Source: a virus. From it: a stretch of 64,000 bases of DNA. Under the pieces are notes generated by a model, which was not told where the DNA came from, ran no database searches, and saw only the letters and a program-made list of their open reading frames with translations. The translations under genes were made by a program, and so were the position numbers. The stretch covers positions 1 to 64,000 of IMG/VR virus record IMGVR_UViG_3300047471_000178, one strand, 5' to 3'. Below are positions 1 through 64,000 of this stretch, one piece after another. Position 1 is the first letter of the stretch. Each line of letters opens with the position of its first letter.

Positions 1-156
1 AAGACTACATCCAAGAAATTTGCTAAGATGATGGGGGTATCGGTTCCCGCCATCCATAAATGGCGTCGTGGTGCCAGGATACCCCGCCTAAGGGCTATGA
101 AAAGGATATCATTCTTAACCAAGCGTAAGGTCTTATCAAAGGACTTCTACGAATGA
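1..156 (+). CDS. 5'-truncated small HTH DNA-binding protein (Cro/YdaS-like)
   Basis: Frame is open from the window edge. Stop TGA at 154-156 overlaps the next ATG (ATGA). '...MMGVSVPAIHKWRRGARIP...' looks like a helix-turn-helix. Absent from the ORF track because it has no start in the window. Confidence 0.4.
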   Translation, partial: KTTSKKFAKMMGVSVPAIHKWRRGARIPRLRAMKRISFLTKRKVLSKDFYE

Positions 157-572
157 AACTATGGACAGAAGAAGAAATAAATATCCTCACAGAGATGTGG
201 GGAAACAACTGTGAGACCCAAGAGATCGCTCTTGCTCTAGGGCGCAACAGGAACTCGATCATAGGCAAGGCTCACAGGCTAGGACTCCCGGAACACGTCT
301 TCACCACGAATAAGAGGATGAAAACCCAGCAAACAAAGAAGGAGTGGGCCAAGCCACGTTTACCGCCCATCATTCCGGAACCTATCCCCACGATTAAACC
401 AAGCTCCGGGGTGGCCTTCATGGATATCGGGTACAACCAGTGCCGCGCCGTCATTGGGCGCGATGCCGACACCTTCAAGCTCGCTAGGTTCTGCGGGCAT
501 CCTACTAGGGATGGCGTGTCTTGGTGCCCAGGGCACCTCGCCAGCTACACCTACACCACTAGGGGGCGCTAA
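153..572 (+). CDS. gcrA: GcrA-like cell-cycle regulator homolog
   Basis: N-terminal 'WTEEEINILTEMW...SIIGKAHRLGL' and C-terminal 'CRAVIG...FCGHPT...SWCPGH' follow the GcrA family layout. Confidence 0.75.
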   Translation: MKLWTEEEINILTEMWGNNCETQEIALALGRNRNSIIGKAHRLGLPEHVFTTNKRMKTQQTKKEWAKPRLPPIIPEPIPTIKPSSGVAFMDIGYNQCRAVIGRDADTFKLARFCGHPTRDGVSWCPGHLASYTYTTRGR

Positions 573-1045
573 TGAGTTATGCACAGGAATATTGCGATAG
601 AGCCAAAGTGATCCACGAGCGTCTTATTCATCCCCCGAATGCCATTTTCGACCCCGGAATCAACCTGAAGAGACTCCCAAAAATAAGTTATACACAGGTA
701 AAAAAGCCACTACAAGAGGTATTAGAATACTTAGTCCTGCCACTGGAACTTCCGCACAGGGCTAAAATCGTACCATTAGCCGACATTTCACTGGCGGTAT
801 CCGAGTTCTTCCTCATGAGCATGAAGGAGTTGCTAGGCAGGGACAGGCATAAGCATCAGGCCATGGCGAGGCATATCCTCATGTATCTGGCCACTATTCA
901 CACCAGGATGTCGGTATCCCAGATTTGCGAGAGGATCGGCAGGGATCATACCACCGGACTTTATGCACAGAGAAAAATAACCCGCATGAGGATAGTCGAT
1001 TCTGACCTGGATGATATGATTCGGGGCATCGAGGCGAGGTTATGA
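572..1045 (+). CDS. DnaA C-terminal (domain IV)-like HTH protein
   Basis: 'HKHQAMARHILMYLATIHTRMSVSQICERIGRDHTTGLYAQRKI' resembles the DnaA domain IV DNA-binding signature. ATGA overlap with the upstream gene. Confidence 0.65.
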   Translation: MSYAQEYCDRAKVIHERLIHPPNAIFDPGINLKRLPKISYTQVKKPLQEVLEYLVLPLELPHRAKIVPLADISLAVSEFFLMSMKELLGRDRHKHQAMARHILMYLATIHTRMSVSQICERIGRDHTTGLYAQRKITRMRIVDSDLDDMIRGIEARL

Positions 1046-1284
1046 GCAACAAGAACAGGGCCGTCATGAGGGTCAAGGACCGGATGCGGTCTGGAGCCCT
1101 ACTCATGATGATGAACTCGATCCACGGCAGGAAGTGGTATGTGGTCGGGAAGGTGGTTTCCTACAAAGGAACTGGCCGGGAAGTGCCCCCGGAGGTGGCT
1201 GAACTGGTCGTCAAGGAGTCTGACGTGTGCGAAGGCAAGGATGGCCTATTCCCCGGTATCTCCCAGACCTATCATATCAAATGA
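1042..1284 (+). CDS. hypothetical protein
   Basis: 80-aa ORF with overlap coupling to both neighbours. Confidence 0.45.
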   Translation: MSNKNRAVMRVKDRMRSGALLMMMNSIHGRKWYVVGKVVSYKGTGREVPPEVAELVVKESDVCEGKDGLFPGISQTYHIK

Positions 1285-1628
1285 TCCAAATAACCCTTCC
1301 CTGGCCTCCGTCGGTCAACCGCATCTGGCGCAATGCCGGGGGCAAGACCTATCGTGACCCCAAATATATGTCCTGGATCAAGGAAGCTGGATGGGTGATT
1401 AAGCTGGCCAAATGCACCAAGATCATAGGCCCATTCTCGGCTTCCATCGTGCTTTATCCACCGGATAAACGGAAGATCGACATAGACAACCGAATCAAGG
1501 TGATCCTCGATGCAGCGCAAAAGAACGAGCTTATTGAGGATGATTCAATGTGCCGTCTATTACTGGTATCCTACGGCTACGATACCGCTACCCCTAGTGC
1601 TTTACTTACGCTCAAACCTATGGGATAA
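1281..1628 (+). CDS. rusA: RusA-type Holliday junction resolvase
   Basis: 'MIQITLPWPPSVNRIWRN...DIDNRIKVILDAAQKNELIEDDSMC' is the RusA pattern. Start moved to ATG 1281 (ATGA overlap with the upstream stop). Confidence 0.8.
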   Translation: MIQITLPWPPSVNRIWRNAGGKTYRDPKYMSWIKEAGWVIKLAKCTKIIGPFSASIVLYPPDKRKIDIDNRIKVILDAAQKNELIEDDSMCRLLLVSYGYDTATPSALLTLKPMG

Positions 1629-2016
1629 AAAAGTTGCCCGCCTCACCTCATCAAAGGTGTGCGGGCCGATCTGGTGATTGATTTCGCGGCGAAGCGGAAC
1701 CAGACCTTGTTACAGACAAACATATGCCAACTACCGTTTGTTCCGTCAAGGCCAAGTTTCCTTCCCAAACCACCAAATCGGCTCTCGCAGCAAGCGGGCA
1801 AGCGCAGGGTATGAGGGATTTAGTTCCCTGACCGGATGTGCTGCTGCGGAAAAGGCCGGTCTAGGGCCGATGTCCCAAAGTGGCTCCAGTGAGCAGGACA
1901 TTACCCAAACATCTCTCTACCCTCCATTCCAATGGGGGGTAGGGGGGTATTTGGGCCTCGAACCCAAGTCCACCAGTGAGCAGTGACTAAGAGAAGTGCT
2001 CTTAGAGGAGAAAGAG

Positions 2017-2355
2017 ATGTTAACATTTGATGATTTTTGGTTCGCCTATCCTCCCCGTAAGGGAGGAAACCCTAAAGCAGCAGCAAGAACAAAGTGGGAT
2101 GTTGCCATAAAAAAGGGTGTTGAGCCTGAAATCATAGTCAATGCTGCCCTTAAGTTCCGGGATGAAATGCGCGAGTCTGAAAGCTTAGGTACATCTTTCG
2201 TCCCGATGGCCAGGACTTGGCTCTTTCAACAGCGCTATTTGGACTATGTTCCCGATCCTGATAAACAGGAAAGAAACGCTAAAACCGACGCAGACATGCT
2301 CAAACGCGGCTACATCTGGAAAGGTGAAAAATGGATCAATACAAAGCAGCTATAG
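2017..2355 (+). CDS. conserved phage protein of unknown function
   Basis: ATG 2017 is preceded by GAGGAG. 'FDDFWFAYPPRKGGNPKAAARTKW' motif; function not recognised. Confidence 0.5.
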   Translation: MLTFDDFWFAYPPRKGGNPKAAARTKWDVAIKKGVEPEIIVNAALKFRDEMRESESLGTSFVPMARTWLFQQRYLDYVPDPDKQERNAKTDADMLKRGYIWKGEKWINTKQL

Positions 2356-2375
2356 TTTAACTGGGGGGGTAGAAA

Positions 2376-2843
2376 TTGGAAAAGAAATGTCACCAAAAAC
2401 ATAAGGGTGGGCGAAACGAACTTAGCGCCTGCGTTTGGTTGCTCAACGAAGGGTATGAAGTCTTTAGAAATGTTTCTCAACACGGGCTAGTGGATGTAGT
2501 TGCTATTAATCGAGAAGGGAAAGCGTTTTTTTTCGATATTAAGAGTGTGCTTATTGCTAAATCTGGGCACTTTTCTGGGGGTAAATTAACTGAAGCCCAA
2601 ATAGAAATGGGAGTCATTGCGCTGTGGATTCTACCCGATGGGACTTTTTACATAAACTGGAAGAATGAGTTTGGCCCCCCATCCCGCTCAATACCTTGTA
2701 AAAAGTGCAATATAATCTTCACCCCTCACCATCATCACCGCCTTTTCTGTTCCCAAAACTGCAAAACAGCTTTTACTTCTGACCGCATTCGCGATCTAAA
2801 GCAACTAGGAAGAAATCTAAAACAAATAGGAACAAGACAATGA
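2376..2843 (+). CDS. PD-(D/E)XK-like nuclease with C-terminal zinc ribbon (putative)
   Basis: 'ELSACVWLLNEGYEVF...VDVVAINREGKAFFFDIKS' resembles an Hjc/restriction-endonuclease-like core. C-terminal 'CKKCN...FCSQNC'. TTG start. Visibly A+T-richer than the flanks. Confidence 0.35.
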   Translation: MEKKCHQKHKGGRNELSACVWLLNEGYEVFRNVSQHGLVDVVAINREGKAFFFDIKSVLIAKSGHFSGGKLTEAQIEMGVIALWILPDGTFYINWKNEFGPPSRSIPCKKCNIIFTPHHHHRLFCSQNCKTAFTSDRIRDLKQLGRNLKQIGTRQ

Positions 2844-3289
2844 TACGACTTTTGGCGATCTTTTTTATTGTTATGGTCACCACCCTTCCAGCCAATGCCC
2901 GCCAGCACCGTCATCATCACCGAGGCTACCAGCACAGCCCGCAGATAAGATTAATCAATGTGTACCCTTCTGAAGGCTTCCTACCACATCCTCCTGGATG
3001 CCCATCTCATGCCTTCTGCGGATGTGGGGCGTCCGTAGAGGTATTCGGGAGGGCCGTCAGGAGTCTATGGCCAGCATCGGCCTGGTTCAGGTTTCCCCGC
3101 ACTGCACCATCACCGGGGATGGTTGGGGTCAGGTCACACCATGTCTTTGTGCTTCGTCAGCACATTGAAGGCCAAATCTGGCTGATAGCCGACTACAACT
3201 CAGGGGGACATCAATCCCGGCTGCACCAAAGGAGTATATCGGGATATGCCATCGTAAACCCCCATGGTAGCCATGTGGCTGGTCTTTAG
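2840..3289 (+). CDS. secreted CHAP/NlpC-P60-like peptidase (putative cell-wall hydrolase)
   Basis: N-terminal signal-like 'MIRLLAIFFIVMVTTLPANA'. Cys ('FCGCGAS') followed by 'SHHVFVLRQ...IADYNSGGH' resembles a Cys-His peptidase core. Confidence 0.4.
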   Translation: MIRLLAIFFIVMVTTLPANARQHRHHHRGYQHSPQIRLINVYPSEGFLPHPPGCPSHAFCGCGASVEVFGRAVRSLWPASAWFRFPRTAPSPGMVGVRSHHVFVLRQHIEGQIWLIADYNSGGHQSRLHQRSISGYAIVNPHGSHVAGL

Positions 3290-3462
3290 AACTTCCTTAT
3301 TCCCGGTGTTTTCCACAAATCCTCACCGGGAGTGGCACAGCCTGACAGAATAAACGCGATATAAACAATAACCAGGATGAAAAGCGTTATGCTCAAGCCC
3401 ACCTTCTGTTTTGTCGTGAAGGGTCCAGCGCCAAAGCCTGCATATTTATAGGCCATAGTCAT
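3286..3462 (-). CDS. small lipoprotein (58 aa)
   Basis: Hand-translated. Hydrophobic 'ITLFILVIVYIAFILSGC' ends in the lipobox LSGC. The mature part is only about 17 aa. Last gene of the coupled chain. Confidence 0.45.
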   Translation of the reverse strand: MTMAYKYAGFGAGPFTTKQKVGLSITLFILVIVYIAFILSGCATPGEDLWKTPGIRKF

Positions 3463-3559
3463 TATCCTTCGGTGGCAACGTAGCCGGTGGGACTGGAATA
3501 GGAAACGCAGGATCAGGTTCCGGTAATGGTTCCGGCTTGGGTTTTGGATTCTTTGCCAT
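3446..3559 (-). CDS. Pro-rich miniprotein (37 aa)
   Basis: Hand-translated 'MAKNPKPKPEPLPEPDPAFPIPVPPATLPPKDNDYGL'. TAGGAG stop/SD junction upstream. Confidence 0.35.
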   Translation of the reverse strand: MAKNPKPKPEPLPEPDPAFPIPVPPATLPPKDNDYGL

Positions 3560-3569
3560 CACAAAACTC

Positions 3570-3701
3570 CTATCTTAGGAACAATATTATAAGCGTAATT
3601 ACTGCCGGTGATACGAGTGCCCCCCACATAAACCCCCACAGCCATGCCTTGGTTAATGGAGGAACCGGAGTGCCGCCCATTCCATAGGAACCGTCAGGCA
3701 A
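3570..3701 (-). CDS. transmembrane miniprotein (43 aa)
   Basis: TTG start 6 nt after AGGAG. 'AWLWGFMWGALVSPAVITLIILFL' is a hydrophobic helix. Confidence 0.35.
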   Translation of the reverse strand: MPDGSYGMGGTPVPPLTKAWLWGFMWGALVSPAVITLIILFLR

Positions 3702-3710
3702 GAAATTCTC

Positions 3711-3869
3711 CTATTTATTCAATCGTTTGATTGCATGACGAATCCGCGCAGCCACAGAGAACCAAGCGCGGCTATCAGGTGTAGATTGATCGCCAACCTC
3801 TTTTTCAAGTTCAATACCTAAGTCCTCACAGTCTTTGGCGATCAACTCTAATTCATCCTGCATCGTCAT
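3711..3869 (-). CDS. acidic miniprotein (52 aa)
   Basis: ATG preceded by TAGGAG. 'MTMQDELELIAKDCEDLGIELEKEVGD...'. Confidence 0.45.
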   Translation of the reverse strand: MTMQDELELIAKDCEDLGIELEKEVGDQSTPDSRAWFSVAARIRHAIKRLNK

Positions 3870-3877
3870 GGCCGCTC

Positions 3878-3967
3878 CTATTTATTTACAGCTTTGATGA
3901 ACATAGATAGCGCCCACAGGACCGGCACCACGCCAACGATCAGCATTACAAAATGGTCTTGTTGCAC
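3878..3967 (-). CDS. transmembrane miniprotein (29 aa)
   Basis: GTG start 5 nt after the TAGGAG that contains the recombinase stop. 'MLIVGVVPVLWALSMFI' is hydrophobic. Confidence 0.3.
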   Translation of the reverse strand: MQQDHFVMLIVGVVPVLWALSMFIKAVNK

Positions 3968-3975
3968 GGTCGCTC

Positions 3976-4605
3976 CTATGCCTTGTCTCGTTTGCGAATG
4001 AATTTACCTTTGCCTGACTGTTGCCAGTATCCATAGACTGAGGCCGTACTGACGCCTAGCTTCTTGGCAATCTTAGGACCACTCAGGCGCGGCTTGCCAT
4101 TGCGACCGTTCAGATAGTCACCCACCAGTTTAATGCGATCCGGCGTCATATACACGGCTCGTCCCCAATGGTATCCGTTTCCTTTGCGGGCCTTGAGAGC
4201 GGCGATACCGGCTGCGGTCCGTTGGGCAATGATCTGGCGTTCAAACTCCGCGACCAATCCAAGGACTCCGAGTACGAGCTTGCCGGAGACGGTTCCGAAG
4301 TCGAAACTCTCCTGGATGGAACGGAAGTATGCCCCTTTGGCATAGATTTGATCGAGACGATAATACAGTTGTCGCATTGATCTTGCGAGACGATCCAATC
4401 GCCAGACGACCAGTGTGTCGCCCGGACGCAAATCTTTAATAGCCAAATCGAGAGACGGACGCCTAGCGGAAGCTCCTGATATTTTTTCGACGTGAAGATT
4501 ATCATCTCGAACGCCAGCCGCCCGGAGCGCATCAAGTTGTAAGTCGAGTCGCTGATCTTCTGTGCTAACGCGGGCATAGCCAACTAAAAACCCAGTTTCG
4601 GGCAT
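3976..4605 (-). CDS. small serine recombinase (resolvase/invertase family)
   Basis: 'VGYARVSTEDQRLDLQLDAL...GDTLVVWRLDRLARS...VAEFERQIIAQRT' plus a C-terminal HTH. Start set at 'MPETGFLVGYARVS'. Confidence 0.85.
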   Translation of the reverse strand: MPETGFLVGYARVSTEDQRLDLQLDALRAAGVRDDNLHVEKISGASARRPSLDLAIKDLRPGDTLVVWRLDRLARSMRQLYYRLDQIYAKGAYFRSIQESFDFGTVSGKLVLGVLGLVAEFERQIIAQRTAAGIAALKARKGNGYHWGRAVYMTPDRIKLVGDYLNGRNGKPRLSGPKIAKKLGVSTASVYGYWQQSGKGKFIRKRDKA

Positions 4606-4646
4606 GATTACGGACACCGTTAAATCTAACAAAATGCGTACAGGGT

Positions 4647-4677
4647 TATTGACAATCTGTCAATAGGCGAGTACATA
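4647..4677. promoter_or_regulatory. perfect palindrome TATTGACA-ATC-TGTCAATA overlapping divergent sigma70-like promoter elements
   Basis: 8-bp arms at 4647-4654 and 4658-4665. A TTGACA is present on both strands. On the plus strand TTGACA, 17 nt, then TACATA (4672-4677) lie upstream of the 4703 gene. Confidence 0.4.
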
Positions 4678-4702
4678 GGTTCCACAAACGAGGAATAGCC
4701 CG

Positions 4703-4891
4703 ATGGCACACCAAGATTATAAGCCGAGAGAGGGGGAGTTAAGAATGGTCGGTGTCATCGAAAGACAACAGGCCGAGATCGAACGGCTCCGGGCGGCGCT
4801 TAAATCAATAGCCGACTATGCACCAACCAAAAATCTACCACCTGAACTTATGCTGGTGCGCGGCATTGCCCGTAACATGTTAGAGGAATAG
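4703..4891 (+). CDS. hypothetical protein
   Basis: 62-aa ORF. Shares an 'EIERLR' coiled segment with the 5200 gene. Confidence 0.45.
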   Translation: MAHQDYKPREGELRMVGVIERQQAEIERLRAALKSIADYAPTKNLPPELMLVRGIARNMLEE

Positions 4892-4898
4892 GCCCAAA

Positions 4899-5174
4899 AT
4901 GCCGCAGACCAAAACAATGCCGATCCGTCTAGCCATGCGCGTTGAAGGTGACTGGTGGGTTGCCTATCTGGCGCAAGCCGACAAAATGGACGGCGCGAAG
5001 CGGCTTGGTTCGATCCTCATGGGCGTTGTCGAAAACAATCCCGACCGCAAAAAAGCTTTCATGGCTATAATGCAGTCGGCAATGACAGACGCCATCAAAG
5101 ATGTTTTCGGTCAAACGCCAGATTGGGGCGCACCGCAATCTGCACCGGAAGCCGAACGCGCAGGACGCGCCTAA
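4899..5174 (+). CDS. hypothetical protein
   Basis: 91-aa ORF in the rightward mini-operon. Confidence 0.5.
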   Translation: MPQTKTMPIRLAMRVEGDWWVAYLAQADKMDGAKRLGSILMGVVENNPDRKKAFMAIMQSAMTDAIKDVFGQTPDWGAPQSAPEAERAGRA

Positions 5175-5199
5175 CGATCTGGATATAGAGGCCGCAGCC

Positions 5200-5433
5200 A
5201 TGACAGACTTCCGAGAGCGCCATCCTGAACGGTCAAACGTTTATTGTTGGGGCGAGGCGATGGAGTTTTATGAGAGACGGTTAGATGAAGCCGCCGACGA
5301 AATCGAACGGCTGCGGGGGTGGCTTAAGGAAATAAGCGAAGAGGCTGATGGTGACATGGAGGGTGCTGGCGAGCCAGAGTTTAGCCAGTTCAGTTATATA
5401 GCGGCGAAGGCTCGCGCCGCATTGGAGAAATAG
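5200..5433 (+). CDS. hypothetical protein
   Basis: Start moved to ATG 5200 ('MTDFRERHPE'), which avoids overlap with the upstream gene. Confidence 0.45.
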   Translation: MTDFRERHPERSNVYCWGEAMEFYERRLDEAADEIERLRGWLKEISEEADGDMEGAGEPEFSQFSYIAAKARAALEK

Positions 5434-5440
5434 CCCGGTA

Positions 5441-5758
5441 GTGAGGATTAAGAACGAAAGGCATCTTAAGTTCCTGCGCGGTCTATGTTGTGTGATCTGT
5501 AAGGACAATACTAGCGTAGAAGCGGCACACATAAGATTTTCCGACTCCAAATATGTAAAGAAAAACCCTGGTGTTGGACAAAAGCCACATGATTTCTATG
5601 TGGTTCCGTTATGTGGCAAACACCATAGAGAACAACATCGAGGCCATGAACAAACCTTCTGGAACAAATACAAGATTAATCCAATCCTATTAGCTCTGAA
5701 ACTCTACGCAATATCTGGCAACGCCGAAGAGGCTGAAAGAATCATCTACAATAGATAA
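5441..5758 (+). CDS. DUF968/HNH-like zinc-finger nuclease-family protein
   Basis: 'CCVICKD...AAHIR...VVPLCGKHHREQHRGHEQTFW' is a Cys/His pattern typical of DUF968/Ref-like HNH proteins. Confidence 0.5.
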   Translation: MRIKNERHLKFLRGLCCVICKDNTSVEAAHIRFSDSKYVKKNPGVGQKPHDFYVVPLCGKHHREQHRGHEQTFWNKYKINPILLALKLYAISGNAEEAERIIYNR

Positions 5759-5761
5759 AAG

Positions 5762-5781
5762 GCGCGGCATTTGCGCCGCGC
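5762..5781 (-). terminator. GC-rich hairpin terminator between convergent genes
   Basis: GCGCGGC-ATTTGC-GCCGCGC. On the minus strand it is followed by TTTTATCT, directly after the stop at 5789. Confidence 0.5.
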
Positions 5782-5788
5782 TAATGAC

Positions 5789-6037
5789 TTAGTATTTAAC
5801 CAATTTCCATTCGTGCTTGAGCGCCCTAGCCACGGCATTCAAGGTAGCAAACTGTGGGCGTCTTGTGTTGCCGGTAAACCAGTTGCTTAAGGTCGTCACC
5901 GATACGCCGGTAGCCTCATGGACATCCCAATAACTCTTCCCGGAATCCGATAGGATGGTCTTGATCTTGTAGATCGCCGGGTCTTTGTCCTTAAACATAT
6001 AAGTTCTGTAGGGGGTAATGATCGTTCGTTTAGCCAT
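5789..6037 (-). CDS. HTH transcriptional regulator (XRE/Cro-like)
   Basis: 'WDVHEATGVSVTTLSNWFTGNTRRPQFATLNAVARAL' is a helix-turn-helix. Confidence 0.6.
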   Translation of the reverse strand: MAKRTIITPYRTYMFKDKDPAIYKIKTILSDSGKSYWDVHEATGVSVTTLSNWFTGNTRRPQFATLNAVARALKHEWKLVKY

Positions 6038-6383
6038 TTCTTACCTCGTAAAGATAGGGCGTCTTGGTTTTCTTAAGGACGCCACGTTCAAGGAATCGCT
6101 TGAGCGCATAGCTGTAGCCGTTGTCGCTATAGCCATGATCCATAAGAAATTTCTTTAGCTGACTCGACGAAAGTTGCTTAGGTTTGGTCTTTTTAATGAA
6201 AGCCTGTAGCATCCCGGTTGCCCCACCTTGAGCATACTTTGTTGCTCTGTCATTGAGTGGTGGGGAATGACCGTTGGCTACCTCGCCTGGAAAGACAGCC
6301 GGTGGTTCCAGCGTCAATCCGTTCACTGCCTTTAATACATCGGCCAGTTTCTTATCACTGACGATGCATCGTATCTCAAACAT
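6030..6383 (-). CDS. hypothetical protein (possible winged-helix C-terminus)
   Basis: 117-aa ORF that overlaps the downstream regulator by 8 nt. Confidence 0.45.
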   Translation of the reverse strand: MFEIRCIVSDKKLADVLKAVNGLTLEPPAVFPGEVANGHSPPLNDRATKYAQGGATGMLQAFIKKTKPKQLSSSQLKKFLMDHGYSDNGYSYALKRFLERGVLKKTKTPYLYEVRNG

Positions 6384-6484
6384 GAATTTCTCCTGATTGG
6401 ACTCACCCCAACCCCCTCCGGCTGTTACACCGGAGGGTATCGAGGGGAGCCTAGGTGACTAATCCAGACTCCACACGGAGCAGA

Positions 6485-6889
6485 TTAGACAGGCTTGCGG
6501 ATGAGGTGCTTCACTCGTTTGATACTCTGGTGAAGCTTGAAGCGCTCTTCCTGGGTCGGAATCTTGCCGTTTCTGGCATAACGCACCAGCTTACGGTATG
6601 AATCGATCACCTTACGCAAGTCTCCGCTACGCAACGTAACCATCGTGTCGTCGTCGATGTCCTCACGCATCTGAGGGGCATCGTCATTCTCTTCAGCAAA
6701 CCCGGCATCAGCGTCGGGTTCGTAGTTTTCCTCATAACCGCCGAGATCGGCAGCGGCCTCTTGATCATGGCCATTGACCATGTTTCGCAATTCATCAGTG
6801 AACCCTTCGAAGCCTTTAATCAGTTTCGTTAGGGCAGTATCAATGTCTTTCATCCTCTTCTCCATGTGGTTGGTGACACCAAGAAGCAT
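6485..6889 (-). CDS. acidic hypothetical protein
   Basis: AAGGAG lies 5 nt before ATG 6889. Asp/Glu-rich centre. Confidence 0.5.
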   Translation of the reverse strand: MLLGVTNHMEKRMKDIDTALTKLIKGFEGFTDELRNMVNGHDQEAAADLGGYEENYEPDADAGFAEENDDAPQMREDIDDDTMVTLRSGDLRKVIDSYRKLVRYARNGKIPTQEERFKLHQSIKRVKHLIRKPV

Positions 6890-6937
6890 TTGCGCTCCTT
6901 ACTGCACACCGTCTTAGATGTGCAGTGTAGGAATGCA

Positions 6938-14489: not shown

Positions 14490-15020
14490 ATGCCTGAGCT
14501 TAAACTACATCGGCATGAGAAATTCGCTCGCGCGTATGTAAAGCTAAACAACGCGGCTGCGGCTTATCGTGAAGCCTATGGGCAAAAAGGCCATACAGCT
14601 AGGATCAATGGCTGGTGTTTACTGAACCAGCGCGTCGGGGTCAGGGCTAGGGTCGAGGAGCTTAGGGTTCAAATGGCTAAACGTGCTGACATCACTGAAG
14701 ATAAAATCTTGAGCGATTATCAGTGGGCCATCGAATCAGCTAAAGCTCAAGACAAGCCCAATGAGGTTACGGTAGCCGCTACGGCTCAAGCTAAACTTGT
14801 AGGCTTACTGCGCGACCGGATTGAAACAGGTGAGGTTGGCGACTTTGAGAATATGAATACGCTCTCTGAGGTCCTAGAGGCCGTCAAGGATTTAGTTAGC
14901 CCTGAGGCTGCCCTTGCCCTAGCCAATGCCTTCAAAATCGCTCAGTCGCCTCCTGAAGGCCAAAGCGAGGCATCTGACAGTTTGGCTAAGGCTCAGTCCC
15001 CCTCAGATTCAGTGAACTAG
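14490..15020 (+). CDS. terS: terminase small subunit
   Basis: 'HRHEKFARAYVKLNNAAAAYREAYGQKGHTARINGWCLLNQRVGVRARVEELR...ITEDKILSDY' fits the Terminase_2-type TerS pattern. An alternative ATG lies at 14463. Confidence 0.75.
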   Translation: MPELKLHRHEKFARAYVKLNNAAAAYREAYGQKGHTARINGWCLLNQRVGVRARVEELRVQMAKRADITEDKILSDYQWAIESAKAQDKPNEVTVAATAQAKLVGLLRDRIETGEVGDFENMNTLSEVLEAVKDLVSPEAALALANAFKIAQSPPEGQSEASDSLAKAQSPSDSVN

Positions 15021-15103
15021 CGCGTAGTTCACGCTATGTTCACTGTTTGTCCGTCAATGAGCGCGTAGTTCAAGCTATGCGGGCGCGTAGTTCGTGCGTG
15101 ATG
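15020..15103. repeat. three direct repeats with core GCGCGTAGTTC (candidate pac/TerS-binding sites)
   Basis: Copies start at 15020, 15061 and 15083. The first lies inside the palindrome GTGAACTA-GCGCG-TAGTTCAC (15012-15032). Confidence 0.4.
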
Positions 15104-15131
15104 TGAGCCCGCGACCGTTAGCGGCGACCAT

Positions 15132-15162
15132 AAAAAAAGCCCCGTGCCGTTAGGCACAGGGC
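15132..15162 (-). terminator. Rho-independent terminator of the leftward block
   Basis: GCCCTGTGCC-TAAC-GGCACGGGGC followed by TTTTTTT on the minus strand, just after the stop at 15168. Confidence 0.6.
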
Positions 15163-15167
15163 TATTC

Positions 15168-15317
15168 TTACTCACTGAGATTCAGATCAATCAGAATCTC
15201 AGGTACGGAGCAGACATTCGACTCGTCGAAGTCTGCATCCCACTCAGCGAACCACTCGGCCTGGAAGGCCAGGTAATCCATTTCCCACGGATCGGGAATG
15301 TAAACGTCGTCATCCAT
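15168..15317 (-). CDS. acidic miniprotein (49 aa)
   Basis: Start moved to ATG 15317 ('MDDDVYIPDPWEMDY'), preceded by AAGGAGA. The longer track ORF overlaps the upstream gene. Confidence 0.4.
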   Translation of the reverse strand: MDDDVYIPDPWEMDYLAFQAEWFAEWDADFDESNVCSVPEILIDLNLSE

Positions 15318-15366
15318 AGGATGATCTCCTTGAATGCTCTGGGCATTTACGCCCAGAGCGGTTAGA

Positions 15367-15675
15367 TTACGCGGCGTTACGCCGCTTCCAACTCGCCGGA
15401 ACATTCGGCGAGTAGTTACCATCGTCGATCTCTTCGGGATCGGCGAGTAGCACATCGTCCCAGAGTATCTCGTTTTCGTCAGAGAACTGACTCAGAGAAT
15501 CGAGATACTCGTTCCATTCTTCGGTCTCACTTATGGTGAGACCTTCGAATGCACCGTTGCGGACTTGACTCGCAACGGACTGATTGCTAAGATGAATTTG
15601 CTTTGCAGCTAATTCATCCGCAATCACTTCCGCGATCTCAGCCACTAGCTGAGCATCGCTTATCCGGTCACGCAT
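15367..15675 (-). CDS. acidic hypothetical protein
   Basis: 102-aa ORF with a CACGGAGAC leader. Confidence 0.5.
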   Translation of the reverse strand: MRDRISDAQLVAEIAEVIADELAAKQIHLSNQSVASQVRNGAFEGLTISETEEWNEYLDSLSQFSDENEILWDDVLLADPEEIDDGNYSPNVPASWKRRNAA

Positions 15676-15735
15676 AGCGTGTCTCCGTGAGTTAGAGGAA
15701 TGGACAGTTTAGCGTCATGTCCAGGACCAGCAGGC

Positions 15736-15909
15736 TTAGGCAGCCTGCTGAACGGTGATGCCGACCGACGGCAGGTTCGCAGCGAACCATGCCTTGTCGG
15801 CGTCGTCCAAAGCCCGCAGTTCGATCATGAACTGCGTGTTGGACTGACCCGGCAACTTGCCGAAGTAGGCCAACATCGCGGCGGCGAACGGCTTCACAAT
15901 CATCTCCAT
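15736..15909 (-). CDS. miniprotein (57 aa)
   Basis: Hand-translated 'MEMIVKPFAAAMLAYFGKLPGQSNTQF...'. CACGGAG leader. Replaces the plus-strand track ORF 15700..15969. Confidence 0.4.
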   Translation of the reverse strand: MEMIVKPFAAAMLAYFGKLPGQSNTQFMIELRALDDADKAWFAANLPSVGITVQQAA

Positions 15910-15972
15910 CGTAGCAACTCCGTGCAGAGAGGAAATCTGCCTAGAGCGGGATGCTCTAGGCAGTCGTAAGAC

Positions 15973-16443
15973 TCAGTAGCCGAGGCCATAAGCCGAAGCG
16001 GCTTCGGCCTCAGTCTTCGCCTTGGCAGCGGCCTGCTTCGCAAGATAGGCCGCTACCATCTCGTCAGTCACCTCACGAACCTCAGCCTTGCTCTGCAAGG
16101 CAATCGGTTCGACCTGACTGACATGGAACATGACGAGACCTTTAACCTTGACAGCCTTCTCGCCGGTCTTGATGCGGAATCCACGCTCGCTCCACTTGCG
16201 AACGGTGAAGATATTCTGATGCGCTACCGCATCCAAATAACCCGCATCCCTGAAGGTCTTCGTCGTCAGTGACGCGAACTTGAGCTTGCCCTCAGTCGCG
16301 TCATCCACGACGAGACCTTTGAGGTAGGTGCGGCCTTTACGACGCGGTTGCGTCTCGGCCTCAGTCTGCTGAAACATCTGAAGCATCAGACGCAGCTTGG
16401 CTACGTCCTCTGGATGCAAGTCTCTGATATCGTTGATGTTCAT
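15973..16443 (-). CDS. protein with ArdC-N/DUF1738-like motif (paralog of 12768..13118)
   Basis: 'FTVRKWSERGFRIKTGEKAVKVKGLVMFH'. First gene of the leftward block. Confidence 0.4.
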   Translation of the reverse strand: MNINDIRDLHPEDVAKLRLMLQMFQQTEAETQPRRKGRTYLKGLVVDDATEGKLKFASLTTKTFRDAGYLDAVAHQNIFTVRKWSERGFRIKTGEKAVKVKGLVMFHVSQVEPIALQSKAEVREVTDEMVAAYLAKQAAAKAKTEAEAASAYGLGY

Positions 16444-16461
16444 GTGCTAGCTCCTGTGCAA

Positions 16462-16485
16462 TGAGAGAGCGAAAGCGCTCTCTCA
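16462..16485. repeat. GAGAG-type hairpin upstream of the first leftward gene
   Basis: TGAGAGAGCG-AAAG-CGCTCTCTCA. Confidence 0.5.
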
Positions 16486-16704
16486 AGCGAAGCGACGAGA
16501 GCGCTGTAGCGAGCAGCACTGGCTACGCTCAGAGAGCTACGCCAGCAATGGGTGCGCTAGGCTAAGTAGCCCAGCTAACCCATTGACAAGTAAAGCATAA
16601 AGGGGAGCCGTACTGCTCCCCTGGGAGCCGCTAATGGGAGCGGGACTCCAGCAAATTTTTTCCCTTCTCCACGGGCTTATCCCCCAAAAATCTATACAAA
16701 AAAC

Positions 16705-16733
16705 TTGACCACCCATTAGACTAACGATAGACT
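16705..16733 (+). promoter_or_regulatory. candidate sigma70-like promoter of the rightward block (would give a near-leaderless mRNA)
   Basis: TTGACC, 17 nt, TAGACT, then 6 nt before ATG 16740. A TAGACTAAC direct repeat overlaps the spacer and the -10 element. Confidence 0.3.
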
Positions 16734-16739
16734 AACAAC

Positions 16740-16970
16740 ATGGATAGTATTAGTCTAACGCAAGCGATAGCTAAGCTGAGGAGGGATCAGCCTAGGAATG
16801 CTCTGACGATGATGGTGTGTGATGAACTGATGGCCCGCCTGATGGTCACAGACGCTCGTACAGAGGCCAGGGCTGATGAGGTGAAGAAGGCTCTCAAGTT
16901 TGACCGCAACGCTTACCAACGGGCCTACATGAAGAAGTGGAGAGCCAAAAAAAATCTGAAAAAGTTGTAG
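16740..16970 (+). CDS. hypothetical protein
   Basis: 76-aa basic ORF. Confidence 0.45.
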   Translation: MDSISLTQAIAKLRRDQPRNALTMMVCDELMARLMVTDARTEARADEVKKALKFDRNAYQRAYMKKWRAKKNLKKL

Positions 16971-17029
16971 GGTAATGAATGATACAGACGGAACTTAAAG
17001 TCTGTGGTATGGTTCCTCAGGAGGCATTC

Positions 17030-17152
17030 ATGGAGGCTACTATGCAAAAAGCCATTGAAAACTTTCTCTTCGGGCTTTGCTTTGGTATGGGGTTTGTGAT
17101 TGCCAGCAATGTGCTGAACTTCATCGGTCAATTCCTTCATGCCTCTCACTGA
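17030..17152 (+). CDS. transmembrane miniprotein (40 aa)
   Basis: AGGAGG precedes the ATG. 'FLFGLCFGMGFVIASNVLNFIGQFL'. Confidence 0.35.
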   Translation: MEATMQKAIENFLFGLCFGMGFVIASNVLNFIGQFLHASH

Positions 17153-17246
17153 TCCTGGTAATCAGTTTGTGCTGCTTGTTCTTTCGTTCCTCGCTTTCCT
17201 GGTAGCCATTGGCCTTATGTATAAGGGCATTGGGGACTGCTGTTAA
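17139..17246 (+). CDS. transmembrane miniprotein (35 aa)
   Basis: Overlaps the previous ORF. 'FVLLVLSFLAFLVAIGLMY'. Confidence 0.3.
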   Translation: MPLTDPGNQFVLLVLSFLAFLVAIGLMYKGIGDCC

Positions 17247-17451
17247 AAAGGAGCCAGCATTTAACTGGCTCAGTAGGCCGGGAGACGGAGGATCAAAGTC
17301 GATCCCCTGACACGCCCTTTCGGGCGATACACGAATGTATCACGGAATCTGGTTATAGGGTAGTAAAATGAATCTCATAGACTACCTTAGACGCCAGTAC
17401 GGCCCACCTCCGTGGGCAAGAACTCTCATCTCAAACCAGGAGAAATTCCAA

Positions 17452-17655
17452 ATGGCTACCAAGGCTCAACTCGACAAGTTCGTAGCGGACGTTCAGGCTC
17501 TCATCGCGGCTGGCGTTGCCGAGATCACAGCGGCTGTCGCTGCGGCCCAGGGTGCAAGTCCAGACCCGGCCATCGATGCGCTCGATACCCAGGTGACGAC
17601 TGCGACCGCAAATCTGACGGCTGCTGCTGCCGCACTGACACCTCCATCTAGCTAA
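17452..17655 (+). CDS. Ala-rich small protein
   Basis: Start moved to ATG 17452, preceded by AGGAG. 'MATKAQLDKFVADVQALIAAGVAEITAAVAAAQ'. Confidence 0.4.
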   Translation: MATKAQLDKFVADVQALIAAGVAEITAAVAAAQGASPDPAIDALDTQVTTATANLTAAAAALTPPSS

Positions 17656-17703
17656 ATGACGATGAATGAGTGATACTAGGGTTAAGCAGCCCTAGGATTT
17701 TCC

Positions 17704-18567
17704 ATGTCCGACACCAGAATCATGAGCAGGCCCTACGTCATAGGGGGCACCAATACGTCCTTTGTGGTTCCTGCTGCCGGTGCATCCCTTCTTCTCGATC
17801 CCGGTATACTGACAGCCACGGCAACGATGGCTTATAGCAGCAGAAAACTTCGCACGGCTTATGCTGGTAAAGCCCTCAAGGCGAGGACAACGGACGGAAC
17901 CGATAGCAATGCGGACATAGGGTTTACCGGAACGGATTTGGATACAGGCGCGCTTGCTACCTTGGTTTCCGGTGCGGGCGCGACTGCCGCTGGCATAGAT
18001 ACTTGGTACGACCAGACCGTAACGGCGGTTACTAATAACAACGGAACCCGCACACAAATTCCATTGATTGTGACGGGCAGCGCCAACATAACCCAGAACG
18101 GTCATGTATGGGCAGCGGGAACGACGGCTCATTGCTTGTTCAGTTCCAGCGGAGCACTTGGGTTTGCGCGACCAACTTCGTTCGCTATCTTGGCCAGATA
18201 TGACACGGTTGCAAATAACCAAGTAATATTCGGAGATTTTAATGGTGGTCTAGAATCCCTTATTCAGGGTGCTAGCACGTTCTTTGGGATGAGTAACGGG
18301 TCGTTCATGCCCAGCACCGTGGCAGCAGACACCAGCTTGCATTCGTTCTTTGGGACATTCAATGGGGCAAGTTCGAGCATAGTCGTTGACGGAACAACAA
18401 CCAACGGAAATGCCGGAGCCAACGTCACCATCAACGAAATCGACCTGTGGATCTTTAACGGTAATGCCCATATTGCCGAAGTCATTTTCTTCCAGAACAC
18501 GACATTAAGCGGTACGGATATAACGACCATTCGTACTAGCTGGCAGAGTTATTGGGGTGCCCCGTGA
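17704..18567 (+). CDS. concanavalin-A-like (AbfB-N/LamG-like) beta-sandwich protein
   Basis: 'AYSSRKLRTAYAGKALKARTTDGTDSNADIGF...GIDTWYDQT' resembles the motif I recall from the GH54 AbfB catalytic-domain fold and from phage fibre lectin domains. Confidence 0.4.
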   Translation: MSDTRIMSRPYVIGGTNTSFVVPAAGASLLLDPGILTATATMAYSSRKLRTAYAGKALKARTTDGTDSNADIGFTGTDLDTGALATLVSGAGATAAGIDTWYDQTVTAVTNNNGTRTQIPLIVTGSANITQNGHVWAAGTTAHCLFSSSGALGFARPTSFAILARYDTVANNQVIFGDFNGGLESLIQGASTFFGMSNGSFMPSTVAADTSLHSFFGTFNGASSSIVVDGTTTNGNAGANVTINEIDLWIFNGNAHIAEVIFFQNTTLSGTDITTIRTSWQSYWGAP

Positions 18568-18569
18568 CG

Positions 18570-21194
18570 ATGCGGATCGGCACCAACCTGACTCCACTCG
18601 ATGCTGGCAATGCCACTGAACGCCCATTCCTGAATGAACTCAAGGTAATGGGCGGTTATTTCACCTACACTTCTCCGAATGGCAGCGACACCGGAGAAGA
18701 AGTCGCACTCTACAAGACCGGATTGGACGCTAACGGATACTGCACGTCATTCAGCGGCTTCACGTTCGGCGCTCTACAGATGATGATTAATGGCGGCGCA
18801 TGGTCGTCGAATCCAACCGGAAACTATTATGTTTTCATGTGTGACCTCAACGGTGGCACACCATCATTCAGTTTCACTACGAATAGTGCTGTTACTTCGG
18901 TGGATAGCAGTAATGCCGCTTCAGGACGATGGCTTCTAACCACATCTAACAACGGGAATCCCATCAGAATATGGCAGACCGCGACAGGAACTCCACACGC
19001 CACTAACTTCCGCCTGATTTGGGGCGGCGTTGAGAATGTCGGTGACGTTGCCTCTACTGCTGGCACTGGCGTAGGAACTACCGTCGGCGTCAATGGCGTA
19101 GGAACCAGAGAGGCGCTCTATAACAGCAATGTGGCTGGCGGTCAGCCTTGGGGAGGGTTTAATCCAACCTTCCTAGCCAAGATGGCCCCGTACTCGTCAA
19201 TCCGGTTCATGGATTGGGGCGCAACGATTGCAAGCTGCCAAGTTGATTGGGCAGATCGCCGTCCAGTGGGATGGGTTTCTTATGTTGATGGTTTCAACTT
19301 CCCGACCAAGTTTGGTGTCACACCCAACCCAGATCAGGGCGGAGGAAAGAGCGAAGTCCCCTATGAGGTAATGTGTGCACTCTGCAATCAGTTAGGCGTG
19401 GATATGCACATCTGTATGCCTGGTTTGGCAACGGATGATTTTGTTTTGCAGCTTGCGACGTTCGTACACAGCGATGCGACTTACAAACTTGTTTCGCCTC
19501 ACAACGTTCGCGTCGAATATTCCAACGAAGTTTGGAACCAGGGGCAATTCGGTGTATTTCTTGGTACGATCACGGCAAGCTGTGCTGCTGGTGTCCTCAA
19601 TGTTACTTCCGTAGCCGGACTTACTGGAGGCAAACTATTTGCTGGTATTAACGGATGTTGGTTGGAAGACGGCAGCAATGATGGGCACGGTGATTCTGCG
19701 CTTGCTGGTTCTTATCCAGCAATCATTACTAGCTTGGGAACAGGAACTGGAGGCACCGGGACTTATAACATCAGCCGCAATCTGACGTTTGGTTCAGAAA
19801 CAATCAATGTCCATCTCAACGTCAATGCCTGTATGTCGAATTTGGATTTAGAAGCGAATAATAACGGAGGCTTAGGGGGAGCGAGTAATTTTACGTTTGT
19901 TGTCCAATATGGGGGCCTTCGCGCTGCCCAAGTCGGCAACATTTGGAAGGACGTTTGGGGCGGCGATGCCTCGCGTGTCATAAGATTATTCGGCGGCTGG
20001 TCAGGCAATAACGGGACTATTCAAGGACCTATGCTTCCGCAGACTTGGTTTGATTCAACGGCGCTGTTGGCGGCAACATTTACCGGAACCATATCCGGCA
20101 CAACGCTTACAGTCAGCGGCGTTACCAATACCATCACACCTCATACTCTTGTCACTGGTTCCGGTGTTGCAGCGCAGACATACATCCAATCTGGAAGCGG
20201 AACTACTTGGATTGTCAACAAGTCTCAGTCTGTTGGTCCGGTCAGCATGACATCAATAGGATACAACGGAACGCTGGCTTCCAACGTAGATGAATTGTGT
20301 ACTGCTCCTTATTTCAGCGCCTACGATGCCAGCAATCCGTGGACGGACATGCCTTATGCGTGGCATAATAATCTTTCCGTTGGAGTTGTAAAAGTTGCCA
20401 ACGCTGTTCTTAACGGCGGAGATATTCCCTACGATGGTGGCGGAAGAACCATTCACAGCGCAGATGGTGGTGCAACTTACACGCTGACAAGTAGCTTGGG
20501 TCTATCAGGCACACCCGCTGACATGACGATAGTGAGCGGGACATTTGATACATTGTGTCATGCAGGGGCAACTATCGTCGTTGATTCCTGTTCATCATTT
20601 CCATTGCTGTCGCGCCATGCTGCGATAGGCTTAAATAATGTCGGACCAGGTTATATTATGGCTTTATGCTTCAATGCTATCGATGGAGGTTGGCAGATTG
20701 TAGATAACTATCCCTCCAGCGGTCAATATCGAATTGATGCCGCAGTTCCTGGCGGAAGCGGGGTTACCGGTTGGATTGCAGTTAATTACGCAACTGCTGT
20801 CACCAATGGACTTACATTGTCATGCTATGAAGGCGGACAACAATTCGTTTCATCCGTCCATCAAGGAGGCGACCTTGATACTCTCTGGAAAAACTTCTGG
20901 CGCAGTTCATCAGCCTATACAGTGTTTCTGACTTTCCTGCAAAACATGGATAGCAATGCTACTATAACCATGTTTCATAACTTCAATGACGTTGCCCCGT
21001 TTACGTTTGGTGAATATTGGGGAGCAATGGAATATATAACGCAAACGCCAAACTCGCCACGCTATCAAGCTATTTTGGATTTTACTGGCACATCAGGCCC
21101 AACCACCCCTGGTACTGTCGGTCCTACCACCATCGGAATGAACAGCCGATATGGTGTCTATAAATCTCGCCCGACAAAGATACCACTAAGCTAG
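18570..21194 (+). CDS. large glycoside-hydrolase-like protein (clan GH-A TIM-barrel motifs)
   Basis: 'YSSIRFMDWG...EVPYEVMCALCNQLGVDMHICMP...VRVEYSNEVWN' is a catalytic NE-type motif pattern. Start moved to ATG 18570. Confidence 0.45.
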   Translation: MRIGTNLTPLDAGNATERPFLNELKVMGGYFTYTSPNGSDTGEEVALYKTGLDANGYCTSFSGFTFGALQMMINGGAWSSNPTGNYYVFMCDLNGGTPSFSFTTNSAVTSVDSSNAASGRWLLTTSNNGNPIRIWQTATGTPHATNFRLIWGGVENVGDVASTAGTGVGTTVGVNGVGTREALYNSNVAGGQPWGGFNPTFLAKMAPYSSIRFMDWGATIASCQVDWADRRPVGWVSYVDGFNFPTKFGVTPNPDQGGGKSEVPYEVMCALCNQLGVDMHICMPGLATDDFVLQLATFVHSDATYKLVSPHNVRVEYSNEVWNQGQFGVFLGTITASCAAGVLNVTSVAGLTGGKLFAGINGCWLEDGSNDGHGDSALAGSYPAIITSLGTGTGGTGTYNISRNLTFGSETINVHLNVNACMSNLDLEANNNGGLGGASNFTFVVQYGGLRAAQVGNIWKDVWGGDASRVIRLFGGWSGNNGTIQGPMLPQTWFDSTALLAATFTGTISGTTLTVSGVTNTITPHTLVTGSGVAAQTYIQSGSGTTWIVNKSQSVGPVSMTSIGYNGTLASNVDELCTAPYFSAYDASNPWTDMPYAWHNNLSVGVVKVANAVLNGGDIPYDGGGRTIHSADGGATYTLTSSLGLSGTPADMTIVSGTFDTLCHAGATIVVDSCSSFPLLSRHAAIGLNNVGPGYIMALCFNAIDGGWQIVDNYPSSGQYRIDAAVPGGSGVTGWIAVNYATAVTNGLTLSCYEGGQQFVSSVHQGGDLDTLWKNFWRSSSAYTVFLTFLQNMDSNATITMFHNFNDVAPFTFGEYWGAMEYITQTPNSPRYQAILDFTGTSGPTTPGTVGPTTIGMNSRYGVYKSRPTKIPLS

Positions 21195-22214
21195 ATTCTC
21201 TGGATAGAGTTCTCGTCCGGCAGGCAGACTTTGCACAAGCGCCCCGCCAATAACCTCATTAACTTGGGCAGGGGTATAAGCACCTTCCGGACATGGCCTG
21301 AGCATCTCAAAGTCATCTGGACTTAGGAGATGCCCTCTCTCGCAATCAGACTTGAGTCTTAAGGCCCGTCTCTGGACGATAACAGACTCATCCTCATTAT
21401 TCTCGACTCGCTTGACCCCATCTCCCATAGCCATCTCTAGTTCCCAAGTGGCTTTCACCATTTCTTTCCATGATCGATGGGTAAGTGCAAAAGCATGATC
21501 TGGGCCGCTTCTCGTATTGTCATCCGTAAAGTGCTTCTCGACAACACTCGCACCAAGCGCGACAGCGCCCAAGACGGAAGAATGTCCAGGCGTATGGTCA
21601 GAAAGACCAAGTGTAAGATGAGGCCAGTGAATCGCATACGAACGCAGGACATTAATGTTGACATGCTTGAAGTTCTCCAGTGAGCCTGTGTAGTTGGTGT
21701 TGCATTGCAGGAGAGTTAATTGATGATTGTGTCTGAGCACCGTCTTTACGGCTATCTCCACCTCTTCCATCGTGGAGGCTCCTGTAGCTAAATAAACCGG
21801 CTTCCATTGACAAGCGATGTGCTTGATTAACGGAAGATAGGTAATATCCCCTGACCCGATCTTATATCCACTGACCAAATCAAAGACCTGATCGACAGCC
21901 TCGAAGTCGTATGGTGTAGTCATGAAATGAATGCCCACACTCTTAGCCGTCTCGGCAAGTATGGAGTTCCAATCGCGGTTGATGCTGTATTGCTGATAGA
22001 CTTCATAAACGGGTTTTTCCCACGCGGCCTGATGGGCGCTCTTGCCGATGGACTCGAACCCTTGACGGCTCACGATGGACTCAGCCTTGAAATGCTGAAA
22101 CTTAGCGCAGTCTGCACCGGCTTCCTTTGCTAACTTGATGAGTTCCCTGGCTCGCTCAAGCTCACCATCATGGTTAGCCCCGATGTCTGCGATGAAATAG
22201 GTCACTTGTCCCAC
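21186..22214 (-). CDS. neuB: NeuB-family nonulosonic acid synthase (PseI/LegI/NeuB type) with SAF domain
   Basis: 'YFIADIGANHDGELERARELIKLAKEAGADCAKFQ...KIGSGDITYLPLI...LGLSDHT'. The C-terminal region is SAF-like. Confidence 0.85.
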   Translation of the reverse strand: MGQVTYFIADIGANHDGELERARELIKLAKEAGADCAKFQHFKAESIVSRQGFESIGKSAHQAAWEKPVYEVYQQYSINRDWNSILAETAKSVGIHFMTTPYDFEAVDQVFDLVSGYKIGSGDITYLPLIKHIACQWKPVYLATGASTMEEVEIAVKTVLRHNHQLTLLQCNTNYTGSLENFKHVNINVLRSYAIHWPHLTLGLSDHTPGHSSVLGAVALGASVVEKHFTDDNTRSGPDHAFALTHRSWKEMVKATWELEMAMGDGVKRVENNEDESVIVQRRALRLKSDCERGHLLSPDDFEMLRPCPEGAYTPAQVNEVIGGALVQSLPAGRELYPENLA

Positions 22215-22420
22215 CTATACTGATCTGTGTGTTGTTTGACGAACCAGCAGCAATAGGTAACGAGAAAACTTATCGGCATTAGAACATCATCCCACCACGG
22301 AAAATGATATTTGAAGGCCCATCTAATCTCGTCGGCATCTAAAAGAATCAATAAGCAAAGGACCCATACCGAAATGCGGTTTGCCCAATATTGCCACACC
22401 ATCCTTCTGTAATTGGTCAC
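22202..22420 (-). CDS. small membrane protein
   Basis: 72-aa ORF with two hydrophobic segments. Overlaps the neuB start by 13 nt. Confidence 0.4.
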   Translation of the reverse strand: MTNYRRMVWQYWANRISVWVLCLLILLDADEIRWAFKYHFPWWDDVLMPISFLVTYCCWFVKQHTDQYRWDK

Positions 22421-22528
22421 GGCTTAAATCCCCTAAAGCACTTGAACATTCCTCAATGCGAGATGCTCAGGTAGCCATCGCCATCGGCGCGAGCCCACGC
22501 CAACTCAGCCAAATCAAGACGGGTATAA

Positions 22529-23632
22529 TCAAATGTCATCTGTTGCCCACTTCACAATCTCCCGCATATGCTTAAGATGCTTTGGCTTGGGATCGTAAGA
22601 ACATACCTCAAAGGTGATAAGTTCTTCATCCTCTAACTTCTCAGCAACTGGGCATGGACTTCCATTAAATATGCGATTGAGCGTCGGTGAGTAGCCCTTG
22701 CGGATTGGAAAGTTACAGGCCCACAACCTGTCAAGAATCTTCTGTCTTTCCCCGTCCAGTACCCTGAAGGCCGCGATATAATAAGAGTGAGTGCAGTCAA
22801 TATCCCTCTCAGGAGTAATAACCCAAGGAGAATAAAACATATCGATCATTTCTTCGGCGAGCGCTATTCTTCCCTTCATAATCACAGGAGCCTTGACTAG
22901 CTGGGCGCAGGCAATCGCAGCCGTAGGTTCTGTGATACGGAGGTTGAGCCCTGTCTGACTAGAGCCTCCCAACTCTCCGTGGTTGATCGCGCCTTGTAGT
23001 CTATGTGCCAGAGTGCTGTCGTTCGTAACAACAACGCCACCTTCACCTGCTTGGATGTGCTTGTGGATGTTGAGAGAGAAGACTCCGATGTGCCCGATGG
23101 TTCCGGCATAATGACCTCCCTCCCTGGCGAAGGGTGATTGAGCGTTGTCCTCAATCATAACAACTTTATTGGAGTCGCACCAAGAGCGAATGCATTGTAG
23201 GTAAGCTGGATGCCCAAATAAGTTCGTCACAATAATAGCCTTCGGGGGGGTAGAGCCGAAGTTGTTCATGTTTATCGAGAAGCGAGTCGTCTCGATGTCG
23301 ATGAACACAATATGTGCTCCTAACACCTTCGCACAGGCAGCCGTAGCAGACATACTGTATGCGGTCGTCCAGACCACCGAATCCGGGCCGATTCCAACGG
23401 CTAAACATGCTGCCAATAGTCCACTGGTTGCACTGTTACATGGTATAGCATGTTTGACCTTGAATGCATCGCACCATTCTGATGCCAACCGCTCGACCCA
23501 ATAACCACCTGTCGGAATGCCTCCGAGATATCCTGATAATGGCTTCCGCATTGCATCAACAATGTTGATTCCTTCTGTTCTTCCGATAGTGAAGAACTTT
23601 GGAAGCTGCTCTAGTGGAGACGGCCCATCCAT
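22529..23632 (-). CDS. pseC: DegT/DnrJ/EryC1-family sugar aminotransferase (PseC-like)
   Basis: Family-typical length and segments, for example 'AIPCNSATSGLLAACLA' and 'VFSLNIHKHIQAGEGGVVVTND' (PLP lysine context). Confidence 0.8.
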   Translation of the reverse strand: MDGPSPLEQLPKFFTIGRTEGINIVDAMRKPLSGYLGGIPTGGYWVERLASEWCDAFKVKHAIPCNSATSGLLAACLAVGIGPDSVVWTTAYSMSATAACAKVLGAHIVFIDIETTRFSINMNNFGSTPPKAIIVTNLFGHPAYLQCIRSWCDSNKVVMIEDNAQSPFAREGGHYAGTIGHIGVFSLNIHKHIQAGEGGVVVTNDSTLAHRLQGAINHGELGGSSQTGLNLRITEPTAAIACAQLVKAPVIMKGRIALAEEMIDMFYSPWVITPERDIDCTHSYYIAAFRVLDGERQKILDRLWACNFPIRKGYSPTLNRIFNGSPCPVAEKLEDEELITFEVCSYDPKPKHLKHMREIVKWATDDI

Positions 23633-23796
23633 TTGGTTACGCTCTTGTCGTATTGTATTATCTGCTTGGTAATCTGCTTGGCTTTGTGGGGATGATTCTG
23701 AAAGGCGAGAACCAATAACTTCATCCAGATTTTGTTGTTTTTGGTTCTGATACTTCTTATGCGGCGAACGATTTTTTCATTTGATAATCTTGGCAT
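23611..23796 (-). CDS. small basic protein (61 aa), uncertain
   Basis: ATG 23796 is preceded by GGGAGA. It fills the 124-nt gap between the pseB-like and pseC-like genes and overlaps both. Confidence 0.3.
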   Translation of the reverse strand: MPRLSNEKIVRRIRSIRTKNNKIWMKLLVLAFQNHPHKAKQITKQIIQYDKSVTKWMGRLH

Positions 23797-24713
23797 ACGA
23801 TCTCCCTTAGTTGCGGAACAGTAAGCCATTCCGAGTTGGTGTCGCTCGTGTAACGGAATCCCTCCCCGACTCTCAGGCCGAAATTTTCCTTGGATAGAGT
23901 AATAAGATAGTAGGGATGGAGGTCAAAGGCATGACGAGATTCATCCTCGGTCATAAGACATTCGTTAATCTTTTCTCCCGGCCTGATGCCGGTCACGATA
24001 TGATCGGTGTCAAATGCCGCTACCAAATCTATGATCTTGAAGGACGGTATCTTGGGGATGAATATCTCCCTTCCTACCATCGTCTTATGGCAGGTCAGAA
24101 CGAGATCGATGGCTTGATCCAGGGTAATATGGAACCGGGTCATCCTAACGTCTGTTACAGGTAATGGCTTGTTCTCTAAGGCAAGTTTCCTAAAGAAAGG
24201 AATAACACTACCACGGCTGCCAGCAACATTACCGTAGCGCACGACACTGAAGGCCGTGGCTCCGGCAGACAGAGCATTCGCTGCCACAAATACCTTTTCT
24301 GCCGCCAGTTTAGTTGCACCGTAAAGATTGATTGGATTGACAGCCTTATCAGTAGATAGGGCGATAACTCTCTTAACTCCTGATCTAATTGCTGCTTTTG
24401 CGACATTTTCGGCTCCTGTGACGTTGGTAGCCACCGCCTCTGTTGGATTGTATTCCAAGATTGGTACGATTTTTAGGGCTGCCGCATGAATGACTGTCTC
24501 AATGCCGTGCATGGCAAGCTCAAGTCTTCCCTGATCTCTAACATCACCAATGAAGTACCGCATACAGCTTTGCGGAAACTCCCGCGCCATAACGTCTTGT
24601 TTCTGTTCATCGCGGCTGTAGATCACCACGCGATCAGGGTTTGTTTTCAGGATTCTGCGGACGAAGGCATGACCGAATGAGCCGGTTCCCCCGGTGATTA
24701 AGACATTCTTCAC
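23757..24713 (-). CDS. pseB: UDP-GlcNAc 4,6-dehydratase (PseB/FlaA1-type short CapD-like)
   Basis: 'VLITGGTGSFGHAFVRRIL...VIYSRDEQKQ...YGATKLAAE'. GTG start overlaps the upstream stop (GTGA). Confidence 0.85.
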   Translation of the reverse strand: MKNVLITGGTGSFGHAFVRRILKTNPDRVVIYSRDEQKQDVMAREFPQSCMRYFIGDVRDQGRLELAMHGIETVIHAAALKIVPILEYNPTEAVATNVTGAENVAKAAIRSGVKRVIALSTDKAVNPINLYGATKLAAEKVFVAANALSAGATAFSVVRYGNVAGSRGSVIPFFRKLALENKPLPVTDVRMTRFHITLDQAIDLVLTCHKTMVGREIFIPKIPSFKIIDLVAAFDTDHIVTGIRPGEKINECLMTEDESRHAFDLHPYYLITLSKENFGLRVGEGFRYTSDTNSEWLTVPQLREIVCQDYQMKKSFAA

Positions 24714-26737
24714 GCTGTAGCCCTCAATGGTGTAGCTTCCACAACACTATCGCCAACAACACGAGAAATATCACCGCGCTGAAGGCAATCAGAAATGACA
24801 CGGAAGGTGTTATCATACGCGGTACATATCCTCTTGAACTCTGGTTCCTTATGAGCAAATGACAGGGCATTCGACGCAATGATAAGGACACCCTGTTGAG
24901 CCATCTCCATCATGAATAGTGACCTGATGTGATTGTTGAGGAAGGTGAGATGCTGGTTGGGATACCAGCCGTCAATCAGGATGTAGTCGCTTATTCCGGT
25001 ATGCTTCAATGAAGCTAGGATGTGACGCTCCAACCTAGCCCCCATCTTGCAAAGGTAGTCGCACACATTCTCTCGCTCGATCTTCTTGATGGTTGCGATG
25101 GCTGCTGCAATGGAAAGAGTCTCACCAAAGAAGGTGCCGGAGTAGAACACATCCGGTGAGTTCATCTTCTCCATGATGTTACGCTTACCGACTAGGGCTG
25201 ATATGGGCATTCCGTTCGCCATAGCTTTACCGAAGCAGGCGAGATCTGGTGTTACACCGTACAGAGCCTGTGCTCCGCCCATGTCATGGCGGAATCCGGT
25301 GATGATTTCGTCAAAGATCAGGACGATGCCGTGCTTGTCGCATGTTACACGCAGCCAATCCAAATATTCAGGATCATCAATGGGCTCTACGATGATAGCG
25401 GCGACTTCATCCATAACGTACGGGTGCATAAAATTATAAGGGAGAGAATTTATCTTTTTAGATGAAATTCTAGTTGTTAAAGTTCTTACATCTTCTGGGA
25501 TTCCAGCCCTTCTGTCAGTAGAAGAAATAGACCAGTCAGACCAACCGTGGTAGCCTCCAAGTAGAATATGTTCTCTGCCCGTGTAGGCCCTAGCTAACCT
25601 GACAGCCGCTGTTGTTACATCTGTTCCGGACTTGCCCAGTTTGACCATTTCTGCGCAGGGGATGTGCTTGCAGAGAAGCTCTGAGAGTTCGGACTCAAGC
25701 TCGGTGGCAAGGGAGAAGCTGATGCCGTTGTCGAGTTGCCTGCGAATAGATTCGTTAACGTCTGGATCGTTGTAGCCAAGAATGACAGGATACAGAGCGC
25801 CAACAAGATCGACGTAACGGCTCCCATCCACATCAAAGATATAACCACCATCACCATAGTTAGCGTATAGTGGGGAGCGACCTTCTGGGAACTGTATGTG
25901 ACTCTTGCTGAAGGTCTGGGCTCCAGTCGGAATGGTTTTGATGGCCCTGTTGAATACTCTGGCAGACTCTGTAAATGTTCGTGGGGATAGTCGCTCTTCT
26001 GATAGCGCTTCGTAAAACCTCTCATTGCGTATTCCTCCAGCATTTAGTTCTCTGATATTTGGATAATTGTCTAGGAAGTTACGGATATAGACGTAAGATG
26101 CTCCGGTGTGGGCGCATTTGGTAGCTACTGCTTTGCAGAACTCCCAATCTTTCTCGGTATCCAAAACCCACCGTTCCCTGTCCAATCCCGGCAGCGGGCA
26201 GGTCAGGTTGACCACCTTGAAACGTGATCTATTGCGAACAATGAATTGCGTAAGGCAGTCCCTATCGACCGGGCTAGTTGCTTCCTTCCATGCCGACTCC
26301 AGAGCGGCGAAGGTAAAGCACTCAGTATCAAGACCATCAGGATAAGTAGGGGGGTAGCAATTAGACGCATATGATGCATCCATCATCTCCCTTAGTTTGA
26401 TGACTTCATTGATGATACCTGGGTCAATGAATGGGCAATCACAGGTGAACCTGAGGACAATATCGGCCTGATATTGCTTTGCACACCAGTAATATCTGTC
26501 AAGAACATCCGTCTCACTGCCTCTGAAACATTCGATCTTATTCTCGTTACAGTATTGTTGTATGACATCATCTCTGTGATCTGTTGACGTTGCGATGACC
26601 ACTTCATCGATGAAGGCTGAACACCTGATGTTATCGTAGGCCCAGCGCAGGACAGGCTTGTTGCTAAGCTGGCGCATGACCTTCCCAGGTACGCGGGTAG
26701 AACCCATTCTTGCTTGGCAAATAGCTACTATTTTCAT
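24710..26737 (-). CDS. fusion protein: SpsF/CMP-sugar cytidylyltransferase-like N-domain plus class-III (GSA-type) aminotransferase C-domain
   Basis: N-domain: 'KIVAICQARMGSTRVPGKVMRQLSNKPVL'. C-domain: 'FDEIITGFRHDMGGAQALYGVTPDLACFGKAMANG'. Start ATG 26737 overlaps the upstream stop (ATGA). Confidence 0.75.
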   Translation of the reverse strand: MKIVAICQARMGSTRVPGKVMRQLSNKPVLRWAYDNIRCSAFIDEVVIATSTDHRDDVIQQYCNENKIECFRGSETDVLDRYYWCAKQYQADIVLRFTCDCPFIDPGIINEVIKLREMMDASYASNCYPPTYPDGLDTECFTFAALESAWKEATSPVDRDCLTQFIVRNRSRFKVVNLTCPLPGLDRERWVLDTEKDWEFCKAVATKCAHTGASYVYIRNFLDNYPNIRELNAGGIRNERFYEALSEERLSPRTFTESARVFNRAIKTIPTGAQTFSKSHIQFPEGRSPLYANYGDGGYIFDVDGSRYVDLVGALYPVILGYNDPDVNESIRRQLDNGISFSLATELESELSELLCKHIPCAEMVKLGKSGTDVTTAAVRLARAYTGREHILLGGYHGWSDWSISSTDRRAGIPEDVRTLTTRISSKKINSLPYNFMHPYVMDEVAAIIVEPIDDPEYLDWLRVTCDKHGIVLIFDEIITGFRHDMGGAQALYGVTPDLACFGKAMANGMPISALVGKRNIMEKMNSPDVFYSGTFFGETLSIAAAIATIKKIERENVCDYLCKMGARLERHILASLKHTGISDYILIDGWYPNQHLTFLNNHIRSLFMMEMAQQGVLIIASNALSFAHKEPEFKRICTAYDNTFRVISDCLQRGDISRVVGDSVVEATPLRATA

Positions 26738-27648
26738 AGTCCTGCCTGCTTTCTTACTTCGATGCATACCTTAAGAACCTCAAGACCTTCTTCTCCAGTG
26801 CAGCCGATAGTGTCCTTGCCATCGCATCGTGCAAGAAACGATTCCATTTCTTCCACATAATTTTCTTCCCAACTATCCTGCCCCTCGAATTGATCCATAA
26901 TCACCTCATCGGCTCTGCGTAACCATGCAAGACGATGCACCAGATCAGCAATGATGGTAGCCCCGGTTCCGACAATCAGGAACTGTCTTATTTCCGGTTG
27001 CGTGACATAATCGAGGTGAATCGACGTGCGACAACCATTCTCGTGGGTAAGGAGGATGTCTGAGATGTCATCCTTTCCATCGCTAAGGCGAGTAGCAGAA
27101 CCAGACACGTTCCCACTGCCAAGAAGATAAATGGCAAGATCAATTTCGTGACTCCAGTTGAGGACGACACCATCCCTGAGATACGGTGGCTTCTCGCTAT
27201 GCTGAGCGAGAGTGAAGTTAGACCAGAGAGTTTTGCCGATCATTCCGGCATCTAACCATTCCTTGGCCTTACGAACACAACTATGCCATCTGAGATTATA
27301 GCCTACCATCCATTTGTTATTTTTGTAGTCATGGTCTTTTAAGTGAGCTTTAATGTAGTCATAGGCAATCTGTGAATCAGCAATTGGTTTCTCTATAAAG
27401 ATGTTCTTCCCTGAGAATACAAGTGCTTTTAGGTGGTCAAAGTGCATCCGTGTCGGACTAGCAATAATAATTGGATCAGACATCTTAATGAGAAATTCCA
27501 AGTCGTCACAGGTCCATCCAGACTTCTTGGACTTGTCTGGGTCATAACCAATGACTTCGGTTTGACCGAGTTTCTGCCATAGGTTGGTAGCGTGGCGCTT
27601 ACCAATTGATCCAAGTCCTATCACGCCAATGGTTCTGACCTTAGTCAT
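26734..27648 (-). CDS. Gfo/Idh/MocA-family oxidoreductase
   Basis: 'VRTIGVIGLGSIGKRHATNL' is a Rossmann-type start. Start placed at 'MTKVRTIG' (alternative 27663). Confidence 0.75.
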   Translation of the reverse strand: MTKVRTIGVIGLGSIGKRHATNLWQKLGQTEVIGYDPDKSKKSGWTCDDLEFLIKMSDPIIIASPTRMHFDHLKALVFSGKNIFIEKPIADSQIAYDYIKAHLKDHDYKNNKWMVGYNLRWHSCVRKAKEWLDAGMIGKTLWSNFTLAQHSEKPPYLRDGVVLNWSHEIDLAIYLLGSGNVSGSATRLSDGKDDISDILLTHENGCRTSIHLDYVTQPEIRQFLIVGTGATIIADLVHRLAWLRRADEVIMDQFEGQDSWEENYVEEMESFLARCDGKDTIGCTGEEGLEVLKVCIEVRKQAGL

Positions 27649-28237
27649 GCAGCGGCCATCCATTGACGTTGTTTTTTTTCAGGATTGATACGGAGGTCTG
27701 GTCTTCTCCGGCTCCGTGCATGTAGCGACGGAATAGGGTGTATGCAGGATTCGCCAGCCAGAGCTGGGCGTGATCCATGTGGTAACTGAACAATCCTTGC
27801 CTGTGCTTATATTCGCGTCGGTACGAGTTCTCAGAATGGAAGTCATGGATGACGAGATAACCGTCGTCCTGAAGAACACGATCACCCTCCATCGCTATCC
27901 TGAACAGGTCCTCGCGGTCGCACAGGTACAAGCACCAACCGTAGATTACCACATCGAATCGTAGCTGTTTTATGGGCAGATCGTGCGCCATACCACGGAG
28001 AATGTTTCCTCCGGTCATGATGGCTGGCTCGATTCCGGTCGCCGCACACTTGAATTTCTTTTCCATGGTTTTTAGCCGCCATCCATTTGAGCAGCCAATC
28101 TCAAGGACGTTATTCGGCTTGATCTTGGAGAGGATCATTGCTTCCATAACCGGATCATCCTCTCCGGTCAGTTTGTCTATGTTTCGCTCAAGCCAAGCTG
28201 CGGCTTCGCCGTGGTAGAACGCTGATGATTGCCTCAT
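27641..28237 (-). CDS. class I SAM-dependent methyltransferase
   Basis: 'NVLEIGCSNGWRL' is motif I. Start ATG 28237 overlaps the upstream stop (ATGA). Confidence 0.7.
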   Translation of the reverse strand: MRQSSAFYHGEAAAWLERNIDKLTGEDDPVMEAMILSKIKPNNVLEIGCSNGWRLKTMEKKFKCAATGIEPAIMTGGNILRGMAHDLPIKQLRFDVVIYGWCLYLCDREDLFRIAMEGDRVLQDDGYLVIHDFHSENSYRREYKHRQGLFSYHMDHAQLWLANPAYTLFRRYMHGAGEDQTSVSILKKNNVNGWPLHD

Positions 28238-28728
28238 ATGAAACGCGCCCACATTGATTCGTCCACCAATTCATTGCCCACTAGGAAGTGCCATGAACGT
28301 CTGCCTTCTTCATGCATTTGCGTCTTGCGAAAGACATGGATCATGCCAATGTTGCAGGCCATTGTTCCTGCCTCTATCTTTCGTATTCCAGTGCTAAGCA
28401 ACCAATCGCAGAACGCCTTCCATGCTTCAGTCCCATATCCTTTGCCCCACACCTTACGTTCACCAATGAGGATGCCGACATCTGCTACGGAATTGGGATG
28501 GTCTATGTGGGCTGAGATAGTTCCAATGAGAGAGTTTCCATAGTGGATTTCCATGTACTTATGATGCTCCGACATCAGATTGATGTAGAACTTCTGCGAC
28601 TCTATGGAGTGGCTGCCGTGACGCTGTTCCGAATATCGCATTACGTCTTTGTCATTCAGCCACCCGACCACCCTTGGAATTGAATCCATCGACGGCGGAA
28701 GGAGTTTAAGATGGTGAGTGACAATCAT
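28234..28728 (-). CDS. GNAT N-acetyltransferase (PseH/RimL-like)
   Basis: 'VGILIGERKVWGKGYGTEAWKAFCDWL' is GNAT motif A. ATGA overlap upstream. Confidence 0.7.
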   Translation of the reverse strand: MIVTHHLKLLPPSMDSIPRVVGWLNDKDVMRYSEQRHGSHSIESQKFYINLMSEHHKYMEIHYGNSLIGTISAHIDHPNSVADVGILIGERKVWGKGYGTEAWKAFCDWLLSTGIRKIEAGTMACNIGMIHVFRKTQMHEEGRRSWHFLVGNELVDESMWARFI

Positions 28729-28883
28729 TTTTTGCGGTTATTCAGGTGTTGAATGAGGTCAGAAAGAACTTGCCAGATTATTAAGATTTCACCGTCGGCA
28801 TAGGATGCACTGCCAAGACTGCGCCTAGCTTTGAGTCTCTCCGATACTAGCTCCTCTAATCTATTCAACTTTTCTTTTGTCAT
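28725..28883 (-). CDS. small coiled protein (52 aa)
   Basis: Start moved to ATG 28883 ('MTKEKLNRLEELV'), preceded by GGAGG. Confidence 0.4.
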   Translation of the reverse strand: MTKEKLNRLEELVSERLKARRSLGSASYADGEILIIWQVLSDLIQHLNNRKK

Positions 28884-29193
28884 CGATCCTCCAGTTGCCG
28901 TATTTCTTTTTCGGTGTTGCTCCGATAGCGATGTAAGAGAATCCGCTACCAACCCCGTGGTCCCAACTGACATTTCCAACTCTATTGATTGGAGGACTTA
29001 TCCGTTTCTGGGTTAGGATAATCTTGCCCTGCTCCATGAGACTGTAGGCAACGACAGCGATGGTATTAGCCATCCCAGTAGGGTGTCTCAGTCTTTCTTC
29101 TTCCAGAAAGCCGGTGAAATAGACCAGTTTTTCTCCTGGTTCCAATTCGCGCAGGCGTCTGATGGTGTAATCATGCTCGGAGAGGAAATACAT
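28861..29193 (-). CDS. hypothetical protein (first gene of the leftward sugar operon)
   Basis: 110-aa ORF divergent from terL. Confidence 0.5.
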   Translation of the reverse strand: MYFLSEHDYTIRRLRELEPGEKLVYFTGFLEEERLRHPTGMANTIAVVAYSLMEQGKIILTQKRISPPINRVGNVSWDHGVGSGFSYIAIGATPKKKYGNWRIDDKRKVE

Positions 29194-29264
29194 TTGAGAT
29201 TTGATATGCCGTTGCTCTTGAGGACAACAACCATTATTGTCTAGTTTTACACCGGGAAATTTTT

Positions 29265-30938
29265 ATGAGTGGCTTGGTCCTTCGCAATGCCATCAATGTG
29301 ATAAAACGTATCCAAGAACGTGAGCTTGCGGAAAGCAGCCTTATCGACTTCTGCCAATACGTTTGGCCGGTAGTGGAACCAGCCATTCCGTTCATCCGTG
29401 GATGGGCTATCGAAGCGATAGCGACCCATCTTCAGGCTGTTACAGAAGGCCATATCAAGCGGCTGCTCATCAACGTACCTCCTGGATTCACCAAGAGCCT
29501 CCTGACGGATGTGATGTGGCCTGCATGGGAATGGGGGCCGCGTAACATGCCGTGGCTACGATATGTCTGCGCTTCATACTCTAACCATTTGACGGAACGC
29601 GATAATATGCGTTGCCGTAATATCGTTATAAGCGATCTTTATAAGAAGATGTGGGGCGACAGATTCAAGATATCGAATGAGCAATTTACCAAGATCAAGT
29701 TTGCTAACGACAGGACGGGCTGGAAGCTGGCTACCTCGGTAGGGGGTATCGGCGTCGGTGAGCGCGGTGACAGGTTCATCATCGACGATCCGAATAACAC
29801 CATGGATGTCGAGTCGGAACAGGTCCGATTCACCACAAATATGTGGTTCACGGAAGTTGTCCCCACCCGTCTGAACAACCCTGAAGAGAGTTCAATCGTA
29901 ATCATCCAGCAGAGGTTGCATGAGGACGACGTAAGTGGGACGGCCCTCTCCAGGGAGATGGGCTACACCCATCTCATGATCCCGATGGAACACGATATAT
30001 CCCGTCATTGCACCACGGTGATAGGAATAGATGAGTTAGATCAAGAGGTTATATGGGAAGACCCAAGGGTAGAAGATGGAGTCTTGGCGTGGCCGGAGAG
30101 GTTCACCGAGAAGGTTTGTGAGGATTACAAGCGGGACCAGGGTCCCCATGCTTGGGCCGGTCAGATGCAGCAGACCCCGGAACCAAGAGGCGGTTCCATC
30201 ATCAAGCGCGACTATTGGCAGCTATGGGACAAAGACTCCTACCCCCCATTCGAGTTCATTCTGGCCTCCCTGGATACAGCCTTTACCAGCAAAGAGGAGA
30301 ACGACCCCTCCGCTTTGACCATCTGGGGTGTCTTCCGAGAAGCTATTGCTATCAATGAGTTAGATGCATCGCAGACTGGGATGCTATGGATGCAAAGGAA
30401 TGGGCAGACGATCGTCCCGGTCGAGGGTAACCCCAAGATCATGCTGATCTATGCCTGGGAGGGAAGGCTGGAATTTAGCTTATTATTTCAAAAGGTTATA
30501 GACATATGCACGATGGGAACCATACCGAAGGACGTTCCACAGTTCCCTGTGGATAGATTACTCATCGAGGCCAAGGCTAATGGCATGTCGGTAGGGCACG
30601 AACTTATCCGCCTATTCAGCGGTACTGGTAAACTTGGAATCGAGCTTATCAACCCGAAGGTCTATGGGGACAAGGTGGCGAGGGTACAGTCTATTCAGCA
30701 CCTCTTCTCTGGTGGCATGATCTACACACCGGACAAGGCGTGGGCCGACATGATGATTAACCAAGCGGCGATCTTCCCCAAGGGATCGCACGACGACTTG
30801 GTGGATTCTATGTCGCAAGCTTTACGTTATTTGAGAGATCAAGGGTTTGCGCTTAATAGGAGCGAGTATCAGAGTGACGTGGAAGACGATTTAGCTTATA
30901 AGTCTCCAACGGCCAATATGCCGTTGTATCAGGTCTGA
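29265..30938 (+). CDS. terL: terminase large subunit
   Basis: 'INVPPGFTKS' is Walker-A-like, 'DRFIIDDPNN' is Walker B, and C-terminal 'GSHDDLVDSMSQAL' is a nuclease motif. Confidence 0.85.
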   Translation: MSGLVLRNAINVIKRIQERELAESSLIDFCQYVWPVVEPAIPFIRGWAIEAIATHLQAVTEGHIKRLLINVPPGFTKSLLTDVMWPAWEWGPRNMPWLRYVCASYSNHLTERDNMRCRNIVISDLYKKMWGDRFKISNEQFTKIKFANDRTGWKLATSVGGIGVGERGDRFIIDDPNNTMDVESEQVRFTTNMWFTEVVPTRLNNPEESSIVIIQQRLHEDDVSGTALSREMGYTHLMIPMEHDISRHCTTVIGIDELDQEVIWEDPRVEDGVLAWPERFTEKVCEDYKRDQGPHAWAGQMQQTPEPRGGSIIKRDYWQLWDKDSYPPFEFILASLDTAFTSKEENDPSALTIWGVFREAIAINELDASQTGMLWMQRNGQTIVPVEGNPKIMLIYAWEGRLEFSLLFQKVIDICTMGTIPKDVPQFPVDRLLIEAKANGMSVGHELIRLFSGTGKLGIELINPKVYGDKVARVQSIQHLFSGGMIYTPDKAWADMMINQAAIFPKGSHDDLVDSMSQALRYLRDQGFALNRSEYQSDVEDDLAYKSPTANMPLYQV

Positions 30939-30942
30939 ATAG

Positions 30943-33432
30943 ATGGCCCGCCGCACAGGCAGTCTGCCACTCAACGATCCATATCCAAAGGCAACGTCCC
31001 CAGCGTTGTCTCTCGTTACAAACAATGAACAGGAAGAACAGGACGAGGATAGCTCAATCAAGATTGAGCATCCTGACGGTTCTGTAACCATCGATTTCAG
31101 CGATCACGATGATGAGGACGACGGACCGGAAGATACCGATTTCAATAAGAATCTATCCAAGTCGATGGATGATGGGGAGTTGGAAAGTATTGCGTCATCT
31201 CTCCTCGAAGGCATTCAGCAGGACGATCAATCGCGCAAGGAATGGCTGGATACCCGCGCTATGGGTATCTCTCTCCTTGGGCTAAAGCTGGAGAAACCCA
31301 GGTCAGATGCAGGATCATCTTCTGCCCCGCTTGAGGGCATGTCTGTTGTCAGACACCCGCTACTTTTGGAAGCCACGGTTTCCTTCCAGGCTACTGCAAG
31401 GGCAGAACTCCTCCCAGCAGCGGGTCCAGTTAAGGTCCGCAATGACTCGACTGTACCGCCGAAAGCCGTATCCCAGGATACCTCCGCTGCCCACGATCTA
31501 GCCGACAGCATGGAGAATAAGGACGATCTTTCTCAGGCTTTAGAGAAAGACATGAATCACTACCTGACAACCATTGCGACAGAGTATGTCCCGGATACGG
31601 ATAGGATGCTGTTCTACGTCGGCTTCGGCGGGGATGGATTCAAGAAAGTTTATAACTGCCCCCTAAGACGCAGGCCGGTATCCGAGAGCATTGATGCCGA
31701 GGACATCATTGTTTCCAATGCAGCCACCGACATCAGGAACTCCAGCAGGGTTACGCATAAGATCAAGATGCGTAAATCAACCTTGCGCCGGATGCAGATC
31801 ATCGGTGCCTATCGTGATGTTGAACTTTCCAATCCTACTCCATCACCGGCTACTGCTGTCGATAAGAAGAAGGAAGAATTAGCCGGGGTAAAGGAAGATC
31901 ATAAGCGTCCTGAAGATCAGGATTACACGATCTACGAATGCTACTGCGAACTTGACATCAAGGAATACGCCCCAAAGAAGTTCAAGGGCAAAGGATTGCC
32001 GCTCCCGTATCGTGTGACAATCGAGGAAACCAGCAAGAAGATTCTCGACATCCGCAGGAACTGGAAGGAAGACGATGAAGAATGCCTTGCCAAACATTTT
32101 ATTGTTCAATTTCCCTTTATCAGAGGGTTGGGCTTCTACGGACTCGGTTTTATTCATTTGCTCGGTAATCTTACCGCCGCACTTACGGCTGCTACCCGCC
32201 TGCAACTTGACGCGGGCATGTTCGCCAATTTCCCTGGCTTTCTGTTCTCCAAGGGAGCCGGAAGGCAGAACACCAACACATTCCGCATAGCCCCCGGCAC
32301 AGGTCAGGGTCTCGATGTCGGCGCTCAGGGGAGAATCCAAGACGCCGTTATGCCGCTTCCCTACAAAGAGGTTGGAGCTTCATTTGCCGCATTTACCAAG
32401 GGATTGGAAGAAACAGGCCGCCGCCTTGCCTCCACAGCAAGCGCAAACGTCGGAGAAGGAAAGCAAGACGCCCCCGTGGGTACTACCCTCGCCCTTATCG
32501 AACAAGCCTCCAAGGTTATGGATTCGGCCCATAAACGCCTCCATGCAGCGCAAGCCGAAGAATTCAAACTTCTCAAAGAACGGTTTAGGGAAGACCCGGA
32601 AGCATTCTGGCGTCATAACAAGAAACCAACCATTCAATGGAAGAAACAGCAGTTCATAGATGCGCTGAACGTCTGCGAGCTTGTCCCGGTAGCCGATCCG
32701 AATAACCCGACCTCCCTGCACCGCATTGCCAAAGCTATGGCTATCAAGACGCTGCAACAGGCCAGTCCGGACCTGTACGACCCGACCGCTGTCGATATGC
32801 GGATCATGCGGATTGTGGATATTGATCCTGAAGGCTTGTTCCGTCCGACGCCTGCTGCGCCTCCACCCGATCCGAGAATGGAAGCCATTCAGGCCAAGTC
32901 ACAGGCTGAACAGGCCAAGACCCAGATCATGCAGATGCAGACGCAGATCAAGGCGGCTGAAGCCCAGGCAAACTTTGCCGATAAGGCCCAGGAGCGTCAG
33001 TCGAGAGAGAAGATCGAAGCTATGAAGATTCAGCTTCAGCAGCTTAAGCTCAAGCAGGAAGCCATCATCCACGCCCACGATCTCCACCAAGACGCCACCA
33101 TGAACCAGCACCAGATGCAGTTGGATGCCGCTTCCAAGGCGCAGGAACTCCATCACGAGAACCTGTCCCGCATGAACGAGATGCATGGAGATCAGGTTGC
33201 ACAGCAGCATGAATTGCGTGGTGGGCTTATCAAGGCTGCTCATGAGATGCAGCATGATCGCGTCAAGTCATCCCAGGAAATAGCGCGGGATCACGAAAAA
33301 CATCAGGCTGAAATGCAGCGCGACCGTGAGCGGCATGAGATGGACATGCAGCACGCCAAAGAGATGCATCAGCAGAAGCTTGAATCAGCTAGACAACTTG
33401 CTAAGGTGAAACCGAAAGCAAAGAAGGATTAG
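30943..33432 (+). CDS. portal protein with long His/Gln/Met-rich coiled C-terminal extension
   Basis: Called from its position directly after terL and its size (829 aa). Family not recognised at the motif level. Confidence 0.65.
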   Translation: MARRTGSLPLNDPYPKATSPALSLVTNNEQEEQDEDSSIKIEHPDGSVTIDFSDHDDEDDGPEDTDFNKNLSKSMDDGELESIASSLLEGIQQDDQSRKEWLDTRAMGISLLGLKLEKPRSDAGSSSAPLEGMSVVRHPLLLEATVSFQATARAELLPAAGPVKVRNDSTVPPKAVSQDTSAAHDLADSMENKDDLSQALEKDMNHYLTTIATEYVPDTDRMLFYVGFGGDGFKKVYNCPLRRRPVSESIDAEDIIVSNAATDIRNSSRVTHKIKMRKSTLRRMQIIGAYRDVELSNPTPSPATAVDKKKEELAGVKEDHKRPEDQDYTIYECYCELDIKEYAPKKFKGKGLPLPYRVTIEETSKKILDIRRNWKEDDEECLAKHFIVQFPFIRGLGFYGLGFIHLLGNLTAALTAATRLQLDAGMFANFPGFLFSKGAGRQNTNTFRIAPGTGQGLDVGAQGRIQDAVMPLPYKEVGASFAAFTKGLEETGRRLASTASANVGEGKQDAPVGTTLALIEQASKVMDSAHKRLHAAQAEEFKLLKERFREDPEAFWRHNKKPTIQWKKQQFIDALNVCELVPVADPNNPTSLHRIAKAMAIKTLQQASPDLYDPTAVDMRIMRIVDIDPEGLFRPTPAAPPPDPRMEAIQAKSQAEQAKTQIMQMQTQIKAAEAQANFADKAQERQSREKIEAMKIQLQQLKLKQEAIIHAHDLHQDATMNQHQMQLDAASKAQELHHENLSRMNEMHGDQVAQQHELRGGLIKAAHEMQHDRVKSSQEIARDHEKHQAEMQRDRERHEMDMQHAKEMHQQKLESARQLAKVKPKAKKD

Positions 33433-33435
33433 GTT

Positions 33436-33714
33436 ATGGTTCAAAACACATCTGAGTGGGGTAAGCAGACGGCCAAGGAACGATATGGCGATGCCATCGG
33501 AAAGGCCGATGCTCCGAGCAAGCCAGCCTATGGCAAAGAGGTAAACATTGGTCTTATCAACCAACCAAAACTAGATGAGGCCGCTCGTGTGATGCAGTCC
33601 CCACAGGCCGTCAACGACCACCATGATGCTAATTACGACAATGACGCCGATGGCTGGGTTCGCGGCAAAGGAAAGCCGCATCCCAATTTTGATACACATA
33701 AAGCCGGGAGATAA
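33436..33714 (+). CDS. hypothetical protein
   Basis: 92-aa ORF. Confidence 0.5.
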   Translation: MVQNTSEWGKQTAKERYGDAIGKADAPSKPAYGKEVNIGLINQPKLDEAARVMQSPQAVNDHHDANYDNDADGWVRGKGKPHPNFDTHKAGR

Positions 33715-33717
33715 GCG

Positions 33718-34236
33718 ATGGCCCATCCATATGCCAATCTAAGAGAACTGCATCGTGGCCAGAAGCGAGCCCACCAGATGGCTAAGCACTTCAAGCGCGG
33801 TGGTAAGGTCCACAGCGACGAGAAGGAAGACAAGAAGCTCATTAGCAAGATGCTTAAGGAGCACGAAGGCTCCGAGGAGCCTGAAGGCAAGGCTTCTGGT
33901 GGCCGTCTCGATAAATATGCCCGTGGTGGAAAGACCAAGGGCAAGCACGGCAATCATGTGAACATCGCCATTCTAAACGGTAAGGGACAACAGGACGCGC
34001 CCCCAGCAGGTCTTGGTGCCCCTCCGGGGGGCCTGCCAATGGCACCACCCCGTCCCCCCATGGCAGGTCCTCCGGGCCTTCCCCCTGGAGGCCCTCCTGG
34101 AATGCCGCCTCCGGGCATGAAGCCGCCCGGAATGATGAAACGCGGTGGAAAAGTCAAAATGAAAGGTGGTTCTGAGACTGGAGTTGGTAGATTAGACAAG
34201 AAGAAAGCCTATGGATTGAAACCAATTAAGGGCTAA
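33718..34236 (+). CDS. basic Gly/Pro-rich virion-module protein
   Basis: 'KRGGKV', 'GGRLDKYARGGKTKG' and 'KRGGKVKMKGG' motifs plus a PPG-rich tract. Confidence 0.5.
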   Translation: MAHPYANLRELHRGQKRAHQMAKHFKRGGKVHSDEKEDKKLISKMLKEHEGSEEPEGKASGGRLDKYARGGKTKGKHGNHVNIAILNGKGQQDAPPAGLGAPPGGLPMAPPRPPMAGPPGLPPGGPPGMPPPGMKPPGMMKRGGKVKMKGGSETGVGRLDKKKAYGLKPIKG

Positions 34237-34439
34237 TGACTACCAGATTCCACGCCTTGCTTGAGAAGAAGATAACGGAAGCCATCAAGGACAGGTCCGA
34301 TTCCCTTGTTGTCGGGCAGGCCGATGACTATCCGAAGTATAAGGAAGGCGTAGGTTATATTTATGGTTTACGCACAGCACTCGCACTTTGCGAGGATGTA
34401 GAACAGGATTTAGGAAATGAGCGTAGTAACTCCATTTAA
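34236..34439 (+). CDS. hypothetical protein
   Basis: 67-aa ORF with an ATGA-type junction. Confidence 0.45.
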   Translation: MTTRFHALLEKKITEAIKDRSDSLVVGQADDYPKYKEGVGYIYGLRTALALCEDVEQDLGNERSNSI

Positions 34440-34830
34440 GGCTATTGAGGCTATAACGACGGCCTCTGACCCGAAGAAGGCCATTCTTGACTTTGTTGGC
34501 GATCTATCCGGGTTTGAGGTGATGGGTGACCGGGTTCTTGTCGGAATCTTTATGAGACCGGAAAAGACCAGGGGTGGTATTATCCGCCCTGACATCAATA
34601 AGGAAGAGGATGTTTGGCAGGGTAAGGTAGGTCTGGTCCTTAAATTAGGTCCTAATGCTTTTGTTGATCCCGATGATGGCTCACTCTATGCACAGCGAGT
34701 TAGAGTTGGTGATTGGATAGTGTTCAAAGTTGGGGACGGATGGCAGTTGCAAGTCAATAAGATGCCTTGCCGGATGATTAAGGACACCAACTTCATTGCC
34801 ATGATTGAAGACCCGATGATGGTCTTGTAG
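34417..34830 (+). CDS. GroES/Cpn10-like co-chaperonin
   Basis: 'GDRVLVGIFMRPEKTRGGIIRP...GKVGLVLKLGP...VRVGDWIVFK' follows the GroES pattern. Confidence 0.6.
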   Translation: MSVVTPFKAIEAITTASDPKKAILDFVGDLSGFEVMGDRVLVGIFMRPEKTRGGIIRPDINKEEDVWQGKVGLVLKLGPNAFVDPDDGSLYAQRVRVGDWIVFKVGDGWQLQVNKMPCRMIKDTNFIAMIEDPMMVL

Positions 34831-34838
34831 GAGGATTC

Positions 34839-35816
34839 ATGCCGCGCCTTCGCCCCGCTCCAAAAGCATCGATAGATGAGCTTGATCCAAGCGAGTCCAT
34901 GTCTGGATTGTTTGAGGCTAAAGAGAAAGAGCCGGAATCCGATCTACACGAGAATAAGCCAGAAGAACCGGAAGTCGAGGTTAAGGAACCTGAGAAGCAG
35001 GAAGACCCCGCACTAGCTCTCCAGAAGCAACTGGATGAGCTTAAGAAATCGGAGGAACTTCAGCGCACTCAGAACGCCCAGATTGCTAAGGAACGCGATG
35101 AGGCTATTAAACGCGCCCAAGAACGCGAGACTGAGGTCACCAAGCTTCAGAAAGAGAATACTCAATCCAGCTACAATGCGATTACCAGCGATCTAGCTAC
35201 TTCTCAGGCTAACGCAGACCGGGCTGCTCAGGATGTTGAGATTGCCGGTAATGCTAGTGATTTCAAAGGTTTAGCAGATGCCCAGCGCCGCTTAGCGCGG
35301 GCGGAGTCAGAGATCGTCAGACTCGAAGGTTGGAAGTTTGAACTTGAGACTCAATTAAAAGCCGAAAAGGCAGAACCTAAGGTCGAACCAAAGGTAGAGT
35401 CTAAGCAGGAAAATAAGCTTCCTGATGTTGCGGTGCGATATATCGAGAGGCACCCAGAACTGCTTCATGACCCAAGAAAGAACGTAAAGCTTCAATCCTT
35501 ACATTGGGAAGCCATCGATGCTGGCAATGAAGCCTATACGCCGCCATATTTTGAATTCCTCGATCTCGGTCTTGGATATAAGAAGGTTGAGCCGAAGGTC
35601 GAGGAACAACAGAGGACAAACATCGTGAGCGCACCTGTCAGCCGTGAAGTTCCATCGGGCGGGACTGGAGTCCGCTCCAATGGCAAGGTTACTCTGAGCG
35701 CCCAAGAGAGGGAGTTCGCTAAGCTATCCGGTGTTACTGAGGCAGAATATGCCAAGCAAAAACAGATGATTGCCGAAATGAGAGCTAACGGTACTTATGA
35801 TGATGGGAGGAAGTGA
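34839..35816 (+). CDS. scaffolding-like coiled-coil protein
   Basis: Acidic Glu/Lys-rich coiled N-half. Lies between the portal and capsid genes. Confidence 0.4.
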   Translation: MPRLRPAPKASIDELDPSESMSGLFEAKEKEPESDLHENKPEEPEVEVKEPEKQEDPALALQKQLDELKKSEELQRTQNAQIAKERDEAIKRAQERETEVTKLQKENTQSSYNAITSDLATSQANADRAAQDVEIAGNASDFKGLADAQRRLARAESEIVRLEGWKFELETQLKAEKAEPKVEPKVESKQENKLPDVAVRYIERHPELLHDPRKNVKLQSLHWEAIDAGNEAYTPPYFEFLDLGLGYKKVEPKVEEQQRTNIVSAPVSREVPSGGTGVRSNGKVTLSAQEREFAKLSGVTEAEYAKQKQMIAEMRANGTYDDGRK

Positions 35817-36373
35817 TGGAAGAAACAGAAGTTAAACGACGCCCAGGCCGCCCCCCCAAGAATTTGGCTGCCAAACCATCTGAGCCTGTGGCTCCCAAGA
35901 CCTTTAAGATGAAGGCTAAACCGAATTGGGAAGCATTCGATCCTTCGGAGGCTGATAGTCCTGACAAGCTTCATATTGATCCAAGTAAGGTTCCTGAGGG
36001 CTTTGCCCTTCAATGGGTGACAGACTCTGTCTATGGCCAGAGTATGTCTCAGCACAGATCGGGGTTTGAGCGGAAAGGGTGGACTCCTGTCCATCAGGAA
36101 GACTTTGACGGAGTATTTGATGGCATGTTCATGCCTAAAGGGGCTCCTGGAGAGATCATGAATGAAGGTCTTGTCCTGATGGCAAGGCCGAGTGAATTAA
36201 GCGATAGAGCCAGGAAGATGGAGCGCAGGGCCGCTCTTGAACAGGTTCACATCAAGGAACAGGCTCTTCGCGGTGGCGATATTCCGATTAGTCTTGACGC
36301 GAGACACGCTTCTGCACTACAAACGAACAAGATCGGCAAATCATACGAGAGATTACCGATTCCTGAAGAGTAG
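35813..36373 (+). CDS. hypothetical head-module protein
   Basis: 186-aa ORF with an ATGA overlap. Confidence 0.5.
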   Translation: MMEETEVKRRPGRPPKNLAAKPSEPVAPKTFKMKAKPNWEAFDPSEADSPDKLHIDPSKVPEGFALQWVTDSVYGQSMSQHRSGFERKGWTPVHQEDFDGVFDGMFMPKGAPGEIMNEGLVLMARPSELSDRARKMERRAALEQVHIKEQALRGGDIPISLDARHASALQTNKIGKSYERLPIPEE

Positions 36374-36391
36374 AGTTCTGTATAGAACTCT
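36372..36391 (+). other. perfect 8-bp hairpin directly after the stop codon
   Basis: AGAGTTCT-GTAT-AGAACTCT with no U-run. Possible attenuator or processing site ahead of the capsid genes. Confidence 0.35.
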
Positions 36392-36486
36392 GGGAGCGCT
36401 TCCCAAAGTCTAAACCCGTCAGCGCCTGATGGTTTCACCAGACCGTAACTACGACGCCCGTAGTGATCGGCAAATGGGAGCCATCC

Positions 36487-37119
36487 ATGGCCAACACAAG
36501 CAATCCTTTTGGTTTTCGCCAGTTTGGTCGTCGTGAGGGTGGAGCCCCCACAGCGGGCCTAGAAACTCGGCTTATTGCATCAGGCAATACCAACCCAATC
36601 TTTACCGGCGATGTTGTCGCTAACAGCACGGCGTCTCCTGGTTACATCATCACCATTGGTGCAACGTGCGCTGTTACAACGCAAATGCAGGGCGTGTTTT
36701 TTGGGTGTGAGTATTACAATTCCAACGTCAGCAGAGTGACTTGGAGCAGCTACTGGCCTGGAAGCGGCGCTACCGGCGACGTGAAGGCTTATATCTGTAC
36801 CGATCCAGATCAGCTTTACATCGCACAGGGTTCTACCGGCACCGTCCTCGGAACGACGATGATTGGGTTTGGTATTCCGTGCAGCATCCTTCTCTCGACT
36901 CTTGGCAACACCGCGACAGGCCAGAGCGTGATGTATCTCAACTCCAGCAACTATACTGCATATTCGAGCAACGCCCAGTTCACGCTCGTCGGTCTGTATT
37001 CCGACTATGCGCCTCCGGGCGTCAACGGCACATCGACCGGAGCGGAAGGTATGCAGATTGCTGTCGTTCAGCCGCTCAACACTTGGCGTCGTGCTGGCCT
37101 AACCAACTTGTCAACCTAA
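36487..37119 (+). CDS. structural protein, possible head decoration protein
   Basis: Start moved to 'MANTSNPFGF'. Lies immediately upstream of the major capsid gene (lambda D/E-like order). Function inferred from position only. Confidence 0.35.
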   Translation: MANTSNPFGFRQFGRREGGAPTAGLETRLIASGNTNPIFTGDVVANSTASPGYIITIGATCAVTTQMQGVFFGCEYYNSNVSRVTWSSYWPGSGATGDVKAYICTDPDQLYIAQGSTGTVLGTTMIGFGIPCSILLSTLGNTATGQSVMYLNSSNYTAYSSNAQFTLVGLYSDYAPPGVNGTSTGAEGMQIAVVQPLNTWRRAGLTNLST

Positions 37120-37204
37120 TAGGAACTAGAAGACCCCTAACGTATCTAACGAGAGTAGAGCAGGTTCTACCGTACCTAGGGGAAATGGCATTAGGAGATA
37201 ACCG

Positions 37205-38119
37205 ATGCCTGTCGCATTAGCTCAAATAAAGGACTTGTTGCTTCCAGGCTTGTGGGGCATCTCCGGCAAGTATCCCATGATCGAGCGTCAGTGGCCTAAA
37301 ATCTTTAGGCAGACTGATTCCTCCATGTCTCTCGAACGTCGCGCTGCGATGCGCTTCCTCGGCCTTGCTCAGTTGAAGCAGGAAGGTGCGCCGACCAGCT
37401 TCGACAACGCGGCAGGTCAGCGGTTCGTCTATAACGCCGAGCACTTTGAAATCGGCCTCGGCTATGCGATCACCCGCAAGGCCATCGACGACAACCTCTA
37501 CAAATCAGAGTTTGGGCCGTCCAACGACGGTTTGATGGAGTCCTTCAAGGAGACCGAAGAGATTTATGCCGCTAACGTCTTTAATTCCGGATCGACCTAC
37601 AACGCCTCGATTGGCGGCGACGGCGTAGCCCTCTTCAGCACATCCCATCCGACCGATGCCGGTACTATCGGCAATGCGCCGAGCCCGGATGTCGATCTGA
37701 ACGAGACTTCGCTTCTTAATGCCCTCATCGCCATTCGTTCGACCTGGAAAGACAATGCTGGCCTGAAGATTCACGCTAGAGGCCGCAAGGTCATTGTCCC
37801 GGCGAACCTTGAGCCAATTGCTCTCAGGCTCTTCCGTTCCGAGCTTCGTCCAGGCACCGCGACTAACGATGTCAATGCCATCTTGGGTATGAACGATTCC
37901 CTCAAGGAGGGGTTCATGGTCTGGGATTACCTGACATCATCCTTCGCTTGGTTTGTCTGCACCAATCACGATGGACTGATATTCTTCAACCGCAAGCCGT
38001 TCGAGATGGATATGACGGTAGAGTTCACCACTGACAACCTTCTAGTTAAGGGCTATCAGCGGTATGTTCCGTCGTACTACGATTGGCGAGCGGTATGGGG
38101 AACCTTCCCGCTGTCATAA
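37205..38119 (+). CDS. major capsid protein
   Basis: 304 aa, lying after the scaffold-like gene. 'ALFSTSHPTDAGT...' is typical of HK97-fold coat families. Confidence 0.65.
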   Translation: MPVALAQIKDLLLPGLWGISGKYPMIERQWPKIFRQTDSSMSLERRAAMRFLGLAQLKQEGAPTSFDNAAGQRFVYNAEHFEIGLGYAITRKAIDDNLYKSEFGPSNDGLMESFKETEEIYAANVFNSGSTYNASIGGDGVALFSTSHPTDAGTIGNAPSPDVDLNETSLLNALIAIRSTWKDNAGLKIHARGRKVIVPANLEPIALRLFRSELRPGTATNDVNAILGMNDSLKEGFMVWDYLTSSFAWFVCTNHDGLIFFNRKPFEMDMTVEFTTDNLLVKGYQRYVPSYYDWRAVWGTFPLS

Positions 38120-38281
38120 GGTCAACCGATGATTAACAGCATCTTCCCGTTTCCAATCCAAGCTTCGGTCCAGGCAGTTACACAGAATGTGGTTGTTTCG
38201 CCTCTAGCAGCCGCATCTACATGGATCGACGATCTCATCGCGCTTTGGTTGGTATTCGACTACTGAGAAGGAAAGACTAAA

Positions 38282-38620
38282 ATGGGCACCCAGACTGTAA
38301 CTTTGTCATCGGTTGGCACGGCGACGATGTATCTCAATCCCGTTGCCAAATCCACGACCGTACAGTTGACCGTATCATCCTCGGCTGTCGCCACCGTTCA
38401 GATCGACATGACCCTGGATGATCCGAGCACGACTCCGGCACCGACGATTGCATGGTCGCTATTGAGTTCAGCGGCGGCGATTGTTTCTTCCAACAGTCTG
38501 CCTGGTGTTGGGCTGGTTTACACGATCCTCTCGCCCATTGGCGGGGTCAGGATCAATTCTTCGACCAATGCCGCACCAGCTACTTTCACGCTCAAGGCAC
38601 TTCAATCGGTTACGGCTTAA
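38282..38620 (+). CDS. small Ser/Thr/Ala-rich structural protein
   Basis: 112 aa, 'TVTLSSVGTATMYLNPVAKSTTVQLTVSSSAVATVQ'. Confidence 0.5.
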   Translation: MGTQTVTLSSVGTATMYLNPVAKSTTVQLTVSSSAVATVQIDMTLDDPSTTPAPTIAWSLLSSAAAIVSSNSLPGVGLVYTILSPIGGVRINSSTNAAPATFTLKALQSVTA

Positions 38621-38630
38621 GGAGAGCTAA

Positions 38631-38864
38631 ATGGCAAATCGTCATAAGAAGTTTGCTAGGGGCGGCAAGGCTAAGGAAACCCGTTCCGAGCACGATTCCG
38701 TAATCGAGAAGGAAGCCGGTCTTAAGACAGGCGGCAAGGTCATCAAGCGCAAGTCAGGCGGCAAGGTCCCTGGGTACGCCAAGGGTGGCCGTTTGGATAA
38801 GCGGGCGAGAGGCGGCGGGGTTGGGTCTGACAAGCATCCCTTCTCCAGCGCCCATGTAAAATAG
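38631..38864 (+). CDS. basic Gly-rich protein
   Basis: 'FARGGKAKE...KTGGKVIKRKSGGKVPGYAKGGRLDKRARGGGVG'. Confidence 0.5.
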   Translation: MANRHKKFARGGKAKETRSEHDSVIEKEAGLKTGGKVIKRKSGGKVPGYAKGGRLDKRARGGGVGSDKHPFSSAHVK

Positions 38865-38908
38865 GTGGTTCCGCTGGTTACGCATCCGGAGGCGGAACCG
38901 GGCACTGG

Positions 38909-39067
38909 ATGCAACACGCCGTGAAGCATAAAGGTGCTTTACGAACCGCCGCACACAGAGCCGGAATGTCCACCTCGGAGTTTGCTCAGAAGCACAAGGG
39001 CTCTCCAGGCGTAGTAGGAAAAAGGGCGCGACTCGCACTGACTTTTGCGAAGTTCAGAGCCCATTAA
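38909..39067 (+). CDS. small protein, either independent or the -1-frame extension of 38631..38864
   Basis: This frame is open from 38831. 'GGSAGYASGGGTGHWMQHAVKHKGALRTAAHRAGMSTSEFAQKH...'. The ATG at 38909 has only a distant GGAGG. Confidence 0.35.
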   Translation: MQHAVKHKGALRTAAHRAGMSTSEFAQKHKGSPGVVGKRARLALTFAKFRAH

Positions 39068-39079
39068 CAGGGGCTCATC

Positions 39080-39748
39080 ATGGGTTGGCCAACCACCACT
39101 TACACTAAAATCCTGGCAGCCGCCTCTTCTACAAGCATTGGATCGATTTCGACTGCGGCAGGTGGAACCGTTACGTTATCATGCGCTCTGTTGGACACCG
39201 CCCGCCGCATTAGCGTTGCATCGGCCTCCTTGTCAGGCCCAAGCTATGTAATTACGGGCCTTGACCAAAATGGCCACGTCATCACTGAGTCAATTATTCC
39301 TTCTACAACGGTTGTCAGTGCCGCCACGACGACGCAGGACTTCATCAAGGTAACGTCGGTCAGCTTGTCATGTTCGGTTACCAATTCATCTGGAGGGTTC
39401 TTAATTGGTACGACGACCCAAGGTGGAACACCGTGGGTTCCCATCGACACGACTCGTAATCCAATCAATGTGGTATTTGGGATTGATATTACGTCGCCAT
39501 CTACGGTAGTGGTGGCAAGCTTTGAATACACGCAGGACTATCCAAACTTCAACCCAGCGTCCAATCTTTGGGTAGGGACTCCGACCAATACAGGTCCGCG
39601 TCCGACAATTTCCTCATTTGGGTCAAGTGTGACACTAGATACGGCTGGAACGATCACAACTCCATTTGTTGCATGGAGAATGACGATGACCAGTAGTTCA
39701 TCGGGGGCTGGTACGGCTGCCTGCTCAGTGATGCAGAGTGGTGTCTAA
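39080..39748 (+). CDS. Ser/Thr-rich structural protein
   Basis: 222-aa ORF. Confidence 0.5.
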   Translation: MGWPTTTYTKILAAASSTSIGSISTAAGGTVTLSCALLDTARRISVASASLSGPSYVITGLDQNGHVITESIIPSTTVVSAATTTQDFIKVTSVSLSCSVTNSSGGFLIGTTTQGGTPWVPIDTTRNPINVVFGIDITSPSTVVVASFEYTQDYPNFNPASNLWVGTPTNTGPRPTISSFGSSVTLDTAGTITTPFVAWRMTMTSSSSGAGTAACSVMQSGV

Positions 39749-40132
39749 ATGTCCGTGAATTATAGTTCAATTGCCATCAATTTCCGTATGCAGGGTGTTG
39801 TCTCGGCTATTGATGACTCCGGGAACGGCGTTTTACGTCTTCTGGCGGGGGGAACGATTCTATCCAGCATAACCCTGCAAAACCCATGTGGTACTGTAAG
39901 TGGGACCGTATTGACCTTTACGGGCAATTTGATTGACGCATCGGCATCTAATACAGGTTTAGCTACGGCAGCTAGAATTGATGATGCATCTGGCATTACA
40001 ATGATCTCTGGATTAACGGTGGGGATACCCGGCTCTGGGGCTGACATTCTCCTAACGAATGGTCTAAATAACACCCTTGTAACCGCAGGACAGACCGTAG
40101 CGGTCGTGTCGGCTCAAATTACAGGGACATAA
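39749..40132 (+). CDS. small structural protein
   Basis: 127-aa ORF that abuts the upstream stop. Confidence 0.5.
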   Translation: MSVNYSSIAINFRMQGVVSAIDDSGNGVLRLLAGGTILSSITLQNPCGTVSGTVLTFTGNLIDASASNTGLATAARIDDASGITMISGLTVGIPGSGADILLTNGLNNTLVTAGQTVAVVSAQITGT

Positions 40133-40133
40133 C

Positions 40134-41114
40134 ATGGCTAAGATTACCGAAACAACCAAAGACAAAATGGCCAATGGCGGCCACCCAATGCATCAGCCTT
40201 TTCTTGTGGCTCAACCTGTTTATGCCCAGCAGCAGTTTCCGATCCCTGTTATTGCTCCCCCGAAGAAGAGGGGGCGCAAACCTAAGGTAGCCCCACAAGA
40301 ACAAATAGTGAACTTGGCTCCCATGGTAGAGCCACAGCCCCTGAAGATCGCTCTTATCGGCACGGCTCCTTCATCCCGGATGCTGGCTCCTTTCAACGAT
40401 CCTTCATGGAAGATTTGGGCCTGTTCTCCCGGCAACCAGAATGTCTTCCCCAGGGTAGATGCTTGGTTTGAGCTTCACGGGACGAATCTGTTGTGGCCCG
40501 CAAATGAGCACTATGGCAGGCCATACATCGAATGGCTCAAACAACAGAAATTCCCGATTTACATGCAGGACCAAAGGCTTGTGCCTAACGCCATCACCTA
40601 TCCCAAGGATGAGATGCTGAAGGAATTTGGGCCATATTTCTTCACCTCATCCTTTGCCTGGATGATGGCATTGGCCATGAAAATGGGAGCCAAGGAAGTT
40701 GCTCTCTTTGGAATCGATATGGCTTCCAAGGACGAGTACATTCTCCAAAGGAGTGGTGGGCACTACTTCATCGTTGAAGGCGCAAGGCGTGGTTGCAAGG
40801 TTTGGGCACCGTTTGAGTCCGATATCATGCAACCCCCAAGCTTGTATGGGTATTCCGATGTTGGCCCTCTTTTGCGGAAGGTTCTGGCAAGAGAAGAAGA
40901 GATTAAGGGCCGGATTGCCCCAATGAAACAACAGATAGAGAGCATGACGAAAAATGTCACTTATCTTGAAGGTGCACTAGAGGACCTTGATTACATGAAG
41001 ACAATCCATGGTGGCGCACAAGATAACTGTGATATAAGCTTTCTTGAAAGGTTGCTTAAGACTTCCGAAGAAACTGCTCCTGGGCGCAGTACAACAGCCC
41101 TGAGCCAAGGATAG
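40134..41114 (+). CDS. sialyltransferase-fold protein (GT42 / Maf-DUF115-like), putative nonulosonate transferase
   Basis: 'KIALIGTAPSS...WKIWACSPGN' and 'FFTSSFAWMMALAMKMGAKEVALFGIDMAS...GGHYF' resemble CstII 'VIIAGNGPSL...VFRCN' and 'ITSGVYMCAVAIALGYKEIYLSGIDF...SHYIGH' (recalled from memory). Confidence 0.5.
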   Translation: MAKITETTKDKMANGGHPMHQPFLVAQPVYAQQQFPIPVIAPPKKRGRKPKVAPQEQIVNLAPMVEPQPLKIALIGTAPSSRMLAPFNDPSWKIWACSPGNQNVFPRVDAWFELHGTNLLWPANEHYGRPYIEWLKQQKFPIYMQDQRLVPNAITYPKDEMLKEFGPYFFTSSFAWMMALAMKMGAKEVALFGIDMASKDEYILQRSGGHYFIVEGARRGCKVWAPFESDIMQPPSLYGYSDVGPLLRKVLAREEEIKGRIAPMKQQIESMTKNVTYLEGALEDLDYMKTIHGGAQDNCDISFLERLLKTSEETAPGRSTTALSQG

Positions 41115-41125
41115 GAGCAAATCCC

Positions 41126-41665
41126 ATGGCAAACTTCGCACTTGTTAATTCTACCAACTTTGCCGCCCAGGCAACGATGGGAACAAGTTATCTGTCGGTC
41201 ATTGTTTGCGGCGCATCGTCGCTGGCTTTCAACAATCCGGCGACTGTTTCCGGTGTTCGTCGTGGTAAAATCTACGACATCCTGATTGGCACGAACACCA
41301 CCCCGGCTGACAATGCCATTGAATGGGCTGTTGCCCGTGCGACGATTGGCACAACGGCAATTTACCTCGGAACGGTATCGAGCGTGTCCAGTCTTGCTAC
41401 CATTGATCCCGGCGATGTTGTCTTCAGCAGCTTCCTGGGAGTCAATTCCAGCGCTGGTTCAACCGCTGTGATCTCACAAACAGCTCAACTCTGGTATGTA
41501 GGCATCAACCAACGCGCTTCGTATCGTTGGGTTGCGGCTCCTGGGTCCGAGTTTGTTTGGCCAGCAACAACCTCTGCTGCCGGTAACAACGGTATGCAGT
41601 TGATGGCTAGGTCACCGGCCTATGTGAGCACGGTCACTGCAACCGTTCTCGGTACAGAGGTCTAG
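41126..41665 (+). CDS. Ser/Thr/Ala-rich structural protein
   Basis: 179-aa ORF. Confidence 0.5.
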   Translation: MANFALVNSTNFAAQATMGTSYLSVIVCGASSLAFNNPATVSGVRRGKIYDILIGTNTTPADNAIEWAVARATIGTTAIYLGTVSSVSSLATIDPGDVVFSSFLGVNSSAGSTAVISQTAQLWYVGINQRASYRWVAAPGSEFVWPATTSAAGNNGMQLMARSPAYVSTVTATVLGTEV

Positions 41666-41667
41666 TA

Positions 41668-41973
41668 GTGGCTATCCAGCGAAGTTATGCCATGATCTCC
41701 TCACCGGAGCCGTCGAAAGTCAATTTCGACGGTTTGCGGTGTGAGAGAATAGAGGCCGGGGTTTTTGAGGTTGATACGGTGATGTGCGGTCATTGTGGCC
41801 GCCACATCCATATCAAGCCGAGAATGGACCCAGCCGATATGGGCGGCCTATGCAAGCAGTGCATGAAGTTCGAGTGTCCAAGTTGCGTTGGGAAGGGCTG
41901 TACTCCGTTGGAAAAGAAGATTGAGCGAGTGGAGGAAAAAAACAGGATCATAAGTCAATACGGCTCTTGGTAA
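41668..41973 (+). CDS. zinc-ribbon protein
   Basis: 'CGHCGRH...CKQCMKFECPSCVGKGC'. GTG start. Confidence 0.45.
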   Translation: MAIQRSYAMISSPEPSKVNFDGLRCERIEAGVFEVDTVMCGHCGRHIHIKPRMDPADMGGLCKQCMKFECPSCVGKGCTPLEKKIERVEEKNRIISQYGSW

Positions 41974-42019
41974 TGTCTTGCGTGGGCTATGATCGTGAAT
42001 AATAAGGTTAAAACAGATT

Positions 42020-43765
42020 ATGGCCAAACTTTACGACCTAGCCAGAATGACCACGGCAACGGTCGGAACCGGGACAATAACGCTTGGGGTTGCCGTTCCT
42101 GGTTATCTTACGTTCGCTCTTGCTGGCATCTCAAATCTTGATGTCATTGATTATGCTATTTTTGATTATAGTAAAAATGCCAGTGAAATAGGAACCGGAA
42201 CTTATACTACCGCTGGCACCACTCTAACCCGCACAGTTACCAAATCCACCAACGGTAATGCCGCGCTTGTCCTGTCGGGCAACTCGCAAGTCTTTATCAG
42301 CCCAAGGGCAGAAACACTTAATGCTGCTGGCTTGCCCTATATCGCTACCGGCACGGGCGGTACGTCCCAATTCATCGCAGATAGATTGCAACGCACATTA
42401 TGGGCAACTGATTATGGGGCTGTATGCAATGGCATAGCTGACGATACTACGGCACTGCAAAACATGATTAATGAAGCCATTACCTTGAATGCCCCAGCGA
42501 GATTTGCTGGTCAATGTAAGATAACAAGCAGTCTCTCAATTACCAATACGGTTGATTTTGGCGGCGTTCAACTTTCCGCCAAAGGCGATAATCCTGCTTT
42601 CGTAGGAGGAAGCCAACTGGCTCCTTCCACAACTCTTTTTGACGCCATATCGGTCAGTACCGAGAATCCCGTTAATCTCCACGATTTTTCCATTGCCTAT
42701 CCTTCACCGTCAGCAACCAATAGCGGAATTGTTTTAACGGCACCTGGAGGGGCAGTAAACTTCAACACTCGCATCAACAACGTAGCTTTCTATTACGCAA
42801 ACATAGGCATCAAAACAATAATTGCGGGGATTTGGGATATTTCTCGCTGTTATTTCTACTCCTGTAACATTGGCATACAGGTACAAAACACTGTCAATGC
42901 CGACACCGGCGACAGTACCATCTCTCGATGCGTGATGACGATGGCGCAGTCTCCGGGGGTCGTTGGTATTAGTTATCTCAGCAGCGGCGGTCTTCGTGTC
43001 TGCAACAACAAGCTAAACGGTGGTCAGTACGGCTTCTTTATGAATCTCGATTCGGGAGCCAATACCGGCGATCTGCTTTTTACCGGAAACAGCGTTGAGA
43101 GTTATACGACATCAGCAATGGCTTTCGCCAGGGCTGGAGCCACTGGTTCATTCACTCTTGTAACTATAATAGGAAATGAGTTCCCGACTCAATCGGTGAT
43201 TCAAGTCCCGTTCGACACCAATGGCGTATGGCTGAACAATATTGTATTTACCGGAAATGTCTGTCAGGCCAATGCTGCTAATTCAAGCAACATGATTGAT
43301 ATCGATACGGTATCTGGTTTTACTTGCGTTGGTAATATATTTAGAAATATAGCCAGTTCTGGAAATGTATTTAAGATTGGCTCTAGTGTTTCATATGTCA
43401 CGCTGGGGAACAACGGAGTATATGGCACATTCGCTGATGATAGCATTTATCTGCCATCAGCGTCCTTAGACAGAAACGATCCGTTTCTATTGACGATAAG
43501 CAATGGTGCTAATACCGCAATAACTTCAGGGGATGCGGTTATTTATGTGTGGGAGCCACACACGGGAGACCTTGCAATCTTTCAAGCAGCAGTTGGAAAC
43601 GTAACGCTGACTTCATCGATGTTTGGTACTTGGGTTATTGGGACGGCACCTGCTGCTGGTCATGCATCAGTAGGGTATAATGCCGGGACAGGAACATTCG
43701 ATATCTATAACAATCTCGTCGCAGGCAATACTTTTTTCAAAATAAAAATAATGAAATTATTCTAG
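42020..43765 (+). CDS. tailspike with pectate-lyase-like beta-helix
   Basis: 'TDYGAVCNGIADDTTALQNMINEA' is a Pectate_lyase_3-type start. The N-terminal ~95 aa are shared with 44359..45171. Confidence 0.6.
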   Translation: MAKLYDLARMTTATVGTGTITLGVAVPGYLTFALAGISNLDVIDYAIFDYSKNASEIGTGTYTTAGTTLTRTVTKSTNGNAALVLSGNSQVFISPRAETLNAAGLPYIATGTGGTSQFIADRLQRTLWATDYGAVCNGIADDTTALQNMINEAITLNAPARFAGQCKITSSLSITNTVDFGGVQLSAKGDNPAFVGGSQLAPSTTLFDAISVSTENPVNLHDFSIAYPSPSATNSGIVLTAPGGAVNFNTRINNVAFYYANIGIKTIIAGIWDISRCYFYSCNIGIQVQNTVNADTGDSTISRCVMTMAQSPGVVGISYLSSGGLRVCNNKLNGGQYGFFMNLDSGANTGDLLFTGNSVESYTTSAMAFARAGATGSFTLVTIIGNEFPTQSVIQVPFDTNGVWLNNIVFTGNVCQANAANSSNMIDIDTVSGFTCVGNIFRNIASSGNVFKIGSSVSYVTLGNNGVYGTFADDSIYLPSASLDRNDPFLLTISNGANTAITSGDAVIYVWEPHTGDLAIFQAAVGNVTLTSSMFGTWVIGTAPAAGHASVGYNAGTGTFDIYNNLVAGNTFFKIKIMKLF

Positions 43766-43777
43766 GAAAAAAAATGG

Positions 43778-44356
43778 ATGCTTGGGTTTTCACAATTAGG
43801 TTCTCTTGCTCTAGGGCAATTACCTATTGATGTAACTTCTGCTGCACTTCTGCGCTTAGAATTATCACTTGAATTGCGCCGAAGACCTGATTGGAGACGT
43901 ACAATACCAGCAGGGGCGTTTGCTCCTGTCTTAAACCCTGAAACACAGATAATAAGATTTTTTGAGAGCCGCTGGCATCAGCCTTGGTCTGAGCCAAAGA
44001 GATTCAAGCGAATCTTGAATCCGGGTCTCAATCTATTCAATTCGATGCCATTTCCGCTTCTTCCCAATCCATCCAACAGGATACAGGGTTACTATAATTG
44101 GCTGAATGAGCCGGTATGGCCGAAGAAGGGGTTTAAGTCGCATCTTCAGCAGACGCTGGCCCATCCTCCGCTGAAGATCAACAAACCAAGCGTCTTTCTT
44201 TCCATGGCCGCGACGGAGACAAATTCCGATGTGATGTTGTTTGGCATTGATATCGATCCTTCTCCCCAGACGTATGTGCTAATAGCGGGTGCCAATGTGA
44301 CGATAAATGAGATACAATCGACAAATAGTGGCGCTGTTTCTCTTAATGAGGACTGA
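43778..44356 (+). CDS. fibre-associated protein carrying two W..P.SEP repeats
   Basis: 'RWHQPWSEPKRFKR' and 'NWLNEPVWPKKGFKSHLQQTLA'. The C-terminus resembles the C-terminus of 46024..48999. Confidence 0.5.
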   Translation: MLGFSQLGSLALGQLPIDVTSAALLRLELSLELRRRPDWRRTIPAGAFAPVLNPETQIIRFFESRWHQPWSEPKRFKRILNPGLNLFNSMPFPLLPNPSNRIQGYYNWLNEPVWPKKGFKSHLQQTLAHPPLKINKPSVFLSMAATETNSDVMLFGIDIDPSPQTYVLIAGANVTINEIQSTNSGAVSLNED

Positions 44357-44358
44357 AG

Positions 44359-45171
44359 ATGGCCGTTCTAGTTGATCTTATAAGGTTTACCACTCCAACC
44401 ACCGGGACTGGAACACTTACCGTTGGTGGTGCAGTAAGACCATTTATGACACCAGCCGGATTTGGAGTCCCGTTCAACTCAGGGACAACAAGTGTATTCT
44501 ATTCGATCATTGATTTTGCTGGAGGCAATTCTGAAACCGGGACTGGAACCTATACGGCATCCGGCACAACCCTTTCTCGCACTCCCGTAGCATCAACTGC
44601 TGGCGGCGGTCTTATTACTCTTAGTGGACAGGCCCAGGTTTGTTTTACTGCTATCACCAGCGCCATTGTTAATAAATCAGGAGATAGCGGTCTGGGATCA
44701 ATAGGGTTTCTATCAGGGAGTGGAATAACAGGAACCGCAACGAACGATAACGCGAATGCCGGTGTTGTGGGTGAACTTATTTCAGCTTCTGTTGCCGTTA
44801 CGACTGGAGCCGGGATAACAAATAATACGGCATTCAACTTTACATCTATCTCACTCGGTGCCGGTGATTGGGATGTTTATGGCAATGGATATTTTTTTGG
44901 TACAGGAGCCACCGTTGTCAATACCATTCAAGTATGTCTTTCTCTGGTATCTGCCACACTAGATGGCTCTCCCGATCGTTCAAGCATAACGTCTTTTCCA
45001 GACGTATCTTCAACCGCATTCATAAATGGATCAATCAGCCTCATGGCTGGCCCAGCAAGACTGAGTTTTGCCTCTGGTTCAAATACGGTCTTTCTTGTTG
45101 GAGTAGCTACTTTCAGTGTCTCCACGGCACAGTCATACGGGGCATTTCTAAGAGCTAGAAGGATCAGATAA
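44359..45171 (+). CDS. tail fibre protein (N-terminal paralog of the tailspike)
   Basis: 'TTPTTGTGTLTVGGAV...ETGTGTYTASGTTLSRT' parallels 'TTATVGTGTITLGVAV...EIGTGTYTTAGTTLTRT'. Confidence 0.5.
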   Translation: MAVLVDLIRFTTPTTGTGTLTVGGAVRPFMTPAGFGVPFNSGTTSVFYSIIDFAGGNSETGTGTYTASGTTLSRTPVASTAGGGLITLSGQAQVCFTAITSAIVNKSGDSGLGSIGFLSGSGITGTATNDNANAGVVGELISASVAVTTGAGITNNTAFNFTSISLGAGDWDVYGNGYFFGTGATVVNTIQVCLSLVSATLDGSPDRSSITSFPDVSSTAFINGSISLMAGPARLSFASGSNTVFLVGVATFSVSTAQSYGAFLRARRIR

Positions 45172-45297
45172 ATGTGGGGCGGCGCTCTAGGACAGTTTGC
45201 ATTAGGACAGGAATGGGATGTTCCTTACCCGCCTATCTCGATATTTGATAATCCGATTGTCTCTTTCATCCGGCGAATTACGTCAACGGCCTACTAG
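45172..45297 (+). CDS. miniprotein (41 aa), uncertain
   Basis: Its ATG directly follows the upstream stop. 'GALGQFALGQ' echoes 'SQLGSLALGQ' at the N-terminus of 43778..44356. Confidence 0.3.
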   Translation: MWGGALGQFALGQEWDVPYPPISIFDNPIVSFIRRITSTAY

Positions 45298-45306
45298 GAA
45301 CATGCC

Positions 45307-46023
45307 ATGGGTATTAACTTCGTTGGAGCAACTACAGGGAGTGCCATAAACGGCGGTAATTTAACCGTTTCCTATCCGACTAACATGAAATCTAGTGATT
45401 GTATCCTTATTACTGTAGCTCTTGGAACAAGCAAGGCAACCACACTTACAGTAACAACTTCATCGCTAGCTGCTATTACACAGATATCAACTACTTTCTC
45501 AAGCAGCAACGTCAGGTGCGCTATGTTTCGGCGCATCCTGCCTTCCACTGCTGAAACCCAATGCATCATAACGGGGACAGGCGGATCAACCGATTCCACT
45601 TGTGGAGTATCCATGGTATTTCGCTATGTTAATACCACGACCCCAGAAGATGTATCAGTAGCGTCAACCGTTGGCGGCGGTACGGCTCCTAATGGCCCCG
45701 CCATAACCCCAGCCAGTTCAACGTATGGCGTTTTTGTAAGTGCTGTAGGACTTGCTCTTTCAAGTTCAAATCTCACAGATGTATCAAGTTACAACAATAC
45801 GACAATTTCTATTTCCTGCGATACGCACTCAGCGACAATTGGCATGGCATGGGATGATCTATTATCAACAGCCGCTTATACGCCAGCCGCGTGGACAAGT
45901 TCTCTAAGTGGTGCTTGGTGGGCCGCTTCAATTCTTCTGCGTTCTGTTGCCTATACCCCGACTCAAATGACATTGCTTACTGAGCCATCAGATTTAAGAA
46001 CCGTTAAAATAACGGGGTATTAA
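45307..46023 (+). CDS. Ser/Thr-rich tail-module protein
   Basis: 238-aa ORF. Confidence 0.5.
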   Translation: MGINFVGATTGSAINGGNLTVSYPTNMKSSDCILITVALGTSKATTLTVTTSSLAAITQISTTFSSSNVRCAMFRRILPSTAETQCIITGTGGSTDSTCGVSMVFRYVNTTTPEDVSVASTVGGGTAPNGPAITPASSTYGVFVSAVGLALSSSNLTDVSSYNNTTISISCDTHSATIGMAWDDLLSTAAYTPAAWTSSLSGAWWAASILLRSVAYTPTQMTLLTEPSDLRTVKITGY

Positions 46024-48999
46024 GTGGCCAGATGGTTCCAATACCAAGTCAAGACCGAGCCGGTAAACGTACCCACTGTTGCGGCGGCAACAATCTTTGT
46101 CGCTTCGGTAATCTCGGAAGTCATTTTTCCTAGAAGTTTCATTTATCAGGCTAAGGCAGAACCATTAGTCGTTAGTGAAGCTGTTACTGTTGATAAATGG
46201 CATAAACCGCTATCAGAACCGTTTAGGGTAAAGCCAAGGCTTCCAGAGAGCGAGCAACAGTCGCTTGCCTTCTCTCCTTTCCCTCTTCCTCCTTCCCCTT
46301 CGATTGGAGGGGTTCAATCTCAATCTTCAGTACGCATTCAATCTGAATACAGGTTCCAATATCAGGCTTCGGCTAGGCCAGTCGTTTTCCAGGCACCGGA
46401 AGTAACCACACCAGATAAGTGGTTCAGATTATGGACTGATCCAACCAGAAGATTAAGCACCTATACAGGCCAGCAGCAGGCTCTTGCTTATTGCGAGCCG
46501 CCTAGACCGATAATCAGCAATAGAACTCCGCAGATCGGACCTTCTGATGGCGGGACATCTGTTCTTTTCACTGGCAAGAATTTCCATGATGCGACAGCGG
46601 TTATGTTTGGCGCATTCAACGCCGCATCGTTTGTCGTTAATAGTGAGACATCAATAACGGCAATCACTTCTGCTCAGCCAGCTAACTTTGTTGATACGAC
46701 TGTAACGACTCCATTTGGCACTAGCACGACAGGTGCGTTTGATACTTTTACATTCTACGATGTCAGCCCGGATATGTGGTTCAACCCACTATCCGAGCCT
46801 GTAAGAGTTAAATTAGGGTTACGAGCGACACAACAACAGGCTTATGCGAAGCCGGTTTTACCACCGACCGCTGAAGTCATTACCGTCGATAAATGGTTTG
46901 AATCATGGGTTAACCCAGTCAGGTATAAGGTTGGATTAGCAACCAAACTACAACAAACCCTGTCTTGGAGTACCTTTACTCCTCAGGTCACGGTAACTCC
47001 AGCAGTCACTCCGGCCACTATTTCGTCGGATGTCATATTCCCGCGAAGCTTCATTTATCAGTCCCATACTGAGCCAGCACGGAAACCAGACGCGGTTGTT
47101 ACCGTCCCGACTTATTTCAATCTTGTTGAGGGTGATTCCGGCGTCGTCTTCCAGAAGACCCTTATCTATCAGATTAGTGCCGAGGTCTCTCTTACCGTCA
47201 ATGCTATTGGCTGGCTTGATCCGCTTAATGAGCCGGTCAAAGTCAAACTAGGACTTGGGGCTTATCAACAGCAGACCCTAGCATGGGGAGTCACTACCCC
47301 AGCGGTAACGCCACCGACTCCAGCGGTTGCTCCTTCTACCTATTCGTCCGAGGTTAGCTTCCCACGAAGCTTTATCTATCAGTCTCATGCGGAGCCTGCT
47401 TCTAAACCGATAATCCCAGCTACCTCTTGGTATGGGCCGCTATCTGAGCCTGTAAGAGCCAAGCCTAAATTACACACCTCTCAGCAACAATCGCTGGCAT
47501 GGAGTGCCTTTACTCCAGCGACAGTCGTCTCGTTTACCTACTTCCCGATGGTCGAGGGTGATTCTGGGGTCGTCTTCCAGAAAACGATCATCTATCAAAT
47601 CAGCGCCGAAGTATCCCTGACGGTTAATGCAATTGGCTGGTGGGAGCCTCTTAACGAGCCGGTAAGGATTAAGCAGGGACTTAAGGCCCATCAACAGCAG
47701 ACATTGGCGTGGGGGGTTACTACTCCTGTCGTAACGCCACCAGCTGTACCGGCAGTTACCCCATCGTCCTATTCATCCGATGTCATATTCCAGCGGAGTT
47801 TCATCTATCAGGCTCATGCGGAGCCGACACGGCTTCCAACCGCAGAAATCATCACTCTTGATAAGTGGTATGCGCCGTTCCGCGATCCGGTGCGGGTCAA
47901 GGCTGGATTGCCAGCATCAGAACAGCAGAACCCTGCCCTTGTTCAACTAATTCCCAATCCAAGTACCTTCCTAGAGGGTTGGCAGTATCAGTGGTCAGAG
48001 CCAGTCCGGCTCAAGCGATTCCCCACGGCTGAACAGCGCCCATTCGATATCGGCTTACCGTCCTTTGAAATCATAACGCTGGACAAGTGGTATGCGCCGT
48101 TTAGGGAGCCGGTTCGCATCAAGCTTGGATTGCTGGCATCTGAACAGCAATTCCTCGCTATCGATCCGACATTCATTCCAAACCCAAGCAAGCTGCTTGA
48201 AGGGTATCTCTATCCATTAAGTGAGCCTGTCAGAACCAGATATCTAGCGACCGCTCAACAGCAGGTCCTTGCCTGGAATACCCTCTTCGCCTTCGAGGTC
48301 ATTACTGAGGACAAGTGGCATCAGCCATGGACTATCCCGGTAAGGATCAAGCCCAGACTCCCAGAAGGTGAACAGCAGTCCTTCGCCTTCTACACCAATC
48401 CAGTCATCACCTTTGGTTATTACGGCTGGCTGTCTGAGCCTGTCAGGCTGAAGAAGGGACTTCGTACCGATCTCCAGCAGACGACGACTGCCGATACGAC
48501 AGTCATCCCGACTTCCAAGATACCCAATTGGCTCTATCCATGGTCGGAGCCGGTAAGGCAGAAGCCTGGGCTTAAGGCCGGTCTCCAGCAGGCAACGGCT
48601 CCCACCGCTCCGATCTACCCGATCCTGTCTCGGCTCATTCAGTGGTTCAAGCCGTTTGACGAGCCGGTACGCGAGAAGCGTGGATTCAAGGCTTGGCTCC
48701 AGACGTTCTTTACGGCTGGCACGAAACCTATAGCGGCCCAAGTCTCGATAGTTCTGGATGCGACTGAGACCAATAAGGATGTCGCCTTATTCGGCGTAGT
48801 TGTGTATAACAAGGTTGTTTCGTGCGAAGTCTCGATCAAGGAAAAACACCGGCATCATCACGAGGCAACATCTATAGCGGTTGTTACAACCCCTGTAGGA
48901 ACCGTAACGCCTGTTCCGGATAATGCGTATGTCGCGGAAGATGGGACTACGAGTTACGTCGCTGAAGATGGCATCACGGCCTATGTGCAGGAAACCTAA
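46024..48999 (+). CDS. repeat-rich fibre protein with IPT/TIG-like Ig domain
   Basis: About 15 copies of 'W..P(L/W)SEPVR.K.GL....QQ'. 'ISNRTPQIGPSDGGTSVLFTGKNFHDATAVMFG' is IPT/TIG-like. GTG start. Confidence 0.6.
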   Translation: MARWFQYQVKTEPVNVPTVAAATIFVASVISEVIFPRSFIYQAKAEPLVVSEAVTVDKWHKPLSEPFRVKPRLPESEQQSLAFSPFPLPPSPSIGGVQSQSSVRIQSEYRFQYQASARPVVFQAPEVTTPDKWFRLWTDPTRRLSTYTGQQQALAYCEPPRPIISNRTPQIGPSDGGTSVLFTGKNFHDATAVMFGAFNAASFVVNSETSITAITSAQPANFVDTTVTTPFGTSTTGAFDTFTFYDVSPDMWFNPLSEPVRVKLGLRATQQQAYAKPVLPPTAEVITVDKWFESWVNPVRYKVGLATKLQQTLSWSTFTPQVTVTPAVTPATISSDVIFPRSFIYQSHTEPARKPDAVVTVPTYFNLVEGDSGVVFQKTLIYQISAEVSLTVNAIGWLDPLNEPVKVKLGLGAYQQQTLAWGVTTPAVTPPTPAVAPSTYSSEVSFPRSFIYQSHAEPASKPIIPATSWYGPLSEPVRAKPKLHTSQQQSLAWSAFTPATVVSFTYFPMVEGDSGVVFQKTIIYQISAEVSLTVNAIGWWEPLNEPVRIKQGLKAHQQQTLAWGVTTPVVTPPAVPAVTPSSYSSDVIFQRSFIYQAHAEPTRLPTAEIITLDKWYAPFRDPVRVKAGLPASEQQNPALVQLIPNPSTFLEGWQYQWSEPVRLKRFPTAEQRPFDIGLPSFEIITLDKWYAPFREPVRIKLGLLASEQQFLAIDPTFIPNPSKLLEGYLYPLSEPVRTRYLATAQQQVLAWNTLFAFEVITEDKWHQPWTIPVRIKPRLPEGEQQSFAFYTNPVITFGYYGWLSEPVRLKKGLRTDLQQTTTADTTVIPTSKIPNWLYPWSEPVRQKPGLKAGLQQATAPTAPIYPILSRLIQWFKPFDEPVREKRGFKAWLQTFFTAGTKPIAAQVSIVLDATETNKDVALFGVVVYNKVVSCEVSIKEKHRHHHEATSIAVVTTPVGTVTPVPDNAYVAEDGTTSYVAEDGITAYVQET

Positions 49000-49472
49000 T
49001 GCCCGTATCTAAATTCTCTCAAATTACTCCTGCTGGCACCAACATGGTTGCTGGTGATGCTTTGCTGGCCGTCCGAGGAGGAAATACCGATGTGCTTCTA
49101 TCGGGCGCTCAAGCGGCTGCTTTTATAAGCAATGTTGCCCCGATAGCTATAATAGATAGAGGAACGGTAAATGCTGGGACTGTGATATTCGACGTTTCTG
49201 CTTCCTGTCGGCAGAAACTTACAGTTGGCGGGGCATTATCAATTAACTTCTCAGGTTGGCCGGGGGTGGGATTTTACCAAAGCATACAACTTCAGATCGT
49301 TAATGGTGGCGTTGGAGTAACTTGGGCTACTCCAATTAGTTGGATTCTTGGAGATGGAACGGTAAGTGCAGTATTTACCGACATGGGCGTGACTCTCCAG
49401 AATCCCGGAGTTAATTCAGTTTTTATCGAATCATGGAGTGGTGGCACTACCCTTTATGGTAGGGCTGACTAA
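48999..49472 (+). CDS. tail-module protein
   Basis: 157-aa ORF with an ATGA-type junction. Confidence 0.5.
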   Translation: MPVSKFSQITPAGTNMVAGDALLAVRGGNTDVLLSGAQAAAFISNVAPIAIIDRGTVNAGTVIFDVSASCRQKLTVGGALSINFSGWPGVGFYQSIQLQIVNGGVGVTWATPISWILGDGTVSAVFTDMGVTLQNPGVNSVFIESWSGGTTLYGRAD

Positions 49473-51148
49473 TGGCTAATAAAAACAAGTCGCCGCAACG
49501 ACCTGAGAAAAATCCAGGTGGTCCCATTGAAGCTTTTCCGTTTGGTTCGTTTGCAGTTGAATTTGCTGCATACTCATATTTGTCACAAGCACCATCTGCT
49601 ATGCCAAATATGTTGACGTTAAGTGGATCGGCTTGGTTTCGAATTCCATTTGGGCAAGCTCTACCTCTAGGGGTGGACGCTAATCCTACTTTGATCAATC
49701 TATTTGAGATATTGCCACCGGCTGCCACGTCATTTGGCGATGAGACTTGTTTTTTAGACATTTCTTATGATTCGGATTCTGGCAAAGCTTATATAACAAT
49801 CTTGCTCGAAACATCCGAGACGACTTACTACTGTCAAACGATTGATCCTGGATTCTCTGTTCCAAATCTTGCATACGGTAAATGGCATCACATAGCCTAT
49901 GCGGTAGACATAAATCACGCATCTTGTGTCGATATTAACACCGGGGCCTCTATTGACCCACCGATAGGAAATTTCGTCGTTGATGGGGTGAATTTTATCG
50001 TTGGAAATAATCAACAATATCCGTTTTCTCCACCCGGCCCTGGGGCAATGAATTGGTTTGGTTTTAATACAACTACGCCAATTCCTATAGCTCCAACTCC
50101 GCTCAATGGTCAGTTAATTGGTGTACCGACTCGCTTTGCTGCGGGTGGTGTATCCTCGGAACAATCCGAATGGCACCCAATTGTAGAATTGGGTGATTAT
50201 CAATTCTGGGCCGGAAAATATATTGATTTTAGCACCCCTTGGGGCGGTGGTTACAGTGTCAATCCAAACCAACCACAGGCCGGAGGAAGACCTGTTGATC
50301 TAGCACTACTCAATCAAGTTATGTATGCAGCACAGCAGGCTGGATTAAATCCAACCTATGTGTTTACAACAATGAATATTGAGAGTGCTTACGGTACACA
50401 AAAGGGTATCTTTAAAAATCCAACATCAACAGGTGACAATAGCACAGGTATCTTTTCGTTCAGCATCGATGCTATGGCTGCTACATTAGGCACCCCGGAT
50501 AATATGGGTTACGCTGGAGAGGTTTGGAAAAATCAAAATCAGTGGAATGCCTTTATGAATGCTAGTCTTAATGCAGCAGATATCCACGCTGTACCAACTT
50601 ATTCTTATATGTCTAATGCTTTACTCTGGAACGGGGTTCAATATGATACGACTGATCCATCTGGAAGATATGTTTATTTGGGTCAGTTAGGTATTGATAC
50701 TCAAACTACGTTGTTAAGCAGTGTACCAAGCACTGTTATAAATACTATTCAGGCACCAATACAGGGTTTCATACTTGACCAAGCATGGGCAGCGCCAGGG
50801 GGTAACCCGCCTAGTGAATATGGATTACCAAAAATACTTGCAACTGATACTCTAGCTGCTTGGTTTTCTAATTATAACACTTATTGGAATAATAAGATGA
50901 ATGATGCAAATTCTCGTATTTCAAGTACTAATTCAACCTATTTGAATGCTTTCATAACGCCCCCTGATTCTACAGGAAAGAGGTATCCAGTAGCACCCGT
51001 AGTTGCACAACAGTTGTTTGGAGCATCGAATTTCTTGTTTAGTGGTGATGCTACGATTAATGGCTTCCAAAAGAACAAGAACCAAGCAGAGGGTGGAGCG
51101 TTTACATTAAATAATGGACCGCTAATAAACGTTAGTCCACCACCATAG
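49472..51148 (+). CDS. tail-associated protein with LamG-like N-part and lysozyme/transglycosylase-like segment (putative)
   Basis: 'GKWHHIAYAVD' is LamG-like. 'FTTMNIESAYGTQKG...STGIFSFSIDA' loosely resembles an SLT catalytic Glu-Ser region. A+T-rich. Confidence 0.35.
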   Translation: MANKNKSPQRPEKNPGGPIEAFPFGSFAVEFAAYSYLSQAPSAMPNMLTLSGSAWFRIPFGQALPLGVDANPTLINLFEILPPAATSFGDETCFLDISYDSDSGKAYITILLETSETTYYCQTIDPGFSVPNLAYGKWHHIAYAVDINHASCVDINTGASIDPPIGNFVVDGVNFIVGNNQQYPFSPPGPGAMNWFGFNTTTPIPIAPTPLNGQLIGVPTRFAAGGVSSEQSEWHPIVELGDYQFWAGKYIDFSTPWGGGYSVNPNQPQAGGRPVDLALLNQVMYAAQQAGLNPTYVFTTMNIESAYGTQKGIFKNPTSTGDNSTGIFSFSIDAMAATLGTPDNMGYAGEVWKNQNQWNAFMNASLNAADIHAVPTYSYMSNALLWNGVQYDTTDPSGRYVYLGQLGIDTQTTLLSSVPSTVINTIQAPIQGFILDQAWAAPGGNPPSEYGLPKILATDTLAAWFSNYNTYWNNKMNDANSRISSTNSTYLNAFITPPDSTGKRYPVAPVVAQQLFGASNFLFSGDATINGFQKNKNQAEGGAFTLNNGPLINVSPPP

Positions 51149-51167
51149 AGCTATTCGGAGAACTAAA

Positions 51168-51506
51168 ATGACACTATTGCCAATTATAGTTACTTGCGCC
51201 GAAATGGCCTGCAATTATGCCTTCGGTAATGTAGATTGGAATAAAGGCTATGCCAGTGATCATTTTTACATGAAAGAAAGTGACAATACACAAGGGATAA
51301 TTATGAACGATGTAGACACAGAAGACTTTGCTCCACTTAAAGAGAAACAAGCCCGTAAGGCGTTGCGTGCAATCATTGGTAACAAGCCGGTACTTTGTTT
51401 TGGTATTAACAAGGCCCACGGTGGCCTAATTGGCACCTGTTTTACTAGTAAAAAAGCAGAACCTCAATTAAACATATCTGACGAAATGCACAAACGGGGG
51501 TTTTAA
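51168..51506 (+). CDS. hypothetical protein
   Basis: 112-aa A+T-rich ORF. Confidence 0.45.
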   Translation: MTLLPIIVTCAEMACNYAFGNVDWNKGYASDHFYMKESDNTQGIIMNDVDTEDFAPLKEKQARKALRAIIGNKPVLCFGINKAHGGLIGTCFTSKKAEPQLNISDEMHKRGF

Positions 51507-51808
51507 TGCCACAAACCGAATTTGGACCGACAAATATAGATCAGGGCAACCTAGCTGAGTTCGTCGCTGAGTTCTTCGATTCCAACCATAATGTCACGGT
51601 CCCAATCGGTGCCACTCTGAACGTAAGCTACACCAATATTAATAATGCATCTCAGACCGATAGTGTTACTATGGCGCAGATTAACAGTTTCTATGTGGCA
51701 ACATGGAGTTCGACTTCCGCTTCGTTTGGGCTTGCTAACTGGTCTATCACGGCAGCCGGTAACTCGTCGGCATCTCAGGTTGGACAGATCAGAGTGATAG
51801 ACCCATAA
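51506..51808 (+). CDS. hypothetical structural protein
   Basis: 100-aa ORF. Confidence 0.5.
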   Translation: MPQTEFGPTNIDQGNLAEFVAEFFDSNHNVTVPIGATLNVSYTNINNASQTDSVTMAQINSFYVATWSSTSASFGLANWSITAAGNSSASQVGQIRVIDP

Positions 51809-51831
51809 ACAGAAACGTAAAAAGGTGAACC

Positions 51832-52533
51832 ATGTTTGTTACGAACAACACCGTATCAAAGACCTTTAACTTCAACCCCTCCGGGGCTGAGTTCGTCTTG
51901 GCTGCCTTCGCCCGCCTTCAGGTTAAACCAGCCTCGATTACCCAAGACCATATGTTCAACGCCCGTATGGCGCTGAACTTCCTGCTGTCTGAATGGAGCA
52001 ACCAGACACCAAACTTATGGGAAGTCGGCCTTCAGACCATGCCCCTAACCCAAGGCGTTGGCACCTATTCTGTCCCGGCAGCCACTGTGATGATCCTGGA
52101 CCTCTATATCAGCACCGGCCTCAATCAACAGATCGACCGAATCTTATGGCCTGTGAGCCGTACTGAGTACGCTTCATACTCGAATAAGACCACACAGGGG
52201 ACGCCAACCGTATTCTGGTATGACCGACTGATTTCTCAGACAGTTACCTTCTTTCCTATTCCTGATGGCAATGGCCCTTACACGGTCAAGTTCTATTCCG
52301 TCCGGCAGACCAATGATGCCGATGTTGCGAATGGTTATAACGTGGAAATTCCCTATCGCTTTTATGAGGCTTACTGCTCTGGTTTAGCCTGGAAGTTATC
52401 GGAGATGTATGCGCCTCAGTTGGAAGACAAGCTCTTCGCCCGTTACCAGCGGGCATGGACGATAGCCGCAACCCAGGACACTGAAAATGTGCCCCTGGTT
52501 ATAATGCCAGGGATCGGATCATACTACTCATGA
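51832..52533 (+). CDS. head-tail adaptor-like protein (putative)
   Basis: 233 aa, first of four tail-proximal genes. 'VSRTEYASYSNKTTQGTPTVFWYD' is typical of podovirus adaptor-type proteins as I recall them. Confidence 0.35.
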   Translation: MFVTNNTVSKTFNFNPSGAEFVLAAFARLQVKPASITQDHMFNARMALNFLLSEWSNQTPNLWEVGLQTMPLTQGVGTYSVPAATVMILDLYISTGLNQQIDRILWPVSRTEYASYSNKTTQGTPTVFWYDRLISQTVTFFPIPDGNGPYTVKFYSVRQTNDADVANGYNVEIPYRFYEAYCSGLAWKLSEMYAPQLEDKLFARYQRAWTIAATQDTENVPLVIMPGIGSYYS

Positions 52534-53309
52534 GTCTTCGTCCACACGGAAGAGCAAGTATCAGCCCATCTCAACCGAGGGCGCTGGGAATTTGCGACCG
52601 TTGCGGATTTTTATACAATCACCACCAACTAAAATGGGCCATGGACTGGCGCGGGACCAAGCTCCAGAACCTCAGGTTCTTGGTGTGCGAGTCCTGCTAC
52701 GATCAGCCGCAGCAGAGCGGACAGAGGATTATCGTTCTTCCCGCCGATCCAGTCCCGATCCAGAATGCTCGCTCGGAAAACTATGTGAATGCCGATAACC
52801 CACTATCGGGGTTGAATGCCAATCCGAGTCCTGCCCGTTGGCAATTCAGCGGTCAGATCGGTAACATGACGGCTGCCGGTGGCGTCCCTGCCGCCTTTGA
52901 TGGAAGTGCTAACAAGCCGTCTTTCATGTCGGCCATGATAAGCACACCCAACTCCAGCTTTAATAACTACGTTGGAATCAACTGGTCTGGTCCCTTCGCT
53001 GCCATTACGCCGTCCAGCCTGAACTCTCCGGTTCTTTCCCATACGGTATCGTCCTTCACCATTACGGCACCGAATAACAGCACCTTTGGATCGACAGGCT
53101 ATGTCGTTCAGGGCTCTCAGGTGGATGCCGGTTGGGGGTCTTGGACAACAATTGCTTCCGGCAATACCGCTGGAACAGTTGGTGAAGTTATTACTGGAAC
53201 AGGAATAGGCGGACGCTACAATTTCCATAGAGTAGCTTTCTATGGAGGGGCGACAGCGATAGCCGTGGCCCAAATCTCACTTTCTGTCTCGGACGGGAGT
53301 AGCATCTGA
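52530..53309 (+). CDS. structural protein with N-terminal zinc ribbon
   Basis: 'CDRCGF...CESCYD'. ATGA overlap. Confidence 0.45.
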   Translation: MSLRPHGRASISPSQPRALGICDRCGFLYNHHQLKWAMDWRGTKLQNLRFLVCESCYDQPQQSGQRIIVLPADPVPIQNARSENYVNADNPLSGLNANPSPARWQFSGQIGNMTAAGGVPAAFDGSANKPSFMSAMISTPNSSFNNYVGINWSGPFAAITPSSLNSPVLSHTVSSFTITAPNNSTFGSTGYVVQGSQVDAGWGSWTTIASGNTAGTVGEVITGTGIGGRYNFHRVAFYGGATAIAVAQISLSVSDGSSI

Positions 53310-54022
53310 TGCCGTTAAACTATGGCACTTTCGTTTCACAGGCTGCCAACCTGATGGTCATCAGCAGTGCTGATCCTAACTTTACTACCATGCTTCCTGG
53401 GATGATCGATTATGCGGAGCAACGATCCTATCGTGAACTTGATCTTCTTCGCACACAAGTCACCGATGCCACTACAACCGTATCCAGCGGCAATAGAAAC
53501 TTCACGCTTCCTACTGGGATTGGTACATATATAATCACCGATAATATCAACATCATCACCCCATCCACGGCTACCGCACTAAATGGTACACGAGTTCAAC
53601 TGACTCCTGTCTCGCGTGAGTTCTTAGATATTACATATCCATCCGGTCAATTGGCCGTAGGTGTACCTGAGTTCTATGCCATGGCCTCAGATACTCAGGT
53701 TCTTTTTGGACCGGCCCCGGATGCCCCGTATGTTGCAGAGGTTATTGGAGTTCAACGACCAACACCTCTGACATCAGCTAATTCCAGCACCATTCTTACA
53801 CAGTATGTCCCTGATCTTTTCATGGCTGCGGCCATGGTCTATGGGTTTGGATATATGCGTGATTTCGGTGGGCAGTCTGATAATCCGCAGGGAGCACAGT
53901 CGTGGGAAAATCAATATAAGTCACTATTTGCATCAGCGGCTACCGAGCAGGCCCGTGCTAAATTTGAGTCAAATGGATGGACTTCAAATTCCCCGGCACC
54001 ATTAGCAGCGCAACCGAGATAG
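53309..54022 (+). CDS. structural protein
   Basis: 237-aa ORF. Confidence 0.5.
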   Translation: MPLNYGTFVSQAANLMVISSADPNFTTMLPGMIDYAEQRSYRELDLLRTQVTDATTTVSSGNRNFTLPTGIGTYIITDNINIITPSTATALNGTRVQLTPVSREFLDITYPSGQLAVGVPEFYAMASDTQVLFGPAPDAPYVAEVIGVQRPTPLTSANSSTILTQYVPDLFMAAAMVYGFGYMRDFGGQSDNPQGAQSWENQYKSLFASAATEQARAKFESNGWTSNSPAPLAAQPR

Positions 54023-54032
54023 GATTGCCTAA

Positions 54033-56054
54033 ATGCCATTTGGTGCTGTCCAATTAAAGCCAGGAGTTGATGTCGAGAAGACATTTTCTGCGAATGAAGC
54101 TGGTATTTCTCAGGCTCAACTGATCCGCTTTAAGAATGGAATGGTTCAGTCCTATGGCGGGTGGACTAAATTCAATCCCACCTCTGTTGGCTCTACCGTG
54201 CGCGATCTTCATGCATGGCGTGGATTTACATCGGATCAACACATTGGGATCGGATGCACTCAATCCCTGACTATCTACCATTCCGATACACAGAGCTATT
54301 CCAACGTAACCCCGCAGACTACAACCAATAATCCGGTTCCAAACTTTTCCATCTCATCTGGCAGCAATCAAGTTACAGTCGTTGATCCTAACAGTGGACC
54401 GTCGATCTATAATACGGTGTTTTTCAATACCCCTGTTGCAGTTGGAAACCTGCTTCTTAATGGTGGGTATCAGATTACAACGGTTTTAAGCACTGGTTCG
54501 TATGTCATCAATTCAAGCATCGCGGCCAGCACCACAATCGTAAGTTCCGGAATTCTTCCCATCTTCAATACAAGCTCTGGAAATGCCCTAATCACCACCA
54601 CTCTTCCTAACAACAACTTTTTTGAAATCACCGGGTTGCTCTATGATTTTTATGCCCCAACGACAGTTGGTGGTCTCACGATTCAGGGTCCGTATAGTAT
54701 TTCATCCATAATAGACTCAACGACATTTACAATAACGGCAGGAACCCAGGCGACGGCAACGGCTGCATCGACAATGAATGCAGGGTTGGCCCAACTTGTT
54801 TATTACATCGCTATCGGACCACAAGCTATTGGCTCCGGGTTTGGCGCGGGGGCATTTGGTGACGGTGGTTTTGGAACAGGAACTGCCACAACAGGAACAC
54901 CTGGGACTCCGATCACGACCACAAACTGGAGCCAGGATAACTGGGGCGAATTTCTGCTTGCCTGTCCGTCTAACGGTGCAATTTACAAGTGGTCAATGGA
55001 TAGCGGGTTGCAGACCGCGCAAGTCATCAATCAAGCGCCATTCTTCAATGGCGGTATCTTTGTTTCAATGCCGCAGCAAATCTTGGTTGCGTGGAAATCC
55101 GTTCAGAGTACCGGAACGCAAGACAACATGGTTGTCAGGTGGTGCGATGCTGGTGACTTCACTAATTGGGCGGTAACGAGTCAAACTGCTGCTGGCAGTT
55201 TCCACATTCCTACCGGCTCAGTCATTATTGGGGGACTACAGGCACCGAATTATGGACTGATCTGGACCGATGTAGATGTTTGGGTCATGCAATATGTCGG
55301 CGGTGATGTCATCTTCAATTTCACTCGTGTTGGTTCCGGGTGTGGTCTTATAGGTCAACATGCTGCCGGGGTCATCAATGGTTCTGTCTATTGGTGTGGG
55401 TTGGACAATTTCTTTACCATAACGCCCAATGGTGTGACTCCAATTCCATGCACGGTCTGGGACTTTATCTTTCAGAACATTAACTCAGCGAATGCATCCA
55501 AGGTCCAGTGTGCTCCCAACAGCGTATTCAATGAGATCATGTGGTTGTTTCCCGCAGGGGGGTCCACCGAGAACAACGCTTACGTCAAATTGAATGTCGT
55601 TGAGAATAGCTGGGATTATGGATTTATAGACAGAACGGCCTGGATGGATGTCTCTATCTTTGGCAATCCAATAGCTGCGGATTCTGGTGGCTTTCTCTGG
55701 CAGCATGAGAATGGAACACTTAATCCTGGGGCTGGAAACCCATCCTTTACCACTGGCTGGTGGGCCATCAGTGAGGGCAGCGAACTGTCGTTTGTGGATT
55801 ACGTCATTCCAGACTTCAAGTGGGGATTCTATGGCGGTTCGCAGAATACATCTGTAAACATAACCTTCTATAGCGCCGACTATCCTGGTGATGTGCCACG
55901 ATCCTACGGGCCTTATACTGTTACGCAAGGCACAGAATATCTAACGCCGAGAATTCGTGGTAGATTGATGCAAGTTGCGGTTCAAAGCCTGAATGAAGGG
56001 TTCTTCAGGCTAGGCAGAATTCGCTATCGCTATGCTCCGGCAGGACGAAGGTAA
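54033..56054 (+). CDS. tail tube/nozzle-like protein (putative)
   Basis: 673 aa. 'LKPGVDVEKTFSANEAGISQAQLIRFKNGMVQSYGGWTKF' is an N-terminus typical of podovirus tail hub proteins as I recall them. Confidence 0.4.
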   Translation: MPFGAVQLKPGVDVEKTFSANEAGISQAQLIRFKNGMVQSYGGWTKFNPTSVGSTVRDLHAWRGFTSDQHIGIGCTQSLTIYHSDTQSYSNVTPQTTTNNPVPNFSISSGSNQVTVVDPNSGPSIYNTVFFNTPVAVGNLLLNGGYQITTVLSTGSYVINSSIAASTTIVSSGILPIFNTSSGNALITTTLPNNNFFEITGLLYDFYAPTTVGGLTIQGPYSISSIIDSTTFTITAGTQATATAASTMNAGLAQLVYYIAIGPQAIGSGFGAGAFGDGGFGTGTATTGTPGTPITTTNWSQDNWGEFLLACPSNGAIYKWSMDSGLQTAQVINQAPFFNGGIFVSMPQQILVAWKSVQSTGTQDNMVVRWCDAGDFTNWAVTSQTAAGSFHIPTGSVIIGGLQAPNYGLIWTDVDVWVMQYVGGDVIFNFTRVGSGCGLIGQHAAGVINGSVYWCGLDNFFTITPNGVTPIPCTVWDFIFQNINSANASKVQCAPNSVFNEIMWLFPAGGSTENNAYVKLNVVENSWDYGFIDRTAWMDVSIFGNPIAADSGGFLWQHENGTLNPGAGNPSFTTGWWAISEGSELSFVDYVIPDFKWGFYGGSQNTSVNITFYSADYPGDVPRSYGPYTVTQGTEYLTPRIRGRLMQVAVQSLNEGFFRLGRIRYRYAPAGRR

Positions 56055-56281
56055 TGGCTATTGGACTAAGCGATATTCTATCTGCCCTTCAGAATGGAGT
56101 TACCGCCATTCAAGGGCTACAGAAGCAGCTTGCCACATCGTTTCCACCTATTACGGCACCATCATCCATTTCCCCGGCCATTGGGACAATCACCTATCAG
56201 TCTTCCTTGGTGGCCGCTTTTGGTCTTGTAACAACCAGTTCCGGAGCGACTTACCGGATAGCACTTCTACCTAGCAGTTAG
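56054..56281 (+). CDS. small structural protein
   Basis: 75-aa ORF. Confidence 0.45.
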   Translation: MAIGLSDILSALQNGVTAIQGLQKQLATSFPPITAPSSISPAIGTITYQSSLVAAFGLVTTSSGATYRIALLPSS

Positions 56282-56289
56282 AGGCACCT

Positions 56290-57195
56290 ATGGGCTTTAC
56301 AGCAAATAAAAACCTAGAGCAGGTTGCTCGCGGTGCAGACGTTGGAACGTGGGATACACCGACTAATTCCAATTGGGGAATTGTTGATAATTCTCTTGGT
56401 GGCATTGCCTCGATTCCTCTTACTAATGCTCCGGTAACCCTTAGTGCCGCTCAATATCAATGTGCTTTCATAACATTCACTGGAGCGCTGACTGGCAATG
56501 TAACAGTCACGTTTCCCGCAGTTGGAAGCTTTTATACAATCCAGAATCTAACGTCCAATACATCTGCATTTCAGGTTACATTAACCACTGGCGGCGGTCA
56601 GAATGTTGGAACCCCATGGGGTGAGCCATGCGATGTTTTTACCGATGGGACAAATGTTAAATTCAGAAATATGGGTCGCATAGGAACGTACTGGGATTAT
56701 TCTGGATCGTCTATCCCGGCTTGGGTAAGTGCATGTACCATCCCACCCTATCTTAATTGTGATGGCACATCATTCTCATCTGCAACATATCCTATTCTTT
56801 ATACCGTCTTAGGAGGCACCAACACTCTTCCTGATGCAAGGGGGCGGACTAGATTATCTCTTAATCAGGGAACTGCTAGAATTACGGTTGGTATTTCTGG
56901 ATTAGATGGAGATACCCTGCTTGCTTCTGGTGGCGATCAATCTCTGCAAAGTCACTCACATACCGGCAATACGGGGGGTGAAAGCGCACTTCATACACAT
57001 TCATTTGGTGTTGTTGCAGCAGGTGCAGCAGTACAAGGAGGCCCCAACTCTATACCAGGAAATGGTTCCGGAACTACTGGCACAGAAAGTAATAGTCATA
57101 CACACTCATTCGTGACTGACGGAAGTGGCTCAGGCGGATCGCAAAATATTCAGCCCTCATACGTTGGTGGCATTACCATGATTCGGAGTGCCTAA
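56290..57195 (+). CDS. tail fibre protein with phage tail-collar domain
   Basis: 'YLNCDGTSFSSATYPILYTVLGGTNTLPDARGRT' is the collar motif. His-rich 'SHSHTGNTGGESALHTHSF...SHTHSF'. Confidence 0.7.
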   Translation: MGFTANKNLEQVARGADVGTWDTPTNSNWGIVDNSLGGIASIPLTNAPVTLSAAQYQCAFITFTGALTGNVTVTFPAVGSFYTIQNLTSNTSAFQVTLTTGGGQNVGTPWGEPCDVFTDGTNVKFRNMGRIGTYWDYSGSSIPAWVSACTIPPYLNCDGTSFSSATYPILYTVLGGTNTLPDARGRTRLSLNQGTARITVGISGLDGDTLLASGGDQSLQSHSHTGNTGGESALHTHSFGVVAAGAAVQGGPNSIPGNGSGTTGTESNSHTHSFVTDGSGSGGSQNIQPSYVGGITMIRSA

Positions 57196-59556
57196 GTGCC
57201 ATATAAGTCCCGCGCCCAAGCCGCCTACTTCAATATTCATCGAAGGGAGATGGAAGCACAGGGCGTCAATGTGGACGAATGGAATAGTGCATCTCGTGGG
57301 AAGCATCTACCTAAGCATCTAGCGAGCGGTGGCGATTCCGATGAAGGCGAGTCATGGTCACCGCCAGCAGAGCCATTCGAGTCCGGATATCCTGAGCAGA
57401 AACCGACCACTAGGGAATTACTCGCCAAGCGCCCACCGATAGCGCCGCTTCCTGGAAAGCAGAGCCTCACCCAATACACCCCGACAGCCAGAGAGAGTCT
57501 TTCCAACTGGCTCATGGGAGATCATCCGTCTCCCTTGCGTAAGGAGATGGTGGGCAAGCTTACCGGCTCCGAGGGTGCCGGATCAGGCATGGGTGCGTTG
57601 GACTTCATCCCCGGAGTAGGTAACGCCTTCCAGGCCCAAGAGTCGGCCCAGCATGGCTCTCCCATGGGCGTTGCCATGGCCATGATGCCAGGAAGGGGAG
57701 CGGCGCTTGAGAGACAGGCCGACAGTCTGCTTGCGAGAGAGACCCAAGCCGTAACGCAGAAGGCCCCTACCTGGATTGAGAAGCCAGGTTCTCCGCAATC
57801 CGATATCGAACGACGAGCACAATCGGCTACCGAAGCAACCAAGGATATCCTTGCTGAGAAGAATCCTGAGCTAGGCGAGCCAATGAGCCCATTGCAGGCT
57901 CCGCCAGAGAAGCCTGCCGTTGATATAACTCCCGGTCCAGCACCGACTCCGCGTGAGACCCTTGGCAATATCTACCAGCAGAAGTTTGCCGGTAAGACAC
58001 CAGAGGAGATCAGGGGAGCGCCGCAGGAACAACCCGCTGCCCCGCCACAACCTAATCCGGCTTCCGTACCAGAAGAGGCGAGGCCATTTACCCAGGAAGG
58101 GATTAAGGGCGTTCTAGGCCCTGCCACCCGTAAGGGCTTCCAGAGAACCGACAGGCCATTAGTGGAGCCTCGTGGCTCTCCTGATGAACTTATCTATCAC
58201 CGGGATCAAGGTAGCAATTACGGCTATTCACCCGGAGACGTATCCAAGTATCTTGCCCATGAATGGGCTTCTAGGAACGACCCCTCCTATAATCCGAAGA
58301 TTGGCAATCTGACCGAGAGTGATTTTGTCGGTGCCTTCAAGCAGTTACAGCAGGAGAAAGAGAAATACGGCAATCCTCGGCCTATGGCTCAGCATGAGGC
58401 GAGCGTCTTCAATCTAGGGAAACTGTCCGGTGATCTGGACTCACAGGTAGCACCCATAAGACAATGGGCAGCCACTCAGCCCACCAAGACTAGGGACTTC
58501 ATCAACGACAAGCTCGACCAGCATCTCGATAGATTGCCCCTTGTCAGGCAGATACAGGACGACGTTACAGCGGCAGCCAAGAACATCCGTGAGATTGAGG
58601 CCGGACGACAGCCCATTGACTGGAGTCTGCCATCGGTTGCCCAAAGCAAGAGGTACATTACCAACAAGGTAGCCGAGGGCAACAAGCTCCTGAACGGCAT
58701 GATGAGCAATCTCAAGCCTAAGATGGCTGCCGCCTATAAGAGTTTTACTGCAAAGCCTGCTAGGGATAAATCCTGGACAGGAATGGAGACCCCTAAAGAG
58801 GGTGAATGGACGGAACGCCTATGGCGGGAAAGAAAAAAGGAGCCACAGATGAAACGCGGCGGCTCAATCAGAACGGCCAAGAAGTACGCATCGGGTGGTG
58901 GCATGGATTCCTGGATGATGCATCAGGCATCCCGCAACCTTCACTATGAGGGCATGATTAAATCCGGTGTTCCCGGAAGGACTGACAAGCTTCCGATGAG
59001 CGTCCCGTCAGGGTCCTATGTTCTGCCAGCCGATATACCGAGTGCTCTGGGTCAGGGTAACTCCATTGCAGGCGGTCACATCTTACAGAAGATGTTCAGC
59101 AGTGGACCTGGTGGTATGCCGTTACCAAAGATGGGTGGTGGCAGGCCAAATATGCCGCGCTTGAATCTCCGTCCTCAGCGTATGCCAAAATCACCATTTG
59201 CTTCCGGTGGTTCCGCACTTGCTAATTATCGGCCAACCATACCATGGAACAAAGACCCAGCTAGACAGATGAGGGGAGTTATTAACCCAGATCAGTCTAA
59301 AGGCATCGTGGAAGATCAAAGGGCCGAACCTGAAGGGAGCGTTAAGCAGCCAGTCGAGCGTCAGTTGGCCAAGGGTGGAAAAGCTACCGTTCCCATCATC
59401 GCGGCTGGTGGAGAGTTCATCATTCATCCAGATGTGGTTAAGGACCTAGGCCATGGGGACATTAATGCTGGCCATAAGGTCCTCGATCAATTCGTCCTAC
59501 ATACCAGACAGAAACACATCAGCACCCTGAAGAATCTACCAGGACCAAAGAAGTGA
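57196..59556 (+). CDS. large internal virion/ejection-type protein
   Basis: 786 aa of low-complexity Pro/Gln/Gly-rich sequence with several A-x-GG motifs. GTG start. Confidence 0.45.
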   Translation: MPYKSRAQAAYFNIHRREMEAQGVNVDEWNSASRGKHLPKHLASGGDSDEGESWSPPAEPFESGYPEQKPTTRELLAKRPPIAPLPGKQSLTQYTPTARESLSNWLMGDHPSPLRKEMVGKLTGSEGAGSGMGALDFIPGVGNAFQAQESAQHGSPMGVAMAMMPGRGAALERQADSLLARETQAVTQKAPTWIEKPGSPQSDIERRAQSATEATKDILAEKNPELGEPMSPLQAPPEKPAVDITPGPAPTPRETLGNIYQQKFAGKTPEEIRGAPQEQPAAPPQPNPASVPEEARPFTQEGIKGVLGPATRKGFQRTDRPLVEPRGSPDELIYHRDQGSNYGYSPGDVSKYLAHEWASRNDPSYNPKIGNLTESDFVGAFKQLQQEKEKYGNPRPMAQHEASVFNLGKLSGDLDSQVAPIRQWAATQPTKTRDFINDKLDQHLDRLPLVRQIQDDVTAAAKNIREIEAGRQPIDWSLPSVAQSKRYITNKVAEGNKLLNGMMSNLKPKMAAAYKSFTAKPARDKSWTGMETPKEGEWTERLWRERKKEPQMKRGGSIRTAKKYASGGGMDSWMMHQASRNLHYEGMIKSGVPGRTDKLPMSVPSGSYVLPADIPSALGQGNSIAGGHILQKMFSSGPGGMPLPKMGGGRPNMPRLNLRPQRMPKSPFASGGSALANYRPTIPWNKDPARQMRGVINPDQSKGIVEDQRAEPEGSVKQPVERQLAKGGKATVPIIAAGGEFIIHPDVVKDLGHGDINAGHKVLDQFVLHTRQKHISTLKNLPGPKK

Positions 59557-60062
59557 CCCCATCCACCGTTCGCATAGCTACCCCCGCAGACCATCAGGAA
59601 GTGTGGCGTCTATTCCTTATGGGTCACAACGAGAATGGGTTGTTCCCGCTTGCTCCCGATAAGGTCGAATTCTTCATACAGCGGGCGCTTAACCCAAGCC
59701 TCATCCCTCCAGGAGATACAGGACCAAGAGGTGTTATCGGGGTAATAGGTCCGGTCGGGGCCTTAGAAGGTATTGTATTCGTTACGATCAGTTGTTTCTG
59801 GTACACTCATGCCAAGAACCTTGATGAGTTTATTGTTTATGTTGATCCTGAGTGCAGAAAATCAGGTCACGCCCAAGCATTAGTCGAGTGGATGAAGAAT
59901 CAGGTAGAGATAACCGGCCTGCCGCTCATGACCGGAATCATCTCCAATACTAGAACAGAAGCCAAATGTCGGCTATACCGGCGTATGTTACCTAAAATCG
60001 GGGAGTTTTTCTATCTAGGCCCCAAGGGCTCAGCCCCGGCCCTCGTTGCTGTCAGTTCTTAG
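59553..60062 (+). CDS. GNAT-fold acetyltransferase-like protein
   Basis: 'FIVYVDPECRKSGHAQALVEWM' is an R-x-x-G-x-A motif A context. Confidence 0.45.
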   Translation: MTPSTVRIATPADHQEVWRLFLMGHNENGLFPLAPDKVEFFIQRALNPSLIPPGDTGPRGVIGVIGPVGALEGIVFVTISCFWYTHAKNLDEFIVYVDPECRKSGHAQALVEWMKNQVEITGLPLMTGIISNTRTEAKCRLYRRMLPKIGEFFYLGPKGSAPALVAVSS

Positions 60063-60079
60063 GGAACAAAAGGTGAACT

Positions 60080-62998
60080 ATGGGCTCTAAGGGCAATACC
60101 ACAACTACCCAACAAAACCAGAATTACACACCCAACGCCCCCGTAGGTGCCGCTGGCTCACAAGCTATTAATACCGCTCAAGGTCTTTCCCAGTCACCAT
60201 TTTCTATGCCGGTGGCTCCGGTCGCTGGCTTTACCCCATTCCAGAATCAAGCCTTTGGTGCAACTCAACAGCAACTCGGTATGGCTCAGCCCTACATGCA
60301 GGCTGGTGCCGGATATCTTGGACAAAGTGCCGCACCAATTACAGGCCAGGACGTTTCACAATACTACAATCCGATGGCTGCCAACGTGTTTGGCCAGATG
60401 CAAAACATCTTTGGCCAGCAGCAGAGGAACACGACGGGTCAATTAACCCAGGCTGCCGGTGGTGTAGGTGCTGATCGTATCGCTGTAGGTCAGTCTGAAC
60501 TGGCTAACCAGCAGGGACTAGCCGCAGGACAGACCGCTGCGGGACTTTATCAGCAGGCTTTACAGGCCGCTCAGCAACAGAAGCAGATGGAGGCCGGGGC
60601 TGGATATGGGATGTCTCAATTAGGTCCCGCCGCTCAAGCTGCCCAACTTCAGAGTATTGGAGCCTTAGGAGCCGCTGGTGGACAACAGCAACAACTTGCC
60701 CAAGCTCAGCAGAATGCTCAGTATCAAAATCAATTAGCTCAGATCGCTTGGCCATATCAGAACAACCAGTATCTCGCTTCCATTACGGCAGGTCTTGCCC
60801 CTGCCCTCGGTGGCTCTCAAGCCGGTCAATCCACTACCACAGGGCCAACTCCTAGCCCACTTAATCAGATACTTGGTGTCGGAACTGCGGCAGCGGGCCT
60901 TTTCCTAAATCGCGGTGGAGCGGTTGGTTATGCCGATGGTGGAAGTCCATATGGAAAACTAGCCGATGCCGCCTATCGGCGTGATTTATCCTCGATGATT
61001 CCGACAGCGGAAGCTGGAAATCCATACACCGCAGAAGCTCTGGGTGCGATAGGGGGATCATTACCGACCTTTGCTGCGGGTGGTGATATTCAGCAGATGA
61101 TGCAGCAACAAGAGCAAGCTCCTCCTCCAGTTCCGGGGGCGGCACTCCCCAATTCAGGGGGTATGGCACCTATCCCGACGCTAGGGGCTACGATTCCTAC
61201 CACCCCTGGATCGGCCCCTATCCCTTATATGTCATCTAGGCCATTTGGCGGACAGTATCATAATACCTTAGACCTAAAACCAGCATCCACCAAGGTCCCT
61301 GCTGGTCAAGAGACGCTTGGGGGAGACATATCCCAGGGTATCAAGCTCGCCCAGAAGCTCGATGACTCATTCAGCGGCGATAGCGGTTCAGGTAATTACG
61401 GTGGTACAGGTGGTGATTTAGGTGCCCTCTACGCTCGTGGTGGGGCATCTGGAGGTGCGGTCAATCCATATGATATGGGGCGTGGCTTTGCTCCTGGGGG
61501 AGATACCGCTTACGACCCGTCAGGGGATGATCTCTATGGGGACTCTGGACCCGCTGGCCCTGTTGTCGATGTCATGAAGCAGCAGTGGAATGATGCTGGA
61601 GCACCTCTTACGGAGAGCCTTAGGGCTGGTACGCCAGCGGCAGCCTCAACAGGAGAATCCGGCTCATCTGGAATGGATGAGTCCGGGATGAGGCTCTCTC
61701 CCGTTCAAGCAGCATCCCCAATGGGTAATCCCCCTATGCCAAGGGCGAGGCCGGATGTTGCTGGATATAGCCTACCAGAGCAGGGAACTGTTCAGCACTC
61801 CGCAAGCCAAGCGTGGAAAGAAGCCGGAATGTCTCCTACCGGCGTCGGCGGGATATTCATGAATATCCCAGACGAGAGCAACTGGAATCCCAATCTAAGA
61901 CACCCAGACCAACCTGCATATAGCGGTGAAGCACATTATGCCCACGGCCTTTACCAAGAGGGCGGCGCTGAATGGAACCGTTATCAAAGATGGCTTGGAC
62001 AGCAAGGACACGATCCAACCACCGAATGGAATAACCCCGATCTGCAAAACCAGTTTACCGCGTGGAATCTAAAGACAAATTATCCTCGCGTCTGGGATCA
62101 AATGTATAACGCTAAGACACCGGGAGAAGCCGGTGCTGCGTTCGTAAGAGGCTATCTAAAACCGGCACAGCACTTTCAGGAAGCTCGCGCCAGCAAATAT
62201 CTCGGTACGAGCGGGGGAGTCACACCGGCAACCTATGCAGAGAGAGGCGAGCCGCTTCCGTCTTCTCCATTGAATGCCGATATGACGCCTAACCATTATC
62301 GGATGCCGGGAAATCAACTTCCATATCAAAACTTGGCACAAGAGCAGCAGGGATATGGAGCCAGATTAGCTCGCAATCCGAATGCATTGGCTCTCATGAA
62401 GGCTGGTGCAGCGATAGCATCGACCGCTGGGCCTGTTGGCACGGCTATTGGTCGTGGATTTGGTGCGGCTGCCGGTTCGCTAGAGGGCTCTCGCGCTGCG
62501 ATTAGGACGGATGAGCAGGTCAATCAAAAGGCTCAATCTATCTATCAGCAGGCTGTAGAACACCTGGATCATTATCAGCGCAAGACTCCGCATGAAGCGG
62601 CTATCGAGTCGATGGGGAGATTTACCCCCATCAATTATACCAATCCGGAAACCGGACAGGTCCAGGTTGGCCGCTTTGATGCACGCCACGGCATCCTTTC
62701 CGACTCGCAGGGCAATCCCGTACAAGCGGGAAGAATTCTTGGACGCAATGCCGCTGCCGCTGGCATGAGCGAAAACCAAGCCATTACCCAAGCCAGAAAC
62801 CTCGTTCAAATTCCAGGCTCCAAGTATTGGGGTAAGGACCCGTTGGAAGTAGCCAAGGAATTGATGCATAGCGAAGCATCCCCGACCGGGGCTACTCCTT
62901 CAGCAGCTACCGCAGAACCCGATCCAGGTGCTGGCAAGAGAGTCAAAGGAAAGTGGTATATTGGGCCGAGTGGTAAGCCCCAACAATGGCTTGGGTGA
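60080..62998 (+). CDS. large internal virion/ejection-type protein with possible lysozyme-like domain
   Basis: 972 aa with a Gln-rich N-part. 'IPDESNWNPNLRH...AHGLYQEGGAEWNRYQRWL...FVRGYLKP' may be a phage tail lysozyme-type domain. Confidence 0.4.
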   Translation: MGSKGNTTTTQQNQNYTPNAPVGAAGSQAINTAQGLSQSPFSMPVAPVAGFTPFQNQAFGATQQQLGMAQPYMQAGAGYLGQSAAPITGQDVSQYYNPMAANVFGQMQNIFGQQQRNTTGQLTQAAGGVGADRIAVGQSELANQQGLAAGQTAAGLYQQALQAAQQQKQMEAGAGYGMSQLGPAAQAAQLQSIGALGAAGGQQQQLAQAQQNAQYQNQLAQIAWPYQNNQYLASITAGLAPALGGSQAGQSTTTGPTPSPLNQILGVGTAAAGLFLNRGGAVGYADGGSPYGKLADAAYRRDLSSMIPTAEAGNPYTAEALGAIGGSLPTFAAGGDIQQMMQQQEQAPPPVPGAALPNSGGMAPIPTLGATIPTTPGSAPIPYMSSRPFGGQYHNTLDLKPASTKVPAGQETLGGDISQGIKLAQKLDDSFSGDSGSGNYGGTGGDLGALYARGGASGGAVNPYDMGRGFAPGGDTAYDPSGDDLYGDSGPAGPVVDVMKQQWNDAGAPLTESLRAGTPAAASTGESGSSGMDESGMRLSPVQAASPMGNPPMPRARPDVAGYSLPEQGTVQHSASQAWKEAGMSPTGVGGIFMNIPDESNWNPNLRHPDQPAYSGEAHYAHGLYQEGGAEWNRYQRWLGQQGHDPTTEWNNPDLQNQFTAWNLKTNYPRVWDQMYNAKTPGEAGAAFVRGYLKPAQHFQEARASKYLGTSGGVTPATYAERGEPLPSSPLNADMTPNHYRMPGNQLPYQNLAQEQQGYGARLARNPNALALMKAGAAIASTAGPVGTAIGRGFGAAAGSLEGSRAAIRTDEQVNQKAQSIYQQAVEHLDHYQRKTPHEAAIESMGRFTPINYTNPETGQVQVGRFDARHGILSDSQGNPVQAGRILGRNAAAAGMSENQAITQARNLVQIPGSKYWGKDPLEVAKELMHSEASPTGATPSAATAEPDPGAGKRVKGKWYIGPSGKPQQWLG

Positions 62999-63001
62999 TG
63001 A

Positions 63002-64000
63002 ATGGCCGACGAATGGGGTCCTCCCACCGAGCCGGACGCGCCAACACCCGTTGCTGCCGATAGCGGGTGGGGTCAACCCCAAGAAACTCCTCCTAAGGCA
63101 GAGGATGGATGGGGTCCTCCCCCTTATGCAGGGGCTATGCCTGGCGTCCTTGAGGCATTTGGCCAGGGCTTGGGCCAAGGCACAAAGCAGGTCGGTCAGA
63201 CCCTTACTTCCTTCAGCAGCGTAGCTCCTACCCCCGATAAGGAAGAACCCAGTAGAGCGGCTGAACCCATGGCTTGGGGCGATGTCCTGGAGCCGTGGGG
63301 CAAGTTGGCTCCTAAGGTTGCCTACAGGGCCGCTGAGAGCTATCCAGGGATCGCTGGCGGCATCGCTGGTGGGTTGGCTGGTGCTGCCACTCCTATACCA
63401 GGGGGTGCTCTCATTGGCGGAGCCGGTGGGGCTGCCGTGGGCGCTGCGTTCCAAACCCTAGGCCCTGAATTTAGCAAGGAACTCCAAAAGAATCCCAGCG
63501 ACCCTGAGGGGGCATGGACCCGCGCCAAGGAGAGTGCCGCCATATCCGGTGCCTTCTCTGGCGCGGGTTGGGCTGCCTATCCGGTCAAGTTCTTCCCCAA
63601 GCTCCTCGATGGCCCTGTCAAGCAACTGGCTTTCCAGATAGCCGGAGTTCAGCCAGCGGTCTCTGTCGGTCAACAGGCCGTCCAGAACCTCAGACAAGGC
63701 CAGCCGATAACCGAGGGTCTCGGACAAGCTTACGGTGAAGGCGCGGCCATGACCGCCGTTCCTGCCCTGGGTCATGCCATCGTTACCGGACGCATCGGGG
63801 AAGCACCGAAAGCCCCTACCGTAGAAGATATCAAAGCCAAGGTTGCCGAGAGGAATGCACAAGCCGACAATCTTGAGCGGCAAATGAACGACCCAAGGAC
63901 AAGCCCCGATGATGCTGCCGACCTTGGAAGCCGCGCCAGAGGTTTCCGGAGGCAAGCCGAGCAGGACCAGATGAGGCTGGATGCTCCGGCCAAGATGAAA
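63002..64000 (+). CDS. 3'-truncated large virion protein
   Basis: ATG 63002 opens a frame that stays open for 333 codons to the window end ('MADEWGPPTEPDAPTP...'). Absent from the ORF track because no stop lies in the window. Confidence 0.55.
   Translation, partial: MADEWGPPTEPDAPTPVAADSGWGQPQETPPKAEDGWGPPPYAGAMPGVLEAFGQGLGQGTKQVGQTLTSFSSVAPTPDKEEPSRAAEPMAWGDVLEPWGKLAPKVAYRAAESYPGIAGGIAGGLAGAATPIPGGALIGGAGGAAVGAAFQTLGPEFSKELQKNPSDPEGAWTRAKESAAISGAFSGAGWAAYPVKFFPKLLDGPVKQLAFQIAGVQPAVSVGQQAVQNLRQGQPITEGLGQAYGEGAAMTAVPALGHAIVTGRIGEAPKAPTVEDIKAKVAERNAQADNLERQMNDPRTSPDDAADLGSRARGFRRQAEQDQMRLDAPAKMK

Follow-up and report, generated by a model that had tools for sequence, protein, structure and literature searches.

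The window analysed here, 64 kb of a 73-kb viral contig whose remaining 9 kb lie outside it, carries a leftward block of enzyme genes that, judged by sequence, is probably a vertically inherited phage pathway to a CMP-activated, further-modified nonulosonic acid of the Pse family, one that would draw on a host PseG and a host transferase. The predicted nonulosonate cassette comprises seven enzymes and is conserved and fixed across a whole phage clade. The features of the block and its divergent neighbor are as follows.

21186..22214, minus strand: NeuB-family nonulosonate synthase with a SAF-like C-terminal tail (PF03102, 228.5 bits)
22202..22420, minus strand: orf72, a hydrophobic ORF of 72 aa in the sole intergenic gap (ORF list)
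22529..23632, minus strand: DegT/DnrJ/EryC1 aminotransferase (PF01041, 153.7 bits)
23611..23829, minus strand: orf72b, a conserved short ORF located between pseB and degT (tblastn homologs)
23757..24713, minus strand: PseB, inverting UDP-GlcNAc 4,6-dehydratase (TIGR03589, 422.6 bits against a cut-off of 407.75)
24710..26737, minus strand: fusion of an FlmC/SpsF-type cytidylyltransferase and a class-III PLP aminotransferase (CTP_transf_3, 92.5 bits; Aminotran_3, 167.8 bits)
26734..27648, minus strand: Gfo/Idh/MocA NAD-dependent sugar dehydrogenase, GFO (GFO_IDH_MocA N- and C-terminal domains, 46.2 bits)
27641..28237, minus strand: SAM-dependent methyltransferase (Methyltransf_11, 29.1 bits against a cut-off of 21.2)
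28234..28728, minus strand: GNAT N-acetyltransferase (Acetyltransf_3, 59.4 bits)
28725..28883, minus strand: orf52, a short ORF preceding the GNAT gene, with an ATGA overlap (sequence reading)
28861..29193, minus strand: orf110, which opens the leftward block, its operon membership uncertain (ORF list)
29265..30938, plus strand: terL, the divergent neighbor anchoring the cassette (phrog_38, 270.7 bits)

By ORF listing and direct reading, the block runs from 29193 to 21186 on the minus strand (8,008 bp) and contains seven enzyme genes, with eight catalytic domains, and up to four small ORFs. A first-pass annotation had described nine to ten leftward genes ending at 28883; the leftward block stands, with the gene count revised as above and the upstream limit probably a little farther on, at 29193. 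The stop-start overlaps that it listed (GTGA at 24710-13; ATGA at 26734-37, 28234-37, and 28725-28) are exact, and the block is indeed antisense, flanked by rightward genes (17704-21194) and by terL, from which it diverges. Further genes overlap by 8, 13, 22, 23, and 73 nt, and the only gap is 108 nt. All of the enzyme ORFs are uninterrupted and full length, and conserved motif residues are kept where they were aligned. Among the small ORFs, orf72b has tblastn homologs (33 to 48% identity) in some 17 of the related viral loci and has no family match; orf52, also without a family match, resembles by eye, without alignment, small ORFs at the same position in the related loci L011 and L023. No Pfam, NCBIfam, or PHROG match was found for orf110, whose homolog was seen in L010 only (36% identity), and orf72 has no homolog among the related loci and is unique to the window phage.

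The window phage encodes TerS left of the block and TerL and structural genes right of it, with a portal and an adaptor of the SU10 type; no large integrase is evident. The same gene order between terL and other phage genes was found in at least 40 independent related viral contigs, many of them approximately 71 to 77 kb. In at least 30 viral loci the order GNAT-methyltransferase-GFO-fusion-PseB-DegT-synthase is found beside terL and the portal gene, which share a strand opposite that of the cassette. A GcrA homolog encoded at 153-572 and the fact that the fusion's closest bacterial homologs are alphaproteobacterial both hint at the host, and this uncultured phage group of about 73 kb probably infects Alphaproteobacteria.

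The nonulosonic acid reading rests on an equivalog-level PseB, a full-length NeuB-family synthase, and a cytidylyltransferase domain homologous to FlmC. The family assignments of the first-pass annotation were each reproduced by profile HMMs, the kind of check that it had proposed, with E-values far beyond chance; curated equivalog scores, in turn, are reached only by PseB in the window and by PseI in its relatives. PseB exceeds the NCBI equivalog cut-off of TIGR03589, matches Polysacc_synt_2 in Pfam at 318.3 bits, and is 50% identical to Caulobacter FlmA, whereas its NCBIfam scores for FnlA and LegB are far under cut-off.

The synthase is a full-length NeuB-family match (1e-67, Pfam), as had been annotated; the SAF domain claimed with it scores 18 bits, under the cut-off of 21. 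At 259.6 bits against 399.65 for NeuB and 211.3 against 340.25 for PseI, its sequence is of a non-PseI type and at equivalog level is neither of the two. The family-conserved residues are retained, with ADI replacing AEI, and the protein is 60 to 62% identical to bacterial synthases whose gene clusters also encode PseB, an RmlD-like reductase, and a cytidylyltransferase resembling FlmC; one such cluster is a Paenibacillus flagellin/Maf island. The synthase of a related phage, L004, passes the PseI cut-off (386 bits against 340.25), and its type occurs in 33 of the 36 complete viral cassettes; in the window lineage, a NeuB-family synthase type has been swapped in.

The cytidylyltransferase and class-III aminotransferase, previously listed separately, are both present but form one protein of 675 aa, with the cytidylyltransferase at residues ~1 to 240 and an aminotransferase resembling GSA aminomutase at ~255 to 675. 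Across 29 homologs there is no variation at residues R10, S13, R15, G18, and K19 of the N-terminal GSxRxPGK stretch, which we take to be the nucleotide-binding motif, or at K504 of the FGK stretch, presumably the PLP lysine. PDB matches include the cytidylyltransferase 6oew (1.6e-32) and GSA aminomutases (9e-69). The cytidylyltransferase is of the FlmC/SpsF type rather than PseF (29 bits; cut-off, 205.7), and the N terminus is 35% identical to Caulobacter crescentus FlmC over 238 aa (E = 2e-33). More than 120 homologs share the fusion architecture, and the 43 viral proteins are monophyletic with respect to the 77 bacterial ones. A CMP transfer function is supported by the homology to FlmC, which performs the CMP-Pse step and completes the six-enzyme Caulobacter Pse pathway reconstituted in E. 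coli (PMC7591256).

The middle of the pathway is less canonical. PseB-type dehydratase aside, the annotated PseC-type aminotransferase and PseH-like acetyltransferase stand only as members of the DegT and GNAT families. The DegT protein scores 138 bits against 423.5 for PseC and 119 against 420 for LegC and is merely 27% identical to FlmB, and by sequence it is not the ortholog of PseC in the homologous bacterial clusters. Bacteria bearing the fusion have a separate FlmB-type PseC; a few have a second DegT that is 33 to 40% identical to that of the phage, and it is this second DegT that adjoins the closest bacterial copies of the GNAT gene (40 to 45% identity). The GNAT gene, present in 41/45 related viral loci, reaches 18.7 bits against the PseH cut-off of 93.1. 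Roles in C4 amination for DegT and in PseH-like acetylation for GNAT are proposed from family membership.

PseG, which the first-pass annotation could not find, was not detected in the window either by tblastn with Caulobacter FlmD or with a profile of 30 PseG sequences (best E = 0.14). It is present in 0 of 36 complete viral cassettes compared with 35 of 45 full bacterial fusion loci (p = 4e-14). FlmB-type PseC, usual in the bacterial fusion loci, is likewise absent from every viral copy, and 28 bacterial loci have PseG, PseC, PseB, and synthase beside the fusion. Without a phage PseG, UDP removal must be either performed by the host PseG, as we assume, or bypassed. That a phage would keep the first and last steps while dropping middle ones is odd and counts against the preferred reading. 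Other viral lineages contain PseB, FlmC, class-III aminotransferase, GFO, and NeuB without any DegT, a hint that the class-III enzyme could be the core rather than a tailoring aminotransferase. The ORFs scanned across the 64 kb also contained no Pfam glycosyltransferase, Maf, or sialyltransferase domain. The earlier suggestion that the phage makes its own sialic-acid-like sugar is supported as to the kind of sugar and is qualified as to self-supply, with no PseG in the clade and no transferase.

In the proposed pathway, PseB would convert UDP-GlcNAc to the UDP-4-keto-6-deoxy-L-sugar, DegT would aminate C4, and GNAT would acetylate the new amine, although neither of the latter is an ortholog of PseC or PseH. 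After UDP removal, preferably by host PseG, the NeuB-family synthase would condense the free sugar with PEP, and the FlmC-type domain of the fusion would add CMP. The other three activities are candidate tailoring enzymes: GFO would form a ketone by oxidizing a free hydroxyl (C8 or C4 of the nonulosonate), the class-III aminotransferase of the fusion would then convert this ketone to a third amino group, and one or more methyl groups would come from the methyltransferase. With no transferase encoded, the most likely user of the donor would be a nonulosonate transferase of the host (flagellin, lipopolysaccharide [LPS], or capsule type), remodeling host or virion surfaces while the alphaproteobacterial host is infected.

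The tailoring logic matches two keto-generating enzymes, PseB and GFO, with two aminotransferases. It is supported by the natural occurrence of a 5,7,8-triamino nonulosonate (PMC3210612) and by the precedent of the prophage fusion enzyme EpaA, described below. A profile of GFO, a gene present in 43/45 viral loci, retrieves from the PDB inositol dehydrogenases, 7bvj, DgpA, and YjhC (6o15), a sialic-acid-active Gfo/Idh/MocA enzyme that also supports this logic. Unassigned CMP-ulosonic acids were reported in Magnetospirillum gryphiswaldense at m/z 679.198, 693.214, and 707.230; by mass arithmetic the first equals CMP-NulOAc2 + C2H3N, i.e., a third nitrogen, and the others add CH2 and 2CH2. The fusion and GFO were found in species of this genus other than M. 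gryphiswaldense. Methyltransferase genes occur in 41/45 viral loci, and orthologs above 200 bits adjoin the fusion gene in 6 bacterial loci; the bacterial methyltransferase and GFO partners of the fusion are mostly at separate loci, which counts against the preferred reading.

The same enzymology could instead provide a sugar for the phage itself, with virion proteins, or less likely DNA, glycosylated via an unrecognized phage transferase. This is possible but not likely. Throughout the clade the cassette is a fixed core feature adjoining the packaging and structural genes; its tailoring complement differs among relatives (an additional methyltransferase, formyltransferase, PIG-L deacetylase, ATP-grasp enzyme, or extra GNAT), as for an exposed, selected surface; and many large structural proteins of the window have no family match. 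The lack of a recognizable transferase domain in the scanned ORFs argues against it, no DNA hydroxymethylation genes were seen, and we know of no precedent for nonulosonate-decorated virions.

We regard as unlikely a self-sufficient PseG-independent pathway in which the class-III aminotransferase and GFO are nonorthologous replacements for PseC and PseG, for example by oxidizing the UDP-sugar at C3 and then eliminating UDP, as in NAD-dependent GH4/GH109 glycosidases, so that only a transferase is required from the host. Consistent with it, PseG and PseC are missing and GFO and the class-III enzyme kept in the 36 complete cassettes and six other viral contigs; the viral lineages without any DegT, and bacterial clusters with the window-type synthase that also lack PseG, point the same way. 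The best NCBIfam match of GFO is UDP-GlcNAc 3-dehydrogenase (84.8 bits, under its cut-off), and GFO occurs in 6/10 PseG-less compared with 10/35 PseG-bearing bacterial loci. This association is nonsignificant (p = 0.13), however; PseG and GFO occur together in those 10 bacterial loci, the 28 loci with a full set beside the fusion argue against replacement, and GH109 and GH4 structures are absent from the best 60 PDB matches of the GFO profile. To our knowledge, no UDP-eliminating activity of the GFO type acts on a UDP-sugar.

That the product is an ordinary nucleotide-activated deoxy-amino sugar (of the bacillosamine, QuiNAc4N, or FucNAc type), with misleading NeuB and cytidylyltransferase matches, is highly improbable: DegT, GNAT, GFO, and SDR enzymes are generic for such pathways and most cassette proteins fall under equivalog cut-offs, but the synthase match is full length with catalytic residues conserved, L004 encodes a true PseI of a type carried by 33 relatives, the cytidylyltransferase is homologous to FlmC, and PseB, not FnlA or LegB, is at equivalog level. 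An origin of the block as cellular DNA, through host genes beside a prophage or a chimeric assembly, was tested and is scarcely credible, since the clade-wide synteny, the monophyly of the viral fusions, a GC content continuous with the flanks, and the flanking phage genes outweigh the finding that, beyond the clade, each enzyme is most similar to bacterial proteins, as well as the lack of a cassette in the nearest GenBank phage by TerL.

Compared with known systems, the preferred pathway starts like the canonical PseB-PseC-PseH-PseG-PseI-PseF route of Campylobacter jejuni and Helicobacter pylori and shares its DegT, GNAT, NeuB-family synthase (a true PseI in L004), and cytidylyltransferase. 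It differs in lacking PseG, in a window synthase that is not PseI, in DegT, GNAT, and cytidylyltransferase proteins scoring under the equivalog cut-offs of PseC, PseH, and PseF, and in adding GFO, class-III aminotransferase, and methyltransferase. The likeness to the Caulobacter Flm system lies in PseB, in the full-length FlmC homology, and in the GcrA homolog; in contrast to that system, the cassette lacks FlmD (PseG) and FlmB-type PseC, its synthase is merely 31% identical, its FlmC-type domain is fused to an aminotransferase, and no Pfam glycosyltransferase was found. Uncharacterized fusion clusters of Magnetospirillum, Hyphomicrobiales, and Rhodospirillales (e.g., L069) share the fusion architecture at 40 to 49% identity and the local order GNAT-GFO-fusion, with PseB and synthase nearby. 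Unlike the phage, they usually also encode FlmB-type PseC and PseG (in some cases PseG is a fusion with PseH), and some have amidino-group genes, a formyltransferase, or a deacetylase; in the phage version, PseC and PseG are stripped and GFO and methyltransferase are joined in one operon.

Nonulosonate enzymes are also phage borne in the Acinetobacter baumannii prophage system EpaA/EpaB, where a dehydrogenase and EpaA, a CTP_transf_3-reductase fusion, together act on C8 of Pse (PMC12053666). Both systems fuse CTP_transf_3 to a tailoring enzyme, but EpaA/EpaB consists of two genes in temperate phages and merely epimerizes C8 of host-made Pse, whereas the present cassette has seven genes including backbone steps and an aminotransferase as the fused partner, in a phage with no evident large integrase. 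The NeuB/PseI family has been seen on viral DNA before, as the pseI entry in a review table of phage genes altering host metabolism (PMC6359870) and as NeuB-like genes in MH319754 and LR756508. Unlike those isolated and weakly similar genes (23 to 30% identity), the cassette is a syntenic set of seven enzymes found clade-wide.

The nonulosonate block lies on the minus strand of the window, where the ORF listing gives eleven ORFs from 29193 down to 21186. These are, in order (with the source of each call in parentheses):

orf110, minus strand, first of the eleven leftward ORFs (ORF list)
orf52, minus strand, between orf110 and the GNAT gene (ORF list)
28234-28728, minus strand, GNAT acetyltransferase (Pfam)
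27641-28237, minus strand, SAM methyltransferase (Pfam)
26734-27648, minus strand, Gfo/Idh/MocA oxidoreductase, GFO (Pfam)
24710-26737, minus strand, fusion protein of 675 aa (Pfam; CTP_transf_3, 92.5 bits, and class-III aminotransferase, 167.8 bits)
23757-24713, minus strand, PseB (TIGR03589)
orf72b, minus strand, between PseB and the DegT gene (ORF list)
22529-23632, minus strand, DegT aminotransferase (Pfam, 153.7 bits)
orf72, minus strand, between the DegT and synthase genes (ORF list)
21186-22214, minus strand, NeuB-family synthase (Pfam)

The four stop-start overlaps claimed in the first-pass annotation (GTGA, ATGA, ATGA, and ATGA) were confirmed to the nucleotide by direct reading, and the remaining junctions overlap too, save for one 108-nt gap. 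A scan of the minus strand of the window for promoters and terminators yielded nothing useful. The enzyme families that had been named from the sequence alone were all reproduced by the Pfam profile search; the cytidylyltransferase and the class-III aminotransferase are both present, with the detail, left implicit in that annotation, that they are two domains of one protein. Matches at the family level place a Pse-type backbone route in the cassette, comprising the predicted PseB, aminotransferase, acetyltransferase, synthase, and CMP-transferase steps.

PseB, an inverting UDP-GlcNAc 4,6-dehydratase, is the only cassette protein in the window that passes an NCBI equivalog cutoff (TIGR03589, 422.6 bits against 407.75), and it is 50% identical to FlmA, the PseB of Caulobacter. 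The next two steps would be carried by enzymes of the expected families that score far from the pathway models: the DegT aminotransferase reached 138.4 bits with the PseC model TIGR03588 (cutoff, 423.5), and the GNAT, whose fold was matched by Pfam, reached 18.7 bits with the PseH model TIGR03585 (cutoff, 93.1). The phage DegT enzymes share 23 to 33% identity with FlmB, the Caulobacter PseC (27% for the window enzyme), whereas bacterial loci with the fusion gene keep a separate FlmB-type PseC at 42 to 55% identity. In seven of the bacterial fusion loci there is also a second DegT, similar to that of the phage (33 to 40% identity) and in most cases close to a GNAT with 40 to 45% identity to the phage GNAT. 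Because the bacteria retain an FlmB-type PseC and the phage enzymes match the second DegT and its GNAT, the phage DegT and GNAT are evidently not orthologs of bacterial PseC and PseH.

The CMP-activation step is predicted to be covered by an FlmC/SpsF-type enzyme rather than one of the PseF type, since the N-terminal domain of the fusion protein matches Caulobacter FlmC (34.9% identity over the full 238 aa, E = 2.4e-33; query sequence from the supplement of PMC7591256), which is active in a reconstituted pathway. FlmC is described as unrelated to PseF; it provides the cytidylyltransferase activity among six enzymes that together are enough for FlmG-dependent modification of flagellin in Escherichia coli (PMC7591256). 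In the window, the PseF model TIGR03584 gave 29.2 bits against a cutoff of 205.7. More than 120 fusion homologs with the same architecture were found (55 to 76% identity), many of them on contigs of 68 to 77 kb, and an identical protein is encoded on a 73,120-bp JGI contig. Residues R10, S13, R15, G18, and K19 of the N-terminal GSxRxPGK and K504 of an FGK are invariant in 29 homologs; we take the former to be the nucleotide-binding motif and the latter to be the PLP lysine. A literature search connecting glutamate-1-semialdehyde-aminomutase-like enzymes with pseudaminic acid returned nothing relevant.

The synthase of the window matches the NeuB Pfam family, scoring 211.3 bits with the PseI model TIGR03586 (cutoff, 340.25) and 259.6 bits with the NeuB model TIGR03569 (cutoff, 399.65). 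In comparison, the synthase of a related viral locus, L004 (L004:14945-15949), scores as a true PseI (386 bits; cutoff, 340.25), and a PseI-type synthase is found in 33 of the 36 complete viral cassettes. In the window and the related loci L005 and L142/L143, the synthase is of another NeuB-family type, with about 30% identity to the PseI type; the window enzyme retains the residues conserved family-wide. The synthase has therefore been replaced nonorthologously in the window lineage, in a cassette that is otherwise syntenic. A tblastn search of GenBank phages with the synthase gave only three weak matches, one of them actually bacterial. Bacterial relatives of the window-type synthase (60 to 62% identity) lie in clusters with PseB, an RmlD-like reductase, an FlmC-like cytidylyltransferase, a GNAT, and a methyltransferase. 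Such clusters occur in Parvibaculum (L144), Rubrivivax (L147), and Paenibacillus dendritiformis (L146), the last being an island that also encodes two flagellins and a transferase of the Maf type. PseG is absent, and the aminotransferase mostly absent, from these three clusters, which look like an uncharacterized nonulosonate route, possibly one independent of PseG.

PseG itself, the UDP-sugar hydrolase that the first-pass annotation had not located, was indeed not detected: tblastn with FlmD, the Caulobacter PseG, gave no match in the window, and a 30-sequence PseG profile reached a best E value of 0.14 across the window, which spans 64 kb of the 73-kb contig, and 62 viral loci. By the same searches, 35 of 45 full-length bacterial loci have PseG, in many cases right next to the fusion gene, as opposed to none of the 36 complete viral cassettes (p = 4e-14). 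Domains of glycosyltransferases, MptE-like proteins, Maf, and sialyltransferases were likewise not found by Pfam among the approximately 60 window ORFs, where a divergent transferase is conceivable; the large proteins without a family were also compared with Pfam, PHROG, and PDB sequences, and no hidden PseG or transferase emerged. The hydrolase step would either depend on the host or be bypassed; host supply is the preferred reading, given that the phage probably infects an alphaproteobacterium with flm-type genes. A bypass would have GFO and the class-III aminotransferase stand in for PseG and PseC, and in keeping with this, six IMG/VR contigs (L002, L047, L049, L053, L056, and L057) combine PseB, FlmC, the class-III aminotransferase, GFO, and NeuB but lack DegT, PseC, and PseG. 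These putatively viral contigs are of other size classes (52 to 126 kb), and neither a terL nor a portal homolog was seen near their cassette genes. Co-occurrence in bacteria, however, lends the bypass no support: PseG and GFO are found together in 10 loci, and their association is not significant (p = 0.13).

Other pathways were rejected as readings of the cassette. For Neu5Ac, the NeuB model stayed below its cutoff and NeuC was not found; for legionaminic acid, LegB scored 54.5 bits against 475 and no Epimerase_2 (NeuC-like LegG) match was present in the cassette. A plain deoxy-amino-sugar pathway was also rejected.

The window is part of a tailed-phage genome in which TerL (29265-30938), the portal, and the major head protein were recognized by PHROGs, TerS lies at 14463-15020, and two SU10-type adaptor paralogs, a tail-collar protein, and a tail-lysozyme protein are encoded downstream. 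Cellular contamination was rejected in view of the phage genes around the block and at least 40 syntenic viral contigs. Megablast of the block against GenBank phages gave no DNA-level match. In the phage with the nearest TerL (MW202675, 45% identity), terS adjoins terL and the sugar genes are absent, whereas in the window the two are about 14 kb apart, separated by ORFs without a family, two lineage-specific genes, and the cassette, which therefore occupies a stretch that the nearest relative lacks. The two lineage-specific genes are convergent to the cassette; L142 has proteins of similar size in the same place. These and further genes of the window are as follows:

153-572, plus strand, GcrA homolog (PF07750, 52.6 bits)
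572-1045, DnaA C-terminal HTH-domain protein
1227-1628, RusA resolvase
3976-4632, minus strand, small serine recombinase of the resolvase/invertase type, 218 aa
5441-5758, DUF968/HNH-like protein
10710-10786, minus strand, tRNA-like gene (ARAGORN), no anticodon determined, overlapping the 5' end of a 307-aa ORF (9836-10759)
17704-18567, plus strand, p287, 287 aa
18552-21194, plus strand, p880, 880 aa
34417-34830, plus strand, Cpn10/GroES-like co-chaperonin between the portal and head genes, kept in L142 (L142:762-1175)
59553-60062, plus strand, second GNAT-like ORF (Acetyltransf_7, 24.6 bits, below the cutoff of 27) in the tail module, directly 5' of the gene for the 972-aa tail-lysozyme protein

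A large integrase was not seen in the window. The p880 protein has few homologs, among which E322, N325-E326, and W328 as well as Y759-E760 and G762 are invariant. These NE and YEGG motifs recall clan GH-A glycosidases, and p880 may be a depolymerase; the motifs are the basis for this idea, as the AlphaFold model was poor (pLDDT 47) and Foldseek returned no significant match.

The GcrA homolog, whose only phage match was a weak one to Caulobacter phage BL57, and the alphaproteobacterial origin of the closest bacterial homologs of the fusion protein together suggest an alphaproteobacterial host. It is possible that the GcrA homolog serves to manipulate the host cell cycle. Single-protein scans of viral contigs gave nothing or very little, whereas an alignment-based scan of IMG/VR yielded 57 loci, taken with approximately 10 kb of flank on each side and with several genes assigned by BLAST or motifs. 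Gene order is nearly invariant in the 45 core-group loci, with the portal and terL genes on one strand and those for the GNAT, methyltransferase, GFO, fusion protein, PseB, DegT, and synthase on the other. In a neighbor-joining tree of 120 full-length fusion proteins, computed without bootstrap, the 43 viral proteins form one exclusive clade apart from the 77 bacterial ones, a monophyly that points to a single acquisition of the cassette followed by vertical descent. The JGI contig L143 (140,694 bp), about twice the usual genome length, holds the same cassette and is probably a concatemeric assembly of a genome of approximately 70 kb.

Inside the cassette, variable tailoring genes were seen in L012, L020, L022, L026, L030 to L032, and other related loci, as were inserted HNH endonuclease genes. 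By sequence motif, the tailoring genes encode a second methyltransferase (13 loci), a formyltransferase-like protein (7 loci), an extra PseH-like GNAT (7 loci), a PIG-L-type deacetylase (5 loci), an ATP-grasp enzyme (5 loci), and an RmlD-like SDR reductase (3 loci). The bacterial archetype, L069, has the order PseB, amidino-group genes, GNAT, GFO, fusion, PseC, PseG-GNAT fusion, formyltransferase, PIG-L, PseI, second DegT, and second cytidylyltransferase.

The GFO, class-III aminotransferase, and methyltransferase would form a module that oxidizes, transaminates, and then methylates the sugar. This is suggested by the presence of two keto-generating enzymes (PseB and GFO) with two aminotransferases, by the parallel with the prophage protein EpaA, by a known triamino nonulosonate, by the PDB relatives of GFO, and by CMP-ulosonic acids of Magnetospirillum. 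Among the PDB entries matched by a GFO profile are dehydrogenases of sugars and cyclitols as well as YjhC, a Gfo/Idh/MocA enzyme whose site of action is C4 of a sialic acid derivative. Flexibacter maritimus provides a natural example of a 5,7,8-triamino nonulosonate (PMC3210612). In Magnetospirillum gryphiswaldense, a 2026 preprint describes CMP-ulosonic acids without structure assignment (m/z 679.1983, 693.2139, and 707.2296) that lose ammonia and whose carbon backbone seems to be extended. By our own arithmetic, m/z 679.198 equals [CMP-NulOAc2 + C2H3N - H]-, i.e., a third sugar nitrogen, and m/z 693 and 707 are the same species plus CH2 and 2CH2. Other species of Magnetospirillum carry the fusion and GFO. 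A wider proposal, which we consider improbable as it stands, is that a clade of alphaproteobacterial phages makes an undescribed Pse-type ulosonic acid without PseG, its third nitrogen and extra methyl carbon coming from GFO, the FlmC-fused aminotransferase, and the methyltransferase; that this chemistry is that of the Magnetospirillum CMP-ulosonic acids; and that the sugar is used on the phage's own virions or to recode the host flagellum or envelope during infection. For the cassette sugar in general, either destination, host flagellin/envelope or virion, may apply.

The compact seven-enzyme pathway appears to be a fixed, vertically inherited core trait of an entire uncultured phage group, which implies that infection has strongly and repeatedly selected for the use of such sugars. 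The cassettes constitute a natural deletion series, with PseG and PseC missing and the dehydrogenase and aminotransferase always kept, that can expose either a way around the hydrolase step or the enzymes that supply the third amino group of bacterial nonulosonic acids. They also provide candidate genes for the unexplained Magnetospirillum CMP-ulosonic acids and for many alphaproteobacterial flagellin glycosylation islands, and the 8-kb operon is of a size suited to direct heterologous expression.

PHROGs v4 contained no family matching the synthase, GFO, or methyltransferase, and full-text searches of the literature turned up no account of phages with a complete nonulosonate cassette shared across a clade. 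To our knowledge, phage-borne genes for sialic-acid-like sugars are known mainly as single genes or two-gene prophage modifiers. Reported items are the prophage pair EpaA/EpaB, phage O-acetyltransferases acting on nonulosonates, and pseI, which a review tabulates among phage genes affecting host metabolism. EpaA resembles the fusion protein described here in that CTP_transf_3 is likewise fused, in its case to a redox enzyme, and it works with a dehydrogenase at C8 of Pse (PMC12053666).

Follow-up and report, generated by a model that had tools for sequence, protein, structure and literature searches.

A predicted GT42/DUF115-fold transferase and a pseudaminic-type sugar operon in an environmental phage: a probable system for virion glycosylation

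Main finding

The window (the whole 64,000-nucleotide stretch of viral DNA that was analysed) encodes, within the core of its virion module, a protein whose best reading is a new and divergent nonulosonate transferase with a predicted GT42/DUF115 (MptE-like) fold. It also carries an operon for a pseudaminic-type sugar. The favoured interpretation, with a probability of about 0.58, is that the transferase moves a phage-made, CMP-activated sugar of the pseudaminic type to Ser/Thr-rich virion proteins, and these phages probably coat their own particles with a sialic-acid-like sugar. Literature searches turned up no account of phage virions modified with nonulosonates, in agreement with the preliminary description of this DNA, which had been aware of no such characterised system in a tailed phage.

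The putative transferase gene

The transferase ORF starts with an ATG codon and encodes 326 aa. A Shine-Dalgarno sequence (AGGGA) is located ~8 nt upstream of this ATG, and the stop codon of the preceding ORF (39749-40132, orf127) ends one base ahead of it; translation of the gene is probably coupled to that of orf127. The synteny around the gene was conserved in ~65 related loci, and orf127 was directly upstream in nearly all loci of the clade. The peptides quoted in the preliminary description (KIALIGTAPSSRMLAPFNDPSWKIWACSPGN, VDAWFELHG, FFTSSFAWMMALAMKMGAKEVALFGIDMASKDEY and SGGHYF) were all found in the product, and the Pro/Lys-rich tail it mentioned corresponds to the N-terminal ~60 residues, which are predicted to be disordered. 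The features of the gene are as follows.

40134..41114, + strand: putative GT42/DUF115-fold CMP-nonulosonate transferase, 326 aa, core gene of the virion module (ORF, homologues, fold matches, synteny)
40134..40316, + strand: clade-specific disordered N-terminal tail, aa 1-61, Pro/Lys-rich (pLDDT 46-62)
40317..40868, + strand: predicted catalytic core, a single Rossmann-like alpha/beta domain, aa 62-245 (AF2 pLDDT 95.2, pTM 0.89)
40470..40478, + strand: E113-L-H115 of the WFE(L/M)H motif, candidate catalytic acid/base (invariant in three family alignments)
40641..40751, + strand: FTSS...G193-I-D195...E201-Y202...Q205-R206, putative nucleotide-sugar-binding motif common to GT42 (hhalign, sub-threshold PF01973 match, weak PDB matches to GT42)
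40866..41009, + strand: long C-terminal helix, coiled-coil-like, aa 245-292 (DSSP on the model, weak matches to coiled-coil families)

In the clade alignment, the tail retained the short motifs PKLTPT.ND, HEP and EQ.VN and a basic patch, KRGRKPK. The tail was absent from most members of the wider family, which start at the core.

Fold and family of the putative transferase

No family in Pfam, PHROG or NCBIfam matched the transferase above threshold. A sub-threshold Pfam match was obtained to PF01973 (MptE-like) over 24 residues (aa 177-200), with an E-value of 0.11 and a score of 12.8 bits vs a gathering threshold of 34.6 bits; PF06002 (CST-I) gave no match in an hmmscan against Pfam at E<=10. 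When the family was examined more broadly, PF06002 matched 0/40 close members and 0/82 diverse members. The best PF01973 E-value among the 40 close members was 0.037, and the sole PF01973 match among the 82 diverse members was the window protein itself (E=0.077). Searches of Pfam, PHROGs, NCBIfam and PDB sequences, in which the queries were the protein by itself and two profiles, returned nothing significant, and the family signal came only from fold comparison and profile-profile alignment.

Comparison of the full-length model with the PDB using Foldseek placed GT42 enzymes in all of the top 13 positions. For the core model, the top 15 matches were all GT42 enzymes (CstII, Cst-I and the Pasteurella sialyltransferase), with E-values from 7.8e-7 to 8.6e-5, TMq of 0.54-0.60 and rmsd of 5-9 A. 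As judged from the predicted model, these TM and rmsd values indicate the same fold as GT42 and a distant relationship. In a library of viral structures, the proteins matching the transferase model with E-values of 4e-4 to 9e-4 were annotated as DUF115/MptE-like. Of the two likenesses drawn in the preliminary description, similarity to the GT42 fold was recovered with both independent models, although neither PF06002 nor PF01973 was reached, and the outcome named there as refuting the fold assignment did not occur; the Maf likeness was not recovered, as Maf (PDB 5MU5) was absent from the top 50 PDB Foldseek matches of either model. Some GT42 proteins are matched by both PF01973 and PF06002, which means that these two families overlap. 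The transferase belongs to a separate family that has the fold common to both and is a sequence-level member of neither. This family is large and unannotated, comprising 4,068 clusters at 50% identity, and a Pfam domain was found in 0/1,231 homologues of the transferase.

The only annotated phage homologue of the transferase was XAN61349.1 (L001:7902-8705). It is labelled as a 'Type 11'/class I SAM methyltransferase, a designation that was rejected, as no methyltransferase model in NCBIfam or Pfam matched. Clade members still dominated a third homologue search in which a remote alignment was the query, a first contig scan with patterns derived from the clade found no family members, and the diverse family alignment was too varied to seed such a scan.

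Conserved motifs and putative active site

Alignment of the family profile with the GT42 profile by hhalign covered 32 columns (P=1.3e-4, probability 54%), and at that probability paired TSS171-173, G193-x-D195 and Y202 with T131-S132-G133, G152-x-D154 and Y162 of CstII. Eight of the ten weak PDB profile matches were also GT42 enzymes, at this same TSS..GID motif. The resemblance to CstII noted in the preliminary description is beyond chance by three measures: the Foldseek E-value of 7.8e-7, the hhalign P-value and the predominance of GT42 among the weak PDB matches. One of the three proposed motif alignments failed. SGGHYF had been aligned with SHYIGH, which would equate H210 with the catalytic His188 of CstII; this was ruled out, since other family members do not retain H210. 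No demonstrable equivalents of the CstII lid, with its Tyr156 and His188, were recognised in the transferase, in which position 197 is Ala. A lid-length insertion was absent from the model, where helix 199-218 follows directly after the GID strand.

The family has invariant motifs of its own. WFE(L/M)H was kept in every member examined, including the cellular paralogues of one bacterial lineage (L311), and its invariant E113 and H115 are situated elsewhere than the catalytic positions of CstII. G76 of the Gly-rich loop was also invariant, with the other loop residues variable across the family, and D195 was substituted in two members embedded in sugar operons (L100a and L105).

Thiamin pyrophosphokinases followed GT42 in the list of fold matches for the core model, and SteA and YcfA were also among the matches to the transferase. 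This might indicate a nucleotide-binding enzyme of the MptE/thiamin-pyrophosphokinase fold that catalyses a different reaction, for instance the transfer of a pyrophosphoryl or another group, and that is linked to nonulosonate genes by coincidence or indirectly. The lack of conservation of the CstII catalytic residues would be compatible with this explanation, as would the sole Pfam hint, since the MptE-like model also covers a pterin kinase. It is nevertheless improbable. The E-values of the GT42 enzymes that fill the top 15 ranks were ~1,000-fold better than those of the thiamin pyrophosphokinases, GT42 alone gave a sequence-level signal, and several phage and cellular lineages that are unrelated to one another have family members adjacent to NeuB or CMP-synthetase genes, a recurrence for which coincidence would not readily account. 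The GT42/DUF115 fold class is a single-Rossmann, metal-independent class, and its characterised glycosyltransferase members use CMP-activated nine-carbon sugars.

The putative donor sugar operon

The nonulosonate operon that had been proposed to supply the donor is present and occupies 21186-28728 of the minus strand, which places it 11.4-18.9 kb upstream of the transferase gene. Its genes are as follows.

21186..22214, - strand: NeuB-family nonulosonate synthase, PseI/NeuB-like (PF03102 E=1.1e-67; NeuB and PseI models below their cutoffs)
22529..23632, - strand: PseC/LegC-like DegT aminotransferase (PF01041 E=9.9e-45; best NCBIfam match PseC, below cutoff)
23757..24713, - strand: PseB, inverting UDP-GlcNAc 4,6-dehydratase (TIGR03589 at 422.6 bits vs a cutoff of 407.75; Polysacc_synt_2 E=5.6e-95)
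24710..26767, - strand: CMP-sugar cytidylyltransferase, PseF/NeuA-like, fused to a class-III aminotransferase resembling GSA aminomutase (CTP_transf_3 and Aminotran_3)
26734-27663, - strand: GFO/IDH/MocA oxidoreductase, tailoring (domain search)
27641-28252, - strand: methyltransferase, tailoring (domain search)
28234-28728, - strand: GNAT N-acetyltransferase, PseH-like (domain search)

The operon is of the pseudaminic type. PseB, which catalyses the first committed step of the pseudaminic acid pathway, was identified above its equivalog cutoff, and the remaining pathway at the family level, with the DegT, GNAT, NeuB and CTP_transf_3 domains all under the PseC, PseH, PseI and PseF equivalog cutoffs. 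The PDB matches of the fusion protein were the cytidylyltransferase 6oew and GSA aminomutases. The presence of extra tailoring enzymes suggests that the product of the operon is a modified sugar. Nothing resembling PseG was recognised among the operon genes with Pfam or NCBIfam, and PHROG and Pfam gave almost nothing for the large ORFs of unknown function, among them two of 880 aa and 287 aa that lie next to the operon.

Co-occurrence of the putative transferase family with nonulosonate genes

Among the related phages in which both positions could be assessed, 14 had both the transferase and the Pse genes, 1 had the transferase only, none had the Pse genes only and 5 had neither; these phages are not phylogenetically independent, and a single gain could explain the pattern. 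A family member was found in 0/80 control loci anchored on the terminase-position ORF. The scan anchored on this 557-aa ORF gave mostly unrelated phages, and a portal-profile anchor was used in its place. Pattern scans of viral contigs for PseB and NeuB under-report, as the operon of one contig (L136) was missed, and their negatives were not used.

The same association was observed beyond the clade. In one phage lineage (L100), the order of genes was the major capsid protein, a 574-aa Ser/Thr-repeat protein, PseB, PseC and two tandem family members, and in a second (L105) it was NeuB, PseB, an aldo-keto reductase, a family member and a cytidylyltransferase. A third lineage (L081) had NeuB (E=9e-60) and a GNAT gene within 8 kb of the family member. 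In these three phage lineages, the family members thus adjoin or sit within PseB/NeuB clusters. Seven contigs of Limnochordia/Clostridia MAGs harboured two tandem family members divergent from NeuB and a NeuA-HAD CMP-synthetase, a cassette suggesting that bacteria, too, have systems for the pseudaminylation of proteins or glycans that have so far escaped recognition. A complete Microcystis phage genome encoded a family member and no phage-borne donor pathway, and in another phage locus (L075) there were no nonulosonate genes within +/-10 kb of the family member. The preliminary description had proposed that the donor pathway and the transferase form one system; this link is well supported by the co-occurrence in the clade together with the adjacency to PseB, PseC, NeuB and CMP-synthetase genes in other phages and in cells.

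Family members inside or abutting NeuB/PseB/CMP-synthetase clusters might also be biosynthetic enzymes of the pathway rather than its final transferase, for example a nucleotide-sugar hydrolase for the missing PseG step or an enzyme of another nucleotide-handling step. A glycosyltransferase-like fold with water as the acceptor would be a hydrolase, and the operon has the corresponding vacancy for PseG. Known PseG enzymes have a GT-B fold and a UDP-sugar substrate, whereas the characterised glycosyltransferases of the GT42/DUF115 fold bind CMP-sugars. In addition, the clade gene is in the virion module, 11-19 kb off the operon, the family is present in a complete phage genome without any pathway genes, and tandem duplication is more typical of transferases differing in acceptor or linkage. 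A biosynthetic role is accordingly improbable, only marginally less so than the other-chemistry explanation above.

Virion-module neighbours and candidate acceptors

The ORFs flanking the transferase gene had been described as Ser/Thr-rich, and their S+T content was indeed 22-33%, vs a window mean of 0.144 (SD 0.067). The relevant features of the virion module are as follows.

37205..38119, + strand: major capsid protein (phrog_371 E=1.3e-8; Mu-like_gpT; 72-89% identity across the clade)
38282..38620, + strand: orf112, small virion-module ORF, S+T 0.31, candidate acceptor (synteny, S+T fraction)
39080..39748, + strand: orf222, virion-module ORF, S+T 0.33, candidate acceptor (S+T fraction)
39749..40132, + strand: orf127, small virion structural protein, S+T 0.24, candidate acceptor (phrog_3758 'virion structural protein' E=1.5e-9)
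41126..41665, + strand: orf179, conserved downstream neighbour, S+T 0.23, candidate acceptor (synteny, S+T fraction)
41668..41973, + strand: orf101, Cys-rich (CxxC), Zn-ribbon-like, after orf179 across the clade (sequence, synteny)

In at least nine distant lineages, a small Ser/Thr-rich ORF was immediately upstream of the family member, and these ORFs were homologous to one another. No homology between this partner family and the window ORFs was detectable: hhalign against orf127 gave P=0.54 and the partner HMM had no match in the window. The proposed enzyme-substrate pair therefore extends to this clade by analogy only. From this arrangement, virion proteins are probably O-glycosylated by the transferase.

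Transfer of the nonulosonate to a host-surface acceptor (LPS/LOS, capsule, flagellin or pilin), resulting for example in a superinfection block or a changed display of receptors, is the foremost of the other explanations, albeit an unlikely one. The nearest structural relatives, CstII, Cst-I and the Pasteurella sialyltransferase, act on lipooligosaccharide, and the Limnochordia/Clostridia family members have no phage context, so their acceptors must be cellular. A precedent is provided by prophage genes that modify capsular nonulosonates, as documented in PMC12053666 and PMC6586298. Against a host-surface acceptor, the clade gene belongs to the syntenic head/virion-module core and is probably coupled to a virion structural protein, rather than occupying an accessory or moron position. 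The distant members are paired with small Ser/Thr-rich ORFs, and the L100 cluster follows a Ser/Thr-repeat protein beside the major capsid protein. The transferase also has no predicted membrane-association segment; in CstII such a segment is at the C-terminus.

Several distant lineages place the gene just upstream of the large terminase, the usual slot of the small terminase, and no small terminase was identified beside the terminase-position ORF of the window. Together with the AT-hook-like character of the basic patch in the tail and the long C-terminal helix, this might point to a modifier of phage DNA or a DNA-associated, small-terminase-like packaging factor, and no protein glycosylation. 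This was the least probable of the explanations considered. Members of the family occur in duplicate and inside sugar operons, also in cellular genomes that lack phage genes, their invariant polar motifs look enzymatic, and the window showed no recognisable genes for base hypermodification, with many of its ORFs unannotated. Identity with the small terminase itself was rejected, given the Rossmann-like fold and the separate Sf6-type small terminase of the Microcystis phage (E=2.2e-37).

Proposed mechanism

In the favoured interpretation, virion glycosylation, the phage operon (PseB, PseC-like, GNAT, NeuB-like, cytidylyltransferase fusion, oxidoreductase and methyltransferase) would produce a tailored donor of the CMP-pseudaminic-acid type late in infection. 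The transferase, co-expressed with the head genes, would then transfer the sugar to Ser/Thr hydroxyls of at least one of orf127, orf179, orf112 and orf222. The cytoplasm would be the site of this step, which would precede or accompany assembly, as for Maf on flagellin. The TSS/GxD/EY..QR nucleotide-binding segment may assist the departure of CMP, and the invariant E113-x-H115 pair would be the likely acid/base.

Comparison with known systems

The transferase has in common with the GT42 sialyltransferases (CstII, Cst-I and P. multocida ST) an overall single Rossmann-like alpha/beta fold and, putatively, by sequence, an N-terminal Gly-rich beta1 loop (GTAPSS, vs GNGPS in GT42) and a T-S-(S/G)...G-x-D...Y nucleotide-sugar segment; its family is also linked to NeuB and CMP-synthetase genes, as cst loci are. 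It differs in its low identity (13-17%) and absence of a PF06002 match, in a core of ~180 aa compared with ~260 aa, in the missing counterpart of the CstII lid and in the invariants WFE(L/M)H and EY..QR particular to its own family. The coiled-coil-like C-terminal helix, the clade-specific disordered tail and the location in a phage virion module are further differences, and the expected donor is of the pseudaminic type rather than Neu5Ac, with an acceptor that is probably protein Ser/Thr rather than LOS.

The likeness to Maf/DUF115 proteins, which are pseudaminyl/legionaminyl transferases of flagellin, is one of functional logic: a transferase of the cytoplasm, whose gene accompanies those for nonulosonate synthesis, would act on Ser/Thr-rich, surface-exposed structural proteins prior to their assembly. 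The family is genetically linked both to nonulosonate biosynthesis and to Ser/Thr-rich structural ORFs, the sub-threshold PF01973 match falls on a conserved motif, and the structural neighbours include viral proteins annotated as DUF115. Maf proteins are multidomain and of far greater size, while the transferase remains below the PF01973 threshold and its proposed acceptors are phage virion proteins.

Virion glycosylation in mycobacteriophages involves unrelated transferase folds and ordinary host hexose donors, whereas the present phage has, besides a GT42-like enzyme, biosynthetic genes of its own for an acidic sugar with nine carbons. Glycosylation of the capsid and tail-tube proteins of mycobacteriophages by phage-encoded glycosyltransferases is a concept cited in PMC11256854 and PMC12363180; as there, a phage transferase is encoded near structural genes, and the virion's own proteins are the proposed target here. 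FlmG of Caulobacter performs O-pseudaminylation of flagellin, is NeuB/Pse-linked and has Ser/Thr-rich substrates, and, according to PMC7591256, is of an unrelated enzyme architecture; it is cellular rather than viral.

Significance

A broader proposal, which is put forward tentatively and with somewhat less than even confidence, is that the transferase is the founding member of a family of nonulosonate (pseudaminic/legionaminic/sialic-type) protein O-glycosyltransferases that occurs in phages and some bacteria and numbers >4,000 clusters at 50% identity. Together with a phage CMP-sugar pathway, it would coat the virions of a widespread clade of ~70-77 kb environmental podophages, through a conserved enzyme-substrate gene pair and a WFExH / EY..QR active site unlike that of CstII, and would be the first such system in tailed phages.

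If virion glycosylation is correct, many environmental phages would spend ~8 kb of genome on an acidic nine-carbon sugar for their own particles. The sugar could alter the charge and stability of the virion, its adhesion to mucus or biofilm, its recognition by host or predator lectins and immune systems, and its sensitivity to glycan-targeting defences. The 'molecular mimicry' based on sialic-like sugars would extend from bacterial pathogens to bacterial viruses, and thousands of unannotated proteins, all of one family, would gain a function. The compact (~180 aa) core, with its different catalytic motif, could also provide a CMP-nonulosonate transferase scaffold for the glycoengineering of pseudaminic/legionaminic conjugates.

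Genomic setting of the putative transferase gene

The putative transferase gene was confirmed as previously described, as an ATG-initiated ORF encoding 326 aa, and all of the peptide strings quoted in the preliminary description were found in its product. Its surroundings are a virion module with the following features (S+T, fraction of Ser plus Thr).

30943-33432, SU10-type portal
37205-38119 (+), major capsid protein (MCP)
38282-38620 (+), orf112, S+T 0.31
39080-39748 (+), orf222, S+T 0.33
39749-40132 (+), orf127, S+T 0.24, phrog_3758 'virion structural protein'
40134-41114 (+), putative transferase
41126-41665 (+), orf179, S+T 0.23
41668-41973 (+), orf101, 101 aa, Cys-rich with several CxxC pairs, Zn-ribbon-like

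SU10-type adaptors are located farther downstream, as seen in one close relative. The stop codon of orf127 lies one base 5' of the transferase ATG, and an AGGGA Shine-Dalgarno sequence is present about 8 nt upstream of that ATG; judged from these signals, the two genes are probably translationally coupled. The description of the neighbouring genes as Ser/Thr-rich held, with an S+T fraction of 0.23-0.33 in the four flanking ORFs compared to a mean of 0.144 (SD 0.067) for the ORFs of the window and 0.09 for the transferase itself. Between portal and scaffold-like ORF lies a Cpn10/GroES-like co-chaperonin gene (34417-34830, +; PF00166, E=1.3e-9), and the phage thus appears to encode a GroES of its own within the head module.

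Gene order was rigid in 80 related viral loci: portal, scaffold-like ORF, orf186, orf218, MCP, at least one of orf112, orf77 and orf222, then orf127, transferase, orf179 and the Zn-ribbon orf101. On this basis the transferase is a core virion-module gene of an uncultured phage clade with genomes of about 70-77 kb. Identity across the clade loci was 72-89% for the MCP and 53-71% for the transferase, and orf101 was kept two genes 3' of the transferase in nearly all of them. The closest cultured relatives (HTVC023P-type pelagiphages, roseophages, Caulobacter phages and cyanophages) are remote, with 36-38% MCP identity, and the transferase gene was found in none of them.

Sequence family and predicted fold

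The HMM comparison gave no support for membership of GT42 or DUF115: the GT42 model (PF06002) did not match, and the sole Pfam signal was a sub-threshold match of 24 residues to PF01973 (MptE-like, formerly DUF115; E=0.11). Searches of PHROGs, NCBIfam and PDB sequences with the protein were empty, and neither the profile of 40 close homologues nor that of 82 diverse ones retrieved anything significant from the PDB. Eight of the ten weak PDB matches of the 82-homologue profile were GT42 sialyltransferases, all at the segment singled out in the preliminary description.

By sequence similarity, the transferase belongs to a large unannotated family. The 90%-clustered database contained 1,231 homologues, none with a Pfam domain, and the family comprised 4,068 clusters (50% identity, E<=1e-3), 2,760 of them at E<=1e-10. 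One member is XAN61349.1 of Microcystis phage Mvi-Yong1342-1 (L001:7902-8705; HMM E=7.7e-56), for which the GenBank annotation 'type 11 methyltransferase' was rejected, as no methyltransferase model matched.

Most members are 225-300 aa long and start at the core, and the Pro/Lys-rich tail is therefore specific to the window's clade. This tail (aa 1-61, 40134-40316) is predicted to be disordered and contains the conserved short motifs PKLTPT.ND (N-terminal), HEP and EQ.VN, together with an AT-hook-like basic patch (KRGRKPK in the window, canonical RGRP in homologues P0056, P0044 and P0016). Docking and DNA contact are possibilities for its role. The basic patch, and the position of the gene upstream of TerL in distant lineages, would suit a small-terminase or DNA-associated function, but this is very unlikely, given that the Microcystis phage has a separate Sf6-type TerS and that cellular and operon-embedded copies of the family exist.

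In the AlphaFold2 model of the full protein, a confidently predicted core was flanked by a disordered N-terminus and a long C-terminal helix; the core model (aa 62-245), built from a 91-sequence alignment, reached a pLDDT of 95.2 and a pTM of 0.89. As had been proposed, the predicted fold was of GT42 type. In Foldseek searches of the PDB, the top 13 matches of the full model and the top 15 of the core model (E 7.8e-7 to 8.6e-5, query-normalised TM 0.54-0.60) were exclusively CstII, Cst-I and Pasteurella multocida sialyltransferase. Next for the core model were thiamin pyrophosphokinases (E ~1e-3, TM 0.50), which represent the wider MptE-like/TPK fold class. The nearest named neighbours among predicted viral structures were a giant-virus DUF115 protein and an 'MptE-like' Caudovirales protein. 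Several GT42 proteins matched both PF06002 and PF01973; the two Pfam families thus overlap, and a faint PF01973 match is coherent with a GT42 fold. The protein is very probably a GT42/DUF115-fold enzyme.

The motif alignments to CstII that had been suggested held in part. With a CstII reference checked against PDB chains and a GT42 alignment of 47 sequences, hhalign returned a single local match of 32 columns (P=1.3e-4, probability 54%), which paired T171-S172-S173 with CstII T131-S132-G133, G193-I-D195 with G152-I-D154, and Y202 with Y162. The alignment of SGGHYF to SHYIGH, the stretch of CstII with catalytic His188, failed because H210 is variable in the family, and H210 was ruled out as the His188 counterpart. 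Residues G76, W95, E113, H115, G193, E201, R206 and Y238 were invariant family-wide, and the WFE(L/M)H and QR motifs were retained even in cellular paralogues. From this conservation, E113 and H115 may supply the acid/base.

The donor operon and its linkage to the putative transferase

The near-complete CMP-nonulosonate operon reported 11-19 kb from the transferase was correctly recognised.

21186-28728 (-), donor operon: NeuB-family synthase, DegT aminotransferase, Polysacc_synt_2 dehydratase, cytidylyltransferase/class-III aminotransferase fusion, GFO/IDH/MocA oxidoreductase, methyltransferase and GNAT acetyltransferase

The dehydratase scored above the NCBI PseB equivalog cutoff (422.6 bits; cutoff 407.75), and the remaining proteins matched PseC, PseI/NeuB and related NCBI models at family level only. 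The pathway is of pseudaminic type with extra tailoring enzymes. The fusion protein (24710-26767, -) is unusual: its N-terminal part matched a solved cytidylyltransferase, and the remainder, a class-III aminotransferase, resembled glutamate-1-semialdehyde (GSA) aminomutases in the PDB. Its location beside the oxidoreductase and methyltransferase genes suggests a tailored, non-canonical pseudaminic-type sugar. Two Ser/Thr-rich ORFs abut the NeuB end of the operon, at 17704-18567 (+; 287 aa, 23% S+T) and 18552-21194 (+; 880 aa, 19%). They were without Pfam or PHROG match and without detectable homologue in related phages, and could encode variable fibre or receptor-binding proteins, or additional acceptors.

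The proposal that operon and transferase form one system was supported by co-occurrence in the clade and by adjacency in other phages and in cellular genomes. Co-occurrence was counted from a portal-profile anchor, with loci merged by contig, among all relatives whose operon and transferase slots were both visible. Both were present in 14 contigs (window included) and neither in 5 contigs of more distant relatives; one contig (L268, with a different upstream layout) had the transferase without the operon, and none had the operon without the transferase. Fisher's exact test gave p=3.9e-4, a value that overstates independence because a single ancestral gain could explain the pattern.

In a lineage unrelated to the window (L100/L101/L107, 93-99% mutual identity), a lambda-E-type MCP gene is followed by genes for a 574-aa Ser/Thr-rich tandem-repeat protein, PseB, a PseC-like aminotransferase and two tandem family members. 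The order in locus L105 was NeuB-like, PseB, aldo-keto reductase, family member, cytidylyltransferase; L081 has genes for NeuB (E=9e-60) and a GNAT 8 kb upstream. The L081 ORF at the terminase position (10766-13480, 904 aa) contains LAGLIDADG/Hom_end domains at aa 293-365 and is probably a large terminase with an intein. Family members occurred in 4 of 50 PseB-anchored loci (E 1e-35 to 5e-55; flank of only 3 kb), compared with 0 of 80 control loci that had the terminase-position ORF as anchor.

When reference genomes were scanned with a profile built from distant family members, 18 MAG contigs were retrieved, 8 of which had a NeuB-family gene within a few kb of the family member. In a 678-kb Limnochordia contig with clearly cellular surroundings (L311), a NeuB synthase and a fusion of a NeuA-type CMP-sialate synthetase with a KdsC-like HAD phosphatase (matches to solved structures at E=9e-28 and 2e-33) are divergent from two tandem family members, after which come an ATP-grasp gene and prolyl-tRNA synthetase. 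Seven contigs from Bacillota, Clostridia and Limnochordia shared this CMP-synthetase/tandem-GT core, and NeuB was seen in six of these. Cellular/MAG copies are usually tandem duplicates (L311:9965-11297, L302, L305, L306, L309, L312, L313); both L311 paralogues have poly-Arg C-terminal tails (RRRRRRRKRR), and in one of them both the Asp of GxD and the conserved Glu are gone.

The protein is likely to handle CMP-nonulosonate. Other chemistry on the MptE/TPK fold is highly improbable, being disfavoured by both the ranking of fold matches and the recurrent NeuB linkage. No PseG-like hydrolase was recognised in the operon, and a biosynthetic role, such as this missing step, is very unlikely, as it fits poorly with the virion-module position and with members without any pathway. 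The complete 41-kb genome of Mvi-Yong1342-1, whose family member shows 29% identity, had no Pse homologue, and no nonulosonate genes were found within 10 kb on either side of the L075 member; such phages would need host-made donors.

The putative acceptor

A virion protein as acceptor is the least supported step of the reading, at slightly short of even odds. The fixed position of the transferase in the head/virion module, the probable coupling with orf127 and the Ser/Thr-rich composition of orf112, orf222, orf127 and orf179 support it, as do two observations from other lineages. The family member is directly preceded, in nine or more distant lineages (L071, L073, L075, L076, L078, L079, L080, L081 and L295/L296; L299 and L300 as well), by an ORF for a homologous protein of 130-160 aa that ends in a Ser/Thr tail and has a Ser+Thr content of 27-31%. 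This partner family is new, had no PHROG match, carries LHGRxLG (N-terminal) and YTLxPP (central) motifs, and is always immediately upstream of the transferase gene in these loci. Its HMM also matched the L100 repeat protein, at an E-value (~1e-9) to be read with caution for low complexity. That protein (L100:1247-2971), whose gene lies between those for the major capsid protein and PseB, consists nearly entirely of Ser/Thr-rich tandem repeats of about 40 aa. As a candidate fibre or decoration protein of the virion with heavy O-glycosylation it is an obvious choice. The partner family has no detectable relation to orf127 or any other window ORF, so an enzyme-substrate pairing in the window's clade would be by analogy only. 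Sister phages without the transferase and operon also had no detectable orf112, orf222, orf127, orf179 or orf101, which divergence of small proteins could equally explain.

A host surface structure as the acceptor instead is unlikely, even though GT42 enzymes modify LOS and family members in cellular genomes necessarily have cellular acceptors. For the preferred reading as a whole, a GT42/DUF115-fold nonulosonate transferase acting on virion proteins, we estimate a probability of roughly 0.58. The observation in the preliminary description was confirmed, and its interpretation is supported by the fold, the operon and the genomic association.

Comparison with known systems

Glycosylation of mycobacteriophage virions is known, and involves enzymes of other folds and ordinary sugars. 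A phage-encoded nonulosonate system of the proposed kind is not known to have been characterised for a tailed phage, and full-text literature searches turned up no account of phage virions receiving a nonulosonate, or of the transferase's family. Prophage genes modifying capsular pseudaminic acid are also known (PMC12053666, PMC6586298). The transferase is predicted to work like the GT42 and Maf nonulosonate transferases but falls outside both curated families; counterparts of the CstII lid and catalytic His were not recognised in it, and its invariant motifs are its own. Its family is a separate one within a known fold class, and its biological context is new.

Elsewhere in the window, a 972-aa protein with a Phage_lysozyme2 domain (60080-62998, +; E=1.8e-15) is probably an ejected or tail-associated lysin, and the early region encodes an M28-peptidase-like protein of 414 aa (6938-8182, -).
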